From positions 25,144 through 89,143 of IMG/VR virus record IMGVR_UViG_3300024345_000775: a stretch of 64,000 bases of DNA; one strand, written 5' to 3'. The DNA is from a virus. Taxonomy: Duplodnaviria; Heunggongvirae; Uroviricota; Caudoviricetes. Made by a program: the position numbers and the translations under genes. The notes below the pieces were generated by a model. That model did not search any database, had not been told where the DNA came from, and saw nothing but the letters and a program-made list of their open reading frames with translations. This document shows, piece after piece, positions 1 to 64,000 of this stretch (within the stretch, counting starts at the first letter, position 1; every line of letters begins with the position of its first letter).

Positions 1-331
1 CATTGAATGCAGGATTTGCAACAGCAAGAAGTTGTTTAAGAGTATAAAGCATCTGAAGGTTTGGTGAAGGATTAACAATATCACCTACAGAAGTCTTGCT
101 AATTACAGGTTGGTCTGCATTAGCATCTGGCTCAAAGTAAGTTTTAACAAACTGACCTTCACTATTAGAGAATTTAATTCTCAACAGTTTGTAAGTATTT
201 CCATTATTTGTACTAGTGACATCAGTAGATTCAACACCTTCAAATATCACAGTATGAATTTTATTACCCTCTAATGGAGCAGGGGCATTGGTTGGTTTAA
301 TACCAGCTACAGAATTAAAACTAAATACCAT
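1..331 (-). CDS. hypothetical protein, N-terminal portion only (gene continues beyond window start)
   Basis: Minus-strand ATG at 331-329, open frame to position 1 (MVFSFNSVAGIKPTNAPAPLEG...). Not in ORF track because no stop inside window. Confidence 0.35.
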   Translation of the reverse strand, partial: MVFSFNSVAGIKPTNAPAPLEGNKIHTVIFEGVESTDVTSTNNGNTYKLLRIKFSNSEGQFVKTYFEPDANADQPVISKTSVGDIVNPSPNLQMLYTLKQLLAVANPAFN

Positions 332-350
332 ATAAATCAAAAGCTTTTAA

Positions 351-1049
351 TTAGTCACCCAGATTATATTTGTCAATACTCTTAACAATATAATCCATAT
401 CATTATCTATCAGCATATCATCAAAACATCCAAGAGGGGTCTTGGCAGTAGTAGTACCATCAGACTGGGTGATAAGCTTATAACTGGGCATACCAGTTGA
501 TTCATCTTTGCCAATTGTTGTGTAAAATACATAGGTGAACAAGCCTTCAAGAGTAACCATGTTATCAAGCATTTTTCCAACGGTCTTCATCTTGTAAGAT
601 GGAGCTTCTGGAGTACCAATGTTTTCAGCATGAGTTAAAATGAAGATTTTGAGGTCATCTCTCATCTTTCTTGCCCTATCAATTACCTTATAGAAATGAG
701 AAGCAATCTGAACAAATTTGTCATAAGATTTCTCTTGACTTCTATCCATAGCTTCAAATGCCATAAGATATTGAGTGTCTTCCAATACAACAACTTTAAT
801 ATCTTTTCTTTGCTTGTCTACATATTGTAACAAGGTATCAATTTCATCCACATTAGATGTGTTATGAATGTTACCTACAAGCTGTCCATTTTCATTCTTT
901 TTCAAGAATGGATATTTAGTTTTCCACCCCTTAAAAGGAAGTGGCTTACCAGCTACATTGATAATAAATGTGCTAGTAGGGTCAAGTGTTCTAATTGAAC
1001 TAGACTTACCTGACCCAGAGTTTCCTACAATTGCAATTAACTCTGCCAT
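351..1049 (-). CDS. P-loop ATPase, AAA_24 / Sak4-like phage replication-recombination ATPase
   Basis: N-terminal Walker A IAIVGNSGSGKSS, ~230 aa, sits directly next to a DnaB-like helicase as in many phage replication modules. Confidence 0.55.
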   Translation of the reverse strand: MAELIAIVGNSGSGKSSSIRTLDPTSTFIINVAGKPLPFKGWKTKYPFLKKNENGQLVGNIHNTSNVDEIDTLLQYVDKQRKDIKVVVLEDTQYLMAFEAMDRSQEKSYDKFVQIASHFYKVIDRARKMRDDLKIFILTHAENIGTPEAPSYKMKTVGKMLDNMVTLEGLFTYVFYTTIGKDESTGMPSYKLITQSDGTTTAKTPLGCFDDMLIDNDMDYIVKSIDKYNLGD

Positions 1050-1052
1050 GTA

Positions 1053-2096
1053 TTATAAATTTTTATATTGTTCATATAGCTCTGGATGTTCTTGCAGTTC
1101 AGATGGAGATGGAAGTTGTTTCCATAATCCAGTCTCACCATAAAAAGCAGTACCCATTGCAACATCAGCAATACCAAATCTTTGTTTTAGCAGTAGTAAC
1201 ATTCTAGCTCTGTCAGCATTATCTCCAAGTTGCATGAAGTCATATCCGCAGCATCTGAGATTTCTTTCCCTTGCAGGGTGATAAATAGCTATCACAATCT
1301 CTGCTGCTTGAGCTGTACTAGAAGTGTCTGAGAAGTCTTCCATTGAAACTAAGTTCCATTGACTTTTTCTTCTCTCAATACTCTTGAAATTTCTATTTAA
1401 CTGCTGAACTAATGCCCAAGAAGACTTAGTTAAGTTCTTAGCCTCCATTGCAACTTGAGATAGTTCATCTATCTCTTGTTTGTCAGTGTGTCCAGAAGCT
1501 TTAGCAAGTAATTTAACATGGTCAACTACTACCACCATGAACTGTTTAGGGTTATTAGGTATATACACTGTATTAACCCCATCAGTCTCATACTTACCAA
1601 ATCTCTCACTCCAAGCTTTGAATGCAGTTCCAACTTGTTGTGCAGTTAATTGTTTCTCAATAATTGTACACTTTTTCTCTAGTTCTAGTAACCATTCTTT
1701 AGAAGCTTCTACATATTGTAAATCTTCATCAGAAATAGTTTCATTAAGAGATAGAATTGTAGAATAAGGAATTACCTTATGATATGTCTCATGAATATAA
1801 AGGGATAAGAGTTTGGCTAAGAGTACTTCTTTACTCATCTCAAAAGAAAAAAGTAAGAAGTTAACATCTAAGCTAGCATCATTCTTCTTATTTCTAAGAT
1901 AATGCATAAATGGGGTATACACGCTTGTATATAACATCAAAGTAGTTTTACCACTACCTGAATCACCTCCATAAAGAGTTAGCCATCCTCTTTGTATACC
2001 ATAAGTATACTTATCAAGCTTTGGTAAACCTGAAGGTAAACCTATGTTCATACCTTCTTTACCCCTTCTAATGCTATTGAATAGTTCTTCTATCAT
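1053..2096 (-). CDS. DnaB-like replicative helicase (RecA-fold C-terminal domain)
   Basis: Walker A LYGGDSGSGKTTLML, Walker B-like VVVVDHV, overall DnaB C-terminal domain architecture. Confidence 0.6.
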   Translation of the reverse strand: MIEELFNSIRRGKEGMNIGLPSGLPKLDKYTYGIQRGWLTLYGGDSGSGKTTLMLYTSVYTPFMHYLRNKKNDASLDVNFLLFSFEMSKEVLLAKLLSLYIHETYHKVIPYSTILSLNETISDEDLQYVEASKEWLLELEKKCTIIEKQLTAQQVGTAFKAWSERFGKYETDGVNTVYIPNNPKQFMVVVVDHVKLLAKASGHTDKQEIDELSQVAMEAKNLTKSSWALVQQLNRNFKSIERRKSQWNLVSMEDFSDTSSTAQAAEIVIAIYHPARERNLRCCGYDFMQLGDNADRARMLLLLKQRFGIADVAMGTAFYGETGLWKQLPSPSELQEHPELYEQYKNL

Positions 2097-2716
2097 ATAA
2101 CTTTAAAGGGATTATAGTCTTCCAAAGAGTCTTCACCAACCTCTTTTGTTTCTCTTATCTGCTCAAGTTCTCTCCATTTCATAGAGATTACAAATTCACA
2201 GATACCATAAGAAATTTCATTATTCTCTATTGCCCACTGTAAAATATCCAGTACTTTTTGATGTACTTCTGGGTTGAATTTAATACTTTTACCATAGGCA
2301 AAGCAAAACTCATCCATACTCTTAAAGTGCTTAGCTATATTCTTTGCAGAATATCTAGTTGCATCAGAACCTAGGAATGTGGGATATAGATTAAATATAT
2401 CCATTCCCATATCCCAGGAGTGCATGTTATAGTTTCTTTTGAACAGTTGTCCAAATTCAACATCTACTGGATTAAATACAGCATTTTTTGTAGGAATTTT
2501 ATAGGACTTCAGGATTACTCCTTTATCCTGTAGACTTTGTAGTATATCTACTAAGTCAAGTGTCAAATGGCATTCATTAAAGTATTTTGTGATATACTCA
2601 TCATGACCATTTTGTGCATAATATATGAGCTTAATAACAAATAATTCATCTGCTGTAAGCCCATATGCAAGCATGAAATCAATTTCTCTATCTACACTTA
2701 AATCAAAATATGCCAT
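2093..2716 (-). CDS. hypothetical protein (replication module)
   Basis: 207-aa ORF, stop/start overlap with flanking genes (operonic). Confidence 0.4.
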   Translation of the reverse strand: MAYFDLSVDREIDFMLAYGLTADELFVIKLIYYAQNGHDEYITKYFNECHLTLDLVDILQSLQDKGVILKSYKIPTKNAVFNPVDVEFGQLFKRNYNMHSWDMGMDIFNLYPTFLGSDATRYSAKNIAKHFKSMDEFCFAYGKSIKFNPEVHQKVLDILQWAIENNEISYGICEFVISMKWRELEQIRETKEVGEDSLEDYNPFKVI

Positions 2717-2727
2717 ACTTAATAGAG

Positions 2728-3981
2728 TTATGCACTGAAATTATGCCTAACTTTACTTTGCACTTTTAGAGTTTTTTGTATAGACTGAGGGTCATTCAGT
2801 ACTTGCTGTAATTCTTCCTCATTGAGTTCATAGTATTCTGCTCCTTCATTAGCATTTTGCCACCATTTATCCTCTACAGTATTTTTTAATACTAACCAGT
2901 ATACTTCAGCTATTTTACCTTCATAAGCTCTTGATACCCTGCCTTTTCTTTGTGTAGCAGTATGTTTAGAGGAATTAAAACCAGTAATAATAGCTAAATC
3001 AGCAGCTTCTACATTGAACCCTTCATCAAGCATTTTGGCACTATGTATAATAGCACCACCTTCTGCTTCAGAGAACTGTTTTATCAGTTCATCATTTTGT
3101 TTTTTGGAATTGTTAGAATGAACTACAATTCCATTGCCATAAGCTTGGCATTGTGCAATACTTCCATTGAAAGTAATTGCTTTAGCTTGAGGTCTAGCAG
3201 CAAGTATCTGTTTTGCAACCTCAATCTTATGTGGATGATTTGCTATAAAAGACTTTCTGAACTGGAGGGCATGATTGAATCCATATGTACACTGTCTAAC
3301 TTCTTTTAATTCAAAGTTATTATCATGTGCATATGTGATTTGGTTTCTCCAATCAGAGACTAAACTCATTGCTAAATTGAAATCATATCCGAACATAGCA
3401 AAGCAGCTCATAAATTGTCTGTTTGCAGCTTCATAATCTTTCAAATCTACATCAAGAATAACTTTGTATACTCTACAAGGAGATACCCAGCCATTCTTTT
3501 CTGCTTCTTGATAGGTAATGATGTCACAAACAGGACAATATTTATCAACTACTTCTTTCTCTAAGCCATCTAATCTTTCATAAGTAGCTGTTAATCCTAG
3601 AATTAACCTTGGTTTACTTGTTAAGAAAACCTTCCTAAAAGATGGTGAAGAATAATGATGTAACTCATCTAAAACTAGAAAATCACAATCAAATTTCTTC
3701 TTAGCCGCAGTATTGGCAATCTTTATATTTAAAGATAAACCCATTTTTTCTGCTGCTTCTTTCCATTGTTCTTTAAGTACCTTAGTTGGTACTACCACAA
3801 CAACTTTTCCAGTAGGATTCTTTTCTAGGAATTTTTGTACAGCTGTTAATGCAGTCCTTGTTTTACCAACTCCTACACCATAACATAGAGTTCCTCTGAA
3901 ATTAGCATCTGCCCATTTTTGCAATCCAAGCATTTGCCTTTCAGTTCTAGTCATTTTCAAATCATTGTTATCTGTTCCCAA
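2728..3981 (-). CDS. superfamily 2 DEAH-box helicase
   Basis: Motif I GVGVGKT, motif II LVLDELHH, C-terminal helicase motifs (TATQRKGRVSR). Confidence 0.65.
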   Translation of the reverse strand: MGTDNNDLKMTRTERQMLGLQKWADANFRGTLCYGVGVGKTRTALTAVQKFLEKNPTGKVVVVVPTKVLKEQWKEAAEKMGLSLNIKIANTAAKKKFDCDFLVLDELHHYSSPSFRKVFLTSKPRLILGLTATYERLDGLEKEVVDKYCPVCDIITYQEAEKNGWVSPCRVYKVILDVDLKDYEAANRQFMSCFAMFGYDFNLAMSLVSDWRNQITYAHDNNFELKEVRQCTYGFNHALQFRKSFIANHPHKIEVAKQILAARPQAKAITFNGSIAQCQAYGNGIVVHSNNSKKQNDELIKQFSEAEGGAIIHSAKMLDEGFNVEAADLAIITGFNSSKHTATQRKGRVSRAYEGKIAEVYWLVLKNTVEDKWWQNANEGAEYYELNEEELQQVLNDPQSIQKTLKVQSKVRHNFSA

Positions 3982-4838
3982 ATTTGGGAGTGCATAGCAG
4001 TCATTTCTTCCATTAAAGGTTCTGCTAATGCTTTAGCATCAGGATGTGGTGCTCCAGTTGAACCAAGTGCTCTTAACTCAAAGAAGTGATTCCAATCATT
4101 AAAAGAAGTACACATGGCTGTAACTGTCTTAGTACACAATGGTAAAATTTCTCTTGCTTCTTGTGGAAGCATATTTCTACCAATCATGTTCATATATTCA
4201 TACTCTAATTCAGCACATTTACCTTTTAGAGCATTTCTAGGAGCAGCCATACCTGGTTTCTTAAACCACTCTGGATTGATGAAAGTTATTTCATTACCAA
4301 ATTTGTCCTTTGAGAAATTACAATATCTTGTAGATTGTTGAGCATGTGCTGCTAATCTATGTCTACAAAATTCTCTTGCCACACCTTCACTACATGTAAA
4401 AATTACAGTATAGTAAATACTATGGTTCTTTGTTGGTTCAGACATGAATTGTAAATCTTCTGTCCAACCATTTTCCACAAGTACTCTGTAATTAGTAGTT
4501 ATATCAATTTGTAAGAAAGTCTTACCTTCATAAGCATGAAAAGTAGAGTACTTATTATTTTTGTATCTTGCAGTAAGAATATTGTAAGTATCCCATATAG
4601 AATCTGTTGGTTCACTATCTTTAGGTTTACTACACCTATAATGTAAATAACAGACTCCAAATTCAAGTGGACTGAGATGGTTAGATTTGATAAGTCTTTC
4701 AGTAAATTGTCTAGCAGTTACACCTTCTTTAGGCTCACTTGCATAACAAATTCTTCCAGCCCTTTCAATATTCTCAAACATTGCATCTTCTCCCCATTCA
4801 GGCTTGATTAACTGATAGGAAGAATCAATCCACTGCAT
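3957..4838 (-). CDS. thyX: flavin-dependent thymidylate synthase ThyX
   Basis: ThyX signature RHR-x7-S present as RHRLAAHAQQS; size ~290 aa typical. Confidence 0.85.
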   Translation of the reverse strand: MQWIDSSYQLIKPEWGEDAMFENIERAGRICYASEPKEGVTARQFTERLIKSNHLSPLEFGVCYLHYRCSKPKDSEPTDSIWDTYNILTARYKNNKYSTFHAYEGKTFLQIDITTNYRVLVENGWTEDLQFMSEPTKNHSIYYTVIFTCSEGVAREFCRHRLAAHAQQSTRYCNFSKDKFGNEITFINPEWFKKPGMAAPRNALKGKCAELEYEYMNMIGRNMLPQEAREILPLCTKTVTAMCTSFNDWNHFFELRALGSTGAPHPDAKALAEPLMEEMTAMHSQIWEQITMI

Positions 4839-5262
4839 CCTCTATAACGGCTTTTTTAAGTTCATGCCTATACAGAGGAATAGGTTTGCCAGCACCTCTG
4901 AACTTTACAGAAACAGAAGTATCCCCAAACCAACCACTGGTTCCATCTACACAAGGACCAACAGTTTCAACAATACCAGATTTGTCCTGATATACACCAT
5001 TGTTCCAATGATTCCAAGTGATTTTCTTGCCAACAAGGGCAGCTCTAAGAGCACCTAAAGTCCAACCAATATTTCTACCAGTAACTTCAGGAGTTCTTCT
5101 ACCAGCTTCTATTACTCTAGTAGCAGGTATTTGAGGTCTTACCTCAGGACTAGAAGATGTTACAGTAAACATATCCTGTCCTTTTTGTGTTTTTTGACTT
5201 CTCTGATATGCCAGTAAGTCTTCAACACTATTAAATGTTATTTCAGTATATTTAACTTCCAT
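4825..5262 (-). CDS. hypothetical protein
   Basis: 145-aa ORF overlapping neighbours by a few nt. Confidence 0.4.
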   Translation of the reverse strand: MEVKYTEITFNSVEDLLAYQRSQKTQKGQDMFTVTSSSPEVRPQIPATRVIEAGRRTPEVTGRNIGWTLGALRAALVGKKITWNHWNNGVYQDKSGIVETVGPCVDGTSGWFGDTSVSVKFRGAGKPIPLYRHELKKAVIEDAVD

Positions 5263-5271
5263 TACAGTATA

Positions 5272-7356
5272 TCAAAACAATGATAACTGTCTAAGAGCAA
5301 ATGGAGCAATAATTTTATTAGCTTCATTTATATAATAAGAGTAGTTTATATCGTCTGGGAATTCTTGCACTTCTTCAAGGTTATTTACAATTTTTACACC
5401 AGAAGCAGATAACATACTAGAATAGTCATCTCTTCTTTCTCTTGGTGTACCTTTGTAAAAATATTTAATAACATGTACCTTATCTCCTGGATTTTCTTCC
5501 ATTAGAACTCTAACAGGAAGTTCCATCCTTTGACCAGTTGCTTTAACCTCTATTTCTGCATATTCCTCATCAACATAAACATTGTTTACTACACACTTAT
5601 ACAAATAATAGCCTTTTGTAGATACATAATATCTGTTAATTCTGTTGATTAACTTACCATTATATTCTACAGAAAATTTCTTATCAACTTTCTGATAAGT
5701 AATAAAATCATTTATATTCCTACATGCCCTTATTGTATCTCTAATAGGTATTCCATCAGATAAATAATCATTGATGGCTTTAGGTATAATCATTGGTTGC
5801 ATACCTTTACCTAGAGTGACAGTATCAATAAAAAGACCCTTCTTTTTCAAGAAGTCATCTTTTATTTGAGATAGTGATGTATACTGTTCACCTTTCTTAT
5901 TAAAGGCTTTTCCTTCTTCAAATTCTTTCTTCTTTTGAGCATAACCTTTACTAATACCCAAATAGTCATTGATGGCATATTGATAGAAAGCTTCAAATTC
6001 TTCTGTTTCAAGTGTAAGCTTGGTTATTTCTTCCCAACCTTTTAACACTTTATCCAAAAGAGGTCTCTTATCTTTATCAATTAAATAGAGTACACCATCA
6101 GTATTTAACTGAATGATAGTAGCTCCAATTGCAATCAATCTTTCTGCAAGCATTAACAAGAACAATTGTCCATTGATTCTTATTTTCATTACAGTTTCAG
6201 GAGAGTAAACCCAACTATACTCATTCTGAAGATTACCAGTAAGTCCATTTAAACTCAACTTTAAAGTCTCATTTTTAATCTTCTTACCAGTAGCTTTAGC
6301 TTCAAGTCTTTCTGTTCTTACATCACCATATATCTCTAGGAACTGCTTCCCAAGATGAGGCGGAACTAGACCATAACTAATAACAAGAGAAGGATATAGG
6401 GAATTAACATCACTATCTAGTAAATCTTGATTTTCATTTGGAATAATAACTTCTGGTTTATTCTTTGTATGAATACCACCAACACCAACTACAACTTCTA
6501 CATTTTGTAGTAAGAAATGTTTTTCATAACCCTTTCTGCCAGGACTGACAATTAAGGATTTCATTTCTTCTAGTAATTGTTGCAACACAGGAGTGTTAAA
6601 GTTAATAACTGGAAATATAACTTTACTTAAATCAATGGCATCACATGGACTTCTAAGGTCTTTAATATCATTCCAAGACTTGCCAGTCTTTTCAAGATAC
6701 TTAACCTTTAAAATTTCCATGCCAATAGACATACCATCCTTACTTAGAACATCAACTCCATATTCTTCTTCAATACCAAGTCTAAGTTCAATCTGTTTTT
6801 TACATCTATAGAGAAGTTCTTCAGTACTCAATACATCATTGATATTATACTGAATCATATTATCTATATCTGTTACAGGAATTGGTTTTCTAAAGTCACC
6901 ATCATACTCTTGTACATTTTTATACTGCATTGTGACCTGCATTTCCTTCAAACCTACTCTTAATTTTTGAGAAAAGAGCATAGTTAAAAGGTCAAGAGTA
7001 CTAAAGTTTTTAGCATATTTCCACTTTTTCCAAGAATCAAAGTCATCTGTACCAATAATGGTGTTACTTAGATTAAATAAACTTTGACAAATCCTACTAT
7101 ATCCTAAGTTGGAAAGTGTGATTCTATAATCGAGGATATAGTTTATAATAGGGTTATCATAATGGATACAGTTATATCCACACATCAGATACTTAGTTCT
7201 CCAGAAGAACTGAATCAATTCTTTTATCTGATTTTTTCTTTCAGATATTTCAAATTTAAATATTTCTCCTGTTTCTGTATCCTTTACTACACAATGAAAA
7301 CAATTAGAAAAGACCTCAATATCATATACTGCTACTGGCTTTCCTTTTATTATCAT
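5272..7356 (-). CDS. family B DNA polymerase with N-terminal 3'-5' exonuclease
   Basis: Exo I motif YDIEVFSN; PolB motif A DVNSLYPSL; motif C-like LNTDGVLY; 694 aa. Confidence 0.8.
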   Translation of the reverse strand: MIIKGKPVAVYDIEVFSNCFHCVVKDTETGEIFKFEISERKNQIKELIQFFWRTKYLMCGYNCIHYDNPIINYILDYRITLSNLGYSRICQSLFNLSNTIIGTDDFDSWKKWKYAKNFSTLDLLTMLFSQKLRVGLKEMQVTMQYKNVQEYDGDFRKPIPVTDIDNMIQYNINDVLSTEELLYRCKKQIELRLGIEEEYGVDVLSKDGMSIGMEILKVKYLEKTGKSWNDIKDLRSPCDAIDLSKVIFPVINFNTPVLQQLLEEMKSLIVSPGRKGYEKHFLLQNVEVVVGVGGIHTKNKPEVIIPNENQDLLDSDVNSLYPSLVISYGLVPPHLGKQFLEIYGDVRTERLEAKATGKKIKNETLKLSLNGLTGNLQNEYSWVYSPETVMKIRINGQLFLLMLAERLIAIGATIIQLNTDGVLYLIDKDKRPLLDKVLKGWEEITKLTLETEEFEAFYQYAINDYLGISKGYAQKKKEFEEGKAFNKKGEQYTSLSQIKDDFLKKKGLFIDTVTLGKGMQPMIIPKAINDYLSDGIPIRDTIRACRNINDFITYQKVDKKFSVEYNGKLINRINRYYVSTKGYYLYKCVVNNVYVDEEYAEIEVKATGQRMELPVRVLMEENPGDKVHVIKYFYKGTPRERRDDYSSMLSASGVKIVNNLEEVQEFPDDINYSYYINEANKIIAPFALRQLSLF

Positions 7357-8192
7357 AGTCCAGCTTGTAAATCATAACCCTTATACTGAGCAACTTCTTC
7401 AATTTGTTTCATTAGAAGCTTCCAAATCTTAGCATGTTTCTCTACAGTATCAATCAACAAATCAAGCACCTTTGTTCTCAATACAGTCAATTGAATAGTA
7501 TTCATCATGTAATAGGAAGGGTATCTCTTCTTCTTTAACTCAAACATTTCTGTTAATTGAGTTACGCTTAAACCAGAAGAAGAAAACTTGAGTGGAGTGT
7601 TTGGGTCAAGACCTATCCATTCCTTTACTCTTTCAAGTTTTGCTTTGTCATTCTTACCAACTTGTTCTTCTAATCTTTGCTCATCATCAAATGTATACCA
7701 TACACCCATATTAAATAAGAATGTAAAGGTTAAATGAGAATGGTCAAAGTTACCAAGATGATATAAACAAGCTAACTTAAGGTCTTCTATTGTAACATTC
7801 TTGAATTCTGCTGGAACACTAACAAAATGGGATACAAGTAATTCCTCACCTTCTTTGAGTTGCACTTCTTTAAGATAAGGATACATTCTAATATCTGCCA
7901 AAAGAGTAGAACTAGTGAATTTCTTCTCACCATTCTCATCTTCTAAGTCAAGATACCATCTTCTTAATCCCTCAGCATTACATTTAGCAAGCTGGTTTTT
8001 GAGTTGCTCCAAGACTAAAACTCTACCTGGATTCTTTCTTGAAGAGTTAAAAAGCATGTCTTTACAATGCTGATATGCTTTAAGGAGTTCCTCTTCATTC
8101 ATATCAATCATTCTGACAGTCTTCTGCTTTTCAGTTCTGTTTCCAGTTGGTCTTTCTAGCCTCCATATATAAGAGCTAAAATCATTTATCAT
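7353..8192 (-). CDS. hypothetical protein
   Basis: 279-aa ORF, 4-nt overlap with polymerase gene. Confidence 0.45.
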   Translation of the reverse strand: MINDFSSYIWRLERPTGNRTEKQKTVRMIDMNEEELLKAYQHCKDMLFNSSRKNPGRVLVLEQLKNQLAKCNAEGLRRWYLDLEDENGEKKFTSSTLLADIRMYPYLKEVQLKEGEELLVSHFVSVPAEFKNVTIEDLKLACLYHLGNFDHSHLTFTFLFNMGVWYTFDDEQRLEEQVGKNDKAKLERVKEWIGLDPNTPLKFSSSGLSVTQLTEMFELKKKRYPSYYMMNTIQLTVLRTKVLDLLIDTVEKHAKIWKLLMKQIEEVAQYKGYDLQAGL

Positions 8193-8482
8193 AATCTAAT
8201 TTCATCTAACTTTTCTTTAACAATTACAAAATCTATATAGAAAATATTGTCATGTTTGTATTTTTCTTCTTTGTTTAGTCTTGAATTGTAGAAAGGTTGA
8301 CCAGCAAGAACTTCCTCAAAAGTGAGATAGCCTTTAGTTCCTCTCTTAATTACTGTATCATCCCAATGCGGATTTTTAGTAACCATCAACAATTCACCAG
8401 TGTTTGTATTTTGAAAAACATACTTAGAATAAATGCCACAATTACATTCCAAACAAATCACTAAAGCTGTCTCTCTGTTCAT
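8189..8482 (-). CDS. hypothetical protein (Cys-rich N-terminus)
   Basis: 97-aa ORF, CLECNCGIYSKY motif. Confidence 0.35.
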   Translation of the reverse strand: MNRETALVICLECNCGIYSKYVFQNTNTGELLMVTKNPHWDDTVIKRGTKGYLTFEEVLAGQPFYNSRLNKEEKYKHDNIFYIDFVIVKEKLDEIRL

Positions 8483-8656
8483 GCTTAAATTTCTCTACCA
8501 CTAGAATCCTATGAGTTGGATGTTCTTTGAGATATTCAGCTTTTGTTTTTCTGTTGAAGTTTGTAGTATCAATTAGTACACCCTTCTCATTATAGACTTC
8601 ACATTCAAAGTAATCATTACTTATAGGCATAATTGTTTATGTTTATGCTAAGTAAT

Positions 8657-9184
8657 TTATAAAATACTGTCTATGATTCCTAACTCCAAAGCTTCCTCTG
8701 CATAGAGAAATCTGTCAGTGTTAGTTTCAATAAGTTCCAATAGTTTTTCTGAAGAGTAATTTGATATTAAGTTTTTGATATGAGTATTAGTTATTTCTAA
8801 ACTTTTATACTTATTTTTTATATCTATTGAACTACCTTCTGGATTCCAATGAATATCATGAACCATAAAAGTAGTTTTAGGAGTAGTATACCTTTCTCCT
8901 TTAGTACAGCTTAGAGCTATATAACAAGCCATGCTTTCAACTCTACCTGTACAATAAGCCTTCACAACTCTACCTTCTTTTTTGATTTGTTCTATTGTAT
9001 CAATAATAGCAAGAGAAACATCACAAGTTCCACCGCCACTGCAAATAAACAATGTAATACTCTCATTATCAGGTAGTTCTCTATGAAGACTAATCAATTT
9101 AAGGATTGCTTCTATTGCTTTTTCCTCATCAATTTCCTCTGGAATAACAACTAATCCTTTTTCTTTTAGTAATTCTTTAATCAT
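8657..9184 (-). CDS. ClpP-like serine protease (S14 family)
   Basis: Pattern LFICSGGGTCDVSLAIIDTI ... GRVESMACYI ... MVHDIHW resembles ClpP Ser/His/Asp region. Confidence 0.55.
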   Translation of the reverse strand: MIKELLKEKGLVVIPEEIDEEKAIEAILKLISLHRELPDNESITLFICSGGGTCDVSLAIIDTIEQIKKEGRVVKAYCTGRVESMACYIALSCTKGERYTTPKTTFMVHDIHWNPEGSSIDIKNKYKSLEITNTHIKNLISNYSSEKLLELIETNTDRFLYAEEALELGIIDSIL

Positions 9185-9222
9185 AGTGGAAGGGTGGAGT
9201 TATCAGCTCCACCAATCCTATA

Positions 9223-9588
9223 TTAACAACAGATGTTATCCAGGATGTACTGAATATGATTCTTCTCATGTCTTTGAGACTTCTTATATTTCTCAACAGC
9301 CTTCTGGAGTTCATCATGCAAGAGCAGATAATCCTTCAGTTGTGCAACTTGAGTCTTGAAGAAGTTCTTGGCCTGCATGAACATATATCTCTTTGCTCTG
9401 CTTTCTGCCAATCTCTTACCAGTAGTCTCATCATAGCAATCATTTGCATTCTGAACTGCTACACCTTTAGCAGTAAAGGTTGCTACAATTTTGTCACGAA
9501 CTACTACACCTGCATCAATAAGACAGGTAATGCATCTACCATCTCGGCTTTTAATGTACCTTGGTTCTGAATGAGTTATTTTAGCCAT
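9223..9588 (-). CDS. hypothetical protein
   Basis: 121-aa ORF. Confidence 0.4.
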   Translation of the reverse strand: MAKITHSEPRYIKSRDGRCITCLIDAGVVVRDKIVATFTAKGVAVQNANDCYDETTGKRLAESRAKRYMFMQAKNFFKTQVAQLKDYLLLHDELQKAVEKYKKSQRHEKNHIQYILDNICC

Positions 9589-9603
9589 AGTACTAAAAAT
9601 TTA

Positions 9604-10038
9604 TTAGTTAAACAACCAGTTAATAATTTTCTTTAAGAGGCCTTCTTTAGGAGCTTCTGTTTGAGCAGGTTTCTCTTCAAATACCTCTTTGTAAATCTCT
9701 TCTTCTTTCTTTGCAACTTCCTCACTAACAGGAGTGGGGTCTGCTACTTGCTCAGGAACAGCTTCAGCGAGATGTTCTATAGCAGGAGTCTCAGGAGTTG
9801 GAACAGGTTCTGGTTCTGGCTCTTGTACAGTTGTAGGCTCTACAACAGGCTCTTCCTTAACTTGTTCTTTCTCTTGTTTCTGTAACTCTCTAAATTTACT
9901 CTTTACTGCCTCAACTGTTCTAGTTGGGTCTTCTTCAATAAATTTGAGAGCAATTTCTCTAACACTCATGTTAGGATTCTCTGCAATCAGTTTCTGAAGA
10001 TGCTCTTTTTGAGCATCAGTCCATTTAGTTGTCATCAT
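9604..10038 (-). CDS. acidic Glu/Pro-rich protein
   Basis: 144 aa, EPxP repeats, low complexity; antisense ORFs in the track are artefacts of this repeat. Confidence 0.4.
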   Translation of the reverse strand: MMTTKWTDAQKEHLQKLIAENPNMSVREIALKFIEEDPTRTVEAVKSKFRELQKQEKEQVKEEPVVEPTTVQEPEPEPVPTPETPAIEHLAEAVPEQVADPTPVSEEVAKKEEEIYKEVFEEKPAQTEAPKEGLLKKIINWLFN

Positions 10039-10039
10039 A

Positions 10040-10660
10040 TTAAATTATCTTTATAATTATGTGTGTCCATTGATTCAGACCACCATATGGGCAGTCCATT
10101 AAGACAATTGATTCCTGGTCAAGAGCATTTCTAAAGTATTCTTCACATTCCTCATCTGTTTTATTATCTAAAACACCATCAGAAATATTTGAATAATAGT
10201 ACTTTGTTGTCCATGCATCTTTCCAGAAAAAAGGATTACCTACTGTTGGCTTTATATTGATTTGAAGGTCAGGCATATCTTTCAGATATTTCTCACAAAG
10301 AGTAATAAATAACTTTACCCTATGTTCCTTCATCATCTCAGCAAGTGGCTTATCATATGTATTTATATCAGATATAAACAATCCCCATAATACATTGAGT
10401 TTACTTACAAGACTTCTTGCAACAGTAACTAAATAATCTCTTTCACTTTCTCCATCATCAGGGAAATCTACAGTATCCCCCAATTTCAATATATGGGTTT
10501 TCTCAAACTCTTCCTGTTCTTCTGCCCACTCACTTGAACTCTCAGAAGATTCATATTCATCTAGAATAGTCTGAAGAATTATATCATGAGCTTTACCAAC
10601 AGAAAGAGAATGAGAACTACTGGAATTAGTTTCCCAGACACCTATCCTAATTTGTTTCAT
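10040..10660 (-). CDS. TNSSS-motif family protein, subfamily A (paralog 1)
   Basis: N-terminus IRIGVWETNSSSSHSLS shared with 10660-11127 and 13335-13775. Confidence 0.5.
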   Translation of the reverse strand: MKQIRIGVWETNSSSSHSLSVGKAHDIILQTILDEYESSESSSEWAEEQEEFEKTHILKLGDTVDFPDDGESERDYLVTVARSLVSKLNVLWGLFISDINTYDKPLAEMMKEHRVKLFITLCEKYLKDMPDLQINIKPTVGNPFFWKDAWTTKYYYSNISDGVLDNKTDEECEEYFRNALDQESIVLMDCPYGGLNQWTHIIIKII

Positions 10661-20743: not shown

Positions 20744-20941
20744 TCAGTCTATATCTAAATTATTTTCTTTTACCAATCTTCTTGCTATCATAAAACATAT
20801 GTTTTTAGGAATACTAATATGATTAGCAGAAGGTTTAGTATAAATGAAATGGTCTCCTTTCTTTCTGTCTAAGGTATAACCATTTTTAAGTAATATCCTT
20901 TCAAAGTCTCGAAATGATATGGATTTAGTTAGTACACTCAA
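20744..20941 (-). CDS. hicA: HicA-like (YcfA family) mRNA interferase toxin homolog
   Basis: 65 aa; FERILLKNGYTLDRKKGDHFIYTKP...ISIPKN matches the HicA consensus (GSHxxF..P, then PxH block). Confidence 0.55.
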   Translation of the reverse strand: MSVLTKSISFRDFERILLKNGYTLDRKKGDHFIYTKPSANHISIPKNICFMIARRLVKENNLDID

Positions 20942-21416
20942 GTGTTTCCAGAATTAAGTTCAATGCAGTTCCTATCATTTCATCTATGTTTTCATTTCTG
21001 GAATTACATACACTACATCTAACTGTATTCTGAATACCTTCACATTTAACACTAATCCAAACTGTACCATTAGGAACCTTACTATTACCACCAGTTTGAC
21101 CTACATACCCTGTAATTCCAACTCCTACATCTGTATTGTAAAGGTTTCTAATTGAACTAGCCATTTCTTGAGCTACTTCAAGACTAACAACATCAAAATT
21201 CTCAATTGTTTTAGGATTTACCCATAAGATTTTCTCTTTAATCTCATTAGTATAGGACACAACACCACCTTTGAGATATTGGGAAGCTCCTTCAACTCTT
21301 GCTAAAGCATTAGATATACCTCCTGCCGTACAAGATTCAGCTGTTGCTATAGTCCAGGACTTACTTTTAAGGAATTCTCCTATTCTTTTTGCAGTTAATA
21401 AATCAGCACCTTTCAT
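20925..21416 (-). CDS. pncC: CinA C-terminal domain / NMN amidohydrolase PncC
   Basis: TIATAESCTAGGISNALARVEGASQYLKGGVVSYTNEIK ... ITGYVGQTGG matches CinA_C (TAESCTGG, GGVVSYS, TGIAGP blocks). Confidence 0.7.
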   Translation of the reverse strand: MKGADLLTAKRIGEFLKSKSWTIATAESCTAGGISNALARVEGASQYLKGGVVSYTNEIKEKILWVNPKTIENFDVVSLEVAQEMASSIRNLYNTDVGVGITGYVGQTGGNSKVPNGTVWISVKCEGIQNTVRCSVCNSRNENIDEMIGTALNLILETLECTN

Positions 21417-21419
21417 ATC

Positions 21420-21806
21420 TTATATTTTGCTTATAAGCAGTTGTGACAGTTCAAGGTACTTCTCTAATGTCTTATCACCAAAGACTCTATCTAGTCTTCT
21501 TACATTTGGTGTAGATACTTTAGAAAAACCAAATAAAGGATTCTCTAAACATTTACAATATACAGTGTTTCTCTCAATAAAGAAACTTGTAATCTTAACT
21601 CTACCACCAGCCCAAAATTCACAAGGAAATTCTTGACCATTTAGTAAAAAGAAATTCAAGAAATCTTGGTACATATTATCACAGATAGATTTTCTTAGAT
21701 GCTTGTAAGCATTGTGTCTATCTCCAACATCAGAAAGAAGTTCAACTGCTTTTTTTCTTTCTCTTGCATCCATGATAAAATTCTCCTTTGAATGAATACT
21801 CATCAA
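21420..21806 (-). CDS. hypothetical protein
   Basis: 128-aa ORF. Confidence 0.4.
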   Translation of the reverse strand: MMSIHSKENFIMDARERKKAVELLSDVGDRHNAYKHLRKSICDNMYQDFLNFFLLNGQEFPCEFWAGGRVKITSFFIERNTVYCKCLENPLFGFSKVSTPNVRRLDRVFGDKTLEKYLELSQLLISKI

Positions 21807-22665
21807 AGCCTAATCTATCTCTTGTTATTATGTCTTCACTTTCATGAAGTTTATTTTGTCTAGTCTTTTTCTTATACCACAAAGTATAATCAAAAGTTTT
21901 AGCACTTTCTTTTTCAGCTAACTTTCTAGAAAGAGCAGCTCTTTGGCTTTCTCCTTTCTCTTTAGCTTTAACTTTTCTCCATTCAGCTGTTCCAGGAACA
22001 ACCACATGACTACCTACTAAAAGAGATTCTTTACAAAAAGCTCCTTGTAGATAATATCTAATCTCTTCAGGATATACAATTCTGTGAAAGTTACTATTAC
22101 CTTCATCAATCCATAATTGAGGATGTGTTCTATAATAAGAAACAATATCTTCAATTACATCAGACATTTCCCATACCTCAAAAGACTTATCTAAAGGCCA
22201 ATTTCTAAGCCTAAAATAATTCTCAACAAATTTCTGTTTGTCATAAGTATGTGTATAATAAGGTTTATCCTTTTTGAAAATCTTTACTTCTTTCCAATAA
22301 CCACCAACAGTAATTGTCCTTCTTCTATGCTTAGATGTAGTTGGTCTTTTTCTGATAATCTTACCTTCTAAGTAATATTCAGGTTTAAAATAATAATAGT
22401 ATTTAAGTCTAAAATTATCCCAGAATATTTTCTTATAGTCAAAACTATCCCAACCACTAGCAAACTTTTTACAGTACTCAGAAAAGACATCATCTACATT
22501 CTTACCTATACCTTTTTCAAGCATAGCATCAAGAACTGTATAAAGATAATGCCATTTTTCATCACCATGCCCCCACCATTTATGATAGCGAGTACTTTCT
22601 CTTACTGCTTTCTTACTAGAACTTCTTTGCAGATAATCAGCTTCTAAATCTCTTACCTTTGGCAT
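21742..22665 (-). CDS. hypothetical basic protein
   Basis: 307 aa, Lys/Arg/Tyr-rich. Confidence 0.45.
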   Translation of the reverse strand: MPKVRDLEADYLQRSSSKKAVRESTRYHKWWGHGDEKWHYLYTVLDAMLEKGIGKNVDDVFSEYCKKFASGWDSFDYKKIFWDNFRLKYYYYFKPEYYLEGKIIRKRPTTSKHRRRTITVGGYWKEVKIFKKDKPYYTHTYDKQKFVENYFRLRNWPLDKSFEVWEMSDVIEDIVSYYRTHPQLWIDEGNSNFHRIVYPEEIRYYLQGAFCKESLLVGSHVVVPGTAEWRKVKAKEKGESQRAALSRKLAEKESAKTFDYTLWYKKKTRQNKLHESEDIITRDRLGFDEYSFKGEFYHGCKRKKKSS

Positions 22666-22686
22666 AATAACTTTGTTTTTAATTAG

Positions 22687-22760
22687 TAGGGTAAGCCAGA
22701 CTCAAACTGGCGACCACTAGTTCCCAAAACTAGCATTCTAATCAACTGAACTATTACCCT
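22687..22760 (-). tRNA. tRNA-Pro (TGG)
   Basis: Acceptor AGGGTAA/TTACCCT, anticodon arm CTAGT-TTTGGGA-ACTAG, T-arm GCCAGTTTGAGTCTGGC; 74 nt. Confidence 0.8.
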
Positions 22761-22770
22761 ATTTTTGTGG

Positions 22771-22845
22771 GGTATTGTCTCAGACTCGAACTGAGGACCT
22801 CCTGTGCCACAAACAGGAATTCTAACCAACTGAACTAACAACACC
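22771..22845 (-). tRNA. tRNA-His (GTG) with G-1
   Basis: Extra 5' G pairing with discriminator C, anticodon arm CCTGT-TTGTGGC-ACAGG, T-arm CTCAGTTCGAGTCTGAG. Confidence 0.8.
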
Positions 22846-24107
22846 ACACAACACCCTATAAACTTACACAGTAAGAACTTAATCAGGTGTAAACACAATT
22901 AGGTATTACCCTTCTTGTGCATAGTTTTTAATCTTTTGCAGTAGAGTTTTGTCTAAGACAGTACTCTGTTTTACCAATTTCTATGAGAGCATTTTCATAA
23001 GCTTCTGTATAAGACTCAAAAGAGCCCTGTATAGAGGTTATCTGACCTTCAATGGTATATTTATACCTTTTAACAGGTCCATGCTCTCTAGACTCAAGAA
23101 AATGGTTAACAGTGACCTCCCAGCCTCTTTTAGCTAATGCATCAAGAACACTCAATATGTCTATAGAGGGTTTTAATGCAATTTCTGGATAAACTCTAGC
23201 AAGATATTTCCAGACTTCTGGTTTAATCATACAAAAAGTTTTCTTTTTCTACCGATAACAATAGACTGTGTTGTAACATCTTTTGTTACAGGAGCTTCTT
23301 TAGCAACTACTACAGAAGGGTTAGGAAGATTTCTTTGTTGGTCAAAGGATTCAAAAGGATTACTATAAAAAGCAACAGTTCCTCCTTCAGAAAAGAAGTC
23401 CATAAGATAATCCTCAAAGTTACAAAAATCAAAGTCATCATCCATAATGTCAAAACTACTATCTGGAGCAGTAAGTAGTTTTTCAATTTGACAATAGTCA
23501 ATTGCTACAATATTAGCAATATCTTCTGGATGTAGCATAAGGAAACTATGAGAGAAATTATCACACTTATCTTCTACTTCATCAGTACTTTGAGCACAAC
23601 AAGAAAACATGAATCTAGATGAGAAAGAGTTATCATAACTATCTGGTATATAAAATAAAATTTTACTACCATCAGTAAGAGTTGCACAAGCATATTCTGC
23701 TGTACCAATTTTCATCAAGATAGCATCTATCTCTTCAAAAGTTTTCATTTTGTTTCCTCCTTCTCAGGGAACAGTTGTGCATTTACTTTCTTCATAATCT
23801 CTAAGTCCTGCTTAGCCAGTTCAATATCAACAGACAGCTGATAGATTTTACTCATCAACTGGTTGGTATTTACATTCTGTACCTTCTTAGCAATGGACAT
23901 AGTATTATCCTCACCAAGGTCAAGCAAACTAGAAAGTCTGTCTTCCATCTGGCGGATAGTTCTCTCCTTTGTCTGAATCAGCAAATCAGCATCAGCTTTT
24001 GCATTCTTCACAAAGTTACTTACTCTAGTTTGCCGCAAATCAGCGGCAGAAGCATTCAATGCCTTTTCAAAAGATTGTAAATTCATAATATATCTAAATT
24101 TTAAATG

Positions 24108-24437
24108 TTATTCAATAACAACTTCATAAATTGTTTTTGTAATTCTTTTATCAGATTGTACAAGATAATCTCCTCTTGACAAATCAACTTCAAAAGAACC
24201 TCTAGCTACCTTTACAAGTTTACTATGATTTAAATTATAAACATATGTAACTTGATTTTTGTCATTAGTTTTAATTTCAATCTTCAATACATCTTTAAAG
24301 ATGACTGTAGATTCATTAACAACTTCAATTCTAGAATCTCTTTCAAACCATTTTGGTTTGTTAAGATTCTTTGTACTACCACATCCTACTAATGTAAATA
24401 GTACAAATAATAAAAATATAATTTGTTTTTTCATCAA
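24108..24437 (-). CDS. small lipoprotein
   Basis: Signal peptide + lipobox LVGCGS at N-terminus; 109 aa. Confidence 0.5.
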   Translation of the reverse strand: MMKKQIIFLLFVLFTLVGCGSTKNLNKPKWFERDSRIEVVNESTVIFKDVLKIEIKTNDKNQVTYVYNLNHSKLVKVARGSFEVDLSRGDYLVQSDKRITKTIYEVVIE

Positions 24438-25699
24438 TACATAAATAATTGTTCTCTCATTAAAGGTTCCATATTAATCCACATATTGCGAGTTACAGGA
24501 ATCCTTCTGAAACCAAAGATACATCCTTCCTCACAAGTATCAATATAATCTGCAATTACATTAACTTGTGCATCAGTAAGTTTCTTCCAAGTAGCAGGAT
24601 GTCTTTCATCCCATCTGCCTTCAAACAACACCCAACCATTATGAAACTTAACCCAACCTTCCTTCTCTAACCATCTGTCAGATTCAGAAGCATAAGTAAA
24701 TTTCATATCATACTTTTCTGCTATTTTATCAGCAATTTTACAGTGTAGCATGTTGCTTATCTCACCATTCATTGCAAACACCAGACCATCTGGATTTATC
24801 CATCCAGCATCATATTTGTCTTTAATGTTTACAGGTTCAATAGCACCCATCTTAGCATAATCAAGTTCAGCAGCTATAAAAGCCTTAATTGAATCTTTAA
24901 CTTGGTCTCTTTCACTAAAATCAGAACTGATATAGTAATCAAACTTTATCTTCCAATCTACCATTTGATTTTCTAACCAAGGCTTTACACCAGCATCTAC
25001 TCCAAGTTCTTGTAACAGAATTTCATTTACTTTGTAATAGTGTATACAATCAAGTCTATATCCTAAAAGGAACTTCATTTGATAGTATAACCTTCTAAAT
25101 TTTTCATCATCACAATAATCTAGTAATGCATCAGTAAATAGAAATTCAGGAGTTTCAAGACTAGTTAAAGCTGCTAATAGCTTCATTGGAGTAAATCTAA
25201 CATAAGCACCAATCTCTATATTAAGATTTGGTAACTTACAGTCATAACCACACAGTAAACAAATTTTCTCAAAGTTATCCTTTTCTACTTCTACTGTCAC
25301 TGAATCATTCCTACAGATTTCCAGATTGTTCCAAGCTACTTGTAAACTACCACTTTGAGAAGTCTCTTTTAACTTGTTTACTTTTTCAGTAATCCAATTC
25401 TTAAAATCAATAGGAGTAAAATCAGGAAATTCCTCAGGACTATATTTACCTATACTAACTGTACAATCATTATTGCCTACTACAGCCAGTTCTCCTAGAA
25501 GAATTCTTTTTACCATTTCTAGTTCAATTCCTCTAAAACTCTTTAGATAGGTATCTATACATCCTTGATAATTTGCTTTTTGTAACAGTTTCTCAGTTGC
25601 TATATCATACAGGATTTCTCCTATATTAGTTCCAACAGTAAAATGTAATTCACTCATATATACATTAGTTTTGTAGGTTCTAACTGAGCTACTGCACAA
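24434..25699 (-). CDS. hypothetical protein
   Basis: 421-aa ORF. Confidence 0.5.
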   Translation of the reverse strand: MCSSSVRTYKTNVYMSELHFTVGTNIGEILYDIATEKLLQKANYQGCIDTYLKSFRGIELEMVKRILLGELAVVGNNDCTVSIGKYSPEEFPDFTPIDFKNWITEKVNKLKETSQSGSLQVAWNNLEICRNDSVTVEVEKDNFEKICLLCGYDCKLPNLNIEIGAYVRFTPMKLLAALTSLETPEFLFTDALLDYCDDEKFRRLYYQMKFLLGYRLDCIHYYKVNEILLQELGVDAGVKPWLENQMVDWKIKFDYYISSDFSERDQVKDSIKAFIAAELDYAKMGAIEPVNIKDKYDAGWINPDGLVFAMNGEISNMLHCKIADKIAEKYDMKFTYASESDRWLEKEGWVKFHNGWVLFEGRWDERHPATWKKLTDAQVNVIADYIDTCEEGCIFGFRRIPVTRNMWINMEPLMREQLFMY

Positions 25700-26127
25700 G
25701 TATTAGGGTCTGCAAAGTTAATTCTACCATAGTCACAATGAAGTTCTTGTTTAAAGTCATATAACTTCTTTGGCAACCAGTTAGACATATCTTTACATTC
25801 ATAATCAGTAGGTCTTATTGCAGTAATAAACTGTTTACCTCTACCATCTTGTACTATCCACATATCAAATAAATGCTATATGTTGCCCACAAATACCACA
25901 GATTCTTTCATGATAAATCCAAGAAGAAGTATCATATACCATATGCAACTTACATTGCTTGTACTTTAAGTAATACTCTACTCCTGCTTTTATCTCATCC
26001 TCTGTAGTTTCAATTAGTTCAGAGCCATCTACAAAGGGAATTTCAGATATTTGCTCTTCTGGAGTAAACAATCTTCCATCCCTTTTAGATTTCTCCACAA
26101 ATAGTTCTTTACCTTGATATTGTGCCA

Positions 26128-26838
26128 TTATACATTACAATATAGTAAAGCTAAACATTGTGTTTGCAAACTAACAACATCAGATGATGTAAGTACTCTT
26201 CTGTCAAAAGGTCTAGTAATAACATGTCTCCCACTTACAGTTTCAAGAACAGCTTCAACAGGATTTTCAAATCCACTTTGAGCAGATTTTACTTCATCCA
26301 GAACCTTTTTAAGTACTTCATCATCTTTAGTATCAACATCTATCAACCAAAATTTATGTCCTTTGATACCTTCAGTTTTCATAATTGCCGAATCTATGGT
26401 ACCTCTTAAAGATATAATCTGTTTTGAAGACATTAAACCTTGTATATTGTCTGTTATAATGCTTAATAGTCTGAATAATACCTTGATTAAGTGTTTACTA
26501 TTTAAGCAGACATATGCTCTACAATTGAACATATTACATAGTTGCTTTATCTCATCTACTTTCTCCAAGAAATGTTCCTTAGATTGGAAATGATAAGACT
26601 TAATAGTTCTCACTCTGTTGCTTCCTTTTACTGTGGTGTTACCATCTTTGTGTCTACTTACAACCCATACAAGTATAAGTGACCTTCCGCCTGGTTCAAA
26701 ATCAAGTAAAGGAATAACTTTGTCAATATTATCAACAATTTTACTCATGACACATTTCAAACCATTTAGCAAAATCATGCAAAGTATCAAATCTGTAGAT
26801 GTCCATACAATCTCCGTGTGTACAGAGTTCTGAAACAT
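26128..26838 (-). CDS. hypothetical protein
   Basis: 236-aa ORF. Confidence 0.45.
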   Translation of the reverse strand: MFQNSVHTEIVWTSTDLILCMILLNGLKCVMSKIVDNIDKVIPLLDFEPGGRSLILVWVVSRHKDGNTTVKGSNRVRTIKSYHFQSKEHFLEKVDEIKQLCNMFNCRAYVCLNSKHLIKVLFRLLSIITDNIQGLMSSKQIISLRGTIDSAIMKTEGIKGHKFWLIDVDTKDDEVLKKVLDEVKSAQSGFENPVEAVLETVSGRHVITRPFDRRVLTSSDVVSLQTQCLALLYCNV

Positions 26839-27325
26839 CTACATTTTTATTATATGGTGCTTTAATAAGTACACCATATTGAGCAGTACTTCCTTTAAAG
26901 TTCCAATCATTATCATCAATAAGATAATCTACATGAAGCAATGATTTATCTTTAAGGAAACATAATCCATCATAGGTAATCCCATGTTTGTCAAGCCATT
27001 CAATAGCTTGTTCTTTATTAAGAGGTGTTTTCTGGTAGGATATAATGACTATCTTACCAAACTTCTTGAGAATCTCTATTGCTTCTACAACATGAGGCAG
27101 TAAAGCAGCATCTTCAAAGATTTCCTTACTGTGTAATTGGAAGAACCAATCTCCAGCTTTTATACCAGTTTCAGTAAGAATTCTTGGAAAACTTTCCTCA
27201 ACAACAAAACTATGAACATCATCCATTGTCTTATTGTCTTTGAATTCTCTATTATACACCTCTAACATCTTTGATAGAGTACTCCTAAGTACTTCATCAA
27301 TATCTATTCCAAATATGTAATTCAT
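26741..27325 (-). CDS. HAD-family 5'(3')-deoxyribonucleotidase-like phosphatase
   Basis: N-terminal FGIDIDEVL (DxDxV/T motif I), ~190 aa like NT5C-type nucleotidases. Confidence 0.5.
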   Translation of the reverse strand: MNYIFGIDIDEVLRSTLSKMLEVYNREFKDNKTMDDVHSFVVEESFPRILTETGIKAGDWFFQLHSKEIFEDAALLPHVVEAIEILKKFGKIVIISYQKTPLNKEQAIEWLDKHGITYDGLCFLKDKSLLHVDYLIDDNDWNFKGSTAQYGVLIKAPYNKNVDVSELCTHGDCMDIYRFDTLHDFAKWFEMCHE

Positions 27326-27330
27326 AAGAG

Positions 27331-27750
27331 TTAATCAGCTCTAGTTGGAAATCCAACACAAGTATAGTAATGTCTTCCTTGTTTGTTATCTACAAGTTCA
27401 TAGTAATAATCATCTGTTCCAACAATTGCTCTTGTCATAGTGCAGATTTTATCGCCAAAGAAAAACTTTCTTCCCTTGTTCTTCTCCACTTCTTTTAGAA
27501 TTTTAGGAGCATTGACACATCCAGGATGAGTATCAATATAACTTTGTGTTAGTTCAGTAAAGAAGTCACAATGGTAAATAGAAGTATAACCTTCATATTC
27601 TTTCTTTAAGGCTTTTCTCTTCTCCACACATTCCTCTTCATTACTGTCATTTTCTGATTTGTTAATTGCTATAAGTTTTCTGATATATTCATCATACTTA
27701 TCAAAAAACCTTTTCTCTCTTTCAAGATATTGTTCTAATGTCAATTCCAT
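27331..27750 (-). CDS. hypothetical protein
   Basis: Start moved to MELTLEQYL because upstream part of tracked ORF overlaps a tRNA-like T-arm. Confidence 0.4.
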   Translation of the reverse strand: MELTLEQYLEREKRFFDKYDEYIRKLIAINKSENDSNEEECVEKRKALKKEYEGYTSIYHCDFFTELTQSYIDTHPGCVNAPKILKEVEKNKGRKFFFGDKICTMTRAIVGTDDYYYELVDNKQGRHYYTCVGFPTRAD

Positions 27751-27755
27751 AATTG

Positions 27756-27815
27756 TAGCACCTATGGGACTTGAACCCACACAGCCATCACTGGCCACTA
27801 GATTTTCTTACTACT
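27756..27815 (-). ncRNA. tRNA-like 3' fragment (T-arm + acceptor 3' strand, possible long variable arm), no 5' partner found
   Basis: Minus-strand reads ...GGCCAGTGATGGCTGTGTGGGTTCAAGTCCCATAGGTGCTA: canonical T-loop TTCAAGT with 5-bp stem, 7-nt acceptor-like 3' strand. No complementary 5' acceptor strand or D-arm within 250 nt. Confidence 0.35.
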
Positions 27816-28340
27816 CTATGTTTCCATAGCCAAATAACTAGAACGATTGCATGTTCACCTAGCTCGTTTTGCATGGCTGTAAACTAATTATTTGTTGTAG
27901 TCTGGACTCTATCTTAACCTTATTAGAATCTTGCAAGATGTAAATTAGATGTTCACTGACCTAGCGGTTTACCCAGAATGCATATGGTTCTCTAATTTAC
28001 AATTCTAACTTAGGTTCCTCCTGTATAGTCTCTACACACTGTCTATTATCTCAATTCTTTCAGGATGACATATCATCAGTCTCTTCTTCCATTTTATTGA
28101 GACCTATCATTGAGTTTTAACATTGGCTCGGTATTAACATATTAGAAAAAGAAAAACTCAGCGAGGATGCAGGATTGTCCAGAGATTCGTGAAATCTTCT
28201 TCAAAACTTACACTTTCTTTTTTATTCTAACTTAGTCTTCACCGAATTAGGGAGGTTCTACTCTATAAGTTTCTTTATAAGCACTCAAATTATAGATAAA
28301 GTCTAGCGCGTCTGCCAATTTCGCCAAGGTGCCCTGTAAC

Positions 28341-28511
28341 TTACCAGCTAATCTTTATCCTAGCAGCAGTTCCTTGACCTATTAAAATTGAATAATTCTG
28401 ACTTTTTAAGTGTTCAATTGTATCATTATCAAGTAAATACTTATCAACAAACACATAATTTAAGCCAAAATTACTTGCAGCCTTAATAAGACTATTTAAT
28501 GTTTCATTCAT
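28341..28511 (-). CDS. small hypothetical protein (56 aa), translationally coupled
   Basis: ATGA start/stop overlap with the upstream gene (28508-28975); MNETLNSLIKAASNFGLNYVFVDKYLL... Below the 60-aa track cutoff. Confidence 0.3.
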   Translation of the reverse strand: MNETLNSLIKAASNFGLNYVFVDKYLLDNDTIEHLKSQNYSILIGQGTAARIKISW

Positions 28512-28975
28512 GCAAATGGTAAACCTTTTATGATTATATTAAGTGCATATTGTATTCCTGCTTCTAATGCAGAATCATAGTCAGGATATAAAGCAATACA
28601 CTCAACACCAACATTTCCTATGAAAGCTCCATAAGTATTAGCTGTCTCTTTCTCATTTGGAAAGAAATTCTTGCAGCCATATACCTCAATATGGTGAACT
28701 TGTTGTAACCATCTTTGAGCTGTTGCCAAAGTAGGTGCAGAATATTGGTCCATATACGCAGGAGCTGCATTACAATCACACAATACAATCCTATCCCTAT
28801 CTACAGAATATTGATAGAAAATACCATGCTGATAGTAAGACATACATTCAAGATTGAAACCTGCTTCTTTCAACATTTTAGCAGTTTCAAGACTCACACA
28901 TTTATCCCATACCATTTTCTTTCTGTATTTTATGTTTATATGCTGTTGTAAGCCACATACAAACATTATTACCAC
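28508..28975 (-). CDS. hypothetical protein, paralog family X (with 30074-30478)
   Basis: Shares VSLETAKMLKEAGF and APTLATAQRWLQQVHH blocks with 30074-30478. Confidence 0.45.
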   Translation of the reverse strand: MVIMFVCGLQQHINIKYRKKMVWDKCVSLETAKMLKEAGFNLECMSYYQHGIFYQYSVDRDRIVLCDCNAAPAYMDQYSAPTLATAQRWLQQVHHIEVYGCKNFFPNEKETANTYGAFIGNVGVECIALYPDYDSALEAGIQYALNIIIKGLPFA

Positions 28976-29834
28976 CTATAACTTTCCTAGCTCTCCATTT
29001 TTTACATTCAGGGTGCCAGATTATACTGCTAAATCCAGGAGTACCATATTCCTCATTTATGGCTAATATAAATTCTTTCTTAGTCATAATTACCCACAAA
29101 TTTTAACTGTTATTTTTATTGTACTATTTCCCAATCTTTTGCTTTAACATCATCAAGAGAAAATCCTTCACCTATATGTAACAGTCTAATACCAGAATCT
29201 TCTTTAATCATTAACCTAGTTAATGTACCATCTGTAGTTTCAAGCCAAAGATTTTGATTCCAAGATACTCTACGAATTTTCTTACCATTAAGAAAATCTG
29301 GTAAAATTTCAAATAAAGTTTTCATGTTTATTCACAAATTTTAATGGTCAATTCCACTTTAGTAGGTTCTTTATCTTCCCATTTGACTTCAGGAAATAAA
29401 TTAGAATCAATTACCTTATCTTTGTCATTTTCTAAATACCACCATCCCTTAGGATTTTTATGTGGTTTGTAAAGATATAAGTATATTCTATTCTCAACTT
29501 TATCTCTTGCTATCCAAGCAGTAATTGTCTCTTCCATGATTATTTACAATCTAATAAAATATTATTATTAAATATTTCGACTGTTTCTACTGGAAGTGCA
29601 CCAGAACATCCACCATCACCAGTTGCAAAATGAACTTCTTTGTCTGGATTTTGCAATAAAATTTCTGCTAATTCCTTAGCTATCATAACTTATTGTCCTT
29701 TCTTTAATTCTTTCCATCTACTCCAACATGCCACTGTCTGCTCCATGTTTAAAATAAATGGACATTTTTCCCATCCAGTATTCCACATTAGGTTAGCAAC
29801 AAGTCTCCCAAATTTTTGATTGCTTGTCATAACT

Positions 29835-30071
29835 TCATTTTCTCTTTGGATTATTCCAATAATTATATGTATCAACACTATCTGTTGACATACCACAATT
29901 AGGACAATAGTTTTCATTGCAGATAACCCTACCACACTTAATACAATGGTCTTTAGGAACTTCTAAGTCCCAAATACATAATCCTAATATCATAGTGATT
30001 ATGCAAATTCCAGCTATCCATGCAAATGCTTTTAGACAACCATCAAGCATATCTAATCCTAATTCTGACAT
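29835..30071 (-). CDS. small membrane protein with C-terminal zinc ribbon
   Basis: TM helix then CIKCGRVICNENYCPNCG. Confidence 0.4.
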   Translation of the reverse strand: MSELGLDMLDGCLKAFAWIAGICIITMILGLCIWDLEVPKDHCIKCGRVICNENYCPNCGMSTDSVDTYNYWNNPKRK

Positions 30072-30073
30072 AA

Positions 30074-30478
30074 TTATTCTCCTTTTTCCAAAATTATTTC
30101 AAGTGCTTTCTTTATACTTGCTTCTTGAGCTTCTTCATAAGTATAAAAATCTTCTCCATAAACACCATCTTCTAAACTTTGATGTTGTTTGGTAATTCTA
30201 AACATCCAAGACTCTTGTGATGATGAAAAGATAGTTATATGTAAATGATGTACTTCTCTTAACCATCTTTGTGCTACATCGAGAGTTGGAGCTTTTGCAT
30301 AAACAGACTCTTGATAATGATAATTAGAACAGTATTCTATAGAACCACTATAGAAGACATTTTCTTTATAGAAGCCTTGACAATTCCAATCAAATCCTGC
30401 CTGTTTAAGAAGGTTTGCAGTATCTAATGATACATGAGGTTCATGTTCCATAATCAATTCTTGTAAATTCTTTTCCAT
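30074..30478 (-). CDS. hypothetical protein, paralog family X
   Basis: VSLDTANLLKQAGF and APTLDVAQRWLREVHH blocks. Confidence 0.45.
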   Translation of the reverse strand: MEKNLQELIMEHEPHVSLDTANLLKQAGFDWNCQGFYKENVFYSGSIEYCSNYHYQESVYAKAPTLDVAQRWLREVHHLHITIFSSSQESWMFRITKQHQSLEDGVYGEDFYTYEEAQEASIKKALEIILEKGE

Positions 30479-30840
30479 TCTTTTCTAAGCTTAAATCCTG
30501 CACATTGATTTAAACTGTTATGTATATGGAAATTCTCACACATATAAAACAATGGACATTTTGGAAAGCATACATCAAAAATTCTACTCATTAGAATATA
30601 AATCTAAATATTTTGACAATGCCTTCTAATCCTTCAGCAACAAAAGCTATTATAAGAAGAATTGCTAATATACCTAAACCAATTACATCTATAGCTAAAA
30701 GAGCTCCAGAAAGACCTCCTAAATGGTTGTCCATCCACCATTTAATTCCCCACTTTTTACTTCTACTATACTGAGCTACTTCATGTAAAATAGCAATCAA
30801 ATGTAAAAGTAACCATAAAAATAGTAATCTGTATATCATA

Positions 30841-31245
30841 TTAGCCATATTTTGCTTTTAACTTCTCATATTGAGCTCTTTCATTTGCTTCAATACACTC
30901 TTTTCTCTTTTTCTCAAGAAGAAGTTCAGATTGTTTTTCCTCCTCCTTAATTTTTTCTATAGTTGAGATAAGTTCTTCTTTTGACATCCAAAGATATTCA
31001 GCAGGAAACCAAAGTTCAAAATGCTCACATTCTCCCATGCAACAATTACCATAACCACTACCTGTTACATTTATATCAAGTGTGTTATTTTGATTCTTAT
31101 ATACATAAAGAGTACAAGCGTCACCCTTTACATAATTAGCAGCCTCATACTTTTTACATCCACCAAGAATATCTCTGATTTCTTCAACTCTTTGTTCAAG
31201 TGCTAACTGCAAATTAGCAAGTTGTAATACTTGTTCTTGATTCAT
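30841..31245 (-). CDS. coiled-coil protein
   Basis: 134 aa, Glu/Lys/Leu heptad-like. Confidence 0.4.
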   Translation of the reverse strand: MNQEQVLQLANLQLALEQRVEEIRDILGGCKKYEAANYVKGDACTLYVYKNQNNTLDINVTGSGYGNCCMGECEHFELWFPAEYLWMSKEELISTIEKIKEEEKQSELLLEKKRKECIEANERAQYEKLKAKYG

Positions 31246-32646
31246 AATTATTCTTTTTGGTTTACTACTTTTTCAAACTCTTCCATAAGTAAGTTAAATT
31301 CTTTATTAAGAACTTTAAGAGAGTTTATCATGACAGAAGTGTCATCACTTATGTGATTCAACAGTTTGTGGTTATGAATCCCAGTTCTGGAATCTTCCAA
31401 TTGCTGTTTGAAGAACTTTTGTTTTTGTTCTTCAATTTGTACTTCTTTTTCAAGAATTTGTTTATGTTTCTTGATTAAATCTTTACACTGTTTTATGTTC
31501 GGTTTCATAACTCCATGCACTATTGATTTGTTTTTCAACTTCTTTTGCAAATCTAGTTTGAGGTTTAAGAATATCAATTGCTTCATTGATTGTCTTATGT
31601 CCACCTCCAACTAACATACTTGCCCTATTAAGATAATAAAGAATATTGTTTATTTCATACTCTTTTTCTAGTTGAGCAGATTCTCTTGCTGTTATAGAAA
31701 AAGATGGATTAAATATTGCATTAGCCATATTCCTTATTTAATTTCTCACAAAACTTATCACATCTCTTTTTTGAGAAGAAACATTTAACAAAGAACTTAA
31801 AGAAATCTCTTATATCACTAAAAGCACTATAAGTTCCTGTTAAATCATAAGCTATTGTGTTATATGAACATTTATTATTCCTACATGAACAAAGTGGATA
31901 ATATACTGTTATCATACTTGACTTTCATTTGGTTTATGTAATGGTATAATAACCTGTTTTGGTTCTTCTTCTTTCTCTTCAGGACCATTTACCATGACAC
32001 AAATTATATCATAGTATTCCTTATCAAGCTTACCCTCATTGTAAGCTCTTTGTATAACAGACAATAGAGTTTGATTGAAAGTAAGTGCTATATTTAATTG
32101 ATTCTGAAGTTGTTTGAGAGCTGCTTTGTGCATATTCTCTACATTATCTAGAAAATTTGCCATAGTATCCTCAAACATTTCAGAAAGTGTTCTACCATCA
32201 AACATTTAAATACTTATTTGTTACTTTATAGGTCTTCTTACCAGAAGTAATTTCCCTATAAGAGATTATCATAGGTACAACAGATTGCTGAGGCTTTGTT
32301 CCTTCATATGTAATTGTATCTACATCTAGAATTAAAGCTTGAATGTCATCTCTCTTTGTTACCTTATGATAAATGTAAAACGTTGTTTTTGGGAATCTGT
32401 TCTCATCAGTAATATGAAGTACTTGACTTTCTTTCAATTCTTCATATAACTTATCAACTTTTTCCATTTTCTTTTCATCCTCATAAACTAACATTGCTGG
32501 AAGTCCAACCATGATAAAGATGAGGATAATCAAAATTACTACATTACTCATACCTCTGAATAATCTTCACAAGTTGGTGCTAAATCTAATCCTTCCTGCC
32601 TTGCAGGACAATGATAGTCATGCCAACAATTTTTACATGTTCTTAA

Positions 32647-32719
32647 TTTACTCATGTGCCTCCACTAGAACTCGAACCTAGGCTCCTCTGATTAAGAGTC
32701 AGATGCTTTACCAACTAAG
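32647..32719 (-). tRNA. tRNA-Lys (CTT)
   Basis: Acceptor GCCTCTA/TGGAGGC (one G-U), D-arm GCTTAGTTGGTAAAGC, anticodon arm TCTGA-CTCTTAA-TCAGA, T-arm CTAGGTTCGAGTTCTAG; 73 nt. Confidence 0.8.
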
Positions 32720-32736
32720 CTATAGAGGCTCCTTAT

Positions 32737-33255
32737 TTAAAAGCCTAAAGGAGATAAAGCTAATCTAATAGTTCTATCTCCTAATATAAATTTGGCTTGT
32801 ATTGCTAGGTTAGCACTTTTAAAGACAACTGCATCAAAATCAATATGATTAAACATTGCTGGTTTTACAGTAATAGGATTACATCCTGCAAGATAATACA
32901 CTTTTGTACAGGGTTCTGGTTTCCAATCACCGTTCAAATAATTAGCAACATTGATGAGTTTATTCTTTGCAAGTAGTGCTTCTAAATTAGACTTATGTAA
33001 AGAATTATTTGGAGCAACTGTTTGACCTTCAAAAGGTGTTCTATTATAATTATTTAGAATAGTACCTCTGAATGTAATGTATACTCCTCTATTATTCTTA
33101 AACATTTCTTTAGCAATATCTTCATATGTTGGAGATTTTAATTCTTCCTCAGTAAATGCTTGTAAAGCTACTGATTTAAGGAAACCTCCTTTATTGTACC
33201 ACTCTTTAGCAGTTGTAAAACTAATTTCAACTTGTCTTGTAGTATCACTTTCCAT
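32737..33255 (-). CDS. hypothetical protein, paralog family Y (C-terminal domain shared with 54437-55276)
   Basis: VANYLNGDWKP...ILGDRTIRLALSPLGF vs VAKYLNNGWKP...ILGEETVKLALEPLGI. Confidence 0.45.
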   Translation of the reverse strand: MESDTTRQVEISFTTAKEWYNKGGFLKSVALQAFTEEELKSPTYEDIAKEMFKNNRGVYITFRGTILNNYNRTPFEGQTVAPNNSLHKSNLEALLAKNKLINVANYLNGDWKPEPCTKVYYLAGCNPITVKPAMFNHIDFDAVVFKSANLAIQAKFILGDRTIRLALSPLGF

Positions 33256-33670
33256 CTGAATCTAGATATTTATCTATACTTTCACTTAAACTTCTTTTAA
33301 ATGCTTCAATAGCTTCCTTAAAAGATTCTTTGCTAATAATTTTTATGTTATCAGTTGAGCTAAGTGAAAAACAGCTATCATCAACAAAACTATATGCACT
33401 TTTGCCTATTAAAGTATGTCTTTCTATAATACCAAAAGATACATAAAAAGAACAACAATTAGGGTTAAGTTTCATTACTTCTGTTACAAGGCCATAATAA
33501 GTCTCACCTTGTCTTTGAACAATAATGTAATGTCCTTTATATTTATCATTATATTCTTGTGCTTGAACTGCTCTTAACTCGTTTTCAACATCTCTTAAAA
33601 ATTCAGTTAGTTGTTCTTTCTTTTTAAGAAGTTTACTGATTTTTTCATTAGTTACATCCACAATTAACAA
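33245..33670 (-). CDS. hypothetical protein
   Basis: 141 aa; weak similarity (ETYYGLV / DSYYGFV) to neighbour 33664-34059. Confidence 0.4.
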   Translation of the reverse strand: MLIVDVTNEKISKLLKKKEQLTEFLRDVENELRAVQAQEYNDKYKGHYIIVQRQGETYYGLVTEVMKLNPNCCSFYVSFGIIERHTLIGKSAYSFVDDSCFSLSSTDNIKIISKESFKEAIEAFKRSLSESIDKYLDSDGK

Positions 33671-34059
33671 ATTTTATTTTCTGTAAGACAAGCTGCAACA
33701 ATATTTGCAAAAGTTTTAGGAGTAATATACTCTACAGTATTTGAATCTTTGATAGAAATACTGATTATCATATCAAAATCTTTTTCAAATACATACTTAT
33801 AACCTTCTTCACCATGACCTGGTACATTGCATACAACTGTTGTAAAATGGAACTGTACAGCATTTCTCAAGTCATCTGTTACAATCTTGTCTACAAAACC
33901 ATAATAACTATCTCTGTGACCTCTAATAGCAATTAAAGCACCACCTTGTTTGTTAATTTTGTCTATTTCCTTGATAGTCAAAGATTCTACATCTTTCTGT
34001 AACTTATCAATTCTGTCTTGTAATATTCCAAACATATTAGCTATTTTCAATTGCTTCAA
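33664..34059 (-). CDS. hypothetical protein
   Basis: 131-aa ORF. Confidence 0.4.
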   Translation of the reverse strand: MKQLKIANMFGILQDRIDKLQKDVESLTIKEIDKINKQGGALIAIRGHRDSYYGFVDKIVTDDLRNAVQFHFTTVVCNVPGHGEEGYKYVFEKDFDMIISISIKDSNTVEYITPKTFANIVAACLTENKIC

Positions 34060-34389
34060 GAATACTTAACTGTATCTCTACCTCTAACTCATCAAGTTCA
34101 ATATAATCATTATCTCCTTCAAACTTGAGATAGATGATACCTTCACCTGACATTTGATACATACTAATGACTGTAGGCTTTTCCAATTCACTAAGTCCAC
34201 AATCTTCAGAAGTAGAAATAATAAAGTTACAGTCTAATGGATTATTTTCATCATGAAACATGAGCATTCTAGATAAGTATTGTCTAATACTCTCAACTAG
34301 TAACTCATAAGTCTTCATAATATTTTCATATGACTGATTTTGTGCTCTAACTATTATATCTAAGTCTGCCATAATGTTTTTAAATTTAG

Positions 34390-34460
34390 TTGCCCTTGCA
34401 GGAATCGAACCTACCTACCCAGAACCAAAATCTGATGCACTACCACTATGCTAAAGGGCA
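34390..34460 (-). tRNA. tRNA-Gln (TTG)
   Basis: Acceptor TGCCCTT/AAGGGCA, D-arm GCATAGTGGTAGTGC, anticodon arm TCAGA-TTTTGGT-TCTGG, T-arm GTAGGTTCGATTCCTGC; 71 nt. Confidence 0.8.
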
Positions 34461-34819
34461 ATCACTTTATCCGTTTAAAGCTTTAAGAACTTTATCAGCT
34501 TCAACAGCCTTTTGTTGTTTAATTCTTGCTTTCTTTAAAGCTTCTAGTCTAGTAGATATATAAAATCTTCTAGCTTTAGTAAGAGCTTCTTTGACTTTTT
34601 CTACAGAATCAAAGCTACTGTAGTTATATCTTTCTGTATTCCACTCTAACCTTTCTGTAGGCTGCTTACATCGCCAAGAATCATCCATATAGATTCTTAA
34701 AAAATGTCTTTCTTTAAAATAGTTGTCACAAACTACTGCCCAACTATCTAAATCCTGATTTACAACAGCACAGACATTTTTCTTAGCTTCTTTTCTAAGC
34801 TTCTTTAACCAATATATAT

Positions 34820-35236
34820 TCATGATTGTAACACTTTTGTAAATACCATTTCTCTAGCACAAATTTGGCATCTGCCATCAATTGCATATCTTGTAAATGC
34901 AGGAATATATCCTTCAAGAATTACAAAATGAGCAATTTCTGTATTTTCATTAAGAAAGTTAAATTCATCTTCTGCCTCTAAATGAAATTTTCTGAGTTCT
35001 GCCATTGACTTTGAAGCAAAAGCAAATACAAATCCAGGACCATATTCATAACATTTATAATATTTAATGTAATGTGGTGAATTATCTGTAATGCTTTTCT
35101 GTATAAAAGGTAAACATTTAGAAATAAATCCACTTTTATATGGAGACCTATAATGATTATCTCTTTCTACAACCACTTTATATACAGGTATTCTTTTCAG
35201 AGTAAACCTGAATCTTCTTGTATCAAGTAAACACAT
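34820..35236 (-). CDS. hypothetical protein
   Basis: Start moved to internal Met (MCLLDTRRF) to avoid overlap with tRNA-Trp. Confidence 0.4.
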   Translation of the reverse strand: MCLLDTRRFRFTLKRIPVYKVVVERDNHYRSPYKSGFISKCLPFIQKSITDNSPHYIKYYKCYEYGPGFVFAFASKSMAELRKFHLEAEDEFNFLNENTEIAHFVILEGYIPAFTRYAIDGRCQICAREMVFTKVLQS

Positions 35237-35259
35237 ATTTTTGTTGTTTTTAGTTAGCA

Positions 35260-35330
35260 CATGTGGAAGGACTCGAACCCACAACAACTAGTTTTGGAGA
35301 CTAGCACTCTACCAATTGAGCTACACATGC
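35260..35330 (-). tRNA. tRNA-Trp (CCA)
   Basis: Acceptor GCATGTG/CACATGT (G1-U72), D-arm GCTCAATTGGTAGAGT, anticodon arm CTAGT-CTCCAAA-ACTAG; T-stem has one U-U mismatch. Confidence 0.75.
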
Positions 35331-36147
35331 ATAATAGAAGGGCAGAGAGAAACTAATCCCTCTACCCTATAAATTGTTATCCCAGAGCCTATGCAGAAGC
35401 ATAACTGCAAACCCCAGTAGCACATCTCTGCACTGTCACTTTACAGAAGAAATAAAGCTCAACACAGCCTTACTTTTTAATATGTCTGGAGATATACTTA
35501 TAACAATTGGCACTTTACTATACAAACTTCACTATTGCCAATAGTGAGTTACCTTAACTTTCTCATAGCCATACATTATTTGCTTACCCCGCTAAAATAT
35601 ATTAGGTACTTTTGGGCTATGGATTTTTTTCTTTTGGCAGGAACTACAAGGCTACTTGTTCTTTTAAACTCTACCAGGACTCCTGGGCACACCATCCTTA
35701 GTCCCCTTTTGTAATAGGGAATTACTAATTCAAGATACACCAAATAAGTATTAAAATTTCCTGTTAGGAGAGCACAGTATTCATATATTTTTTCTTTACC
35801 CTATGACTGGGTGCAGTCCCTATGGACAGGCTCATGTATGCTTGTTTCTTTACAGAAAGGCTATGAGCCAGCAATATTTCAATGAACTTTTAGCAACTTT
35901 AAAGGCAAATAACCTGGTCCAGCTTCTCTGCTCAAAGCTCCTGTTATAGGGCTATAGAACAGATACTGCTCATTGATTATTTCACAAACTTGAAGTAGGG
36001 AATCATATCTTGGAGATTGTATGCAATCTCCTACATGTAGTTCCATACCTTCTTCAGTTTCAGCTGCAAAAGTATACTGCCTTAGCCGTGAAGCTTGTTG
36101 TTCAGGTACTGGTTGCTGAACAAATACTACCTTTATTGTTATCATTG

Positions 36148-36651
36148 CTATTCTTTTGGCAACTGCCAAATCTCAATAGTAATATCAAGGTTTTCAAATG
36201 CTGCTAGAACCATAGAATGTACTACATTCCAGTTAGCACCACCTCTACAAGAACTCATGAGATAAGGCATTGCAATTGTTCTTATTTTGTTTTCTTCACA
36301 GATTTTTGCCAATTTAACTAGGCACATCCACAAAGCATCATAACTTGTAGGACATCCTATACTCAAGAAAGAATGCTCTTTTTGGTATAAGTCTTGAGCA
36401 CACAAATTTGCAATGTAAGGATAGTTTGGTTCTTCCTGTCCTTCTACACATTGTTCATGCTCAACAACCTGTACAACACCTAGTTTAAGGCCACCTTGTT
36501 GCATAAGAACAGTGTATTGTTCTTGTACATAAGGCCACTTGTGTGCAATAGCAGCAGCAACTCCACTCCCCATTACACCAGCATCATTTACTTGGTGCAT
36601 GATTATCTGTGCTTCTGAATCTAATAGATTTCCTGTCCGATTAACTACAGT
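36148..36651 (-). CDS. Macro domain protein (ADP-ribose binding/processing)
   Basis: IMHQVNDAGVMGSGVAAAIAHKWP matches macro-domain NAxN...GxGVaxAI block. Start chosen at MTVVNRTG to reduce overlap with nadD. Confidence 0.7.
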   Translation of the reverse strand, partial: TVVNRTGNLLDSEAQIIMHQVNDAGVMGSGVAAAIAHKWPYVQEQYTVLMQQGGLKLGVVQVVEHEQCVEGQEEPNYPYIANLCAQDLYQKEHSFLSIGCPTSYDALWMCLVKLAKICEENKIRTIAMPYLMSSCRGGANWNVVHSMVLAAFENLDITIEIWQLPKE

Positions 36652-37273
36652 CATATAGATGATGTTTTTGAATATAATCAGCAACATATTTAGGAACAAG
36701 TGTTTTCCATTCTGGATTACACTCATCAATACATTGTCTGATATAGGTTGAACTTATATTAGAAGGAATTTCTGACATTTTAGTAATACTTCTAGCTAGA
36801 GTTAATCCCTCAGGAACTTTCATTTCAACTCCTTCTCTAGGTATTACTACAATATCAAACTGATAAAGTATGTCTTTAAAACATGCCCATTTAGTTATTT
36901 GTGCAAGACAATCTGCACCTATAGCTAAATCAATGGAATAATCAGAATACTTAAGAGATAGATGCTTTAGGAAATAGTAAGTATATTGAAATAATGGCGA
37001 TGCATTACTATCAAAGATGACTTCTACTCTTTCATCTCCTATTACTCTTTTTATAGAAGTTGCAGCCATTTCAAATCTGTCTGCAAAACACACATTAAAC
37101 TCCTTAAAAGGACTTGCAAAGCTTGGAGCTACAATTACCTTATTATAATAGTACATACCATTGGTATCTCTTCTATCTAAGAGCATTTGTATTGCTTCTA
37201 TATGTCCATTATGTATAGGATTGAAAGAACCTCCATATAAGACAGCTCTTCCTCTTATAGTTCTGATTTCCAT
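36641..37273 (-). CDS. nadD: nicotinate(-amide) mononucleotide adenylyltransferase NadD-like
   Basis: GGSFNPIHNGH (HxGH nucleotidyltransferase motif of NadD) and C-terminal ISSTYIR (SxT-IR motif). Confidence 0.8.
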   Translation of the reverse strand: MEIRTIRGRAVLYGGSFNPIHNGHIEAIQMLLDRRDTNGMYYYNKVIVAPSFASPFKEFNVCFADRFEMAATSIKRVIGDERVEVIFDSNASPLFQYTYYFLKHLSLKYSDYSIDLAIGADCLAQITKWACFKDILYQFDIVVIPREGVEMKVPEGLTLARSITKMSEIPSNISSTYIRQCIDECNPEWKTLVPKYVADYIQKHHLYDCS

Positions 37274-37842
37274 TGTTTTAAATCCTCTAAATTAACTCTT
37301 CTAAATATCTCTCCATCTGGAGATGTAATTTCAGGAAGCCAAGTTCTGAACAATATCTTAGCATTTAACTCTTCAGCAAAATGTTCAATTGCCCTCAAAC
37401 TAATATCAGTTTCAGTAACATAGTTAGCTCTATCTTCTTGTTTTAAAAGAACATATAGTCTATTACTACATTCTGAAATCCTCAATCTAGCTCTTGTATT
37501 GTGTATAAGTTCTTGTAATGCATCCCAATCTTTTTTACCTTTTGGACAAATGGAAATTCCAGTTATACAAGGTAAGGTATGTTTTTTCAAGTAATAGAGT
37601 AACTCATAACCTGAAGTATAAACATAGATATTCTTAGCAAAAGAACTTATTACATTTACAATCCCATAAAGATTATCTAGAAGAAAAGGTTCACCACCTG
37701 TTAAACAAACAGTTTCCACTGTAGACAACTCCTCTTTTGTTATAAAAGGAATACTGTCTACAGTGTAGTTGTTGTTACAGCACATAGGACACTGATTAGT
37801 GCACTTGTCTGTAAGAAATAGATGAGCTACTTTTGGGTTCAT
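37255..37842 (-). CDS. small radical SAM enzyme (paralog C)
   Basis: HLFLTDKCTNQCPMCCNNN (CX3CX2C) and LTGGEPFL; shares LTDKC-x3-C block with rSAM 12404-13351. 195 aa. Confidence 0.65.
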   Translation of the reverse strand: MNPKVAHLFLTDKCTNQCPMCCNNNYTVDSIPFITKEELSTVETVCLTGGEPFLLDNLYGIVNVISSFAKNIYVYTSGYELLYYLKKHTLPCITGISICPKGKKDWDALQELIHNTRARLRISECSNRLYVLLKQEDRANYVTETDISLRAIEHFAEELNAKILFRTWLPEITSPDGEIFRRVNLEDLKQWKSEL

Positions 37843-38315
37843 GGTACAAAACTCCTAATTAGTTCATAATGTCCAAAAGCCCAATCATACTCACCTGCTT
37901 TAGCTACTGGTATCCACATAACTTCATCTACCTCATCTGGTTCACAATGCTCTTTAGATAACATCTTCACAGCAGGTGAATCAGAACCAAGATATGCAGT
38001 AAATTTTACTGTTAAGTTTTGTCTACCTTCAGGTACATCATCTATACCTGCAAATTGAAGTTTATCAGCAGGTACAAGAACTCCTGTTTCCTCATAAACT
38101 TCTCTTATAATAGCTGTTTTGAGGGTTTCATCATAATCTAGGTATCCACAAGGACAAACCCATTTACCAACATTATCAGGACAACCTGGTCCTCTCTTAT
38201 TTGCAAGAACTAACCAATTTCCTTGACTATCTTTGGTGAAGATGAAACCTGCAACTGCTACAGACCTACTTATCCAGTAGGTTTTTCCTTCATGTTCTAC
38301 TGGAAAATTTCTCAT
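37839..38315 (-). CDS. Nudix hydrolase
   Basis: Complete Nudix box GYLDYDETLKTAIIREVYEETGV (Gx5Ex7REVxEExGV). Confidence 0.8.
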   Translation of the reverse strand: MRNFPVEHEGKTYWISRSVAVAGFIFTKDSQGNWLVLANKRGPGCPDNVGKWVCPCGYLDYDETLKTAIIREVYEETGVLVPADKLQFAGIDDVPEGRQNLTVKFTAYLGSDSPAVKMLSKEHCEPDEVDEVMWIPVAKAGEYDWAFGHYELIRSFVP

Positions 38316-39493
38316 AGACCTAATTTATAAATAGCAGTTTTTACTTCCTCATCTGCTCCCATTACTTTACCAATGTCATCAGAAATCTTTACACAATTTA
38401 CCCATTCTTGTCTTGGGTTCATTCTGCAATGCATTAACTTCATGACAATATTTCTAGGCTGTACACCTTCAATATCATTGGTAAGATTAGTGCCTATACC
38501 AAAGGAAGCTTTTATCTTTCCTTTACAGTATTCAGCAATTTGAGCAGCTTTTGGAAAATCCAAAGCATTAGAGAACACTATAGTTTTTGTGAGTGGGTTG
38601 ATACCTAACTCATCATATCTAACTAGTGCTCTCTCAACAAAGTCTTTCTCATCTCCAGAATCTTGTCTTATACCATCAAACAATTTTGCATGTTGTAAAG
38701 AAAAATTCTTGAAAAAGACTTTAGAAGTATAGGTATCAGTTAAAGCAATACCAAGATTGCCATCATAAACCTTTACCCAGTTTTTATATGCCATGTAGTT
38801 AGCCTCATTGTAACCATACATAGCACCATGAAACATTACCCATTCATGTGCTACAGTTCCAATAGGTTTCATGTCATATTTCATTGCAAGATGTACATTT
38901 GAAGTACCGACGCAGGATGTAGAGTTCTTACAAACAGCTACAACTGTATCTTGTACTTCATAACTATATCTTCTTCTGGTACCAAACTCAGAGAATTTAA
39001 ATCCTGCTTCTTCAGCAATCTTACATTTCTCTTCAGTTTTTCTACATATCTCTTGATACTGGTCAACAGTTAGAGATTTACCATAGATTTTATAGTATGT
39101 TTCTGCAACTGTATAGAGAATAGGTACCTCATACAGAGTAACTTTATAAAGTTTATCTGTAACTTCAATCTTCAACTCACCATCTTTCTCAAGGGAAAGT
39201 TTAATTAAGTTTGGATTAAAATAGAAAGACTCTAACCATTCCCAATACCACTCAGGAATGTATGGTATGTTTTGTACACACCATTGTCTCTCTGCATTAG
39301 ACAACATTCTTTCTGCCAGTCTATGTAACTCTTGTTGCAAAGCGGTTACAAATTTAGCAGTATACTCTGTTTTACCTCTATCACAGAAAACAAATGTACC
39401 CTCTGCTTCAGGAAATAACTTCATATAAGCATAGCTCATGCTAAACTTATAGAGGTCATTATCCAACATACTTGCAGGGTTTATTGCTACCAT
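38312..39493 (-). CDS. pncB: type II phosphoribosyltransferase, nicotinate PRTase (PncB)-like / possibly NAMPT-like
   Basis: N-terminus MLDNDLYKFSMSYAYMKLFP...FVFCDR parallels PncB LDTDAYKLHM...FRCR; 393 aa. Confidence 0.65.
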   Translation of the reverse strand: MVAINPASMLDNDLYKFSMSYAYMKLFPEAEGTFVFCDRGKTEYTAKFVTALQQELHRLAERMLSNAERQWCVQNIPYIPEWYWEWLESFYFNPNLIKLSLEKDGELKIEVTDKLYKVTLYEVPILYTVAETYYKIYGKSLTVDQYQEICRKTEEKCKIAEEAGFKFSEFGTRRRYSYEVQDTVVAVCKNSTSCVGTSNVHLAMKYDMKPIGTVAHEWVMFHGAMYGYNEANYMAYKNWVKVYDGNLGIALTDTYTSKVFFKNFSLQHAKLFDGIRQDSGDEKDFVERALVRYDELGINPLTKTIVFSNALDFPKAAQIAEYCKGKIKASFGIGTNLTNDIEGVQPRNIVMKLMHCRMNPRQEWVNCVKISDDIGKVMGADEEVKTAIYKLGL

Positions 39494-40371
39494 AATATCA
39501 CAACCTTTTCAATTTCATGAGAATATATCCCATTTGTTGTAAACAATTTTGTTACATTACTTAGAATGTATTGCCAATTCTCTGTATTATCTTCTATAAG
39601 TTTATTCTCACAGTGGGAAGCATATACATAAATTGGACAATTCACTTTTTCCCTGATATTTGCAATAGTCTTACAGATGGTACCACCTGAGGATAATATG
39701 TCATCAATAATCAGAACAGGAATACCTGTCTCCAATGTATCTACTCCATATAGCTCCTGGTCTTGCAAAGTGCCAGTTTTCCAGTCTCTTGATTTGTTTC
39801 CTATTACCTTTCTAAAAGGCTTTAAGATTTCAAGAGAACTGTATCTATCATAAGCACCTCTATCAGGAAATACAATTGTAACCTTACTGAATTTATCATC
39901 AAACATCCCACTATGTATAACATCAAGGGCTTCTTTCAATGATACATCAGTTGGTATTTTACACATCCTATCAACTAGAGCATCAGTTACTTTTGAATGA
40001 GTATCAAAAACTGTTACACTTTCAAACTGTAAACTGTTAATAACATTGCAGAAATACTTAAGGGTAAAGACATCTCCTCTTTCTTCTACTCTGTCCATTC
40101 TAGCATTAGGAACATACAACATTTCCAGAGATATAGTACAGTCTTGATAATTATCTCTGAGATAACCACAAACAAATATCAATGTGACTAATTCTTCATC
40201 ACAATGATACTTCCATACTATATGAAAAGCATTTACACCAAAATCTGGCATATTTATCTTTTGAGTACCATCCTGGAAATGTTCTACCTTTACAGGTATT
40301 TTGTTGACGAAAAGCATTGAATAATTATGTAGATTATAAACATTAAAACAACTAAAGTTCCAGTAATCCAC
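39487..40371 (-). CDS. ribose-phosphate pyrophosphokinase (PRPP synthetase)-like
   Basis: PRPP/ribose-binding loop VLIIDDILSSGGT; 294 aa; 7-nt overlap with the PRTase gene. Confidence 0.6.
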   Translation of the reverse strand: MDYWNFSCFNVYNLHNYSMLFVNKIPVKVEHFQDGTQKINMPDFGVNAFHIVWKYHCDEELVTLIFVCGYLRDNYQDCTISLEMLYVPNARMDRVEERGDVFTLKYFCNVINSLQFESVTVFDTHSKVTDALVDRMCKIPTDVSLKEALDVIHSGMFDDKFSKVTIVFPDRGAYDRYSSLEILKPFRKVIGNKSRDWKTGTLQDQELYGVDTLETGIPVLIIDDILSSGGTICKTIANIREKVNCPIYVYASHCENKLIEDNTENWQYILSNVTKLFTTNGIYSHEIEKVVILW

Positions 40372-40499
40372 AAAGGACTAAATACCCACCACCAATTCCA
40401 ATCAATTTTCTCTGTCACCTTAGCAATAAAGAAAGCAATTGTTAAAATAAGTGGAAGATTGAAACTTATAGTTATATTTGTTTTAGCATTTTCACTCAT
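40290..40499 (-). CDS. small membrane protein
   Basis: 69 aa, two hydrophobic helices. Confidence 0.3.
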   Translation of the reverse strand: MSENAKTNITISFNLPLILTIAFFIAKVTEKIDWNWWWVFSPLWITGTLVVLMFIIYIIIQCFSSTKYL

Positions 40500-40574
40500 A
40501 AGAAAAGAAACATTGAAGCGAAACCAACTGTTACACCTGCAATAAAACTTGCCATCTCAACAATATTGTCCATA

Positions 40575-41126
40575 TCAAATAATGTTTATGTGGCAGCTTC
40601 TCATTGTCTCAATAGCTGCCTCTTTCTTTTCAGGAGTTACACCTGCTGTCAGTCCTTCATAGACATACACTTCTGAATTAGGGTATAATGTCTTGAGAAC
40701 AAGAGCATTGGTAACAACACAAATATCAGTACAGAATCCTACTAAATAGAACTCTCTTATTTCTGACTTATCTGAACCAATTATTTGTTCCCAATTGTTA
40801 TAACCAAATGTATGTTTGTTTATAAACTTTTTAGGAACTTGACAATTGTCAAGAGCTTCCATAATATCATCTCTTAGACACCAACCAGCAGTTTCACATA
40901 TACAATGTAAAACAGGTAAATGTTTACCTTCTACTGTGACATCATAAGATTGCCTATAATGAGTATCTCTTGTAGCAAGAATATAGTCAAAACCTTTTTC
41001 AGAAATAAGCTCAGGTAATGTTTTAGCAATGTCTTTTGCAATTGCAATAGACTCTTTATTTGCCAAAACACCACCTTGTGCACAGAAATCATTTTGACAA
41101 TCAATCAAAATAAGAACCTTTCTCAT
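40575..41126 (-). CDS. pncA: nicotinamidase PncA (isochorismatase family)
   Basis: N-terminus KVLILIDCQNDFCAQGG matches PncA LLLVDLQNDFCAGG with catalytic Asp; later Cys in ICVVTNA. Confidence 0.75.
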   Translation of the reverse strand: MRKVLILIDCQNDFCAQGGVLANKESIAIAKDIAKTLPELISEKGFDYILATRDTHYRQSYDVTVEGKHLPVLHCICETAGWCLRDDIMEALDNCQVPKKFINKHTFGYNNWEQIIGSDKSEIREFYLVGFCTDICVVTNALVLKTLYPNSEVYVYEGLTAGVTPEKKEAAIETMRSCHINII

Positions 41127-41968
41127 TGGAATCTTGGGTCTTTAGCCATACCTAGAGACATTATCTCTACATTGGTAGGCTTTTCAGTTAAGTCAAACAA
41201 CATTTCAATTTCAGGCCAGAAGCAAGGCATACTTGCCATTCTATAAATCTTGAACTTGTTTGCTTCAAACTTTTTGTTAATCTTTTCAATTACTTCAGCA
41301 CTTCCTTCACCTTCTCTGATATAGGTGTCTATATCTTTGTAAGTGATTCCAAGTGTTTGTTCATCAGATGTACCAACAAGTCCATCTTCAGGAACTTTCT
41401 CAACAAGTTCAGCAGGAAGTCCAAGTTCATGTCCAATAGCTTTTACTTCTTGTACAGTAAGCATACATAATGGTGATACATCTCCTGCACTATCTCCATC
41501 AACAGTTGCATAACCAACCCAGTCTTCAGATAAGTTAGAAGTGTTAATCAATCTGCCATTATTTGCTTGTGCTACATATCTTAACATAGTCATCCTAATT
41601 CTAGGAGCTAAGTTAATTCTTGCTTGCTCAGTTACTTCATTAAGAGTATTGTGTACATTTGCCATCTTATATCTATCCTGGAATTCTTCAAAGATAGTCC
41701 CAATAGGAATAGACAGGTTCTTGATTCCAAGAGTTTCACACACTTTCTGTGCTATATTGAAATCATGTTGAACACCATTTGGCAACAATACACCTATGAC
41801 TCTTTCAGCACCTAAAGCTTTTACACAGAGTGCTGCTGCAATAGTAGAGTCTTTACCTCCTGATATACCTATTACAGCATTACATCCTGGTCCATTTTGT
41901 TCAAACCAAGATTGTAAATACTTTATAAGAGCTTCAGTTGTTTCTTTAGCTAAAAACCTATATTTCAT
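41123..41968 (-). CDS. nadE: NH3-dependent NAD+ synthetase NadE
   Basis: PP-loop GISGGKDSTIAAAL (SGGxDS), 281 aa. Confidence 0.8.
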   Translation of the reverse strand: MKYRFLAKETTEALIKYLQSWFEQNGPGCNAVIGISGGKDSTIAAALCVKALGAERVIGVLLPNGVQHDFNIAQKVCETLGIKNLSIPIGTIFEEFQDRYKMANVHNTLNEVTEQARINLAPRIRMTMLRYVAQANNGRLINTSNLSEDWVGYATVDGDSAGDVSPLCMLTVQEVKAIGHELGLPAELVEKVPEDGLVGTSDEQTLGITYKDIDTYIREGEGSAEVIEKINKKFEANKFKIYRMASMPCFWPEIEMLFDLTEKPTNVEIMSLGMAKDPRFQ

Positions 41969-42032
41969 AAGTCTATATTGTTAGTTTATATTTATTTACC
42001 CACTCATTAAAGTGAGTGGGTCGGTAACAAGA

Positions 42033-42629
42033 TTAAAGGATAAAAGAAGCACAGGCCAGCACACCATCCTGGTAACGCTTGCTACCATTGTCCCAGAGAG
42101 CATAGTCAGCGTAACTCTGGTACACATACCAGGCATTAGACTGGTATCCTTCTCTAGCAATACTACTCCAATAATAACCATATCTGATTACTGGAATACC
42201 CATTACTAGATAGCATTTATTTATTTCCTCTAACCAATTGTTAAAGAATACCATGTTAAGTTCTATCTTACTAGGAACATACCATCTACCTTTACCAATA
42301 GAACCATAACTTAAGTTAAGTGCTCCTTGTGCAGCAGGTGAACCTTTAAAATAAGAGAAAGGTTCTCCTTGAACAGTATATTCTTTATCTTTTAGAACTT
42401 CATGCATTCTTAAAGTAGCTCCAAGACCACTGATAGTTTCCACATCAGTAATGAGTCTTTCATTACTTCCAGGAACTCCCCAAGCAGCTCTAAATGGAGG
42501 AGCAGGTGGTAATATAATACCATAATCATCCTTCATTACAAGAACTCCTTGAGGTTCTCTGTAGTCTTTCCACTGACCCCGCTCAAAGGGTTCCATATAA
42601 GTGTCTAAACAGAAAACACCACTTCTCAT
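42033..42629 (-). CDS. hypothetical protein
   Basis: 198 aa, 4-nt overlap with rSAM B. Confidence 0.45.
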   Translation of the reverse strand: MRSGVFCLDTYMEPFERGQWKDYREPQGVLVMKDDYGIILPPAPPFRAAWGVPGSNERLITDVETISGLGATLRMHEVLKDKEYTVQGEPFSYFKGSPAAQGALNLSYGSIGKGRWYVPSKIELNMVFFNNWLEEINKCYLVMGIPVIRYGYYWSSIAREGYQSNAWYVYQSYADYALWDNGSKRYQDGVLACASFIL

Positions 42630-43525
42630 ACATCTTTTTGCCAGATTGGCTCTTTGTGAAAAGAACTTTTTGTTATTTTTATAGGATTTCCCAAAATTAA
42701 ATTCTTTGAGAAACTCTCAGGAGGATACAACCAGCATTTGATTTTATTTTGTTGTTTAAGTAAGTCATAGAAATGTGCTCCAAAAGCTATTTTAGACCAA
42801 TTTAAATTTTTACTTAACAAATACTCAAATTCTTCTTGTGTATATTTGCAAACACTTCTACCAGAAGGCATAAGTGGTAATAGAACAAAATACAATATAT
42901 CATTTACATATGGATATACTTCACTGACAAATTTGTCAACAGAAGCTTTATCTGAAATTATGTAATGAATGTTAATGTTAATGTCTATACCTTTTAAATT
43001 ATCAACAGCTTTCTTCCAAGTCTTATTGATATTTTCATTCCAAGTGTTTGCACTTACAGCTACACCACCACAGTACTTCTCTGTTGCTTCCAACAATTCT
43101 TTATTGTCTTCAGAAGCTAGAGTTATACCATTGGTAGTGTAGTTAGGTACTATTCCTAAGTTATATATAGTTTGTAAGAAAGGAATGAATTCAGGATGAA
43201 TTGTTGGCTCACCTTCACTCCCTATTGCTATTTGAAAAGGTTTGGAATTTTCATCCATCTCTCCAAAGAACTTTTTTGCTTTCTCACATACATCCTTATA
43301 GAATACACCTGTATGTAATGCATTAGTATAACAGAAAGGACATTCTAGATTACACTTAGTACCAAGACTTACATCATAAAACTCAGAACAGATAGGTGGT
43401 AACTCTTGAGCTACTCCTTGTCCTAATCTTACTGTTTTTAGATTTTGCCATATAGCATTATAGTTATATTCTGAAAAATTCCTCTGTTTAATACCAAAGT
43501 GAGTAAAATCTTTCATAATTAACAA
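42626..43525 (-). CDS. radical SAM enzyme (paralog B)
   Basis: DVSLGTKCNLECPFCYTN (CX3CX2C) and GSEGEP; alignable with rSAM A over the cluster region. Confidence 0.65.
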   Translation of the reverse strand: MLIMKDFTHFGIKQRNFSEYNYNAIWQNLKTVRLGQGVAQELPPICSEFYDVSLGTKCNLECPFCYTNALHTGVFYKDVCEKAKKFFGEMDENSKPFQIAIGSEGEPTIHPEFIPFLQTIYNLGIVPNYTTNGITLASEDNKELLEATEKYCGGVAVSANTWNENINKTWKKAVDNLKGIDININIHYIISDKASVDKFVSEVYPYVNDILYFVLLPLMPSGRSVCKYTQEEFEYLLSKNLNWSKIAFGAHFYDLLKQQNKIKCWLYPPESFSKNLILGNPIKITKSSFHKEPIWQKDV

Positions 43526-43962
43526 CTGTAACTAGATACAACAGACAGATTATTTCTAATCCAATCAATTGAATGTCTTCTATTATGGTCAATTCTAATT
43601 TGTAAGAACAAACCATTTTTCTTATCAACATTACCCCTGAAATGTCTTTTAACATCATGAGCAATATCTTTATAAGAAAGTGTAGTGACTTCACATTCTG
43701 CTGCATCACCTGAAGACTCATCAAGTCCTAACTTGTATAAAGCTTCATCATATTTATCCCAGTTATTTTTACCTCTACTACAGTATTGGTTCCAAAGCTC
43801 CTCTCTCTTTTTATCATCATTATCCCAAATTTCCTGTAATTTCTTAGCAACAATAGTACTAGTAAATTCTTGTTCAGGATTTGCAAATGCTACAAAGAGT
43901 TCAGATGAACTATTGGTTATTATGTCAGATATACTTTGAATAGGTATAATGAATGTAATCAT
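43519..43962 (-). CDS. TNSSS-motif family protein, subfamily B (paralog 5)
   Basis: MITFIIPIQSISDIITNSSSELFVAF; start placed at this Met, not the longer tracked ORF. Confidence 0.5.
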   Translation of the reverse strand: MITFIIPIQSISDIITNSSSELFVAFANPEQEFTSTIVAKKLQEIWDNDDKKREELWNQYCSRGKNNWDKYDEALYKLGLDESSGDAAECEVTTLSYKDIAHDVKRHFRGNVDKKNGLFLQIRIDHNRRHSIDWIRNNLSVVSSYSC

Positions 43963-44555
43963 CCTAAATGATACCTTTCTGCTACTTCCATTAACTTTTC
44001 TTGATAATCCCAATTAGGATTCTCATCCTTAGAGAACAAAAGAATTCTGTCACCATTCTTTTCTCTTAACATAGAAAGTCCAGAATCAGTTATTTGAGGA
44101 TACCACCACATATTAAGAGAACCTCTGAATTGTTCCATATGGTGTGGTAAAAACTTCTTATAACAATCATCTGCATCTTTGTAGAAATCAGAGAATTTTA
44201 CATCAAGATTCCAATTCTTTTTAAGGAACTTAGTTATTGCAGATTTATAAGTCTTAGCTCTCTTTTTAGCATACTCAATGGGGTTTCCATCTTCTTCTCT
44301 ATAGTATGTACCATAATCCTCAATATCTGAATAAGCCATACTATAATCAAAGTAGGTTTCAACCTCTTCATCATCTGCATCTCTAAGGAGAACTGGGTCA
44401 TTATACTCAGTTGACCAATTAGGATAAATACTATCAAGAATTGCTATTACTTCTGCAACAGTATTTTTATTGTCAAAAACAAACAGTTCACTAGAACTAT
44501 TAGTAATAACATCAGAAATACTTTGAATATTAAAAACAAATAATGTCTTTTTCAT
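43959..44555 (-). CDS. TNSSS-motif family protein, subfamily B (paralog 4)
   Basis: FVFNIQSISDVITNSSSELFVF. Confidence 0.5.
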   Translation of the reverse strand: MKKTLFVFNIQSISDVITNSSSELFVFDNKNTVAEVIAILDSIYPNWSTEYNDPVLLRDADDEEVETYFDYSMAYSDIEDYGTYYREEDGNPIEYAKKRAKTYKSAITKFLKKNWNLDVKFSDFYKDADDCYKKFLPHHMEQFRGSLNMWWYPQITDSGLSMLREKNGDRILLFSKDENPNWDYQEKLMEVAERYHLG

Positions 44556-45004
44556 TTGTTTAAAAATTCTTGTACAACTTCTGCAACTAATTTGCCATCA
44601 GCATTAGGAAGTGAACCTTTTATTGTTTTGATAATGACACCCATGTTCTTCTTTACAGGCTCAAAACCATCTTGTCCAATTACATCATTGAAACATTTCA
44701 AAATGTCTTCCCTAGTTGCTTCTACTGGTAAAAACTCTTTAAGAACTTTAAGTTGTGCTTCTTCTGCCTCAACTAAATCCATTCTATTAGCCTGTTTAAA
44801 TTGCTCAATAGAATCCTCTCTTTGTTTTACCATTTTCTTGATGATTTGAATTTCTACTTCATCAGTAAATGGTTTATTAACATTTTCTTTCTGAGTTCTC
44901 CATAATAAGAAAGCAGCTTTAATTGCTCTTAAAGCCTCTTTTCTTACATTCTCATGAGACTTCATAGCCTCCATGATAAGTTTATCAATTTGATTATTTA
45001 TCAT
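44552..45004 (-). CDS. YqeY/GatB C-terminal-like domain protein
   Basis: 150 aa; pattern ALRAIKAAF...TDEVEIQIIKKMVKQREDSIEQFKQANRMDLVEAEEAQLKVLKEFLP...ADGKLVAEVVQEFL follows the YqeY/GatB_Yqey consensus. Confidence 0.6.
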   Translation of the reverse strand: MINNQIDKLIMEAMKSHENVRKEALRAIKAAFLLWRTQKENVNKPFTDEVEIQIIKKMVKQREDSIEQFKQANRMDLVEAEEAQLKVLKEFLPVEATREDILKCFNDVIGQDGFEPVKKNMGVIIKTIKGSLPNADGKLVAEVVQEFLNK

Positions 45005-46212
45005 TGCTCTGCTGCTTTAAAATTATATATAGGTTTAATAATATCTACAACATCTACAGTATCTTTGATACACTCCATGATTTCATCCATCGGTTTATAT
45101 ACCATAGGTGCTTCATCAATAGTATCTTTAGTTGCTGTAGTTGTATAAATACCTTTCATTGCTTCAATAAAGTCCTCTTCTTTAAGACTTTCTTTTGCTT
45201 TCTTTCTAGACATAAGTCTACCTGCTCCATGAGGTGCAGAATACAACCAATCAAGATTACCTTTACCTATACAGATAAGAGAACCATCTCTCATGTTAAT
45301 AGGAATAATAAGCTTTTCTCCATTAAGTGCACTCACAGCACCTTTTCTAAGAATCTTATGTGGTAAATCAATATAATTATGAATAGTTGTAAAAGATTTA
45401 TCATGTCCTTCTAAGAAATCAGAAAGAAGATTAGAAAGTCCTAAGAAATCAAGAATTCTAATAGCAATTGCTCTTCTATTACAAGAAGCATATCCTTGAC
45501 ATAATCTCATATCATTAAGATAATCCTCAAGGTCTTTACCTTCAAGATATGCCAATTCAGCATTGAAAGGTGATTGAGTTGCTTTAATTTGTGCAAGAGT
45601 AGCATTGATTTCAGACTGTCTTCCTTGTTCTTTAAGACTGTTAATAATTTCTATAAAATCAGTTCTCTTTGCTTTACAACTCTTTATAGCTTTTTCTTGA
45701 TAATACTTACATACTCTTACACCAAGATTTCTACTACCAGTATGAATTACAAGAAATTTTTCATCATTTTCATTTATATCAACTTCAATAAAATGATTAC
45801 CTCCTCCAAGACTACCAATAGACTTTAAAGCCATATCAGCATCTATAACTTCTTGACATTTAAATTGAGTAAGTGTACTAGGATGATAAAAACTTTTACC
45901 AAGAAACTGTTCATTGATATTGAATCCAGAAGGTATTTCAGTTTTAATGAAATTATCTAGAGCTGCTAAATCAATCTCAATATTACCTAAAGGAACAACC
46001 AACATTCCACATCCTATATCTACTCCAACTGTATTAGGTACAACTCTATCTTTAATACCTATTACAGTACCAATTGTACATCCTGCACCTGCATGACAAT
46101 CAGGCATTATTCTTACAGGACATTCTCCATAAGCATCAGATAAAGACATGTTTTGAATTTGTAACATTGCCTCATCTTCAACTGTTTTTGCATATATTTT
46201 TACATTTTTCAT
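45001..46212 (-). CDS. rtcB: RtcB RNA 3'-phosphate/2',3'-cyclic-phosphate ligase
   Basis: MPDCHAGAGCTIG, GGGNHFIEV and SAPHGAGR, the three RtcB metal/GTP-binding signatures; 403 aa. Confidence 0.85.
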   Translation of the reverse strand: MKNVKIYAKTVEDEAMLQIQNMSLSDAYGECPVRIMPDCHAGAGCTIGTVIGIKDRVVPNTVGVDIGCGMLVVPLGNIEIDLAALDNFIKTEIPSGFNINEQFLGKSFYHPSTLTQFKCQEVIDADMALKSIGSLGGGNHFIEVDINENDEKFLVIHTGSRNLGVRVCKYYQEKAIKSCKAKRTDFIEIINSLKEQGRQSEINATLAQIKATQSPFNAELAYLEGKDLEDYLNDMRLCQGYASCNRRAIAIRILDFLGLSNLLSDFLEGHDKSFTTIHNYIDLPHKILRKGAVSALNGEKLIIPINMRDGSLICIGKGNLDWLYSAPHGAGRLMSRKKAKESLKEEDFIEAMKGIYTTTATKDTIDEAPMVYKPMDEIMECIKDTVDVVDIIKPIYNFKAAEQ

Positions 46213-46735
46213 AAACTTTAGAAAAAGAAGGTGGCAAGACTAGTTTCACAACCCATCTTGCCTAGAGTCACCGCGCAAACAAAAACACAATATTAACCAT
46301 TGAATCACATAAGAAGTATATTTTAGGTGCTACTTAACACCAGATGTTGAGCATAACTTTCCCAGTGAAGGGATGCCTATGCTCGCAGAAGGTTTTAACT
46401 TTTAAACCTCCAAACTAGGATGCCGTTTCAAGTGTTTGCCCAAACACAGTAAAATAAAGTATATAAATACCTATGGTTATAGACTGCCATACTAGGTGCT
46501 CTGAGTCTCCATACTTTTATTCTAGCTTATTATGTAGTTTGTCTTAACCTAGTGAGCAAGGCTCTCTGACAAATAGCTTTTGCCTATTCTGTATCACTAC
46601 AATGACCTCCTTAATTGTGGACTTATATCTATATAGATACCATCTTTTTTATATAGGGATGGAGAGACCTACTCTTGAGGAAAAACAAAAACTCTGCTAG
46701 GAAAAATCGTAGAAAAACTAACAGAGAAACAAAAA

Positions 46736-46780
46736 CCTCAAGGACCAGTGGACCTACTGGGAGTCGAACCCAGGTCCAAC
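46736..46780 (-). ncRNA. tRNA-like minihelix (T-arm + acceptor-like stem) followed by CUGGUCC motif; candidate tRNA-mimic / Y-RNA-like module
   Basis: Minus strand reads GGACCUGGGUUCGACUCCCAGUAGGUCCACUGGUCCUUGAGG. Canonical T-loop UUCGACU on CUGGG/CCCAG stem stacks on GGACC/GGUCC; no 5' acceptor strand or D-arm nearby. Confidence 0.35.
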
Positions 46781-47293
46781 AATATCAACTAATAGGAAAC
46801 TTTACATGCTTAGTTCTTTTTAATGTGGTTACTTTACCCACAGGGGCTAATTGGTTTGGCAACTAGCCACTCCACCACTTCATTTATACTTTGAAGAAAG
46901 TTAAATGTGTCTTTCCACAATGTCAATTATTTTCTGTTTCCAGGTATAATTACCCAGGTTATGCCATAATAAGCTAGTTTACAGTTAAGTAAGCCTAAGC
47001 TTAGGCAACCAATCTAACAGGTCTTCTTCTGCTAGCATTTATTTTTTGTACCGTAATTTAGAGCAGTACTCTCTTTGCATGTTCCCATTAATCATATAAT
47101 GCTGTCAAAACCAAATAGGCCCTAATAAGAAAGAGGATGAGGTATTAACTCCACCCTCTCCTATTGTAAAAAGGGGAGAAAAAGAGCAAAGTATTTTTCA
47201 GTTATTGGCAAACCATGACGCTAATTATAGAAGTAACTTTACACTGACATCCCCTATGGGAAAAGCAGGAGAAATAATATAGAGTGTTTAAGG

Positions 47294-47367
47294 ATTTCTT
47301 TAGTGGAATTGAACCACCGACACTTTGCTTAGGAGGCAAATGCTCTATCCAGCTGAGCTAAAAGAAG
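47294..47367 (-). tRNA. tRNA-Arg (CCT)
   Basis: D-arm GCTCAGCTGGATAGAGC, anticodon arm TTTGC-CTCCTAA-GCAAA, T-arm GGTGGTTCAATTCCACT; acceptor has one terminal mismatch. Confidence 0.75.
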
Positions 47368-47432
47368 TAACTCCATATTTGACAACCTGCTTTATAGTAA
47401 AAAGGAGGGAGAGAGGTAGAAAGGGATATAAA

Positions 47433-47506
47433 AGTTTCATCCTTGAGTTGAACAAGGTACCCCAAAATTACCAATTTTTGTGCTCTACCAAATGAGCTAA
47501 TAAAAC
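47433..47506 (-). tRNA. tRNA with atypical anticodon arm (8-nt loop ATTGGTAA, or Thr GGT / Pro TGG under alternative pairing)
   Basis: Acceptor GTTTTAT/ATGAAAC, D-arm GCTCATTTGGTAGAGC, T-arm CCTTGTTCAACTCAAGG all canonical. Perfect stem CAAAA/TTTTG encloses 8 nt. Confidence 0.55.
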
Positions 47507-47539
47507 GAAGTAACCCTCTCTGTGACAACCCTCCTTAGA

Positions 47540-48244
47540 TTAACCAAAAGTAATCATAGTATCAGGATATTCCTGGTACCATTCTTTTAATTCTTGAAAC
47601 TCTTCATCTTTTAGAATAACATTATGTTCTTTACATCTTTGTACACAATCTGCTACACTGTAGCAAGGTTTTGCACTATAATCATGTATTCTAAAGATGT
47701 CACATATTCTTCTAGATAGATATTTATCAGCAATTTCTGAACTAGCATCTATGTAAACTTTACCATTCTTATATTTAAGACCCGTTACACTATGCAATTG
47801 TTCAGGTAACAAATTTGCTACATCTTCTAGACAATGACAATTTGTTTCAAGACTTTCAACAAGTAAAGAGTTTAAACCAATGAAGAAATCTCTATACTCT
47901 TGCCAAGTTTTTGTTTGTGCAAGCTTGATTTCTTCAAGTATACTCTTATCAGACCAACCTTTAAGTTCTGATAAAGATTTACATTCAGGATAAGTCTTAT
48001 CTTTCCAATAAGCTCTATTATCATCCTTTTCATAAGATGTAAAATCTTTATTCCATTCCTCTTCAGTTGTTTCTTTATATAATTTTAACAGTAATCTAGC
48101 ACCATCTACTATTCTGTTAAAATATTCTTCCTTTAATTCCTTTTGTTTTTGTTCAAGATAAACATAAAACCATGTATGACATCCCATATTAAAGAAATTT
48201 ATATTCACCAAGTAGAAAAGCATTGAGAGTAATATCCCAATCAT
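47540..48244 (-). CDS. hypothetical protein
   Basis: 234-aa ORF. Confidence 0.45.
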   Translation of the reverse strand: MIGILLSMLFYLVNINFFNMGCHTWFYVYLEQKQKELKEEYFNRIVDGARLLLKLYKETTEEEWNKDFTSYEKDDNRAYWKDKTYPECKSLSELKGWSDKSILEEIKLAQTKTWQEYRDFFIGLNSLLVESLETNCHCLEDVANLLPEQLHSVTGLKYKNGKVYIDASSEIADKYLSRRICDIFRIHDYSAKPCYSVADCVQRCKEHNVILKDEEFQELKEWYQEYPDTMITFG

Positions 48245-48427
48245 CCCATACTTCTATATGAGAATAACCTGATACTCTATCAATACAATTTACTTTAATT
48301 GTTTTCTTTTCTTCATCAACTTCTAGAGGTTCAAACACTAAATTACTAATAATGTTTGGATTTCTAAAAAGTTTATGAGATTTTAATTTTTCAATTATTT
48401 CCTTTTTCATATTGTTTTTGTTTTATG

Positions 48428-48501
48428 TGGCCCAGGAGTGACTCGAACACTCGACCCACAGCTTAGAAGGCTGTTGCTCTATCCAACTGAGCTACTGGGT
48501 C
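48428..48501 (-). tRNA. tRNA-Arg (TCT)
   Basis: D-arm GCTCAGTTGGATAGAGC, anticodon arm ACAGC-CTTCTAA-GCTGT, T-arm GAGTGTTCGAGTCACTC; 74 nt. Confidence 0.8.
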
Positions 48502-48571
48502 AGAGAGAAAGAGTGAGGAGCAGTTCTTATGGTATGCTTCCTCACTACAGTTCTCATGTTAGTTACCTAAC

Positions 48572-58770: not shown

Positions 58771-59631
58771 TTACTTACCAAGTCCCTGAATCTCTTTGTA
58801 GATACCTGCAAGAGCCTCAGGAACAACTATCTTAAGGTCTGCTATGTGCTGACCCTCAGATGTCTTCCAAGCAGTATATTCAGCATAAGCCTTATCAAAA
58901 GCTTTAGAATACTCAGAATATGCCTTAGCAAACTCATTGTCTTTCTTAGCTTTGTCTGCTTCTACAGCAGAAGTAATCTCATGCTGATACTGGTTAAACT
59001 TAGCCTGATGTTCCCTTTGAGAACCCTGGAGTTCAAAGAACTTCTTATCCACTTCTTCAAGTGAATAAACAGGGTTATAGGTAATAACAGTAATATCCTG
59101 ACCAGTACCTTCTACCTCAATAGGATTAGCAATGACATCAGTAAGATGCTTTCTAGCACTACTATACTGACCAGCAGGATGTACAAATTCACCAATTACA
59201 GATGCATAAGTCTGAGCTTGGAGATAAGCATTAAGCTTATTGATGTCCCAAGACTTAATAACCTGTGCTTCAGTAAGATAAGCTTCCCTAACAGGTCTAG
59301 TAAGTTCTACCTTATTAGCCACACACCAAGCATCAAAATCCATGATGTTGTTAGAAGCATCAGTCTTCTCTTTAAGTGCTTCTCTTAACCAAGCAATAAG
59401 CTGGGTAGCAAGAGCAATCTTATCAAGAACAACACTAATACTAGTAAACTGCTCTCTTGGAGTAGCAACACCAGTCTCATAAGAGTTACCTCCTGCTTGT
59501 GTAGTCTTACCTACAAAGCAAAGATTGTTAAGATACATCTTCTGAGATTGGATAAACTCCTTAGCAAGATTAGCAGTGTGATTAGCACTGGTACTAGTCA
59601 AACCAGTTTGTCCAAAAAATTGTTCTCTCAT
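58771..59631 (-). CDS. hypothetical protein
   Basis: 286 aa, mixed alpha, Lys/Glu-rich C-terminus. Confidence 0.5.
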   Translation of the reverse strand: MREQFFGQTGLTSTSANHTANLAKEFIQSQKMYLNNLCFVGKTTQAGGNSYETGVATPREQFTSISVVLDKIALATQLIAWLREALKEKTDASNNIMDFDAWCVANKVELTRPVREAYLTEAQVIKSWDINKLNAYLQAQTYASVIGEFVHPAGQYSSARKHLTDVIANPIEVEGTGQDITVITYNPVYSLEEVDKKFFELQGSQREHQAKFNQYQHEITSAVEADKAKKDNEFAKAYSEYSKAFDKAYAEYTAWKTSEGQHIADLKIVVPEALAGIYKEIQGLGK

Positions 59632-59715
59632 TGTAGTTTATATACTTTTTAGTAATATAGATTCTGTGAGCACATATCTGTTTTGTTTGTGAGTCTAACC
59701 CCACTCTCACCAAAG

Positions 59716-59786
59716 GAGTATATGAAGGACTTGAACCTCCGACCGCTACATCTCTGTAGTGCTCTACCAACTGAGCTAATATACTC
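59716..59786 (-). ncRNA. tRNA-like RNA lacking an anticodon loop (anticodon arm replaced by 5-bp stem + GAGA tetraloop)
   Basis: Minus strand 5' G-AGTATAT-TA-GCTC-AGTTGGTA-GAGC-A-CTACA-GAGA-TGTAG-CGGTC-GGAGG-TTCAAGT-CCTTC-ATATACT-C 3'. Acceptor, D-arm and T-arm are textbook; region 27-43 is a 14-nt tetraloop hairpin instead of the 17-nt anticodon arm. Confidence 0.5.
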
Positions 59787-60535
59787 TGTTTTTATACATC
59801 CTATAATACCCTAAATCTTAAAGGATGTCGGTTTCCAGTCTGTTAGGGCAGCCAAAACCTAAACTAATCAACTGTTTTGTAAGTTCAATAATAGGATAAA
59901 AACAGCCTCGGATAGTCTAATCCAAAATCTCCTATCAAGTGTAAGTCCTTGCCTACTTATCACAAGCAAGCAAGTTCAATCAAAATGGCTACATTGAATG
60001 AAAAAAGAAAGGTGTGCCTAAACCAATAGACACACCCCTAACAAGCTCTAGTTAAACTAGAACTAGAATCATAGGTCCAAATATAGAACATGATACCAAA
60101 GCTACCAAAAGTAATATCATATCCCAATAAGAGAGGTGAATTACTTTAGCACCATTAGTACTGAAAATACTTGTACCAATAAGATGGAAAAATACCTTGT
60201 AATCTCCAATCTCTATAATAGTATTATAATGAGTACAACCCAAAACAATACATAAGAAGATTAAGAGAAGAAAGGCAATAATGCACAAGATTACACCAAG
60301 ACTAAACATGACTATTCACAATTTGAATATTCTTGAGTTCTAATAACCTTTCCATTACCCATAGAAGACCAATAAGTCTTCTTATAAGCAAATCTTCCAG
60401 GCCTGCCAGTCTTAACACAATGTTCAAGAACTGTACCTTTGGGCATAGTAGACATATACCCAATAGGATTAACAGGCATAGCAACTTTCTGGTTTATTCT
60501 GCCATGTCTACAAAGCAGAGTACTTCCAGTTGCCA

Positions 60536-60928
60536 TTAGTCAATCATCTCATAAGTGTAAGACTTACCTCCAAGGGAAGAGGAAATTTGTTCCAAATGGA
60601 ACTCAAGCCTCTGCTTCGGCTCTAACTTGTTCCACCAAACTCTCTTGGCTGCTTGTTGCTTGGTCTCAAATTTCTCCTTTGGTACAGGAGCAATATAAGC
60701 CCGATAATTCTCCTCAGAAATTCTGACCTTCTGAATACACTGAGTCTGAGGTCTCTCATTGTACTTCTCCTGAGAGTGATAATACCCTTTAGGAAGTGGT
60801 CCTTTACCAAGCCACATAGGTGACTTCTTCATTCGGTTCTTTTCTTTCTTAGAACCTGCATTGCTCACTGCTCCAGTGAGGCCTCCCTCCAAGTTAATGG
60901 TCAGAAGGACTTTAGTAATTTGTGACAT
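60536..60928 (-). CDS. hypothetical basic protein
   Basis: 130-aa ORF. Confidence 0.4.
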   Translation of the reverse strand: MSQITKVLLTINLEGGLTGAVSNAGSKKEKNRMKKSPMWLGKGPLPKGYYHSQEKYNERPQTQCIQKVRISEENYRAYIAPVPKEKFETKQQAAKRVWWNKLEPKQRLEFHLEQISSSLGGKSYTYEMID

Positions 60929-61230
60929 ATAAAAATGTGTACTCAGGCTGTTAAACCTAAGTTTGAAATATTCAAAAGAGAAAAATACTGGAAAAACCTA
61001 CAAAAGAAGAGAAAAACAACCAATTTGAAATTTTCAAAATTCTTAAACCCACCTAAACATATCTAAAAAGACTATAATTTTAATAGGAAATAATTTTTCT
61101 GATTCCAAACTGCCCCGAGTTGGACCCTGCCTGAGAGATGAAAAAGAGAAAGTTGAAAGGTTGTAATGTGTTATGTATCAGTCAGTTACACACTTTACCT
61201 CACATACAACTTTAACAAAGTCAAGCTTTA

Positions 61231-61923
61231 TTAACAATTTCCCATAATCAGAGGCTTTTGCATGTACAACTCCTTTTTCAATTCTTCAATAGTCTGTTGT
61301 TGTTGTTTAACAGCTTCTAAGAGCTTATCATAATCAGCTTTATCAACCTTAGTATTTTCCAAATTCTCAAGTCTAGAATCAGTTTCTATGAATTTAAGAG
61401 CTACAATATTAAAAGCTTCATCATAATTATAGATTCTTTCTTGTTTCTCTAAACCTGTTATATTATCTCTTTTTTCTAAAGGAACTATTGTTAAGATATT
61501 TTTCTTAATTAAGGATTGTTCTCTTTGCATAAGTGTAGGTACAGATAAATTTATTTTTTGTGCTAATACTTCTGTATTATAGCTTATCTTACCTGTGTGC
61601 AAATCTGGATTTTTAAACATAAATTGTTGTGTAGAAATCCAATATGCTTTCTCTTTAGCAGTGAGAGCATCATTATAAAGAAACTCTCTAGAAAATATCT
61701 CAAATTTCTTGTTTTGATTAAAAGTATAAATATTTGGTTTACCAAAAGTTTTTCTTATATGCAAATAATGAGCTTGTTCAAGTCTGTTAATTGCATTTAA
61801 GATTGTAGGTTTACTTAACTTACTTTTAGACATCAAATATTCAATACTTGGAAATGACTCTCCTGTTTCTGCATTCTTACAATCTGCAATAAGTGCATAT
61901 ACATAAGGGTCAATGTTGTTCAA
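61231..61923 (-). CDS. winged helix-turn-helix protein, replication-initiator/regulator-like
   Basis: N-terminal FPSIEYLMSKSKLSKPTILNAINRLEQAHYLHIRKTFGKPNIYTF has the classic wHTH (Rep/DnaD-like) pattern; iteron-like repeats lie immediately upstream. Confidence 0.5.
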   Translation of the reverse strand: MNNIDPYVYALIADCKNAETGESFPSIEYLMSKSKLSKPTILNAINRLEQAHYLHIRKTFGKPNIYTFNQNKKFEIFSREFLYNDALTAKEKAYWISTQQFMFKNPDLHTGKISYNTEVLAQKINLSVPTLMQREQSLIKKNILTIVPLEKRDNITGLEKQERIYNYDEAFNIVALKFIETDSRLENLENTKVDKADYDKLLEAVKQQQQTIEELKKELYMQKPLIMGNC

Positions 61924-62104
61924 ACCTTCTTCTTTAAGAGAAGGAATACTTGGAACCTAAACATGTTGCTTACTTTCTTCCATAATATTATAGTATTTAA
62001 AATATACTGCAAAGGTAATACATTTTTACAAAAGAAAAAAGCCAGAGTAAATAATGTTAAATTAAGCTCCTCATTATCAAATAAGCAGTCAGTTTTTAAA
62101 ATAA

Positions 62105-62230
62105 ACTTTACTAGTTTCTTTACCACCTAAAATTTCTTTACTGGTTACCTAAAAAAATAATACTGCTTACCTAAAAATTTTTTACTGGTTGTCTAAAATT
62201 TCTTTACTCTAACTATACTTACCTAAACTT
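62105..62230. repeat. iteron-like direct repeat array (TTACCTAAAA x4, TTTACTGGTT x2, AATTTCTTTACT x2)
   Basis: Seen directly: ACCTAAAA at 62124, 62147, 62168, 62220; TTTACTGGTT at 62137 and 62181; AATTTCTTTACT at 62131 and 62198. Confidence 0.5.
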
Positions 62231-62671
62231 ATAGAACTAAACTTAATAGAGAAAATAAAAAAAGAGATTCCAGCCAAGTGCCAACCAGCCCATTCCATTA
62301 CACTGAGATGAGACCTCAAAAACCAATCTTGGGTGCTCTATCTTCACAGACAGAAACACCCTTGCACCTTAAATAACCATCATGAACAAACCTAGAAAGT
62401 ACAGATTAAACCAATAACCTGTACCTATATGTCTAACCTTCCTCATCTTCTGTACATAAGATAGCACCAATAACAACTTTACCTTTTAACAAGATGTAGT
62501 AATACCTGTTGTCTTGTAGTGTGGGTAAAATATATGGCTGTACTCCTAGTATCTCAGAAGTCTTACCTAAGGTTGGACTAATACTTGATTTCTCCCCATA
62601 AGGAAGTTGAGGTAGGAGAGTAAAGGCACAACCACAATGGTGGAATGCCTTTACAGTCCTAAGTGTCCTCA

Positions 62672-63229
62672 TTAGTGCTTAATCAAGTTAGCACCTGTGG
62701 AAATGCCCTTCTTAACAGGCTCCTCAGCAGTGCGATAGTGTTTAGCACCATTCTCATCCTCATAGATGGTAGAACCATCCTGGAAGACAGTGTTGAATGC
62801 ATCAACCTCCTGGTCAATCTTCAACTTGAAGTTGAATGGGAAGTTGCGACCAACAGTCTTACCTTCCTCATTCTTAACCTCCTCAAATTGAGCACCAAAC
62901 AGTGCAGCAAAGCGAGGCTTGCGAGGAGCAGTGGTCAGAGCATTCTTCTCCATAATCAGAGAACCTGTCAGAGTGTTGTAAGCAACAACCTGAGTTCTGC
63001 TGACACCTGCTTTGTTGGTAATCTTGCAGACTACACCAATCACAGTACGAGTCTCACCATTGATTTCTACATCATTGGCAACCATTGCAGTGTCAAGAGA
63101 CTCAATAGTATCTCCCTCAGCAAAAGACTGAGGCATAAATGCCTGATTCAGGTTCTTGGAACCATCATCAATTTTGTAGCCCATAGCAGCCAACTTGGCC
63201 TCAGAGGCTTTCAGTTCATCTAATTTCAT
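62672..63229 (-). CDS. hypothetical protein with GC-rich, C/G-ending codon usage (likely highly expressed)
   Basis: 185 aa; local GC clearly above window average; the plus-strand ORF 62663-63223 is its Leu/Ser-rich antisense shadow. Confidence 0.55.
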   Translation of the reverse strand: MKLDELKASEAKLAAMGYKIDDGSKNLNQAFMPQSFAEGDTIESLDTAMVANDVEINGETRTVIGVVCKITNKAGVSRTQVVAYNTLTGSLIMEKNALTTAPRKPRFAALFGAQFEEVKNEEGKTVGRNFPFNFKLKIDQEVDAFNTVFQDGSTIYEDENGAKHYRTAEEPVKKGISTGANLIKH

Positions 63230-63342
63230 ATTAAAACTAGTTTAAAAAGGTAAATAATTAGAACAGCCCAATGCGGACACTGTTCAGTTAACTAAATAAA
63301 TAAGTGCCTATGCCCCCAATCAAGGAAGCATAGGCTCAGAGA

Positions 63343-63729
63343 TTATGGCAGAATCATCTCTGCCACACTCTCAAATATCTCTGCATTGTGTGTCTCTGCT
63401 GCTCTAAGCACCAAAGCATACTGCTCCTCTTGTAAGTGCACAATAGTGTGCAACTTCTTCAAAGAGCGTGCAGGATTTAACTCTCCCTTCAATGCCATAT
63501 CTATGGCCATAACCTTTAAGGTAGCAAGGTTAGAGTTGTAGTCAAAACGCTTTGTGGGATTAACCACAAAGATAAGTCTAGTAGAGTCAGTGCAAATAAT
63601 GCAGTCTCCACTGTGAATGCCAATGAGTCTCATAATGGTTTTATTTTGGATTGTAAAATTAAAAGAGGATTCAGTTTTGGGTTTTCCTCCGTTGAGGGGA
63701 GGGGGCCGATTACCATACACTTTGCACAT
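63343..63729 (-). CDS. hypothetical protein (start probably at internal MRLIGIHSGD)
   Basis: 128-aa ORF; GC-rich like its neighbour. Confidence 0.4.
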   Translation of the reverse strand: MCKVYGNRPPPLNGGKPKTESSFNFTIQNKTIMRLIGIHSGDCIICTDSTRLIFVVNPTKRFDYNSNLATLKVMAIDMALKGELNPARSLKKLHTIVHLQEEQYALVLRAAETHNAEIFESVAEMILP

Positions 63730-64000
63730 CTAATTCATATATACAATTTTAAATCTTGTATATTTTTGCTCACAATCTTGCACAAAAACACCTCTTTTTG
63801 CTCATTCTTTTACACCTTATTATATATACATGTGCACACACATGTTTGAGGGCTACTTATACTTCTTTTACTAAAAGATGAGATTAACAGTCTTATTTAT
63901 CAATGAGAAGCTTATTTTATTATTTATTATTTTGACTTTTTCTTTTACTCTTTTTATAGTACTTTTGTACCCAAATTTTATATTATATGGAATTTATAAC

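Follow-up and report, generated by a model that had tools for sequence, protein, structure and literature searches.

A chimeric gene cluster of a crAss-like phage that may rebuild NAD+ from nicotinamide and ADP-ribose

The stretch of phage DNA analyzed here (64,000 nucleotides; hereafter the window) carries on its minus strand a cluster of NAD+-related genes at positions 36148-41968, and our analysis confirms its presence. These limits, given in an initial annotation, coincide exactly with ORF boundaries, namely the stop of Macro and the start of NadE. The cluster had been described as eight co-oriented, overlapping genes; the genes are indeed co-directional and the eight families are present, but there are nine genes, the additional one encoding a 69-aa protein, and one pair does not overlap. 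Most adjacent genes overlap by 4-28 nt according to their ORF coordinates, the lone exception being a 75-nt gap downstream of PncA. In order of transcription, followed by two unlinked genes, the features are:

41123..41968, minus strand: NadE, NH3-dependent NAD+ synthetase, 281 aa (PF02540, TIGR00552, phrog_11189)
40575..41126, minus strand: PncA-like nicotinamidase, 183 aa (PF00857)
40290..40499, minus strand: 69-aa protein with two TM segments (PF10269, phrog_1374)
39487..40317, minus strand: Prs-like pyrophosphokinase of the phage Adps clade, 276 aa from ATG (phrog_619)
38312..39493, minus strand: PncB, nicotinate phosphoribosyltransferase, 393 aa (TIGR01514, NF003704)
37839..38315, minus strand: Nudix hydrolase, 158 aa (PF00293)
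37255..37842, minus strand: small radical-SAM protein, 195 aa (CxxxCxxC and GGE motifs)
36641..37273, minus strand: NadD, nicotinate-mononucleotide adenylyltransferase, 210 aa (TIGR00482, PF01467)
36148..36654, minus strand: Macro-domain protein, 168 aa from ATG (PF01661, phrog_335)
20925..21416, minus strand: PncC, CinA-type NMN deamidase, unlinked accessory (PF02464)
14772..15335, minus strand: NADAR-domain protein, unlinked (PF08719)

Profile searches with the Isochorismatase, NAPRTase, CTP_transf_like, NAD_synthase, NUDIX, Macro, CinA and NADAR models all gave matches. The eight family assignments made initially thus hold, that of the Prs-like protein through phrog_619 (185.6 bits), as do those of the PncC and NADAR proteins elsewhere in the window (156.6 and 113.6 bits, respectively). 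Gene calls on independent contigs agree with the overlapping layout, and a scan of the cluster revealed no convincing internal terminator. An identical PncB occurs in four other samples, surrounded by the same cluster genes as far as the contigs extend, and gene order is preserved in a relative that is approximately 80% identical, indicating that the arrangement is not due to chance. The phage DNA polymerase is 50-54% identical to its counterpart in crAss-like phages of roughly 100 kb; by this measure the window phage is crAss-like and not jumbo, and its hosts are probably Bacteroidales.

The gene content allows the Preiss-Handler route proposed initially (PncA, PncB, NadD, NadE), and the catalytic motifs of these enzymes are intact. 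NadE matches PF02540 (161 bits), TIGR00552 (155.4 bits versus a cutoff of 63.65) and phrog_11189 (186 bits), displays the P-loop GISGGKDST, and is predicted to be a single-domain enzyme that converts NaAD to NAD+. The PncA-like protein matches PF00857 (59.7 bits) and falls below the NCBIfam PncA equivalog cutoff (34.8 versus 174); among solved structures it is closest to the nicotinamidases 1ILW and 3PL1. PncA structures assign an Asp-Lys-Cys triad and an Asp/His/His metal site to the P. horikoshii enzyme, and in the alignment each of these residues has an identical counterpart in the window protein, which is predicted to convert nicotinamide to nicotinate. PncB matches NAPRTase and NAPRTase_N, as well as TIGR01514 (408 bits versus 269.55) and NF003704 (417.7 bits versus 379), and aligns with PDB 2IM5 at 379 bits. 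A full-length alignment with E. coli PncB gives 34% identity and shows the FGTRRR, GTSN and AHEW motifs to be conserved. Numerous PncB homologues among database proteins share 55-62% identity with it; those with a named source, one of which is an Alloprevotella MAG, are all called nicotinate phosphoribosyltransferase. Sequence thus identifies it as a host-type (Bacteroidales-like) enzyme that should form NaMN from nicotinate and PRPP; its full-length identity of 55-62% to cellular PncB is the reason why PRPP is expected to be required. NadD, with its GGSFNPIHNGH and SNISSTYIR motifs, matches TIGR00482 (114.7 bits versus 112.45) and PF01467 (46.3 bits), and is predicted to convert NaMN to NaAD.

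The published NARP1/NARP1-AP systems combine Adps and Namat and may also include the Macro phosphatase Adpp (bioRxiv 10.1101/2024.02.11.579819; 10.64898/2026.01.28.702374). The operon is also related to two further module types. The first, the widespread PncA-Adps-Namat-(Macro)-NadE module found in uncultured phages and in Phage Phass-1 (OQ749652.1), holds the nearest relatives of the window Prs-like protein, NadE, PncA and Macro, and shares the gene order around the transferase slot. In all 78 of these loci the nicotinamide-binding Asp of Namat is replaced by Ala or Ser (A/S modules), whereas it remains Asp or Glu in 62 plain NARP1 loci, none of which (0/62) has PncA or NadE nearby; for this reason, the A/S modules point to an apparently undescribed route of NAD+ reconstitution via nicotinate and NaAD. 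Unlike the window, the A/S modules encode this Namat-type transferase, and no NadD, Nudix or PncB gene lies within 10 kb of them. The exact Namat slot is filled in the window by a PncB-Nudix-rSAM-NadD block, which would therefore replace an NaAD-making step. The second type, PncA-Nudix-PncB-rSAM-NadE-NadD, is present in three crAss-like loci and provides the nearest phage relatives of the window PncB, Nudix and radical-SAM proteins, but contains neither a Prs-like nor a Macro gene, and its PncA, NadE and NadD are distant from those of the window (20-42 bits). The window NadE scores 200-250 bits against NadE of the A/S modules versus only 30-38 bits against that of the PncB-type modules. Judged by the relatives of its genes, the operon is a chimera of the two module types.

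The Prs-like protein had been taken as a source of PRPP, which is not established: it fails the PRPP-synthetase model TIGR01251 (68.6 bits versus a cutoff of 113) and groups with the Adps enzymes of phages. Its top GenBank phage matches are NARP1 'Prs' genes adjoining Namat (33-36% identity, E=1e-36), while solved PRPP synthetases are matched at E=1e-8 only, and a neighbor-joining tree places it within the Adps clade as the sister of the A/S clade. The C-terminal helices of PRPS are missing, both termini are shortened as in Adps (an alternative GTG start lies at 40371), and 8/12 Adps-clade-specific residues are retained, including Phe84 in the RF-loop region adjoining the ARMDR motif. In ICP1 Adps, Phe92 in the RF loop stacks on the ADPR adenine, and Cys215 and Phe221 contact donor ATP (PMC13586617). 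Phe84 lies in the loop region that holds Phe92, with no residue equivalence implied. The PP loop, DDILSSGGTICK, is similar to that of E. coli PRPS, and the donor-loop signature positions of Adps carry PRPS-like or other non-Adps residues. At two of them, paired with ICP1 Cys215/Phe221 by motif, with the ICP1 sequence itself outside the alignment, Leu208 and Ile214 stand in place of Cys and Phe; in PRPP synthetases the first position is Ile and the second is Leu or Ile. None of the catalytic Lys, His and Asp residues is lost. The Prs-like family is linked to NARP1-type counter-defence, its characterised Adps members being pyrophosphokinases of ADP-ribose and not of ribose-5-phosphate, from which SpbetaL1 Adps gave no product (bioRxiv 10.1101/2024.02.11.579819); the window enzyme could therefore make PRPP only after a reversion.

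The Nudix protein (PF00293, 59.8 bits) has a complete Nudix box, GYLDYDETLKTAIIREVYEETGV, and bears a weak resemblance to the corresponding domain in NadM-type NMNAT/ADPRase. Family comparison established no ADPRase-specific signature, and its assignment is generic; we propose it as a candidate pyrophosphatase of ADP-ribose (or ADPR-PP). Its homologues (115-145 bits) cluster with PncB in the three crAss-like modules, two of which place Nudix immediately upstream of PncB. The Macro protein (alternative TTG start at 36729) matches PF01661 (26.8 bits versus a cutoff of 22) and the phrog_335 'phosphatase' family (101.7 bits). In the PDB it is matched best by DarG macro domains and BT1257, and by Poa1p only at E of about 0.09. 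About half of the A/S modules have a Macro homologue flanked by Namat and NadE, and crAss-like NARP1 operons have one flanked by Namat and Adps. The general role in ADP-ribose handling first suggested for the Macro protein can be sharpened by a direct published analogue, the NARP1-associated Adpp of NARP1-AP, a proven ADPR-1''-phosphate phosphatase (bioRxiv 10.64898/2026.01.28.702374), and by analogy it is a candidate for the same activity. The radical-SAM protein, counted initially as part of the NAD+ toolkit, is at most a putative member of it, and profile searches matched it to no specific family despite its two motifs. The 69-aa protein (PF10269, 28.5 bits; phrog_1374, 55.6 bits) carries the motif W-N/S-W-W-x-V-F-S-P-L-W, and its homologues adjoin four different kinds of phage NAD modules.

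Our preferred reading, to which we give slightly less than an even chance, is that the operon serves to regenerate NAD+ out of nicotinamide and ADP-ribose, the two products of NADase-type defences, through deamidated Preiss-Handler intermediates. PncA would convert nicotinamide to nicotinate, while Macro would release ADP-ribose from ADPR-1''-phosphate or a similar derivative. Nudix would split ADP-ribose into AMP and ribose-5-phosphate, which the Prs-like enzyme would pyrophosphorylate to PRPP. The host-type PncB would then join nicotinate and PRPP into NaMN, NadD would adenylylate it to NaAD, and NadE would amidate the latter to NAD+; PncC could channel NMN into the same route. We infer each substrate, the order of the Nudix and Prs-like steps, and the role in counter-defence; the strong resistance to NADase-based immunity expected initially is likewise a prediction. 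This reading is favoured because family assignments and curated cutoffs support the enzymes, the genes are overlapping and conserved as a cluster with no convincing terminator, Leu208/Ile214 are PRPS-like with the catalytic Lys, His and Asp preserved, PncB is close to cellular enzymes, Nudix homologues cluster with PncB in modules that have no Prs-like gene, the block with PncB fills the Namat slot, and Macro homologues lie inside NARP1 operons, with the NARP1-associated Adpp being a proven phosphatase. Counting against it are the nesting of the Prs-like protein in the Adps clade with its 8/12 residues, the inactivity of SpbetaL1 Adps on ribose-5-phosphate, the generic Nudix, a Macro nearer to DarG-type domains than to Poa1p, and the radical-SAM and 69-aa membrane proteins, which stand outside all steps.

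A possible but more doubtful reading has the Prs-like protein as a true Adps that forms ADPR-PP from ADP-ribose and ATP; Nudix would cleave ADPR-PP to PRPP and AMP, and PncB, NadD and NadE would finish, so that Nudix, PncB and NadD jointly stand in for the single step of a nicotinate-using Namat. The clade position, the NARP1 matches, the shortened termini, the clade-specific residues and the occupied Namat slot all speak for it, and NudC converts ADPR-PP to PRPP in vitro (bioRxiv 10.1101/2024.02.11.579819), but ADPR-PP use in vivo is known for no Nudix enzyme. Leu208 and Ile214 also disagree with it, as does the Nudix-PncB linkage in modules with no Adps gene, which argues that the Nudix step is independent of an Adps product.

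NADAR and DarG undo DarT1 and DarT2 modifications. It is unlikely that the operon is an auxiliary module of general NAD+ supply for replication in Bacteroidales, and not of counter-defence, in which the Prs-like protein merely adds PRPP, and Nudix and Macro serve unrelated ends such as nucleotide housecleaning or, with NADAR, the reversal of DarT-type DNA ADP-ribosylation. The NADAR gene, the DarG-like Macro and the generic Nudix fit this reading, and pncB-nadD-nadE clusters of gut jumbo phages are so interpreted (PMC11662467). However, Macro and Nudix homologues are recurrently embedded in NAD modules, the Prs-like protein comes from a family associated with NARP1-type counter-defence, and Macro lacks the DarT-binding half of DarG (168 aa versus 338 model positions; 69 bits, far under the cutoff of 250). 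It is very improbable that PncB itself takes ADPR-PP to make NaAD directly, leaving NadD for the PncC branch only: PncB does follow and overlap the Adps-clade gene, as Namat does in NARP1, and Namat descended from a PRPP-using Nampt (PMC12774641), but PncB resembles ordinary bacterial PncB with no insertion for an adenine clamp, and NadD and Nudix, which arrived with it, would be superfluous.

Like NARP1/NARP1-AP, the window operon joins an Adps-clade pyrophosphokinase, a Macro and a pyridine phosphoribosyl-type transferase, and would be expected to turn nicotinamide and ADP-ribose into NAD+; it differs in its PncB in place of Namat, its route via nicotinate, NaMN and NaAD that requires PncA, NadD and NadE, its additional Nudix, and a PP loop without the signature Cys and Phe. 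NARP2 (Nampt and the bifunctional Nmnat/Nudix of Vibrio phage KVP40) and NARP3 (PnuC and NadR; PMC13464706) likewise represent phage-encoded multi-step NAD+ resynthesis with PRPP-type chemistry, and NARP2 also includes a Nudix domain, but both proceed through amidated intermediates (NMN or NR) and have no deamidase, NaAD amidation or Adps-clade enzyme. A survey of 50,697 GenBank phage records gives 13 with a PncB-type gene, 35 with NadE, 12 with NadD and 7 with this type of PncA. The toolkit, initially called unusually complete, is thus rare, but its completeness alone is not new, because PMC11662467 reports Preiss-Handler clusters in gut 'NAD-jumbo phages', such as pncB-nadD-nadE in Kuafu_71, whose clade has predicted Bacteroidota hosts. 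The window shares these clustered genes on a gut phage genome; it differs in its crAss-like phage and in the added Adps-clade enzyme, Macro, Nudix and PncA, and neither Prs-like/Adps, Macro nor ADP-ribose recycling is described for the jumbo clusters in the passages of that paper considered here. The kind of system is known, and what has not yet been described is its combination of nicotinate enzymes of host type with phage enzymes that would recycle ADP-ribose.

The NAD+ cluster of the window consists of nine co-directional ORFs, which run from 41968 to 36148 on the minus strand in the order NadE, PncA, a 69-aa membrane protein, Prs-like, PncB, Nudix, a small radical-SAM protein, NadD and Macro. 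The genes overlap by 4–28 nt, with a single gap of 75 nt located 3' of PncA. The window is AT-rich (GC ~33%), and nearly all of its long ORFs lie on the minus strand. Contigs from four other samples carry an identical PncB together with the same cluster genes, within the reach of each contig, and the same gene order is retained in a lineage that is ~80% identical, indicating that the observation is real and that the cluster is conserved. The hybrid arrangement was found only in these two places, the window lineage and its 80% relative. A megablast comparison of the cluster to GenBank phages gave no match, IMG/VR pattern searches with the radical-SAM and NadD proteins returned zero relatives, and the same search with PncB recovered only four distant loci in which the other cluster genes were absent; PncB-type genes occur in 13 of 50,697 GenBank phage records. 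Scans for sigma-70 promoters and terminators, which employed models not made for Bacteroidales promoters, performed no better than on shuffled sequence.

The families that the initial annotation had assigned to the cluster genes were borne out by profile searches. PncB scored 408 bits against TIGR01514 (cutoff 269.55), is 34% identical to E. coli PncB and carries the FGTRRR, GTSN and AHEW motifs. It is 55–62% identical to many PncB homologues in protein databases; those with named sources are all called nicotinate phosphoribosyltransferase, and one is from an Alloprevotella MAG. The nearest solved structure is PDB 2IM5 (379 bits), the Porphyromonas gingivalis enzyme. Since PncB is an ordinary Bacteroidales-type protein without extra elements, its direct use of ADPR-PP, the product of the ADP-ribose pyrophosphokinase Adps, was rejected. 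NadE lies far above the curated cutoff (155.4 bits against TIGR00552, cutoff 63.65) and has the SGGxDS P-loop in the form GISGGKDST. NadD passes its curated model marginally (TIGR00482, 114.7 bits versus 112.45) and carries HxGH and ISSTxxR motifs, in keeping with a predicted NaMN adenylyltransferase. PncA exceeds the Pfam cutoff for the isochorismatase fold (PF00857, 59.7 bits) and did not reach that of the NCBIfam equivalog (34.8 versus 174); when aligned with 1ILW, it has the same residues at the Asp-Lys-Cys and Asp/His/His positions, which make up the nicotinamidase triad and metal site in PncA structures. Nudix (PF00293, 59.8 bits) and Macro (PF01661) are also above their Pfam cutoffs, and PncC (CinA domain) and NADAR were confirmed elsewhere in the window.

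The DNA polymerase of the window phage is 50–54% identical to those of crAss-like phages of human faeces of 96–104 kb, and a jumbo-phage identity was dropped on this basis; the contigs bearing the identical PncB belong at most to the 50–200 kb class. The similarities of the DNA polymerase and of PncB, including 2IM5 as the closest structure, point to a crAss-like phage with a Bacteroidales host, and probably not to a jumbo phage.

Many bacterial antiphage systems, among them Thoeris, DSR, SIR2-HerA and aRES, end in depletion of NAD+, and three pathways by which phages rebuild it have been published. NARP1, composed of Namat and of Adps, which pyrophosphorylates ADP-ribose rather than ribose-5-phosphate, and NARP2 are established reconstitution pathways (bioRxiv 10.1101/2024.02.11.579819); in NARP1-AP, NARP1 is extended by Adpp, a Macro-domain phosphatase acting on ADPR-1''-phosphate (bioRxiv 10.64898/2026.01.28.702374), and NARP3 consists of PnuC and NadR (PMC13464706). 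In addition, PMC11662467 reports pncB-nadD-nadE clusters in gut jumbo phages ('NAD-jumbo phage' cluster), and the window phage likewise has these three genes clustered. A phage Preiss-Handler cluster, the nicotinate route via NaMN and NaAD, is hence not new in itself. The system is of a known type; what is new is an Adps-clade enzyme and a Macro protein joined to host-type PncA, PncB, NadD and NadE, with a Nudix.

The interpretation of the initial annotation was mostly right as to the cluster, but its Prs-like protein is, as judged from sequence, not an ordinary Prs. It does not reach the cutoff of the PRPP-synthetase model TIGR01251 (68.6 versus 113 bits), while scoring 185.6 bits against phrog_619, and solved PRPS structures match it at E=1e-8 or weaker. 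The best GenBank phage matches are 'Prs' genes (33–36% identity, E=1e-36), and in the contexts examined, those of Bacillus phage Tsamsa and crAss-like cr85_1, a Namat-type gene adjoins 'Prs', which is the NARP1 arrangement. When aligned, E. coli Prs exceeds it by ~21 N-terminal and ~40 C-terminal residues; Prs-like is devoid of the full-length PRPS architecture (N-terminal beta-alpha unit and C-terminal helices) and stops shortly past the last core strand, as do the Tsamsa and cr85_1 Adps. The C-terminal alpha11-alpha12 region of PRPS is thus missing from it, as it is from Adps (PMC13586617). A neighbor-joining tree rooted on E. coli Prs, its only cellular outgroup, placed Prs-like inside a phage clade, apart from cellular Prs and above cr85_1 and Tsamsa. 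A Namat gene is found in the immediate vicinity for 97% of the Adps clade (bioRxiv 10.1101/2024.02.11.579819); the transferase adjacent to Prs-like is of PncB type (NAPRTase_N and TIGR01514), not Namat.

The closest relatives of Prs-like are encoded at 80 IMG/VR loci, whose neighbouring genes we annotated by phmmer. Nearly all carry PncA, an Adps-like protein, a Namat-type protein and NadE, in this order, with Macro in about half; NadD, Nudix and PncB were not found within 10 kb in any of the 80. Asp215 of SpbetaL1 Namat forms a hydrogen bond with nicotinamide (PMC12774641), and the equivalent Asp219 of human NAMPT sets substrate specificity, which is switched by D219S, according to PMC7096376 and PMC4919578, each of which cites Khan et al. 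2006. This Asp is replaced in 78/78 Namat-type proteins of the modules, by Ala in 68 loci and Ser in 10 (hereafter A/S modules), and the matching PncB motif, G-T-S-N, has Ser at that position. PncA and NadE are both present in 76 of the 78; the exceptions are one locus cut at the Prs-like gene (L069) and one where NadE was not detected (L019). In the control set, the 80 loci closest to cr85_1 Adps, all 59 Namat genes have Glu at the Asp position (E-type), PncA or NadE is nearby in none, and Macro is present in 12 loci. The Namat proteins of Tsamsa and of the fetched locus L067 have Asp, and PncA and NadE are co-encoded in 0/62 loci whose Namat has Asp or Glu. The two-class comparison covered fetched loci L012, L016–L066, L068–L075 and L077–L095 versus L106–L185, plus L104 and L105 (Phage Phass-1, OQ749652.1).

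The annotated Phass-1 module holds nicotinamidase, 'Prs', 'NAMPT' (with Ala at the position), a protein that we read as HAD-like, and NadE. The aromatic Namat clamp motif is retained in its Namat-like protein, WIC39687.1, and other A/S-type proteins retain the G-S-F part of the clamp. The protein read as HAD-like (139 aa, L105 2784–3203; DxDxT-type motif, FDFDDT) occupies the slot that Macro has in other A/S modules, which fits a phosphatase role for this slot.

There is strong comparative evidence that the A/S modules encode a route that uses nicotinate and goes through NaAD, a chemistry that we infer, and the two Namat classes suggest a nicotinate/NaAD version of NARP1. In such a route, PncA would convert nicotinamide to nicotinate, Adps would make ADPR-PP, the Ala/Ser Namat variant would combine nicotinate and ADPR-PP directly into NaAD, and NadE would convert NaAD to NAD+. 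We regard it as a tentative possibility, somewhat short of an even chance, that uncultured, mostly gut phages carry this as a widespread and apparently undescribed fourth NAD+ reconstitution pathway ('deamidated NARP1'), of which the window operon is a derivative. Host-type PncB, Nudix and NadD would then replace the nicotinate ADPR-transferase, with the Adps-clade enzyme of the window drifting back to PRPP synthesis. No paper connecting Adps or Namat with NadE, nicotinamidase or NaAD was found, which, given incomplete literature coverage, is absence of evidence only.

A second module type came to light through homologues of the radical-SAM protein: phage contigs with PncA, Nudix, PncB, radical-SAM, NadE and NadD, from which Prs-like and Macro are absent. 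The window PncB (460–480 bits), Nudix (115–145 bits) and radical-SAM protein (155–162 bits) resemble these Prs-less, PncB-type modules, while NadE (200–250 bits), PncA (90–150 bits), Prs-like (130–177 bits) and Macro (40–90 bits) resemble the A/S modules. Because the bit scores divide the genes between the two module types, the operon is, on this measure, a chimera of split origin. The Namat slot of the A/S modules is taken in the window by the PncB-Nudix-radical-SAM-NadD block.

Within the window operon, PncB would need PRPP, and Nudix and Prs-like could jointly yield it from ADP-ribose, in either order; PncC would send NMN into the same deamidated path. If Nudix acts first, ADP-ribose would give ribose-5-phosphate and then PRPP, an order that we prefer cautiously, at only just under even probability. 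It fits because Nudix-PncB linkage also exists where a Prs-like gene is absent from the module, and because Leu and Ile in the PP loop of Prs-like match the PRPP-synthetase pattern. The PP-loop/ribose-5-phosphate loop type DD-x-I-x-[TS]-G-G-T-[LI] is present in Prs-like (DDILSSGGTICK), E. coli Prs (DDMIDTGGTLCK) and archaeal PRPSs (DDIISTGGTI). ICP1 Adps contacts the donor ATP in this loop through Cys215 and Phe221 (PMC13586617); we took these residues from the text of that paper and assigned the equivalent positions by motif, and the initial 50 kb of the Vibrio phage ICP1 genome do not contain its Adps gene. Among E-type loci the signature Cys is conserved in 58/59 and the Phe in 59/59; in the A/S-type set the counts are 64/80 and 61/80, respectively. 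Leu208 and Ile214 stand at these positions in Prs-like. In the reverse order, which we consider less likely, Prs-like would act as Adps and convert ADP-ribose to ADPR-PP, which Nudix would then cleave to PRPP. This fits the position of Prs-like within the phage Adps clade, as well as its 8 retained residues out of 12 that are clade-specific, and NudC turns ADPR-PP into PRPP in vitro (bioRxiv 10.1101/2024.02.11.579819). The Nudix itself has its Nudix box and matches NadM-Nudix models weakly (23–25 bits), its other matches being generic MutT-like structures.

Macro, the last gene of the operon, is most likely an Adpp-like phosphatase, by analogy with its homologues (58–65 bits), which lie within NARP1 operons, between Namat and Adps in crAss-like loci; its phage homologues are annotated as Poa1p-like. 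A less probable anti-DarT role, possibly exerted jointly with NADAR, has in its favor that the sequence is nearer to DarG-type macro domains (1e-7) than to Poa1p (6LFQ, E ~0.09). NADAR and DarG-like macro domains are the hydrolase types that reverse DNA ADP-ribosylation by DarT1 and DarT2. Both are encoded in the window (NADAR at 14772–15335 and the macro domain at 36148–36654, minus strand) and could thus form a counter-defence against DarTG. DarG antitoxin identity was rejected, the score being 69.3 bits versus a cutoff of 250 and a C-terminal DarT-binding domain being absent; the 168-aa protein covers only positions 4–147 of the 338-position DarG profile.

The radical-SAM protein carries cluster-binding and SAM-binding motifs and matched no specific family in profile searches. 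Its predicted model (pLDDT 87) matched generic radical-SAM cores only, and genomic context is inconsistent among homologues. The remaining operon member is the small membrane protein:

40290–40499, minus strand: 69-aa protein with two TM segments and the motif W[SN]WWxVFSPLW

It is found next to phage NAD modules of four different types (fetched loci L011, L041, L101, L134, L138–L140, L142–L144, L146, L148, L150 and L151) and may be an unrecognised accessory component.

Further features of the window are the following:

46746–47122, minus strand: tmRNA (Rfam RF00023, 93 bits, full length)
45001–46212, 44552–45004, 11108–11869 and 17908–19524, minus strand: RNA-repair-like set
10040–10660, 10660–11127 and 13335–13775, minus strand: first small paralog family, N-terminal Ser-rich GVWETNSSSxHS
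43519–44013 and 43959–44555, minus strand: second small paralog family, N-terminal Ser-rich IQSISD[VI]ITNSSSELFV
48572–50452, minus strand: SPFH/Band_7 protein of 626 aa with a long Ala/Glu/Lys-rich tail

ARAGORN reads the tmRNA tag peptide as ASRRRPVRLVA. Twelve tRNA genes are dispersed on the coding strand (16534–59785, minus strand); the anticodon of the one at 59715–59785 is unreadable by ARAGORN, and Rfam still scores it as tRNA (53 bits). RtcB ligase, YqeY, a 'Swiss Army Knife' RNA-repair HAD domain and a Ro60-like protein, the latter with weak, below-cutoff matches to TROVE and vWA domains, together look like a putative RNA repair set. Near the first paralog family lies an ORF with a CxxxCxxC motif and no family match (12404–13351), and the second family adjoins a radical-SAM ORF (42626–43525); the Ser-rich paralogs and these neighbours may be substrate-enzyme pairs. 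In the fetched PncB-type module L098, a Band_7 gene (6514–7338) is located directly 3' of NadD.

The window operon shows that crAss-like phages of Bacteroidales can combine the host nicotinate pathway and phage ADP-ribose enzymes into a predicted complete route, and it offers a natural experiment on how Adps and PRPS enzymes evolve their choice of substrate. Of greatest value is the Asp-to-Ala/Ser dichotomy of Namat, which predicts a new reaction, nicotinate + ADPR-PP to NaAD. These findings supply new enzymes for the synthesis of NAD+ analogues, and would help in predicting the gut phages that evade NADase-based defence.

Follow-up and report, generated by a model that had tools for sequence, protein, structure and literature searches.

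Depletion of NAD+ is a common antiphage strategy, which phages answer by rebuilding NAD+ (NARP1, NARP2 and NARP3). The DNA studied here, a 64-kb stretch that we refer to as the window, comes from a large gut phage and carries a PRPP-synthetase-like (Prs-like) gene adjoining a gene for a phosphoribosyltransferase (PRTase). In NARP1, the ADPR-PP synthetase Adps uses ADP-ribose and ATP to form ADPR-PP and does not act on ribose-5-phosphate, and Namat is the nicotinamide ADPR transferase. Does this pair encode the Adps and Namat of NARP1, or do the two genes belong to some other route to NAD+?

Operon layout

The window has a single coding strand throughout, 12 tRNAs and a tmRNA, and a match to a phage DNA polymerase PHROG, all of which fit a phage genome. 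The pair lies in a nine-gene operon on the minus strand, in the order NadE, PncA, a small membrane ORF, the Prs-like gene, PncB, a Nudix hydrolase, a radical-SAM-like ORF, NadD and a Macro-domain protein. A megablast search with the 6-kb region found no match among 50,697 phage records, and a scan for promoters and terminators performed no better than chance.

The first gene of the operon (41123-41968) encodes NadE, an NH3-dependent NAD+ synthetase (PF02540, 3e-47; TIGR00552, 155 bits against a cut-off of 63.65), and overlaps the start of PncA by 4 nt. The PncA gene (40575-41126) encodes a PncA-type nicotinamidase with the isochorismatase fold (PF00857, 5e-16), which matches the nicotinamidase/pyrazinamidase model weakly. 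By inspection it aligns with M. tuberculosis PncA at what is presumably the triad of Asp9, Lys and Cys (in TDICV) and at a DxH...H metal site. It is followed by a 69-aa ORF (40290-40499) for a predicted membrane protein (PF10269, 1.6e-6), which is also called as a gene on the PncB-linked loci L001 and L002 and overlaps the start of the Prs-like gene by 28 nt.

Four genes lie beyond the pair. The first (37839-38315) encodes a Nudix hydrolase, a putative ADP-ribose pyrophosphatase with a full Nudix box, GYLDYDETLKTAIIREVYEETGV (PF00293, 4e-16). The second, a 195-aa radical-SAM-like ORF (37255-37842), has the motif CTNQCPMC, weak NCBIfam radical-SAM matches (HxsC, MoaA, NrdG) and matches to PHROG 31524 and 13987; in L003 there is no such ORF between Nudix and NadD. 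NadD, the nicotinate-nucleotide adenylyltransferase (36641-37273), scores 114.7 bits against TIGR00482, for a cut-off of 112.45, and matches PF01467 at 6e-12. The final gene (36148-36654, with the start that is called on L001) encodes a DarG-like or ADP-ribose-1''-phosphatase-like Macro-domain protein (PF01661, 5e-6; PHROG 335 'phosphatase', 7e-28), whose match to the DarG model NF048014 (3e-19) is well under the cut-off of that model.

The gene pair

The adjoining Prs-like and PRTase genes that the initial annotation had pointed out do exist, both on the minus strand, and they are genes rather than chance ORFs because their family matches are strong (PHROG 619 at 2e-54; the NAPRTase Pfam family at 8e-60 and TIGR01514 at 4e-122). 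The longest ORF of the Prs-like gene (39487-40371) has a GTG start. On two identical metagenome contigs the gene callers start it at the ATG at 40317, which gives a protein of 276 aa (P0001; 39487-40317). The motif VLIIDDILSSGGT, noticed earlier in this gene, spans residues 201-213 of P0001, and the loop of this protein reads DDILSSGGTICK. The PRTase gene (38312-39493) encodes 393 aa.

The stop of the Prs-like gene and the start of the PRTase gene share ATGGTAG, an overlap of 7 nt. Tight coupling of this kind had been taken as a hint of NARP1. It holds in the window and in L144, a relative with 81% identity where the 7-nt overlap is kept, but not in two more distant lineages: in L003 two small ORFs separate the Prs-like gene from PncB, and in L100 the distance between them is 2.6 kb. 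The coupling is lineage-specific and therefore provides no argument for a hand-over of substrate between the Prs-like enzyme and PncB.

Identity of the Prs-like protein

A canonical housekeeping Prs can be rejected, on HMM score and on tree position. The window protein scores 68.6 bits against TIGR01251 (cut-off 113), compared with 422.7 for E. coli Prs and 38-139 for known Adps. The tree that the initial annotation had suggested, drawn for the Prs-like protein by neighbour-joining with an outgroup of just four cellular sequences, of which three are partial, separates cellular PRPS from the phage proteins with 96.5% bootstrap support and groups the window protein with phage Adps, not with cellular PRPS. 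On the phage side it falls in a small subclade (87% bootstrap) whose members occur only together with PncB-type partners. The nesting of the protein inside the Adps radiation has moderate support (77.5%), and the experimentally verified Adps (ICP1, FelixO1/Bas63 type) branch deeper. Parsimony therefore predicts ADP-ribose as the substrate, which counts against the explanation that we favour below.

The window protein and Adps (Osterman et al. 10.1101/2024.02.11.579819; PMC13586617) have a phage-specific clade, PHROG 619 and similarly low Prs-model scores in common, and both keep the catalytic Lys together with the Arg, His and Asp residues of the acceptor site. Conserved catalytic residues in the window protein are Arg73, His107, Asp152, Lys175, Asp205 and Asp206. 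At about 276 aa it is close in length to ICP1 Adps (280 aa), whereas E. coli Prs is longer (315 aa); the C-terminal helices of PRPS are reported to be missing in Adps homologues (PMC13586617). The fold and catalytic residues are also common to cellular PRPS (class I bacterial and human, class III archaeal), but identity to these is merely 14-20%, and the window protein has RMDR instead of RQDR and DTHS instead of HxxQxQGFF. RMDR and D(P/T)HS motifs are common to this protein and other phage Adps-family proteins. An AlphaFold2 model (pLDDT 76.7) has the PRPS fold, with a TM of ~0.7 in a Foldseek search of the PDB; this predicted structure supports the fold only and does not separate the substrates.

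That said, the window protein differs from Adps in its PncB partner, in a Ser at loop position 217, in Ile and Lys in place of the aromatic lid, and in the NadD and Nudix genes alongside. A Namat homologue lies within ~10 genes for 97% of Adps (Osterman et al., 10.1101/2024.02.11.579819). Near the window Prs-like gene there is none, and the adjoining PRTase is PncB.

Identity of the phosphoribosyltransferase

The second gene of the pair closely resembles PncB, the nicotinate phosphoribosyltransferase (TIGR01514; PDB 2im5, 1yir). The likeness extends to the curated scores (408.2 bits against TIGR01514, cut-off 269.55; 417.7 against NF003704, cut-off 379) and to the NAPRTase_N (PF17767) and NAPRTase (PF04095) domains. 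It also extends to a full-length alignment, in which PDB 2im5 (Porphyromonas NAPRTase) matches residues 8-393 with an E-value of 2e-112 and gaps of merely 1-3 residues. Identity to E. coli PncB is 34% over the full length. A GTVAHE motif starts at residue 212, the counterpart of GTQAHE in E. coli PncB, and we take the His of this G-T-x-A-H-E motif to be the one that is autophosphorylated in Salmonella PncB. The protein shares 56% identity with its counterpart in MT835470, a phage without a Prs-like gene. The sole differences from PncB that we detected are the phage location and the overlap with an Adps-family gene.

The initial annotation had entertained a Namat or NAMPT homologue here. This does not survive the comparison, as the protein has PF17767 and not PF18127 (NAMPT_N), which a Pfam search did not find, lies above the PncB equivalog cut-off and lacks the SCH motif. 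Every tested feature (domain, clamp motif, similarity) is against a Namat, and this candidate was rejected. BLAST gave no significant match to Namats (best E-value 0.003). A regular expression for the SCH clamp motif, GSxΦxΦxΦTRD, found it in the Namats of KoopaTroopa, FelixO1, Staph MSA6 and MAG1 and not in the window PncB. Only the type II PRTase superfamily domain PF04095 is shared with Namat (PMC12774641), and the six Namats from phage genomes used for comparison (439-593 aa) exceed the window PncB by ~100-200 residues. A Namat HMM found no NAMPT-type ORF in the whole window. Judged by these sequence features, the PRTase is a bona fide, host-like PncB. One half of the NARP1 proposal thus holds, in that TIGR01251 score and tree set the Prs-like protein apart from housekeeping Prs; the other half fails on the partner, which is PncB.

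Residues of the donor site

In ICP1 Adps the donor-ATP site has a remodelled PP loop and an aromatic lid of Phe221 and Phe223, and positions 217, 221 and 223 touch the donor ATP (PMC13586617). The counterparts of these positions in the window protein are Ser210, Ile214 and Lys216. In Namat-linked proteins, 217 is Y, R, K or G, 221 is F or L, and 223 is aromatic (159/167). The PncB-linked subclade has S, I/L and K/Q/R at the three positions, and cellular PRPS has T, L/I and K/Q/T. In cellular PRPS the loop for the 5-phosphate of ribose-5-phosphate has the pattern D/S-T-x-G-T and then an aliphatic residue; it reads SSGGTICK in the window, DTGGTLCK in E. coli and STGGTI in archaea. This likeness to cellular PRPS, a signature of three positions in three independent lineages, is suggestive but does not prove the substrate. 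There are 14 columns that separate the PncB-linked subclade from the Namat-linked proteins, and just one of these, loop position 210, matches cellular PRPS; a broad reversion to PRPS is therefore not seen. A second large protein search, with P0075 as the seed, found no further proteins of the Ser-Ser type.

Gene neighbourhoods of relatives

What accompanies the relatives of the Prs-like protein depends on the partner. Where this is of the NAMPT type, neither NadD nor Nudix occurs within 10 kb (0/177 loci). All eight loci with a PncB-type partner, from three lineages, have PncA and NadE. Nudix is present in each of the five that have NadD (the window, L001, L002, L003 and L144), and the sequence of the other three stops shortly past PncB or PncA. 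The restriction of NadD and Nudix to loci with a PncB-type partner argues for one PRPP-dependent route that includes all the genes, and leaves the earlier suggestion of PncA, NadD and NadE as a parallel second route without support. That NadD accompanies PncB-type partners exclusively lends indirect support to a PncB reaction in which nicotinate and PRPP would give NaMN; since NaMN is the product that requires NadD, PncB would use PRPP.

The 117-kb gut phage scaffold MT835470, which may be incomplete, has PncA, PncB, NadE, NadD and a homologous Nudix and lacks the Prs-like gene, so that PncB and Nudix both seem to work without an Adps-like partner. Besides MT835470, L003 and L144 also have homologues of the window Nudix in their PncB modules. 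A profile search of the PDB gave weak matches to the NrtR-type 3gz8 and 3gz5 and to the NadM-Nudix 2qjt, and neither this nor a single-sequence search of the PDB settles the specificity of the enzyme.

The only addition from a metagenome scan was L144, a close relative, which did not extend the set of lineages. Two IMG/VR scans gave only Namat-linked relatives and no members of the PncB-linked subclade. Relatives of the Prs-like protein also occur in a widespread PncA-Adps-Namat-NadE module. The Namat of this module lacks the nicotinamide-binding Asp215, with Ala or Ser at this position, and in sequence terms this loss suggests a deamidated NARP1.

Proposed route to NAD+

We propose that the operon turns nicotinamide and ADP-ribose, the products of NADase defence, back into NAD+ via PRPP and the Preiss-Handler route, and we assign this reading a probability of about 0.5. 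All of the proposed steps are based on sequence and gene context. PncA would deamidate nicotinamide to nicotinate, while the Nudix hydrolase would cleave ADP-ribose to AMP and ribose-5-phosphate, which the Prs-like enzyme would pyrophosphorylate to PRPP. PncB would then join nicotinate and PRPP to form NaMN, NadD would adenylylate this to deamido-NAD and NadE would amidate deamido-NAD to NAD+. The Macro protein may release ADP-ribose from modified targets or from ADP-ribose-1''-phosphate. Given a Prs-like protein of Adps descent with a phosphate loop of the cellular-PRPS type, and an ordinary PncB, the pair is therefore not the Adps and Namat of NARP1.

There is bioinformatic precedent for such a route in the Preiss-Handler clusters (pncB, nadD, nadE) of gut jumbo phages (PMC11662467). 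These are alike in the clustering of the three genes on a large gut phage. The window operon has PncA, Nudix, Macro and a Prs-like gene of the Adps family in addition; the terms Nudix, pyrophosphokinase and Macro, when searched for in the paper, gave no hits. In NARP2 of Vibrio phage KVP40 (Nampt and Nmnat; Osterman et al.) the phage likewise reaches NAD+ in several steps and depends on PRPP, but the window has the deamidated branch (PncA, PncB, NadD, NadE) and a PRPP-synthetase-like gene of its own.

The same genes could reach the same end product in another order. The Prs-like enzyme would make ADPR-PP, the Nudix hydrolase would cut this to AMP and PRPP, and PncB, NadD and NadE would finish the synthesis. 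We consider this a possibility of some standing, albeit a doubtful one. The Prs-like protein does lie within the Adps clade and has the RMDR and D(P/T)HS motifs of that family, Nudix accompanies the PncB-type modules, and NudC, a Nudix enzyme, turns ADPR-PP into PRPP in vitro (10.1101/2024.02.11.579819). However, the homologous Nudix is retained in MT835470 without a Prs-like gene and therefore has a role independent of ADPR-PP, and the donor site of the window protein has neither the Y/R/K residue nor the aromatic lid that is typical of Adps.

It is unlikely that these are plain auxiliary metabolic genes, which would boost NAD+ and PRPP for replication (nucleotide synthesis, NAD-dependent enzymes) and have no link to ADP-ribose recycling or NADase defence. 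Gut jumbo phages often encode a full NAD+ pathway as well as enzymes that consume NAD (PMC11662467), many pathways draw on PRPP, and the specificity of the Nudix for ADP-ribose is putative. Yet NAD salvage genes surround every relative of the Prs-like gene whose context is recognisable, and genes of nucleotide biosynthesis surround none, and PncA, Nudix and Macro act on products of NAD breakdown, for which recycling is the better fit.

An adapted NARP1, in which the Adps and a PncB-type enzyme would turn nicotinate and ADPR-PP directly into deamido-NAD for NadE to amidate, with NadD and Nudix as accessory, parallel or back-up functions, is very improbable: the 7-nt overlap, the Adps-family membership and the PncA-Adps-Namat-NadE modules, whose transferase seems adapted to nicotinate and so makes a reaction of nicotinate with ADPR-PP plausible somewhere in the Adps family, speak for it, but PncB has no large gaps relative to bacterial housekeeping NAPRTase, no extra clamp element and 56% identity to an enzyme from a phage without a Prs-like gene, NadD would be redundant although it is seen with PncB-type partners only, and L003 and L100 lack the tight coupling. 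Were it true, it would amount to convergent recruitment, with an analogue of NARP1 whose PRTase comes from another family.

Implications

If the PRPP and Preiss-Handler reading is correct, the operon would be a further phage solution to NAD+ depletion, a self-contained NAD+ route via PRPP and nicotinate. An Adps-family enzyme appears here either to be back at PRPP-synthetase-like chemistry or never to have departed from it. The locus also offers a sequence contrast for mapping the specificity for ADP-ribose versus ribose-5-phosphate, with Ser versus Tyr, Arg or Lys at one loop position and an aromatic lid that is present or absent. Finally, it advises caution in annotation, as a phage 'Prs' need not be an Adps and a phage 'Prs plus PRTase' pair need not be NARP1.

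Family placement of the gene pair

The initial annotation proposed that a Prs-like gene and the PRTase-like gene next to it (38312-40371) might encode a NARP1-type pair, that is, an ADPR-PP synthetase (Adps) and a nicotinamide ADPR transferase (Namat). The first half of this proposal is right as regards family: sequence comparison excludes the Prs-like protein from the housekeeping Prs group. Against TIGR01251 (cut-off 113) it reaches 68.6 bits, compared with 422.7 bits for E. coli Prs and 38-139 bits for six Namat-adjacent phage Adps. The protein also matches PHROG 619 (2e-54), and tblastn finds its relatives in 1423 phage records, including FelixO1, ICP1, Staphylococcus Kayvirus and Pseudomonas groups; in the records inspected, these relatives are adjoined by NAMPT-type genes. 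A neighbour-joining tree of 58 representatives places it in a phage clade that is split from cellular PRPS at 96.5% bootstrap, with a small outgroup of four cellular sequences, of which three are incomplete and were taken from alignments.

Within the phage clade the protein falls in a subclade (87% bootstrap) together with its 81%-identical relatives (P0002, L144), a set of some 50 L003-type clusters, whose contigs measure about 350-430 kb and look like megaphages, and the singleton P0075 (L100). Every subclade member with a PRTase within reach has a PncB-type partner. The tree nests this subclade within the Adps radiation, ICP1 and FelixO1 branching more deeply; the nesting has moderate support (77.5%; four-sequence outgroup).

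The second half of the proposal fails. By domain content and equivalog assignment the window PRTase is a PncB: it carries NAPRTase_N and NAPRTase domains and lacks NAMPT_N, and it reaches 408 bits against TIGR01514, the PncB equivalog model with a cut-off of 269.55, and 417.7 bits against NF003704 (cut-off 379). Residues 8-393 align to the solved NAPRTase 2im5 with tiny gaps (E 2e-112), and E. coli PncB is 34% identical over the full length and has the G-T-x-A-H-E motif in common (GTVAHE in the window protein, GTQAHE in E. coli). No Namat comparison is better than E 0.003, and the Namat selectivity-clamp motif is absent, although the same search detects it in four classical Namats. Relatives of this PRTase occur in 21 phage records only, none of them a Namat.

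Operon and genome setting

Both genes are on the minus strand, and the Prs-like stop codon overlaps the PRTase start codon in the sequence ATGGTAG. The longest Prs-like ORF (39487-40371) begins with GTG; an ATG start at 40317, called on two identical metagenome contigs, gives a protein of 276 aa (39487-40317). The pair belongs to an operon of nine closely packed or overlapping genes. NadE (41123-41968) and a PncA-type isochorismatase (40575-41126) are followed by a 69-aa predicted membrane ORF (40290-40499, minus strand) with a weak Tmemb_185A match, which separates PncA from the Prs-like gene and extends 28 nt over the start of the latter. Beyond PncB (38312-39493, 393 aa) come Nudix (37839-38315), a 195-aa radical-SAM-like ORF (37255-37842, minus strand) with the CX3CX2C motif CTNQCPMC, NadD (36641-37273) and a Macro-domain protein (36148-36654). 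The radical-SAM-like ORF overlaps both of its neighbours and is also called on the identical contigs L001 and L002; in the more distant L003 no ORF of this kind separates Nudix from NadD. Just upstream of NadE are a 198-aa ORF (42033-42629, minus strand) with a weak Lcl_C match and a second radical-SAM protein (42626-43525, minus strand; PF04055), both also present on L002.

The window appears to come from a large gut phage. It encodes a phage-type DNA polymerase, and 12 tRNAs and a tmRNA lie within 16534-59785, all on the minus strand. The tmRNA (46748-47122) has the tag ASRRRPVRLVA, and the anticodon of one tRNA-like gene (59715-59785) is unreadable. RtcB (45001-46212) and YqeY (44552-45004) are found near these genes, and a TROVE and VWA protein (17908-19524) is possibly Ro60-like, both matches being weak and below the Pfam cut-offs. 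Together these look like an RNA repair set. A DNA-level search of the phage collection found no close record.

Residues of the donor site

In the ICP1 Adps structure, ADP-ribose occupies the former ATP and ribose-5-phosphate sites, and a remodelled PP loop (Cys215-Ser220) binds the donor ATP, capped by Phe221 and Phe223 (PMC13586617). We mapped these positions onto the Prs-like alignment and all fetched loci. The loop motif could be read in 167 of the 177 Namat-linked loci. At position 217 these carry Tyr, Arg, Lys or Gly, in rare cases Phe or Ala, and in no case Ser or Thr; at position 221 there is Phe in 107 and Leu in 50, and 159 of the 167 have an aromatic residue at position 223. The PncB-linked subclade has Ser, Ile/Leu and Lys/Gln/Arg at these three positions, and the corresponding residues of cellular PRPS are Thr, Leu/Ile and Lys/Gln/Thr. 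The window loop reads SSGGTICK, that of E. coli PRPS DTGGTLCK and that of archaeal PRPS STGGTI. The window protein retains Arg73, His107, Asp152, Lys175, Asp205 and Asp206, the catalytic and acceptor residues. Outside the loop the protein shows no reversion to PRPS: only one of the 14 columns specific to the subclade, the loop position, matches PRPS. A relative encoded on a short metagenome contig (L162:292-1185) has the loop DDIITTGGTIEEC, which is nearer still to the cellular PRPS loop.

Gene association across loci

Small HMMs, built for each enzyme, were run on every ORF of some 220 fetched loci. The 177 Namat-linked loci contain PncA (166), NadE (143) and Macro (79), and neither NadD nor Nudix was found in any of them. 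All eight PncB-linked loci, from three lineages, have PncA and NadE. Five of them also contain NadD and Nudix, and the sequence of the other three (L004, L005 and L100) ends soon after PncB or PncA. Five unassigned ORFs around the L100 Prs-like gene, a subset of that contig's ORFs, gave no NadD or Nudix match by Pfam. A 117-kb human gut phage scaffold, MT835470.1 (L104:22908-28426), has PncA, PncB (56% identical to that of the window), NadE, NadD and a Nudix gene homologous to that of the window, and no Prs-like gene anywhere along its length.

Outside the window, most relatives of the Prs-like gene belong to a compact module in which PncA, Adps, a NAMPT-type enzyme and NadE occur together, in some cases with Macro. 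This module, which lacks NadD and Nudix, was seen at about 170 loci of viral or metagenome origin (L010, L017-L099 and L107-L222; e.g. L027:9481-13556 and L019:5231-9505). Its NAMPT-type enzymes retain the Namat clamp motif. In nearly all of them the nicotinamide-hydrogen-bonding Asp is replaced by Ala or Ser, where classical Namats have Asp or Glu. This residue is Asp215 in SpβL1 Namat, taken to correspond to Asp219 of human NAMPT, for which D219S is listed as a change that switches substrate affinity. Given PncA and NadE, the lack of NadD and the replaced Asp, the module suggests a deamidated NARP1 that would convert nicotinate and ADPR-PP to deamido-NAD.

A proposed route to NAD+

Known phage pathways are NARP1 (Adps and Namat; 10.1101/2024.02.11.579819), NARP2 (Nampt and Nmnat; Osterman et al.) and NARP3 (PnuC and NadR). 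Preiss-Handler clusters (pncB, nadD, nadE) have been reported bioinformatically in gut jumbo phages (PMC11662467); Nudix, pyrophosphokinase and Macro did not turn up in a term search of that report. Our literature search found no published account in which PncB, NadD and Nudix are linked to an Adps-family gene.

NadD, which is required only for a mononucleotide product, is exclusively linked to PncB-type partners, and this argues that PncB would yield NaMN from PRPP. Likewise, the linkage of Nudix to PncB-type loci argues that ADP-ribose, or ADPR-PP, would be cleaved to supply the phosphoribosyl unit. Adps may act first, with Nudix then cleaving ADPR-PP to PRPP, a reaction demonstrated for NudC in the NARP1 preprint (10.1101/2024.02.11.579819); however, the PRPS-like loop and the MT835470 Nudix, which occurs without a Prs-like gene, favour the order in which Nudix acts first. 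The direct-transfer reading of the initial annotation, in which the transferase would use ADPR-PP itself, is improbable and the least supported.

The simplest scheme, with Nudix acting first, has six steps, each of which we infer. Nudix would release ribose-5-phosphate from ADP-ribose, and the Prs-like enzyme would convert it to PRPP. PncA would deamidate nicotinamide to nicotinate, from which PncB would form NaMN, NadD would form deamido-NAD and NadE, finally, would form NAD+.

Follow-up and report, generated by a model that had tools for sequence, protein, structure and literature searches.

What is encoded in the 1.3 kb without protein genes upstream of an RtcB RNA ligase gene in this phage, and do its products and RtcB form one functional unit? 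The original prediction was of an rsr-yrlA-rtcB-type cassette with a Y-RNA-like element. We analysed the window, meaning the whole 64,000-nucleotide stretch of DNA, and find that stable-RNA genes are clustered in this region; the phage is a large one from the gut (169-kb contig). As a general idea, an RNA- and translation-maintenance neighbourhood holds. The Y-RNA-like element does not, as no Y RNA model matches and the minihelix on which it was built belongs to a tmRNA.

Gene content and order

47404..47534, minus strand: cassette 1, a leader-trailer duplex (GGAGGG...AGAGAGG / CCUCUCU-CCCUCC) around tRNA-Thr(GGU)
47433..47506, minus strand: tRNA-Thr(GGU), CCA unencoded (ARAGORN; Rfam RF00005, 48.3 bits, E 7e-9)
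47265..47390, minus strand: cassette 2, a leader-trailer duplex (GCAGG...AUAUGGAG / CUCUAUAU...CCUGC) around tRNA-Arg(CCU)
47292..47367, minus strand: tRNA-Arg(CCU), C1-A72 mismatch, CCA unencoded (ARAGORN; Rfam, 58.1 bits)
47173..47254, minus strand: cassette 3, leader ATGTCA-N7-GTTACTTC and a leader-trailer stem (predicted fold)
45001..46212, minus strand: RtcB 3'-phosphate/5'-OH RNA ligase, 403 aa, uninterrupted (Pfam PF01139, E 1.5e-62)
44552..45004, minus strand: YqeY-family protein (Pfam PF09424, E 1e-29; PHROG 1460, E 2e-22)

Positions 46213-47539 make up 1327 nt without a protein gene; open reading frames reach at most 63 amino acids on either strand, and the longest of them overlap RNA genes. 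The ORF-free stretch was thus correctly called at the outset, as were RtcB with its signature motifs, the YqeY-like gene and a tRNA-Arg (given as CCT, here CCU), while a second, 'atypical' tRNA proved to be tRNA-Thr(GGU). Read 5' to 3' along the minus strand, the order is tRNA-Thr(GGU), tRNA-Arg(CCU), a tRNA-remnant cassette, the tmRNA, a 533-nt spacer with an intrinsic terminator, and RtcB-YqeY. Elsewhere the window encodes ClpP-like, HAD_SAK_2 (RNA-repair-associated), Ro60-like and NAD-salvage proteins. A sigma-70 promoter scan performed no better than chance, and no promoter could be assigned; the host probably lacks Shine-Dalgarno or sigma-70-type signals.

RtcB also matches PHROG 1075 (E 1.5e-127), and its alignment to the structures 2epg, 4dwr and 1uc2 covers MPDxHxG, DIxCG, GGGNHF, HTGSR and HGAGR, establishing at the sequence level that the active site is intact. 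The YqeY frame and the RtcB stop codon share a 4-nt overlap; the YqeY product has a predicted GatB-tail-like tRNA-binding fold and is evidently translationally coupled to RtcB. Domains of the YqeY/GatB-tail type bind tRNA (PMC1865053, PMC2811023). The two genes adjoin in the related genomes L180-L182 and L187, and at no other RtcB or YqeY locus examined.

The tRNA cassettes share a leader motif, which occurs as TTGTCA-N8-GTTACTTC at 47528-47507 in cassette 1, at 47385-47364 in cassette 2 and again in cassette 3 (three occurrences against 0.01 expected). On the alignment, the leader-trailer stems comprise 40 pairs with 96.7% of cells paired, and carry six double-sided pair changes versus 0-2 in slid controls. 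In L180 the stem of cassette 1 shows a compensatory change from G:C to A:U, helix 4 of cassette 2 has two double-sided changes (A:U to G:C and U:A to A:U), and the stems of cassette 3 are maintained with two pairs altered on both sides. tRNA-Arg(CCU) is kept in L180, L182 and L187, and tRNA-Thr(GGU) in L182 and L187, the L180 homologue having anticodon GCU. Cassette 3 encloses only ~45 nt that look like the 5' portion of a tRNA (UAGCGUCAUGG...), and neither ARAGORN nor Rfam called a tRNA there; it probably represents either a tRNA cassette that has decayed or a short RNA with structure of its own.

The tmRNA gene and its conservation

46746..47122, minus strand: one-piece tmRNA, ssrA (ARAGORN; Rfam RF00023)
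47001..47036, minus strand: tag frame GCU AGC AGA AGA AGA CCU GUU AGA UUG GUU GCC UAA (ARAGORN, sequence)
46749..46773, minus strand: T-arm CUGGG-UUCGACU-CCCAG, 3' acceptor strand and discriminator, the earlier 'minihelix' (Rfam alignment)
47133..47158, minus strand: hairpin GAGGGUGGAG-UUAAUA-CCUCAUCCUC, then a U-rich tract (read from sequence)

The tmRNA matches RF00023 over model positions 1-374 of 374 with 93.2 bits (gathering score 47; E 5e-35), and ARAGORN independently calls it, tag peptide included. Its acceptor stem pairs GGGCCUA (47122-47116) with UAGGUCC (46756-46750) and contains G3:U70; the discriminator A lies at 46749, with CUG in place of an encoded CCA. The 5' acceptor strand is 370 nt upstream of the T-arm and 3' strand. 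What had been described at ~46739-46777 as an unpaired T-arm/acceptor minihelix followed by CACUGGUCCUUG is therefore real as sequence but not unpaired, its partner being GGGCCUA at 47122-47116. From the resume codon, 11 codons encode ASRRRPVRLVA*. The predicted tag has a ClpXP-type hydrophobic C-terminus, LVA here and LAA in relatives. It is unusually basic, with four Arg, which is atypical of proteolysis tags. Pseudoknot 1 is present; in the central part, where pseudoknots 2-4 would lie, posterior probabilities of the fit to the Rfam model are low (overall accuracy 0.54), so that this architecture is tentative. Together the G3:U70 domain, pseudoknot 1, resume codon and tag show, as read from the sequence, that this is a tmRNA and that it is intact. 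A hairpin sits 10 nt ahead of the tmRNA 5' end; in its L180 equivalent, UUAGGGUGGGG...CCUACCCUAA, the stem is maintained despite base changes.

Relatives bearing the tmRNA are L187, L182 and L180, whose RtcB is 95%, 91% and 79% identical, and their tmRNA homologues score 91-93 bits by Rfam. The RNAalifold consensus contains 12 pairs with both sides changed, mostly in helix 2, from only two diverged lineages; a T-stem pair is C:G here and A:U in L180. The tag reads ASRRRPVRLAA* in L182 and L187 and ADRRPVRLAA* in L180, through a 3-nt in-frame deletion. Retention of the gene in three diverged relatives, with compensated base pairs and a tag frame that stays open after the loss of one codon, shows the tmRNA helices and tag frame to be under purifying selection. 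In L181, RtcB and the spacer are retained and the tRNAs and tmRNA are missing, with the last ~20 nt of the tmRNA gene left; at least one genome or assembly can therefore do without the tmRNA.

No close DNA match to the tmRNA was found in 50,697 phage records, and a 24-nt pattern of its 3' end (T-loop and acceptor strand) turned up nowhere in 185,579 species genomes except in six MAG contigs, all unrelated, so the gene does not resemble a recent host capture. The order tRNAs-tmRNA-spacer-RtcB-YqeY is preserved in four genomes (RtcB identity 79-100%). A tmRNA within 4-6 kb of RtcB was absent from ~160 viral or metagenome loci with 48-65% RtcB identity, 40 of them scanned by ARAGORN and seven by Rfam, with five further context loci checked; among the loci checked, the predicted tmRNA-RtcB adjacency is limited to this narrow lineage. 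Complete tmRNAs have been reported in 402 of 18,146 phage genomes (PMC9004378). Huge phages encode tmRNA together with SmpB (PMC7162821). SmpB is absent among the window's open reading frames. Phage RtcB and tRNAs have been proposed to protect from host tRNA cleavage (PMC3203893).

The spacer and terminator

46213..46745, minus strand: untranslated spacer of 533 nt from tmRNA to RtcB
46386..46470, minus strand: ~85-nt conserved block (blastn 78% to L180, flanks unalignable)
46221..46262, minus strand: intrinsic-terminator-like hairpin and U tract, ACCUUCUUUUUC (predicted fold, conservation)

The spacer has no Rfam family match even at E<=10, and its folding z-score is only -1.8. The L180 spacer is ~300 nt and shares just two conserved blocks with it. 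Local hairpins of the ~85-nt block are not kept in L180, and no second copy was found in the window. The L180 block carries TTTG-N21-TAAGTTTG, which we take to resemble the Bacteroidota promoter consensus; the window has an imperfect version of the putative -7 element and shows no enrichment of TANNTTTG. The block appears conserved in sequence and not in structure, and is possibly a promoter or another DNA or RNA signal. The stretch from block to terminator is unalignable with L180, where it is 60 nt shorter.

The terminator hairpin consists of 8 bp, a G-A mismatch, 4 bp and a GUGA tetraloop (-16.3 kcal/mol; fold energies -16.3 and -18.6 kcal/mol). Its U tract ends 8 nt ahead of the RtcB ATG (46212), or 14 nt from the last U run. 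It is present in all five relatives (L180, L181, L182, L187, L198), and one pair shows a compensatory switch from A:U to G:C; the apical 15 nt, including the tetraloop, are invariant though the lineages' flanks differ, and this core is restricted to the lineage among 193 loci.

Weighing the function of the locus

17908-19524: Ro60-like gene (TROVE and vWA), the sole one in the window (PHROG 850, E 4.5e-30; weak Pfam TROVE/VWA)

We consider it likely that the locus is a stable-RNA cluster with a complete tmRNA followed by RtcB-YqeY, the tmRNA and RtcB supporting translation in parallel. A tighter arrangement, which we judge rather unlikely, would be an integrated cassette in which YqeY-guided RtcB specifically reseals phage tRNAs and tmRNA cut by host anticodon nucleases or ribosome-dependent toxins, and in which RtcB dosage is tied, through spacer and terminator, to how much of its substrate RNAs is transcribed. 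SsrA was the commonest RtcB ligation target in E. coli and rtcB loss slowed elongation (PMC9650030), which fits this arrangement, as do the constant gene order, the tRNA-binding YqeY domain and the RNA-repair-linked HAD_SAK_2 and Ro60-like genes; with the terminator only 8-14 nt from the ATG, RtcB could not have a promoter of its own in between. It has to be set against the ~160 RtcB loci without a nearby tmRNA, the confinement of the YqeY neighbour to this lineage and the persistence of RtcB-YqeY in L181 without tmRNA or tRNAs. Phage genomes are also tightly packed, and adjacency alone is therefore weak evidence.

That the spacer itself is a new structured non-coding RNA, or a leader (promoter in 46386-46470, ~190-nt leader, terminator) attenuating RtcB on a signal, seems improbable. 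The two blocks that stay conserved while the rest of the spacer diverges fast, the invariant terminator apex and the promoter-like L180 block would agree with it; the missing Rfam matches, modest z-score, lost hairpins, unalignable leader and imperfect -7 element would not, and no alternative antiterminator pairing was identified. We regard it as highly improbable that the tmRNA has no function and is left over from a host ssrA picked up when a prophage excised imprecisely, or from an attP-type fragment. Integration classically targets the 3' ends of tmRNA genes, ssrA fragments are frequent in phages (PMC3203893, PMC9004378), and L181 keeps merely such a 3' remnant, but the gene here is full length, its helices co-vary, its tag frame survived a codon deletion, and close matches are lacking in the records searched. 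Almost no weight is left for the reading in which minihelix, UGGUCC and RtcB reproduce the Salmonella rsr-yrlA-rtcBA module, which is largely refuted. The Ro60-like protein, which matches a PDB TROVE protein (E 8e-9), speaks for it, and some phages carry YrlA-type Y RNAs adjoining Ro60 genes (PMC4201824). This gene, however, lies 27 kb from the RtcB/tmRNA locus, with no Rfam Y RNA beside it at E<=10. Rfam models run over the region matched the tRNAs and tmRNA and no Y RNA; for Y_RNA/YrlA, 46100-47650 was empty at E<=10 with permissive filters and the whole window at E<=1. The supposed Y RNA helix CUGGUCCUUG begins after the discriminator A and is the tmRNA 3' trailer; UGGUCC is UUGUCC in L182 (~97% identical here) and missing in L180, and by inspection the complementary strand of a Ro-binding helix is absent. 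We therefore reject the minihelix as a Y RNA: it forms the 3' half of the tmRNA's tRNA-like domain, is accounted for completely by the tmRNA, and is not a decayed tRNA. Of the repair/surveillance cassette first suggested, what is left is a hypothetical version made up of tRNAs, tmRNA and RtcB.

Taking the locus as a stable-RNA cluster followed by RtcB-YqeY, its RNAs would, judging from the sequence, be transcribed as a single precursor from which host RNase P would excise them, a duplex-specific nuclease probably cutting at the bracketing stems. Since none of the RNAs encodes CCA, a host enzyme would add it to the tRNAs and tmRNA. Charged with alanine and partnering host SmpB, the tmRNA would rescue ribosomes stalled on broken mRNAs in infection and tag unfinished peptides for proteolysis, and the phage tRNAs would supplement decoding. 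Terminator read-through would reach RtcB, which would reseal RNAs with 2',3'-cyclic-phosphate/5'-OH ends (tRNA, possibly tmRNA or rRNA), with YqeY as a tRNA-binding accessory. RtcB may plausibly be coupled to these RNAs in function, by resealing tRNA or tmRNA. Phage tmRNA and tRNAs upstream of RtcB make up a type of translation-support module that is rare in phages but has been known before, in which tmRNA and RtcB most likely act in parallel to keep translation alive, and not as an obligate two-part machine.

A tmRNA gene upstream of RtcB

The interval 46213-47539 (-) is 1,327 nt long and has no ORF above 63 aa on either strand, in agreement with the 1.3 kb without ORFs of the original prediction. 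The two tRNAs placed there were also recovered by both ARAGORN and Rfam, and ARAGORN additionally called a tmRNA with the tag peptide ASRRRPVRLVA*. The locus is organised as follows:

47433-47506 (-), tRNA-Thr(GGU)
47292-47367 (-), tRNA-Arg(CCU)
46748-47122 (-), tmRNA
46213-46745 (-), spacer between the tmRNA and RtcB, 533 nt
45001-46212 (-), RtcB, 403 aa
44552-45004 (-), YqeY-like protein, 150 aa

The tmRNA is of the one-piece type and matches the whole of the Rfam model RF00023 (46746-47122; model 1-374/374; E 5e-35, 93.2 bits where the gathering score is 47). A 7-bp acceptor stem closes the RNA, GGGCCUA at its 5' end (47122-47116) pairing with UAGGUCC at its 3' end (46756-46750), and carries the G3:U70 wobble that serves as the alanine identity element; the corresponding column pair, 3/372, is G:U in 4/4 sequences. 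The T-arm is CUGGG-UUCGACU-CCCAG, with a loop of the UUCGA type, and the discriminator is A46749. As CUG stands at the CCA position, CCA must be added post-transcriptionally. The original prediction had described an unpaired T-arm/acceptor minihelix. Its partner is the 5' strand GGGCCUA, and the minihelix is the 3' end of the tmRNA; CACUGGUCCUUG, singled out earlier, thus begins within the acceptor strand and extends into the 3' trailer. A T-arm/acceptor 'minihelix' without an obvious partner should trigger a search for a tmRNA or an intron-containing tRNA.

The first stem of pseudoknot 1 (GUACUG/CGGUAC) is aligned by Rfam with high posterior probability, and its pairs (columns 54-59 with 70-75) are invariant in the four sequences; the second stem, AGAG/CUCU, was read from the sequence. 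Pseudoknot 1 lies directly upstream of AAAAAAUAAAU-GCU, where GCU (47036-47034) is the resume codon, and the tag frame (47036-47001) reads GCU AGC AGA AGA AGA CCU GUU AGA UUG GUU GCC UAA. The region of pseudoknots 2-4, 3' of the tag, is aligned with low posterior probability and many non-canonical pairs against the Rfam model (overall accuracy 0.54), and RNAalifold, which cannot predict pseudoknots, finds several co-varying hairpins there. Alanylation, binding of SmpB and EF-Tu, and trans-translation are the predicted activities of this RNA. No SmpB gene was found within the 64-kb window.

In common with bacterial SsrA/SmpB systems, the RNA has a G3:U70 tRNA-like domain, pseudoknot 1 ahead of the resume codon, a full-length RF00023 match, a GCU (Ala) resume codon and a short tag with an LAA or LVA end. 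LAA is the canonical ClpXP degron end and LVA a well-known active variant. Unlike bacterial SsrA, it is virus-encoded, its CCA is not encoded and its pseudoknot 2-4 region aligns poorly to the family model. Bacterial tmRNA tags are typically neutral or acidic, whereas the tag body here is basic (RRR..R). Complete tmRNAs occur in about 2% of phage genomes (PMC9004378; also PMC7162821 and PMC1475703 for phage tmRNAs), and those of huge phages occur together with SmpB (PMC7162821). As in mycobacteriophage, huge-phage and Melnitz-type (two-piece) examples, a complete tmRNA is present in a large phage with many tRNA genes, and the presumed role of all of them, this one included, is to keep ribosomes free in infection. 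The window tmRNA is one-piece where those of Melnitz and the crAss-like phage cr130_1 (tag DNYNVVDYTHVA) are permuted, and it differs from other phage tmRNAs in its unusually Arg-rich tag, its position directly upstream of RtcB and the lack of SmpB in the 64 kb.

Conservation of the tmRNA and the Y-RNA reading

The window phage recurs near-unchanged in five other assemblies (L081-L085), one of them a 169-kb contig, with 0-1 mismatches over 4.6 kb and no informative variation. Diverged relatives were obtained only by protein search and contig look-ups, and their RtcB proteins are 95% (L187), 94% (L181), 91% (L182) and 79% (L180 and L198) identical to that of the window. A tmRNA occupies the same place in L187, L182 and L180, with the relatives scoring 91-93 bits (91.1 and 92.8 among them) against RF00023. 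Between the window lineage and L180, about seven pairs of helix 2 are changed on both sides and a T-stem C:G pair has become A:U; in all, 12 pairs are changed on both sides in the RNAalifold alignment. The tags read ASRRRPVRLAA* in L182 and L187 and ADRRPVRLAA* in L180, in which one Arg codon has been lost by an in-frame 3-nt deletion and Ser has become Asp. Kept pairing and a kept frame ending in LAA or LVA are what would be expected of a working tmRNA, and they argue against a captured fragment.

The tmRNA is an orphan at the sequence level. Among 50,697 phage records no relative was detectable beyond ~30-45 nt of the T-arm, the best T-arm-only match being the permuted tmRNA of a crAss-like phage with a quite different tag. 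In IMG/VR, exact tmRNA patterns matched nothing or by chance alone, and the 3'-end pattern matched six unrelated MAGs among GTDB genomes, uninformative on host or origin. No RtcB closer than 60% identity was found in IMG/VR or JGI metagenomes; the best IMG/VR identities were at most 60% for RtcB, 48% for YqeY and 27% for the upstream 215-aa protein, with no tmRNA near any of them.

In L181 (SRR34413441_4132; positions 1-790, corresponding to window 46766 and upstream) both tRNAs are absent and the tmRNA is gone except for its last ~20 nt (CGACUCCCAGUAGGUCCA). Upstream of this remnant the DNA is AT-rich and unrelated, with two ORFs of unknown function on the opposite strand, and the contig then ends; the cause may be a deletion or the insertion of an element at the 3' end of the tmRNA. 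Separately, an apparent assembly breakpoint at the tmRNA T-arm in SRR10838683 was an Illumina adapter artefact, and no recombination hotspot is claimed from it.

The original prediction likened the minihelix and the adjoining UGGUCC to Y RNAs, and the locus to the rsr-yrlA-rtcB operon. The Y_RNA and YrlA models of Rfam (release 15, which we take to include YrlA) gave no match in 46100-47650 at E<=10, in the whole window at E<=1, or at 16400-17950, beside a Ro60-like gene, at E<=10. When all Rfam families were searched over the region, the window and the Ro60-like neighbourhood, the matches were to tmRNA and tRNA only. Where the window has UGGUCC, L182, about 97% identical across the region, has UUGUCC, and the whole trailer differs in L180; inspection of the sequence found no nearby complementary strand with which UGGUCC could form a Ro60-binding helix. 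A Ro60/Rsr-like protein with TROVE and vWA domains is indeed encoded at 17908-19524 (-) (PHROG 850, E 4.5e-30; PDB TROVE-domain protein 9kop, E 8e-9; weak Pfam and NCBIfam Rsr matches), ~27 kb from the non-coding region and RtcB, and Rfam detected no Y RNA in the 1.5 kb flanking it. With no model match, no conservation of UGGUCC, no helix and a distant Ro60-like gene, the Y-RNA reading is unsupported.

Some phages have a YrlA RNA next to a Ro60 gene (PMC4201824). The window resembles the Salmonella rsr-yrlA-rtcBA operon (PMC4201824) in having RtcB, a Ro60-like TROVE protein and tRNA-like RNA elements in one genome, and departs from it in the 27 kb between the two genes, the lack of a YrlA or Y RNA match and the identity of the tRNA-like element as a tmRNA. 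The classical rsr-rtcB arrangement, with a Ro60-like gene directly upstream of RtcB, was seen in an unrelated metagenome contig (L151, 889-3514), which gives a picture of the earlier model had the window fitted it.

Stem-bracketed tRNA cassettes and the spacer

The leader motif TTGTCA-N8-GTTACTTC has three copies in the window against 0.01 expected: directly 5' of tRNA-Thr, at the 5' edge of tRNA-Arg and at 51384-51363. A variant, ATGTCA-N7-GTTACTTC, is found at 47249-47230. Each copy within 46213-47539 forms the 5' strand of a two-part leader-trailer duplex, with a U run after each duplex, and the bracketed units are:

47534-47404 (-), tRNA-Thr
47390-47265 (-), tRNA-Arg
47254-47173 (-), ~45-nt insert resembling the 5' part of a tRNA

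Aligning the duplexes with those of L182 and L180 gives 120 cells, 96.7% of them paired, and six pairs changed on both sides, compared with 0-2 when the partner is slid by 1-3 columns; as only two diverged lineages contribute, this covariation is suggestive, not conclusive. The duplexes would be processing stems at which RNase III or a similar nuclease releases each unit from a polycistronic precursor; the third of these units is probably a decayed tRNA cassette. Upstream of the tmRNA, a hairpin at 47158-47133 is kept through changes in L180.

Several further tRNA-like elements were observed. The L180 homologue of tRNA-Thr(GGU) (333-405) has a Thr-like type I body with the anticodon GCU and is called tRNA-Ser by ARAGORN, a possible anticodon shift. 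A tRNA-Leu(UAA) at 27755-28333 (-) is split by a 492-nt intron in the anticodon after U34, the classical site of tRNA-Leu group I introns. Its 5' exon ends in U and the intron in G; it was detected only by 'aragorn -i', being missed by default ARAGORN and Rfam, and it accounts for a 542-nt 'non-coding' gap at 27799-28340. At 51298-51437 (-) lies a 140-nt tRNA-shaped element with the acceptor GGGGAGA/UCUCCCC, a canonical T-arm (CCUGG-UUCGAGU-CCAGG) and a long extra arm. It bears TTGTCA-N8-GTTACTTC, has a folding z of -2.6, is overlapped by a spurious 71-aa ORF and is called by neither ARAGORN nor Rfam; either a decayed tRNA or a so far undescribed tRNA-like RNA is possible. A tRNA at 59715-59785 (-) scores 53.4 bits in Rfam, and ARAGORN, which labels it 'tRNA-???', reads just two anticodon bases (ag), pointing to an unusual anticodon loop. 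Finally, 55512-57351 comprises 1.84 kb without a coding-strand ORF of at least 55 aa; it contains tRNA-Met (55704-55780), outside which no Rfam match was obtained at E<=1.

The spacer between the tmRNA and RtcB lacks ORFs and Rfam matches, gives only a modest folding signal (z -1.8) and has no sequence repeated elsewhere in the window. In L180 it is about 300 nt long, and just two parts align with that of the window. One is a block of ~85 nt (46386-46470) conserved in sequence, not obviously in structure. The other, at 46262-46233, folds into a hairpin with stems of 8 bp and 4 bp separated by a G-A mismatch and capped by a GUGA tetraloop (-16.3 kcal/mol); the U tract ACCUUCUUUUUC comes next and ends just before the RtcB ATG at 46212. 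In L180 and L198 the hairpin folds at -18.6 kcal/mol, with one compensatory change (A:U to G:C) and UUUAUUUUUUU after it; its 15-nt apex does not vary and, among 193 loci, occurs only in this lineage. No unrelated locus contains either the hairpin core or the block motif. The hairpin and U tract form a textbook intrinsic terminator, predicted to close the stable-RNA unit.

Because there is no room for a promoter after the terminator, RtcB and YqeY would be expressed by read-through or from a start inside the spacer. The block might be a promoter. In L180 it contains TTTG-N21-TAAGTTTG, which we take to resemble the Bacteroidota promoter consensus; the window's own copy is imperfect, and the Bacteroidota-type motif TANNTTTG is not enriched in the window. 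A scan for sigma-70 promoters and terminators gave nothing above chance, and its loop limit missed the terminator at 46262-46233. Shine-Dalgarno-like motifs are depleted upstream of starts (3/75 ORFs against 13% at random positions), the named bacterial relatives of RtcB are from Bacteroidales and Prevotella, and one relative comes from a gut metagenome. Together these data suggest a Bacteroidota-like gut host.

RtcB, YqeY and the meaning of their position

The identification of RtcB with its signature motifs was borne out (PF01139, E 1.5e-62 in Pfam; PHROG 1075, E 1.5e-127). Alignment with the solved RtcB structures of T. thermophilus and P. horikoshii places MPDCHAG, DIGCG, GGGNHF, HTGSR and HGAGR on the motifs that bind metal and GMP there, and the binding residues are present (Asp and Cys in the N-terminal motifs, Asn-His in GGGNHF, and one His each in HTGSR and HGAGR, the latter being the nucleophile). 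GTP-dependent ligation of 3'-P and 5'-OH ends is the predicted activity of the protein. No NCBIfam cut-off for a subfamily, such as the PrfH-coupled type, was reached, and RtcA, RtcR and PrfH were not found within the window. The YqeY-like gene was likewise confirmed (PF09424, 104 bits, E 1e-29, profile 2-143/143); its ORF overlaps the RtcB stop codon.

The window RtcB is uninterrupted. In three relatives an insert separates the Gly codon from the Asn codon in the catalytic GGGNHF motif (window about 45798-45800): ~890 nt with a LAGLIDADG ORF (Pfam, 1e-6) in L181 (1745-2636) and L182 (5112-6003), and ~235 nt without an ORF in L187 (about 4870-5100). None of the inserts matched a group I intron in Rfam; their group-I-like U|...G| boundaries and the LAGLIDADG ORF would be consistent with introns.

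Five paralogues with an invariant N-terminal TNSSS motif (GVWETNSSSxH in 3/5) were noted at 43959-44555, 43519-43962, 10040-10660, 10660-11121 and 13335-13775 (all -), their only match being PHROG 28997, of unknown function. Three adjoin radical-SAM genes, and two come directly after YqeY in its compact run of genes.

All genes and all 14 tRNA/tmRNA genes of the window, which has a GC content of 33%, are on one strand. A ClpP-like protease at 8657-9184 (-) (Pfam, 3e-28), whose match to cellular ClpP models exceeds that to head-maturation protease models but stays below curated cut-offs, sits among replication genes, and a protein with a HAD_SAK_2 'Swiss Army Knife RNA repair' domain is encoded at 11108-11869 (-) (E 3e-26). 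Both might have a part in tmRNA tagging and RNA repair. Next to the RtcB operon on its downstream side, at about 36100-42000 (-), lies a dense NAD-related set (Macro, a weak match; NMNAT-like; NUDIX; NAPRTase; PRPP-transferase-like; isochorismatase/nicotinamidase; NAD synthase), with which NADAR and CinA, encoded elsewhere in the window, were listed (14772-15335 and 20925-21416, -). The set resembles phage NAD+ reconstitution counter-defence pathways, and with the ClpP-like and HAD_SAK_2 genes it looks like a counter-defence and host-maintenance arm.

The position of the tmRNA beside RtcB could be meaningful. The gene order is kept in four genomes at RtcB identities of 79-100%, SsrA is the commonest RtcB ligation target in E. 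coli (PMC9650030), and the YqeY/GatB-tail domain binds tRNA (PMC1865053, PMC2811023), all of which count in its favour. On this footing tRNA-Thr, tRNA-Arg, the tmRNA, the spacer and terminator, RtcB and YqeY would form one co-regulated 'rescue and repair' unit. The phage would bring a ribosome-rescue RNA of its own, whose Arg-rich degradation tag is specific to the phage; RtcB, targeted by tRNA-binding YqeY, would reseal the unit's tRNA-like RNAs when host defence nucleases cut them; and the conserved spacer elements and terminator would tune the ligase level to transcription of its substrates. Against this count the absence of a tmRNA within 4-6 kb of RtcB at any scanned locus with RtcB at 48-65% identity, the pairing of YqeY with RtcB in this lineage and nowhere else among the loci examined, and L181, which retains spacer, RtcB and YqeY without the tRNAs and with only the last ~20 nt of the tmRNA. 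We therefore favour tmRNA and RtcB as parallel translation-maintenance functions that are neighbours by happenstance in one lineage. A real coupling of RtcB to the adjacent RNAs as substrates is unlikely, and the integrated unit, in which the ligase reseals the phage's own tRNA-like RNAs, is similarly doubtful.

Like E. coli RtcBA, of which SsrA is a major substrate (PMC9650030), and PrfH-RtcB2 (PMC9304027), the locus has an RtcB with all catalytic motifs and a conceptual tie between RNA ligation and upkeep of the ribosome-rescue apparatus; unlike them, the link here is physical adjacency to a tmRNA gene in a single phage lineage. Subcluster K1 mycobacteriophages encode RtcB and tRNAs, discussed as a counter to tRNA-cleaving host defence (PMC3203893), and RtcB co-occurs with phage tRNAs in the window as well. 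The window gene is about 70% identical in nucleotides to the RtcB genes of SPO1-like, phiCD211-like and K1-type phages, for none of which is a tmRNA gene beside RtcB reported; K1 phages are connected with tmRNA through an attP site instead of a gene.

The locus is thus an addition to kinds already known, phage tmRNAs and phage RtcB with tRNAs. Of moderate interest are a conserved tmRNA, orphan in sequence and with an Arg-rich tag, its position directly next to RtcB and YqeY, and the stem-bracketed tRNA cassettes. The Y-RNA speculation is replaced by a firm annotation, that of a gut phage (~169-kb contig) with its own conserved tmRNA. Were the coupling true, it would be the first viral genomic evidence that SsrA is a substrate of RtcB, a relationship hitherto reported from E. 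coli alone. With a tmRNA immediately upstream of RtcB, and with ClpP-like, Ro60-like, HAD_SAK and NAD-salvage genes in the same genome, the phage is a convenient natural test case for whether phages bundle ribosome rescue and RNA repair against translation-targeting defences, and whether tmRNA is a physiological RtcB substrate outside E. coli.

What the first reader, a model, noticed from the sequence alone, without database searches (positions are those of the whole stretch)
59716..59786. Textbook tRNA body whose anticodon arm is replaced by a GAGA tetraloop hairpin (anticodon-less tRNA-like RNA)
Read on the minus strand, the acceptor stem (7 bp plus an extra G:C), the D-arm (TAGCTCAGTTGGTAGAGC) and the T-arm (GGAGGTTCAAGTCCTTC) are all canonical. 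Positions 27-43 are CTACA-GAGA-TGTAG: a 5-bp stem with a 4-nt loop and no anticodon. Such an RNA cannot decode. It could still be recognised by CCA-adding enzyme, RNase P, aminoacyl-tRNA synthetases, anticodon nucleases or Ro60-type proteins. That would make it a decoy or mimic in the manner of Y-RNA tRNA-like domains. A decayed tRNA gene is the alternative.
Basis: seen in the sequence. Interest (0 to 1): 0.75.

Follow-up and report, generated by a model that had tools for sequence, protein, structure and literature searches.

The report
Phage tRNA gene lacking an anticodon
A gut phage carries a perfectly tRNA-shaped gene whose anticodon loop is only four bases long, so it cannot read codons; it is most likely a recently disabled tRNA that is still cut out of its transcript, though a role as a tRNA mimic is not excluded.

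Summary
Window 59716-59785 (minus strand) is a 70-nt cloverleaf (Rfam tRNA 53.4 bits). Acceptor stem, D-arm, T-arm and tertiary-pair bases are canonical. The anticodon arm is CUACA-GAGA-UGUAG, and G-1 can pair with C73.

The same short loop occurs in seven independent assemblies of this ~169-kb gut phage. No relative has an intact tRNA there. Relatives at 47-63% protein identity have no tRNA at the site.

This lineage is too shallow to show selection:
- 3 of 70 element positions vary, against 5 of 115 four-fold sites in the neighbouring gene.
- One variant (A:C mismatch) abolishes the predicted tetraloop hairpin in three of the seven assemblies.

In relatives the element ends 2 nt before the ATG of a 119-aa ORF, which the window has mostly lost. 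Other tRNAs in this phage also lie 0-20 nt before start codons.

The phage encodes a Ro60-like TROVE protein, RtcB ligase and a tmRNA. However, the element lacks the defining Y-RNA features. Other phage contigs hold comparable tRNA-like genes with truncated anticodon arms.

Best reading (0.55): a recently disabled tRNA that is still processed like one. A functional tRNA mimic remains possible (about 0.3).

The parts
59716..59785 (-). 70-nt tRNA-like gene. Acceptor 5' strand 59779-59785; D-arm 59761-59776; A26 59760; anticodon-arm remnant CTACA-GAGA-TGTAG 59746-59759 (loop 59751-59754); variable loop CGGTC 59741-59745; T-arm 59724-59740; acceptor 3' strand 59717-59723; discriminator C 59716.
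59786..59786 (-). G at position -1, able to pair with discriminator C73. In this window the combination is otherwise found only in the phage's tRNA-His.
   Evidence: Invariant in all alleles.
59715..59715 (-). C directly after the discriminator, with no encoded CCA. Most of the phage's tRNAs have the same 3' context.
59632..59714 (-). Remnant of the 3' end of a 119-aa ORF. In relatives this ORF starts 2 nt after the element. The window lost about 273 nt between two CTCCT repeats and also has a 1-nt frameshift in an A-run.
   Evidence: A further 19-nt deletion in L154.
58771..59631 (-). 286-aa gene of unknown function, next in the same transcription unit. It served as the anchor for finding relatives.
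59787..59946 (-). Non-coding leader upstream of the element. No convincing promoter was found. It holds complementary boxes CCCTAA / TTAGGG. In L015 about 60 nt of it are replaced, up to 5 nt before the element.
59947..59974 (-). Conserved hairpin CTTGCTTGCTT-GTGA-TAAGTAGGCAAGG, with compensated changes in L010, where a T-run follows it.
60008..60039 (-). Terminator-like hairpin plus T-run after the upstream 85-aa gene. This places the element at the start of a new transcription unit.

Best explanation
The element is a non-decoding derivative of a class-I phage tRNA gene. Its anticodon loop has been reduced from 7 to 4 nt. Most likely this is a recent loss of function, within a phage lineage that differs by only about 4% at neutral sites.

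The acceptor stem, T-arm, D-arm and all tertiary-pair positions are intact. The transcript should therefore still fold into an L-shape, be cut by RNase P at its 5' end, be cut after or near the discriminator at its 3' end, and receive CCA.

It sits at the head of an operon, behind a terminator and 2 nt before the ATG of the next ORF in relatives. Its one predictable remaining activity is therefore punctuation: releasing a nearly leaderless downstream mRNA, as the phage's genuine tRNAs appear to do.

What is shown: the structure, its presence in seven assemblies, its position, and the variation among alleles. What is inferred: transcription, processing, and that the loss is recent and neutral.
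For: - Rfam and ARAGORN recognise a tRNA with 4 nt in place of the anticodon loop.
- The element is restricted to one shallow lineage. Relatives whose 286-aa protein is 47-63% identical have no tRNA at the site, although a distant homologue of the 119-aa ORF persists in L008.
- Variation equals the neutral rate: 3 of 70 variable sites against 5 of 115 four-fold sites in the adjacent gene, and 1-7 variable sites per 71-nt bin in surrounding coding DNA.
- Two of the three changes weaken structure. U-to-C opposite A29 leaves the arm unfolded, and G15-to-U removes the G15:C48 pair.
- tRNA content turns over quickly in this group. L014 has an extra tRNA-Gln, and the flanks of the Met tRNA are swapped. 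A relative carries a tRNA 5'-half relic.
- Punctuation context: the ATG lies 2 nt after the discriminator in L014, L015, L152 and L153. Other tRNAs lie 0-20 nt before start codons. A terminator-like hairpin lies upstream.
Against: - No allele or relative with an intact 7-nt loop was found, so a recent deletion is inferred rather than seen.
- GAGA cannot arise from a canonical loop (U33, purine 37) by one contiguous 3-nt deletion unless the ancestor had an xGA anticodon with G37, or G32. More than one event therefore hit the loop, while the other 63 nt stayed perfect.
- GAGA is a GNRA tetraloop, with a 1 in 32 chance for a random 4-mer.
- Both flanks were rearranged without touching the element. 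The L015 replacement ends 5 nt upstream. The window deletion starts just 3' of it. L154 lost a further 19 nt of the ORF remnant.
- G-1:C73 occurs otherwise only in the phage's tRNA-His.
- Some unrelated phage families of anticodon-truncated tRNA-likes show fully compensated acceptor and T stems.
Confidence: 0.55

Rival explanations
1. The element is a functional tRNA mimic. It is kept because proteins that read the tRNA body rather than the anticodon bind it. It could act as a decoy or competitive inhibitor of host tRNA-targeting defence enzymes, which cannot cut a loop that is missing. Alternatively, it could be the tRNA-like partner of the phage's own Ro60-like/RtcB RNA-repair proteins.
For: - The body is pristine and all tertiary positions are kept.
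- The loop is of GNRA type.
- Flanking rearrangements spare the element.
- The phage encodes a Ro60-like TROVE/vWA protein, RtcB and an RNA-repair HAD domain. No canonical Y-RNA motif was found anywhere in the window's non-coding gaps.
- Cellular Ro60 works with a tRNA-like RNA partner (PMC4201824, PMC7824862).
- Other phage contigs carry tRNA-like genes with 12-16-nt anticodon arms and perfect acceptor and T stems. One has a UUCG loop, one has an A-GAGA-G loop, and one family has three different compensated acceptor stems.
- Phage tRNAs are known counter-defences (PMC11555353, PMC13096335).
Against: - There is no sign of purifying selection beyond the neutral rate.
- The hairpin is lost in three of seven assemblies.
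- The element is about 40 kb from the TROVE gene and lacks a Ro60-binding helix.
- It is absent from deeper relatives.
- No literature precedent was found.
- The IMG/VR set was preselected by pattern, is heterogeneous, and may consist largely of relics.
Confidence: 0.3
2. The element is a processing signal under selection. The cloverleaf is kept only as an RNase P / RNase Z site that frees the downstream ORF as a leaderless mRNA, so the anticodon became dispensable.
For: - The ATG lies 2 nt after the discriminator in four alleles.
- tRNA-Phe, Lys, Glu, Gln, Arg, Pro and Trp lie 0-20 nt before start codons.
- The genes lack Shine-Dalgarno sequences.
- The element keeps the same 'discriminator + C' 3' context as the real tRNAs.
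Against: - The window lineage deleted the ORF that the element would serve, yet kept the element.
- A minihelix would be enough for processing, yet the D-arm and tertiary core are also intact.
- No selection is detectable.
Confidence: 0.1
3. The element is a decoding tRNA with an unusual loop, for example doublet or frameshift decoding through the 6-nt loop AGAGAU that ARAGORN reports.
For: ARAGORN reports a 2-nt anticodon 'ag'.
Against: - There is no U33 and no 7-nt loop.
- The loop closes as a GNRA tetraloop.
- In three of seven assemblies the arm does not fold at all.
- The window's ORFs read through in the standard code, with no need for frameshift decoding.
Confidence: 0.02

Closest known systems
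tRNA pseudogenes or 'undetermined anticodon' tRNA calls in phage genomes
   Same: Clear tRNA ancestry, no usable anticodon, narrow phylogenetic spread, and variation at the neutral rate.
   Different: Everything outside the loop is flawless. The loop is a GNRA tetraloop that a single deletion does not easily produce. No intact orthologue was found.
Bacterial and phage Y RNAs of the YrlA type, partners of Ro60/Rsr (PMC4201824; phage phiLo Yrl1/2, PMC12135203)
   Same: Non-decoding RNA with tRNA-like D-arm, T-arm and acceptor. Some are cut by RNase P and receive CCA. The present phage encodes a Ro60-like protein.
   Different: Y RNAs lie next to the Ro60 gene. Their termini form the Ro60-binding helix with a (GN)CGAA motif, which occupies the place of the anticodon stem. 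Here the termini are a normal acceptor stem, the anticodon stem is capped by 4 nt, no such motif exists, and the TROVE gene is about 40 kb away.
tRNA-like domain of tmRNA
   Same: An acceptor/T-arm mimic without an anticodon arm. The phage has its own tmRNA (46746-47122).
   Different: tmRNA has a degenerate D-loop, pseudoknots and a tag-encoding reading frame. This element is a complete 70-nt cloverleaf.
mascRNA-type tRNA-like small RNAs, and tRNA punctuation of mitochondrial or tRNA-mRNA co-transcripts (from my own knowledge)
   Same: A cloverleaf used as an RNase P/Z cleavage signal that defines the ends of the neighbouring RNA. The anticodon arm is irrelevant.
   Different: These are eukaryotic or organellar systems. 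Processing was not tested here.
Phage tRNAs that neutralise tRNA-cleaving defences (T5 tRNAs against Retron-Eco7, PMC11555353; tRNA-Tyr against Septu, PMC13096335)
   Same: A phage-encoded tRNA-shaped RNA in a phage that also carries RNA-repair genes.
   Different: The known cases are decoding tRNAs that replace cleaved host tRNAs. This one cannot decode.

Membership tests
Decoding tRNA | Cloverleaf with 7-bp acceptor, D-arm with G18G19, T-arm with TTCRA, and tertiary pairs | tested here: met
Decoding tRNA | 7-nt anticodon loop with U33 and a 3-nt anticodon | tested here: not met
   4-nt loop GAGA. ARAGORN gives tRNA-???.
tRNA pseudogene (relic) | Evolves without constraint | tested here: inconclusive
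   3 of 70 variable sites against 5 of 115 four-fold sites. This fits neutrality, but the lineage is too shallow to exclude moderate constraint.
tRNA pseudogene (relic) | An intact orthologue or source tRNA is identifiable | tested here: not met
   None at the site in relatives. No tRNA with the same acceptor stem in IMG/VR. Only unrelated tRNAs share its D-arm and T-arm.
Y RNA (YrlA type) | Encoded next to the Ro60/TROVE gene | tested here: not met
   TROVE gene at 17908-19524 and element at 59716-59785.
Y RNA (YrlA type) | Ro60-binding helix formed by the termini, with a GNCGAA(N)G motif | tested here: not met
   The only motif match on the minus (gene) strand of the window lies in coding sequence at 60620. 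The termini form an acceptor stem.
Y RNA (YrlA type) | tRNA-like D-arm and T-arm | tested here: met
Y RNA (YrlA type) | Bound by Ro60 | not testable with these tools
   Needs RIP or EMSA with the 538-aa protein.
tRNA-His-type acceptor | Encoded G-1 paired with C73 | tested here: met
   Invariant in all alleles.
tRNA-His-type acceptor | GUG anticodon; charged by HisRS | tested here: not met
   There is no anticodon. Charging is not testable here.
GNRA tetraloop hairpin | G-N-R-A loop on a stable stem that is kept among relatives | tested here: inconclusive
   The loop is invariant. The stem carries an A:C mismatch in L014, L015 and L153, with predicted dG of 0.
tmRNA | Tag reading frame and pseudoknots | tested here: not met
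   The element is 70 nt. Rfam assigns it to tRNA, not tmRNA.

The most novel reading that the evidence does not exclude
Tailed phages that carry many tRNAs and RNA-repair genes maintain a class of non-decoding, anticodon-less tRNA mimics. These RNAs keep an intact acceptor stem, T-arm and D-arm, with the anticodon arm capped or truncated. They would act on proteins that read the tRNA body, for example as uncleavable decoys for tRNA-directed defence enzymes, or as the tRNA-like partner of a phage Ro60-like protein. The element in this window would be one member of that class.
Probability: 0.3. Interest if true: 0.8.

Novelty: new member of a known kind. Interest (0 to 1): 0.45.

Why it matters
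Phage tRNAs are now known to be weapons against tRNA-cleaving bacterial defences. A tRNA body that cannot decode, if it is kept on purpose, would be a different kind of counter-measure: a decoy or mimic rather than a spare part. It would also give the poorly understood phage Ro60-like proteins a candidate RNA partner.

If instead it is a relic, it is still useful in two ways. It warns that 'undetermined' tRNA calls in phage genomes are real, reproducible sequences. It also shows how tRNA genes in these phages double as punctuation between genes.

Tried and rejected
- Close DNA matches: none in GenBank phages. Distant matches hit only ordinary tRNA-Ile, Val and other tRNAs.
- IMG/VR: no copy of the element, no close relative of the neighbouring gene, and no tRNA with the same acceptor stem. 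Contigs sharing its D-arm and T-arm are normal tRNA-Thr.
- JGI metagenomes: only normal tRNA-Asn, Val, Thr and Met share the arms.
- Paralogue in the window: the best match is the Met-CAT tRNA at 65% identity, with an almost identical anticodon stem. Its loop CTCATAA cannot give GAGA by deletion.
- Repeats of the leader elsewhere in the window: none.
- Function of the neighbouring proteins (119, 286, 85, 74 and 130 aa): no Pfam or PHROG hit.
- Promoter scan: nothing above shuffled expectation.
- Leader structure: folds differ between the window and L015, with z about -1 to -2. It is not claimed as a structure.
- Selection test in the related L064 phage family: also too shallow.
- Y-RNA motif search: negative.
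- Literature: no description of anticodon-less phage tRNA-likes was found.
- Doublet decoding was rejected, because there is no U33 and the arm is unstable in some alleles.

Full report
**Observation.** On the minus strand, window 59785 to 59716 reads AGTATAT-TA-GCTC-AGTTGGTA-GAGC-A-CTACA-GAGA-TGTAG-CGGTC-GGAGG-TTCAAGT-CCTTC-ATATACT-C.
- G at -1 (59786) faces the discriminator C.
- ARAGORN reports tRNA-???.
- Rfam tRNA gives 53.4 bits (gathering score 29, E=1e-8) and aligns 4 nt where the model has the 7-nt anticodon loop.
- The minimum-energy fold is the cloverleaf with an 8-bp acceptor.
- U8, A14, G15:C48, G18G19, G46 and T54-T55-C56 are all in place.
The RNA cannot decode, which follows from established knowledge of anticodon loops.

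**Genome.** The window is part of a ~169-kb, 33% GC phage contig from gut metagenomes.
- All genes lie on the minus strand.
- It has 12 tRNA calls and a tmRNA, plus an intron-split tRNA-Leu found later.
- The nearest GenBank relatives are uncultured gut phages, at under 40% protein identity.

**Relatives.** The downstream 286-aa protein has a cluster of near-identical copies and a second tier at 63% identity or below.
- In the near-identical cluster, the element is present in seven assemblies.
- Only three positions vary. C13U keeps a G:U pair (L152). G15U occurs in L153. The U opposite A29 becomes C in L014, L015 and L153.
- The GAGA loop, the acceptor stem, the T-arm, G-1 and C73 never vary.
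- In L014, L015, L152 and L153 the ATG of a 119-aa ORF starts 2 nt after the discriminator.
- The window type (also L011, L013, L154) lost about 273 nt of that ORF between two CTCCT repeats. It keeps an 84-nt remnant. L154 lost a further 19 nt of the remnant.
- In the second tier (L005, L008, L010, L030, L032) there is no tRNA or tRNA-like sequence at the site. L008 nevertheless keeps a distant homologue of the 119-aa ORF.
- No intact version was found anywhere.

**Is it under selection?**
- Among the five sequences compared in the test (four distinct alleles of the element), 5 of 115 four-fold degenerate sites of the adjacent gene vary (4.3%). In the element, 3 of 70 vary (4.3%).
- Bins of 71 nt in neighbouring coding DNA have 1-7 variable sites.
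- The 130 nt just upstream are far more variable (15 and 23 sites). This is one replaced patch in L015, ending 5 nt before the element.
- The Met-CAT tRNA shows the same mosaic behaviour. It is 77/77 identical in L014 with an unrelated upstream flank.
- The A:C allele abolishes the predicted hairpin (0 against -3.3 kcal/mol), and the L153 allele folds differently.
- Conservation in relatives therefore carries no weight here. The kind of variation seen looks unconstrained, above all in the anticodon-arm remnant.

**Origin.**
- The body resembles Ile, Val and Met-type class-I tRNAs.
- GAGA cannot be produced from a canonical loop by one contiguous 3-nt deletion, except from an xGA anticodon with G37 or from a loop with G32. 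The change was probably not a single step, which is mild evidence against simple decay (inference).
- In this window, G-1:C73 is otherwise seen only in tRNA-His. It predicts an 8-bp acceptor and possible recognition by HisRS. This rests on established identity rules and is untested.

**Operon context.**
- A terminator-like hairpin follows the upstream 85-aa gene, and a second conserved hairpin follows it.
- The element then sits about 160 nt further on, directly before the next ORF.
- Elsewhere in the window, start codons follow tRNA 3' ends at 0-20 nt for Phe, Lys, Glu, Gln, Arg-TCT, Pro and Trp.
- Most tRNAs share the 'discriminator + C' trailer that the element also has.
- This fits tRNA-type processing that releases short-leader mRNAs (inference).

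- About half of them (34 of 61) have 7/7 acceptor pairs, and all but one have 5/5 T-stem pairs. Their 'anticodon arms' are 12-16 nt.
- ARAGORN also calls several tRNA-???: L137 (CTTGA-TTCG-TCAAG), L136 (AATG-AGAGAG-CATT), and L040/L141 (G-1 and C73, as here).
- One family (ACCGCRCCNGGAGGTATG) has three different, fully compensated acceptor stems and a compensated T stem.
- Another family lies inside a tRNA array of phages that share RtcB and 3-5 other proteins with this window. That family is again too shallow for a selection test.
- The set was preselected and is heterogeneous. It shows recurrence, not function.

**RNA-repair context.**
- ORF 17908-19524 is a Ro60-like TROVE/vWA protein. The Pfam hits are weak. 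The match to phage phiLo Ro60 structures 9KOP and 9L5Y has E=8e-9 over residues 26-463.
- ORF 45001-46212 is RtcB (212 bits). ORF 11108-11869 carries an RNA-repair HAD domain.
- Ro60 proteins work with Y RNAs that carry a tRNA-like module and are encoded next to the gene. These RNAs have a (GN)CGAA motif in the helix formed by their termini (PMC4201824, PMC12135203, PMC7824862).
- No such motif lies in any non-coding gap of the window. The element has normal tRNA termini. It is therefore not a Y RNA by definition, although a looser partnership cannot be excluded.

**Verdict.**
- Most likely (0.55) this is a recently disabled tRNA that is still shaped and processed like one, and that serves at most as punctuation.
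- A maintained tRNA mimic is the main rival (0.3).
- A selected processing signal (0.1) and unusual decoding (0.02) follow.
- The decisive data are transcript ends and abundance, protein binding, and deeper sampling of the lineage.

Noticed in passing
window 27755-28333 (-), intron 27807-28298: A tRNA-Leu(UAA) gene is split between nt 34 and 35 by a 492-nt intron. The joined exons give a clean ARAGORN tRNA-Leu(taa). The intron matches the Rfam group I model below threshold (34 bits, E=7e-7 in a local search). Default tRNA and Rfam scans missed it.
   Followed up: partly
window 17908-19524 (-): A 538-aa Ro60-like TROVE + vWA protein, homologous to the solved Ro60 of Thermus phage phiLo (9KOP, E=8e-9). 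No Y-RNA-type GNCGAA motif lies in any non-coding gap of the window, so its RNA partner is unknown.
   Followed up: partly
window ~51301-51439 (-): A second odd tRNA-like RNA. It has a 7-bp acceptor-like stem GGGGAGA/TCTCCCC, a perfect T-arm CCTGG-TTCGAGT-CCAGG and a discriminator A, but about 95 nt of other hairpins where the D-arm and anticodon arm should be. It has no Rfam or ARAGORN hit, and a 71-aa ORF overlaps it.
   Followed up: partly
window 45001-46212, 11108-11869, 15852-16565 (-): RNA-repair genes: an RtcB ligase (212 bits), a HAD domain of 'Swiss Army Knife' RNA-repair proteins, and a metallophosphatase. They suggest pressure from RNA-cleaving host defences.
   Followed up: no
window 38312-39493, 41123-41968, 20925-21416 (-): NAD salvage and synthesis genes (NAPRTase, NAD synthase, PncC-type deamidase), as seen in phages that counter NAD-depleting defences.
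   Followed up: no
window 46746-47122 (-): A phage-encoded tmRNA (93 bits) with tag peptide ASRRRPVRLVA, next to three tRNAs and RtcB. Relatives L005 and L030 also carry tmRNAs with different tags.
   Followed up: no
window tRNAs at 16534, 22686, 32656, 34389, 35257, 48427, 52055: Start codons follow the tRNA 3' ends at 0-20 nt without Shine-Dalgarno sequences, so tRNAs appear to punctuate the operons. Only tRNA-His encodes CCA. The others have the discriminator followed by C.
   Followed up: partly
window 47433-47506 (-): ARAGORN calls tRNA-Thr(GGT), but Rfam's tRNA model does not report it even at E<=1.
   Followed up: no
window 59787-59870 (-); L015 1483-1572: Complementary boxes CCCTAA(C) and (G)TTAGGG in the leader are kept in L015, although the sequence between and after them is replaced. 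Predicted folds differ between the two, so any structure is unproven.
   Followed up: partly
L030 535-669: A relative carries a tRNA 5'-half relic (GGTCTCT-TA-GCTCAGTTGGTAGAG, then AT-rich sequence). A 78-nt tRNA-like follows it, with good acceptor and T-arms but an aberrant D/anticodon region (Rfam tRNA 32.7 bits, no ARAGORN call).
   Followed up: no
L008 202-448: A group I intron (Rfam 99.6 bits) in a relative of this phage, near the syntenic locus.
   Followed up: no
L043, L073, L094, L140 (IMG/VR): A family of CCA-ending tRNA-like genes with a conserved middle ACCGCRCCNGGAGGTATG in place of the anticodon arm. It has three different fully compensated acceptor stems, so it is likely a functional, undescribed RNA.
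   Followed up: partly
window 48572-50452 (-): A 626-aa flotillin / SPFH (Band 7) family protein in a phage, shared with phage csAssE-Sib at 39% identity.
   Followed up: no
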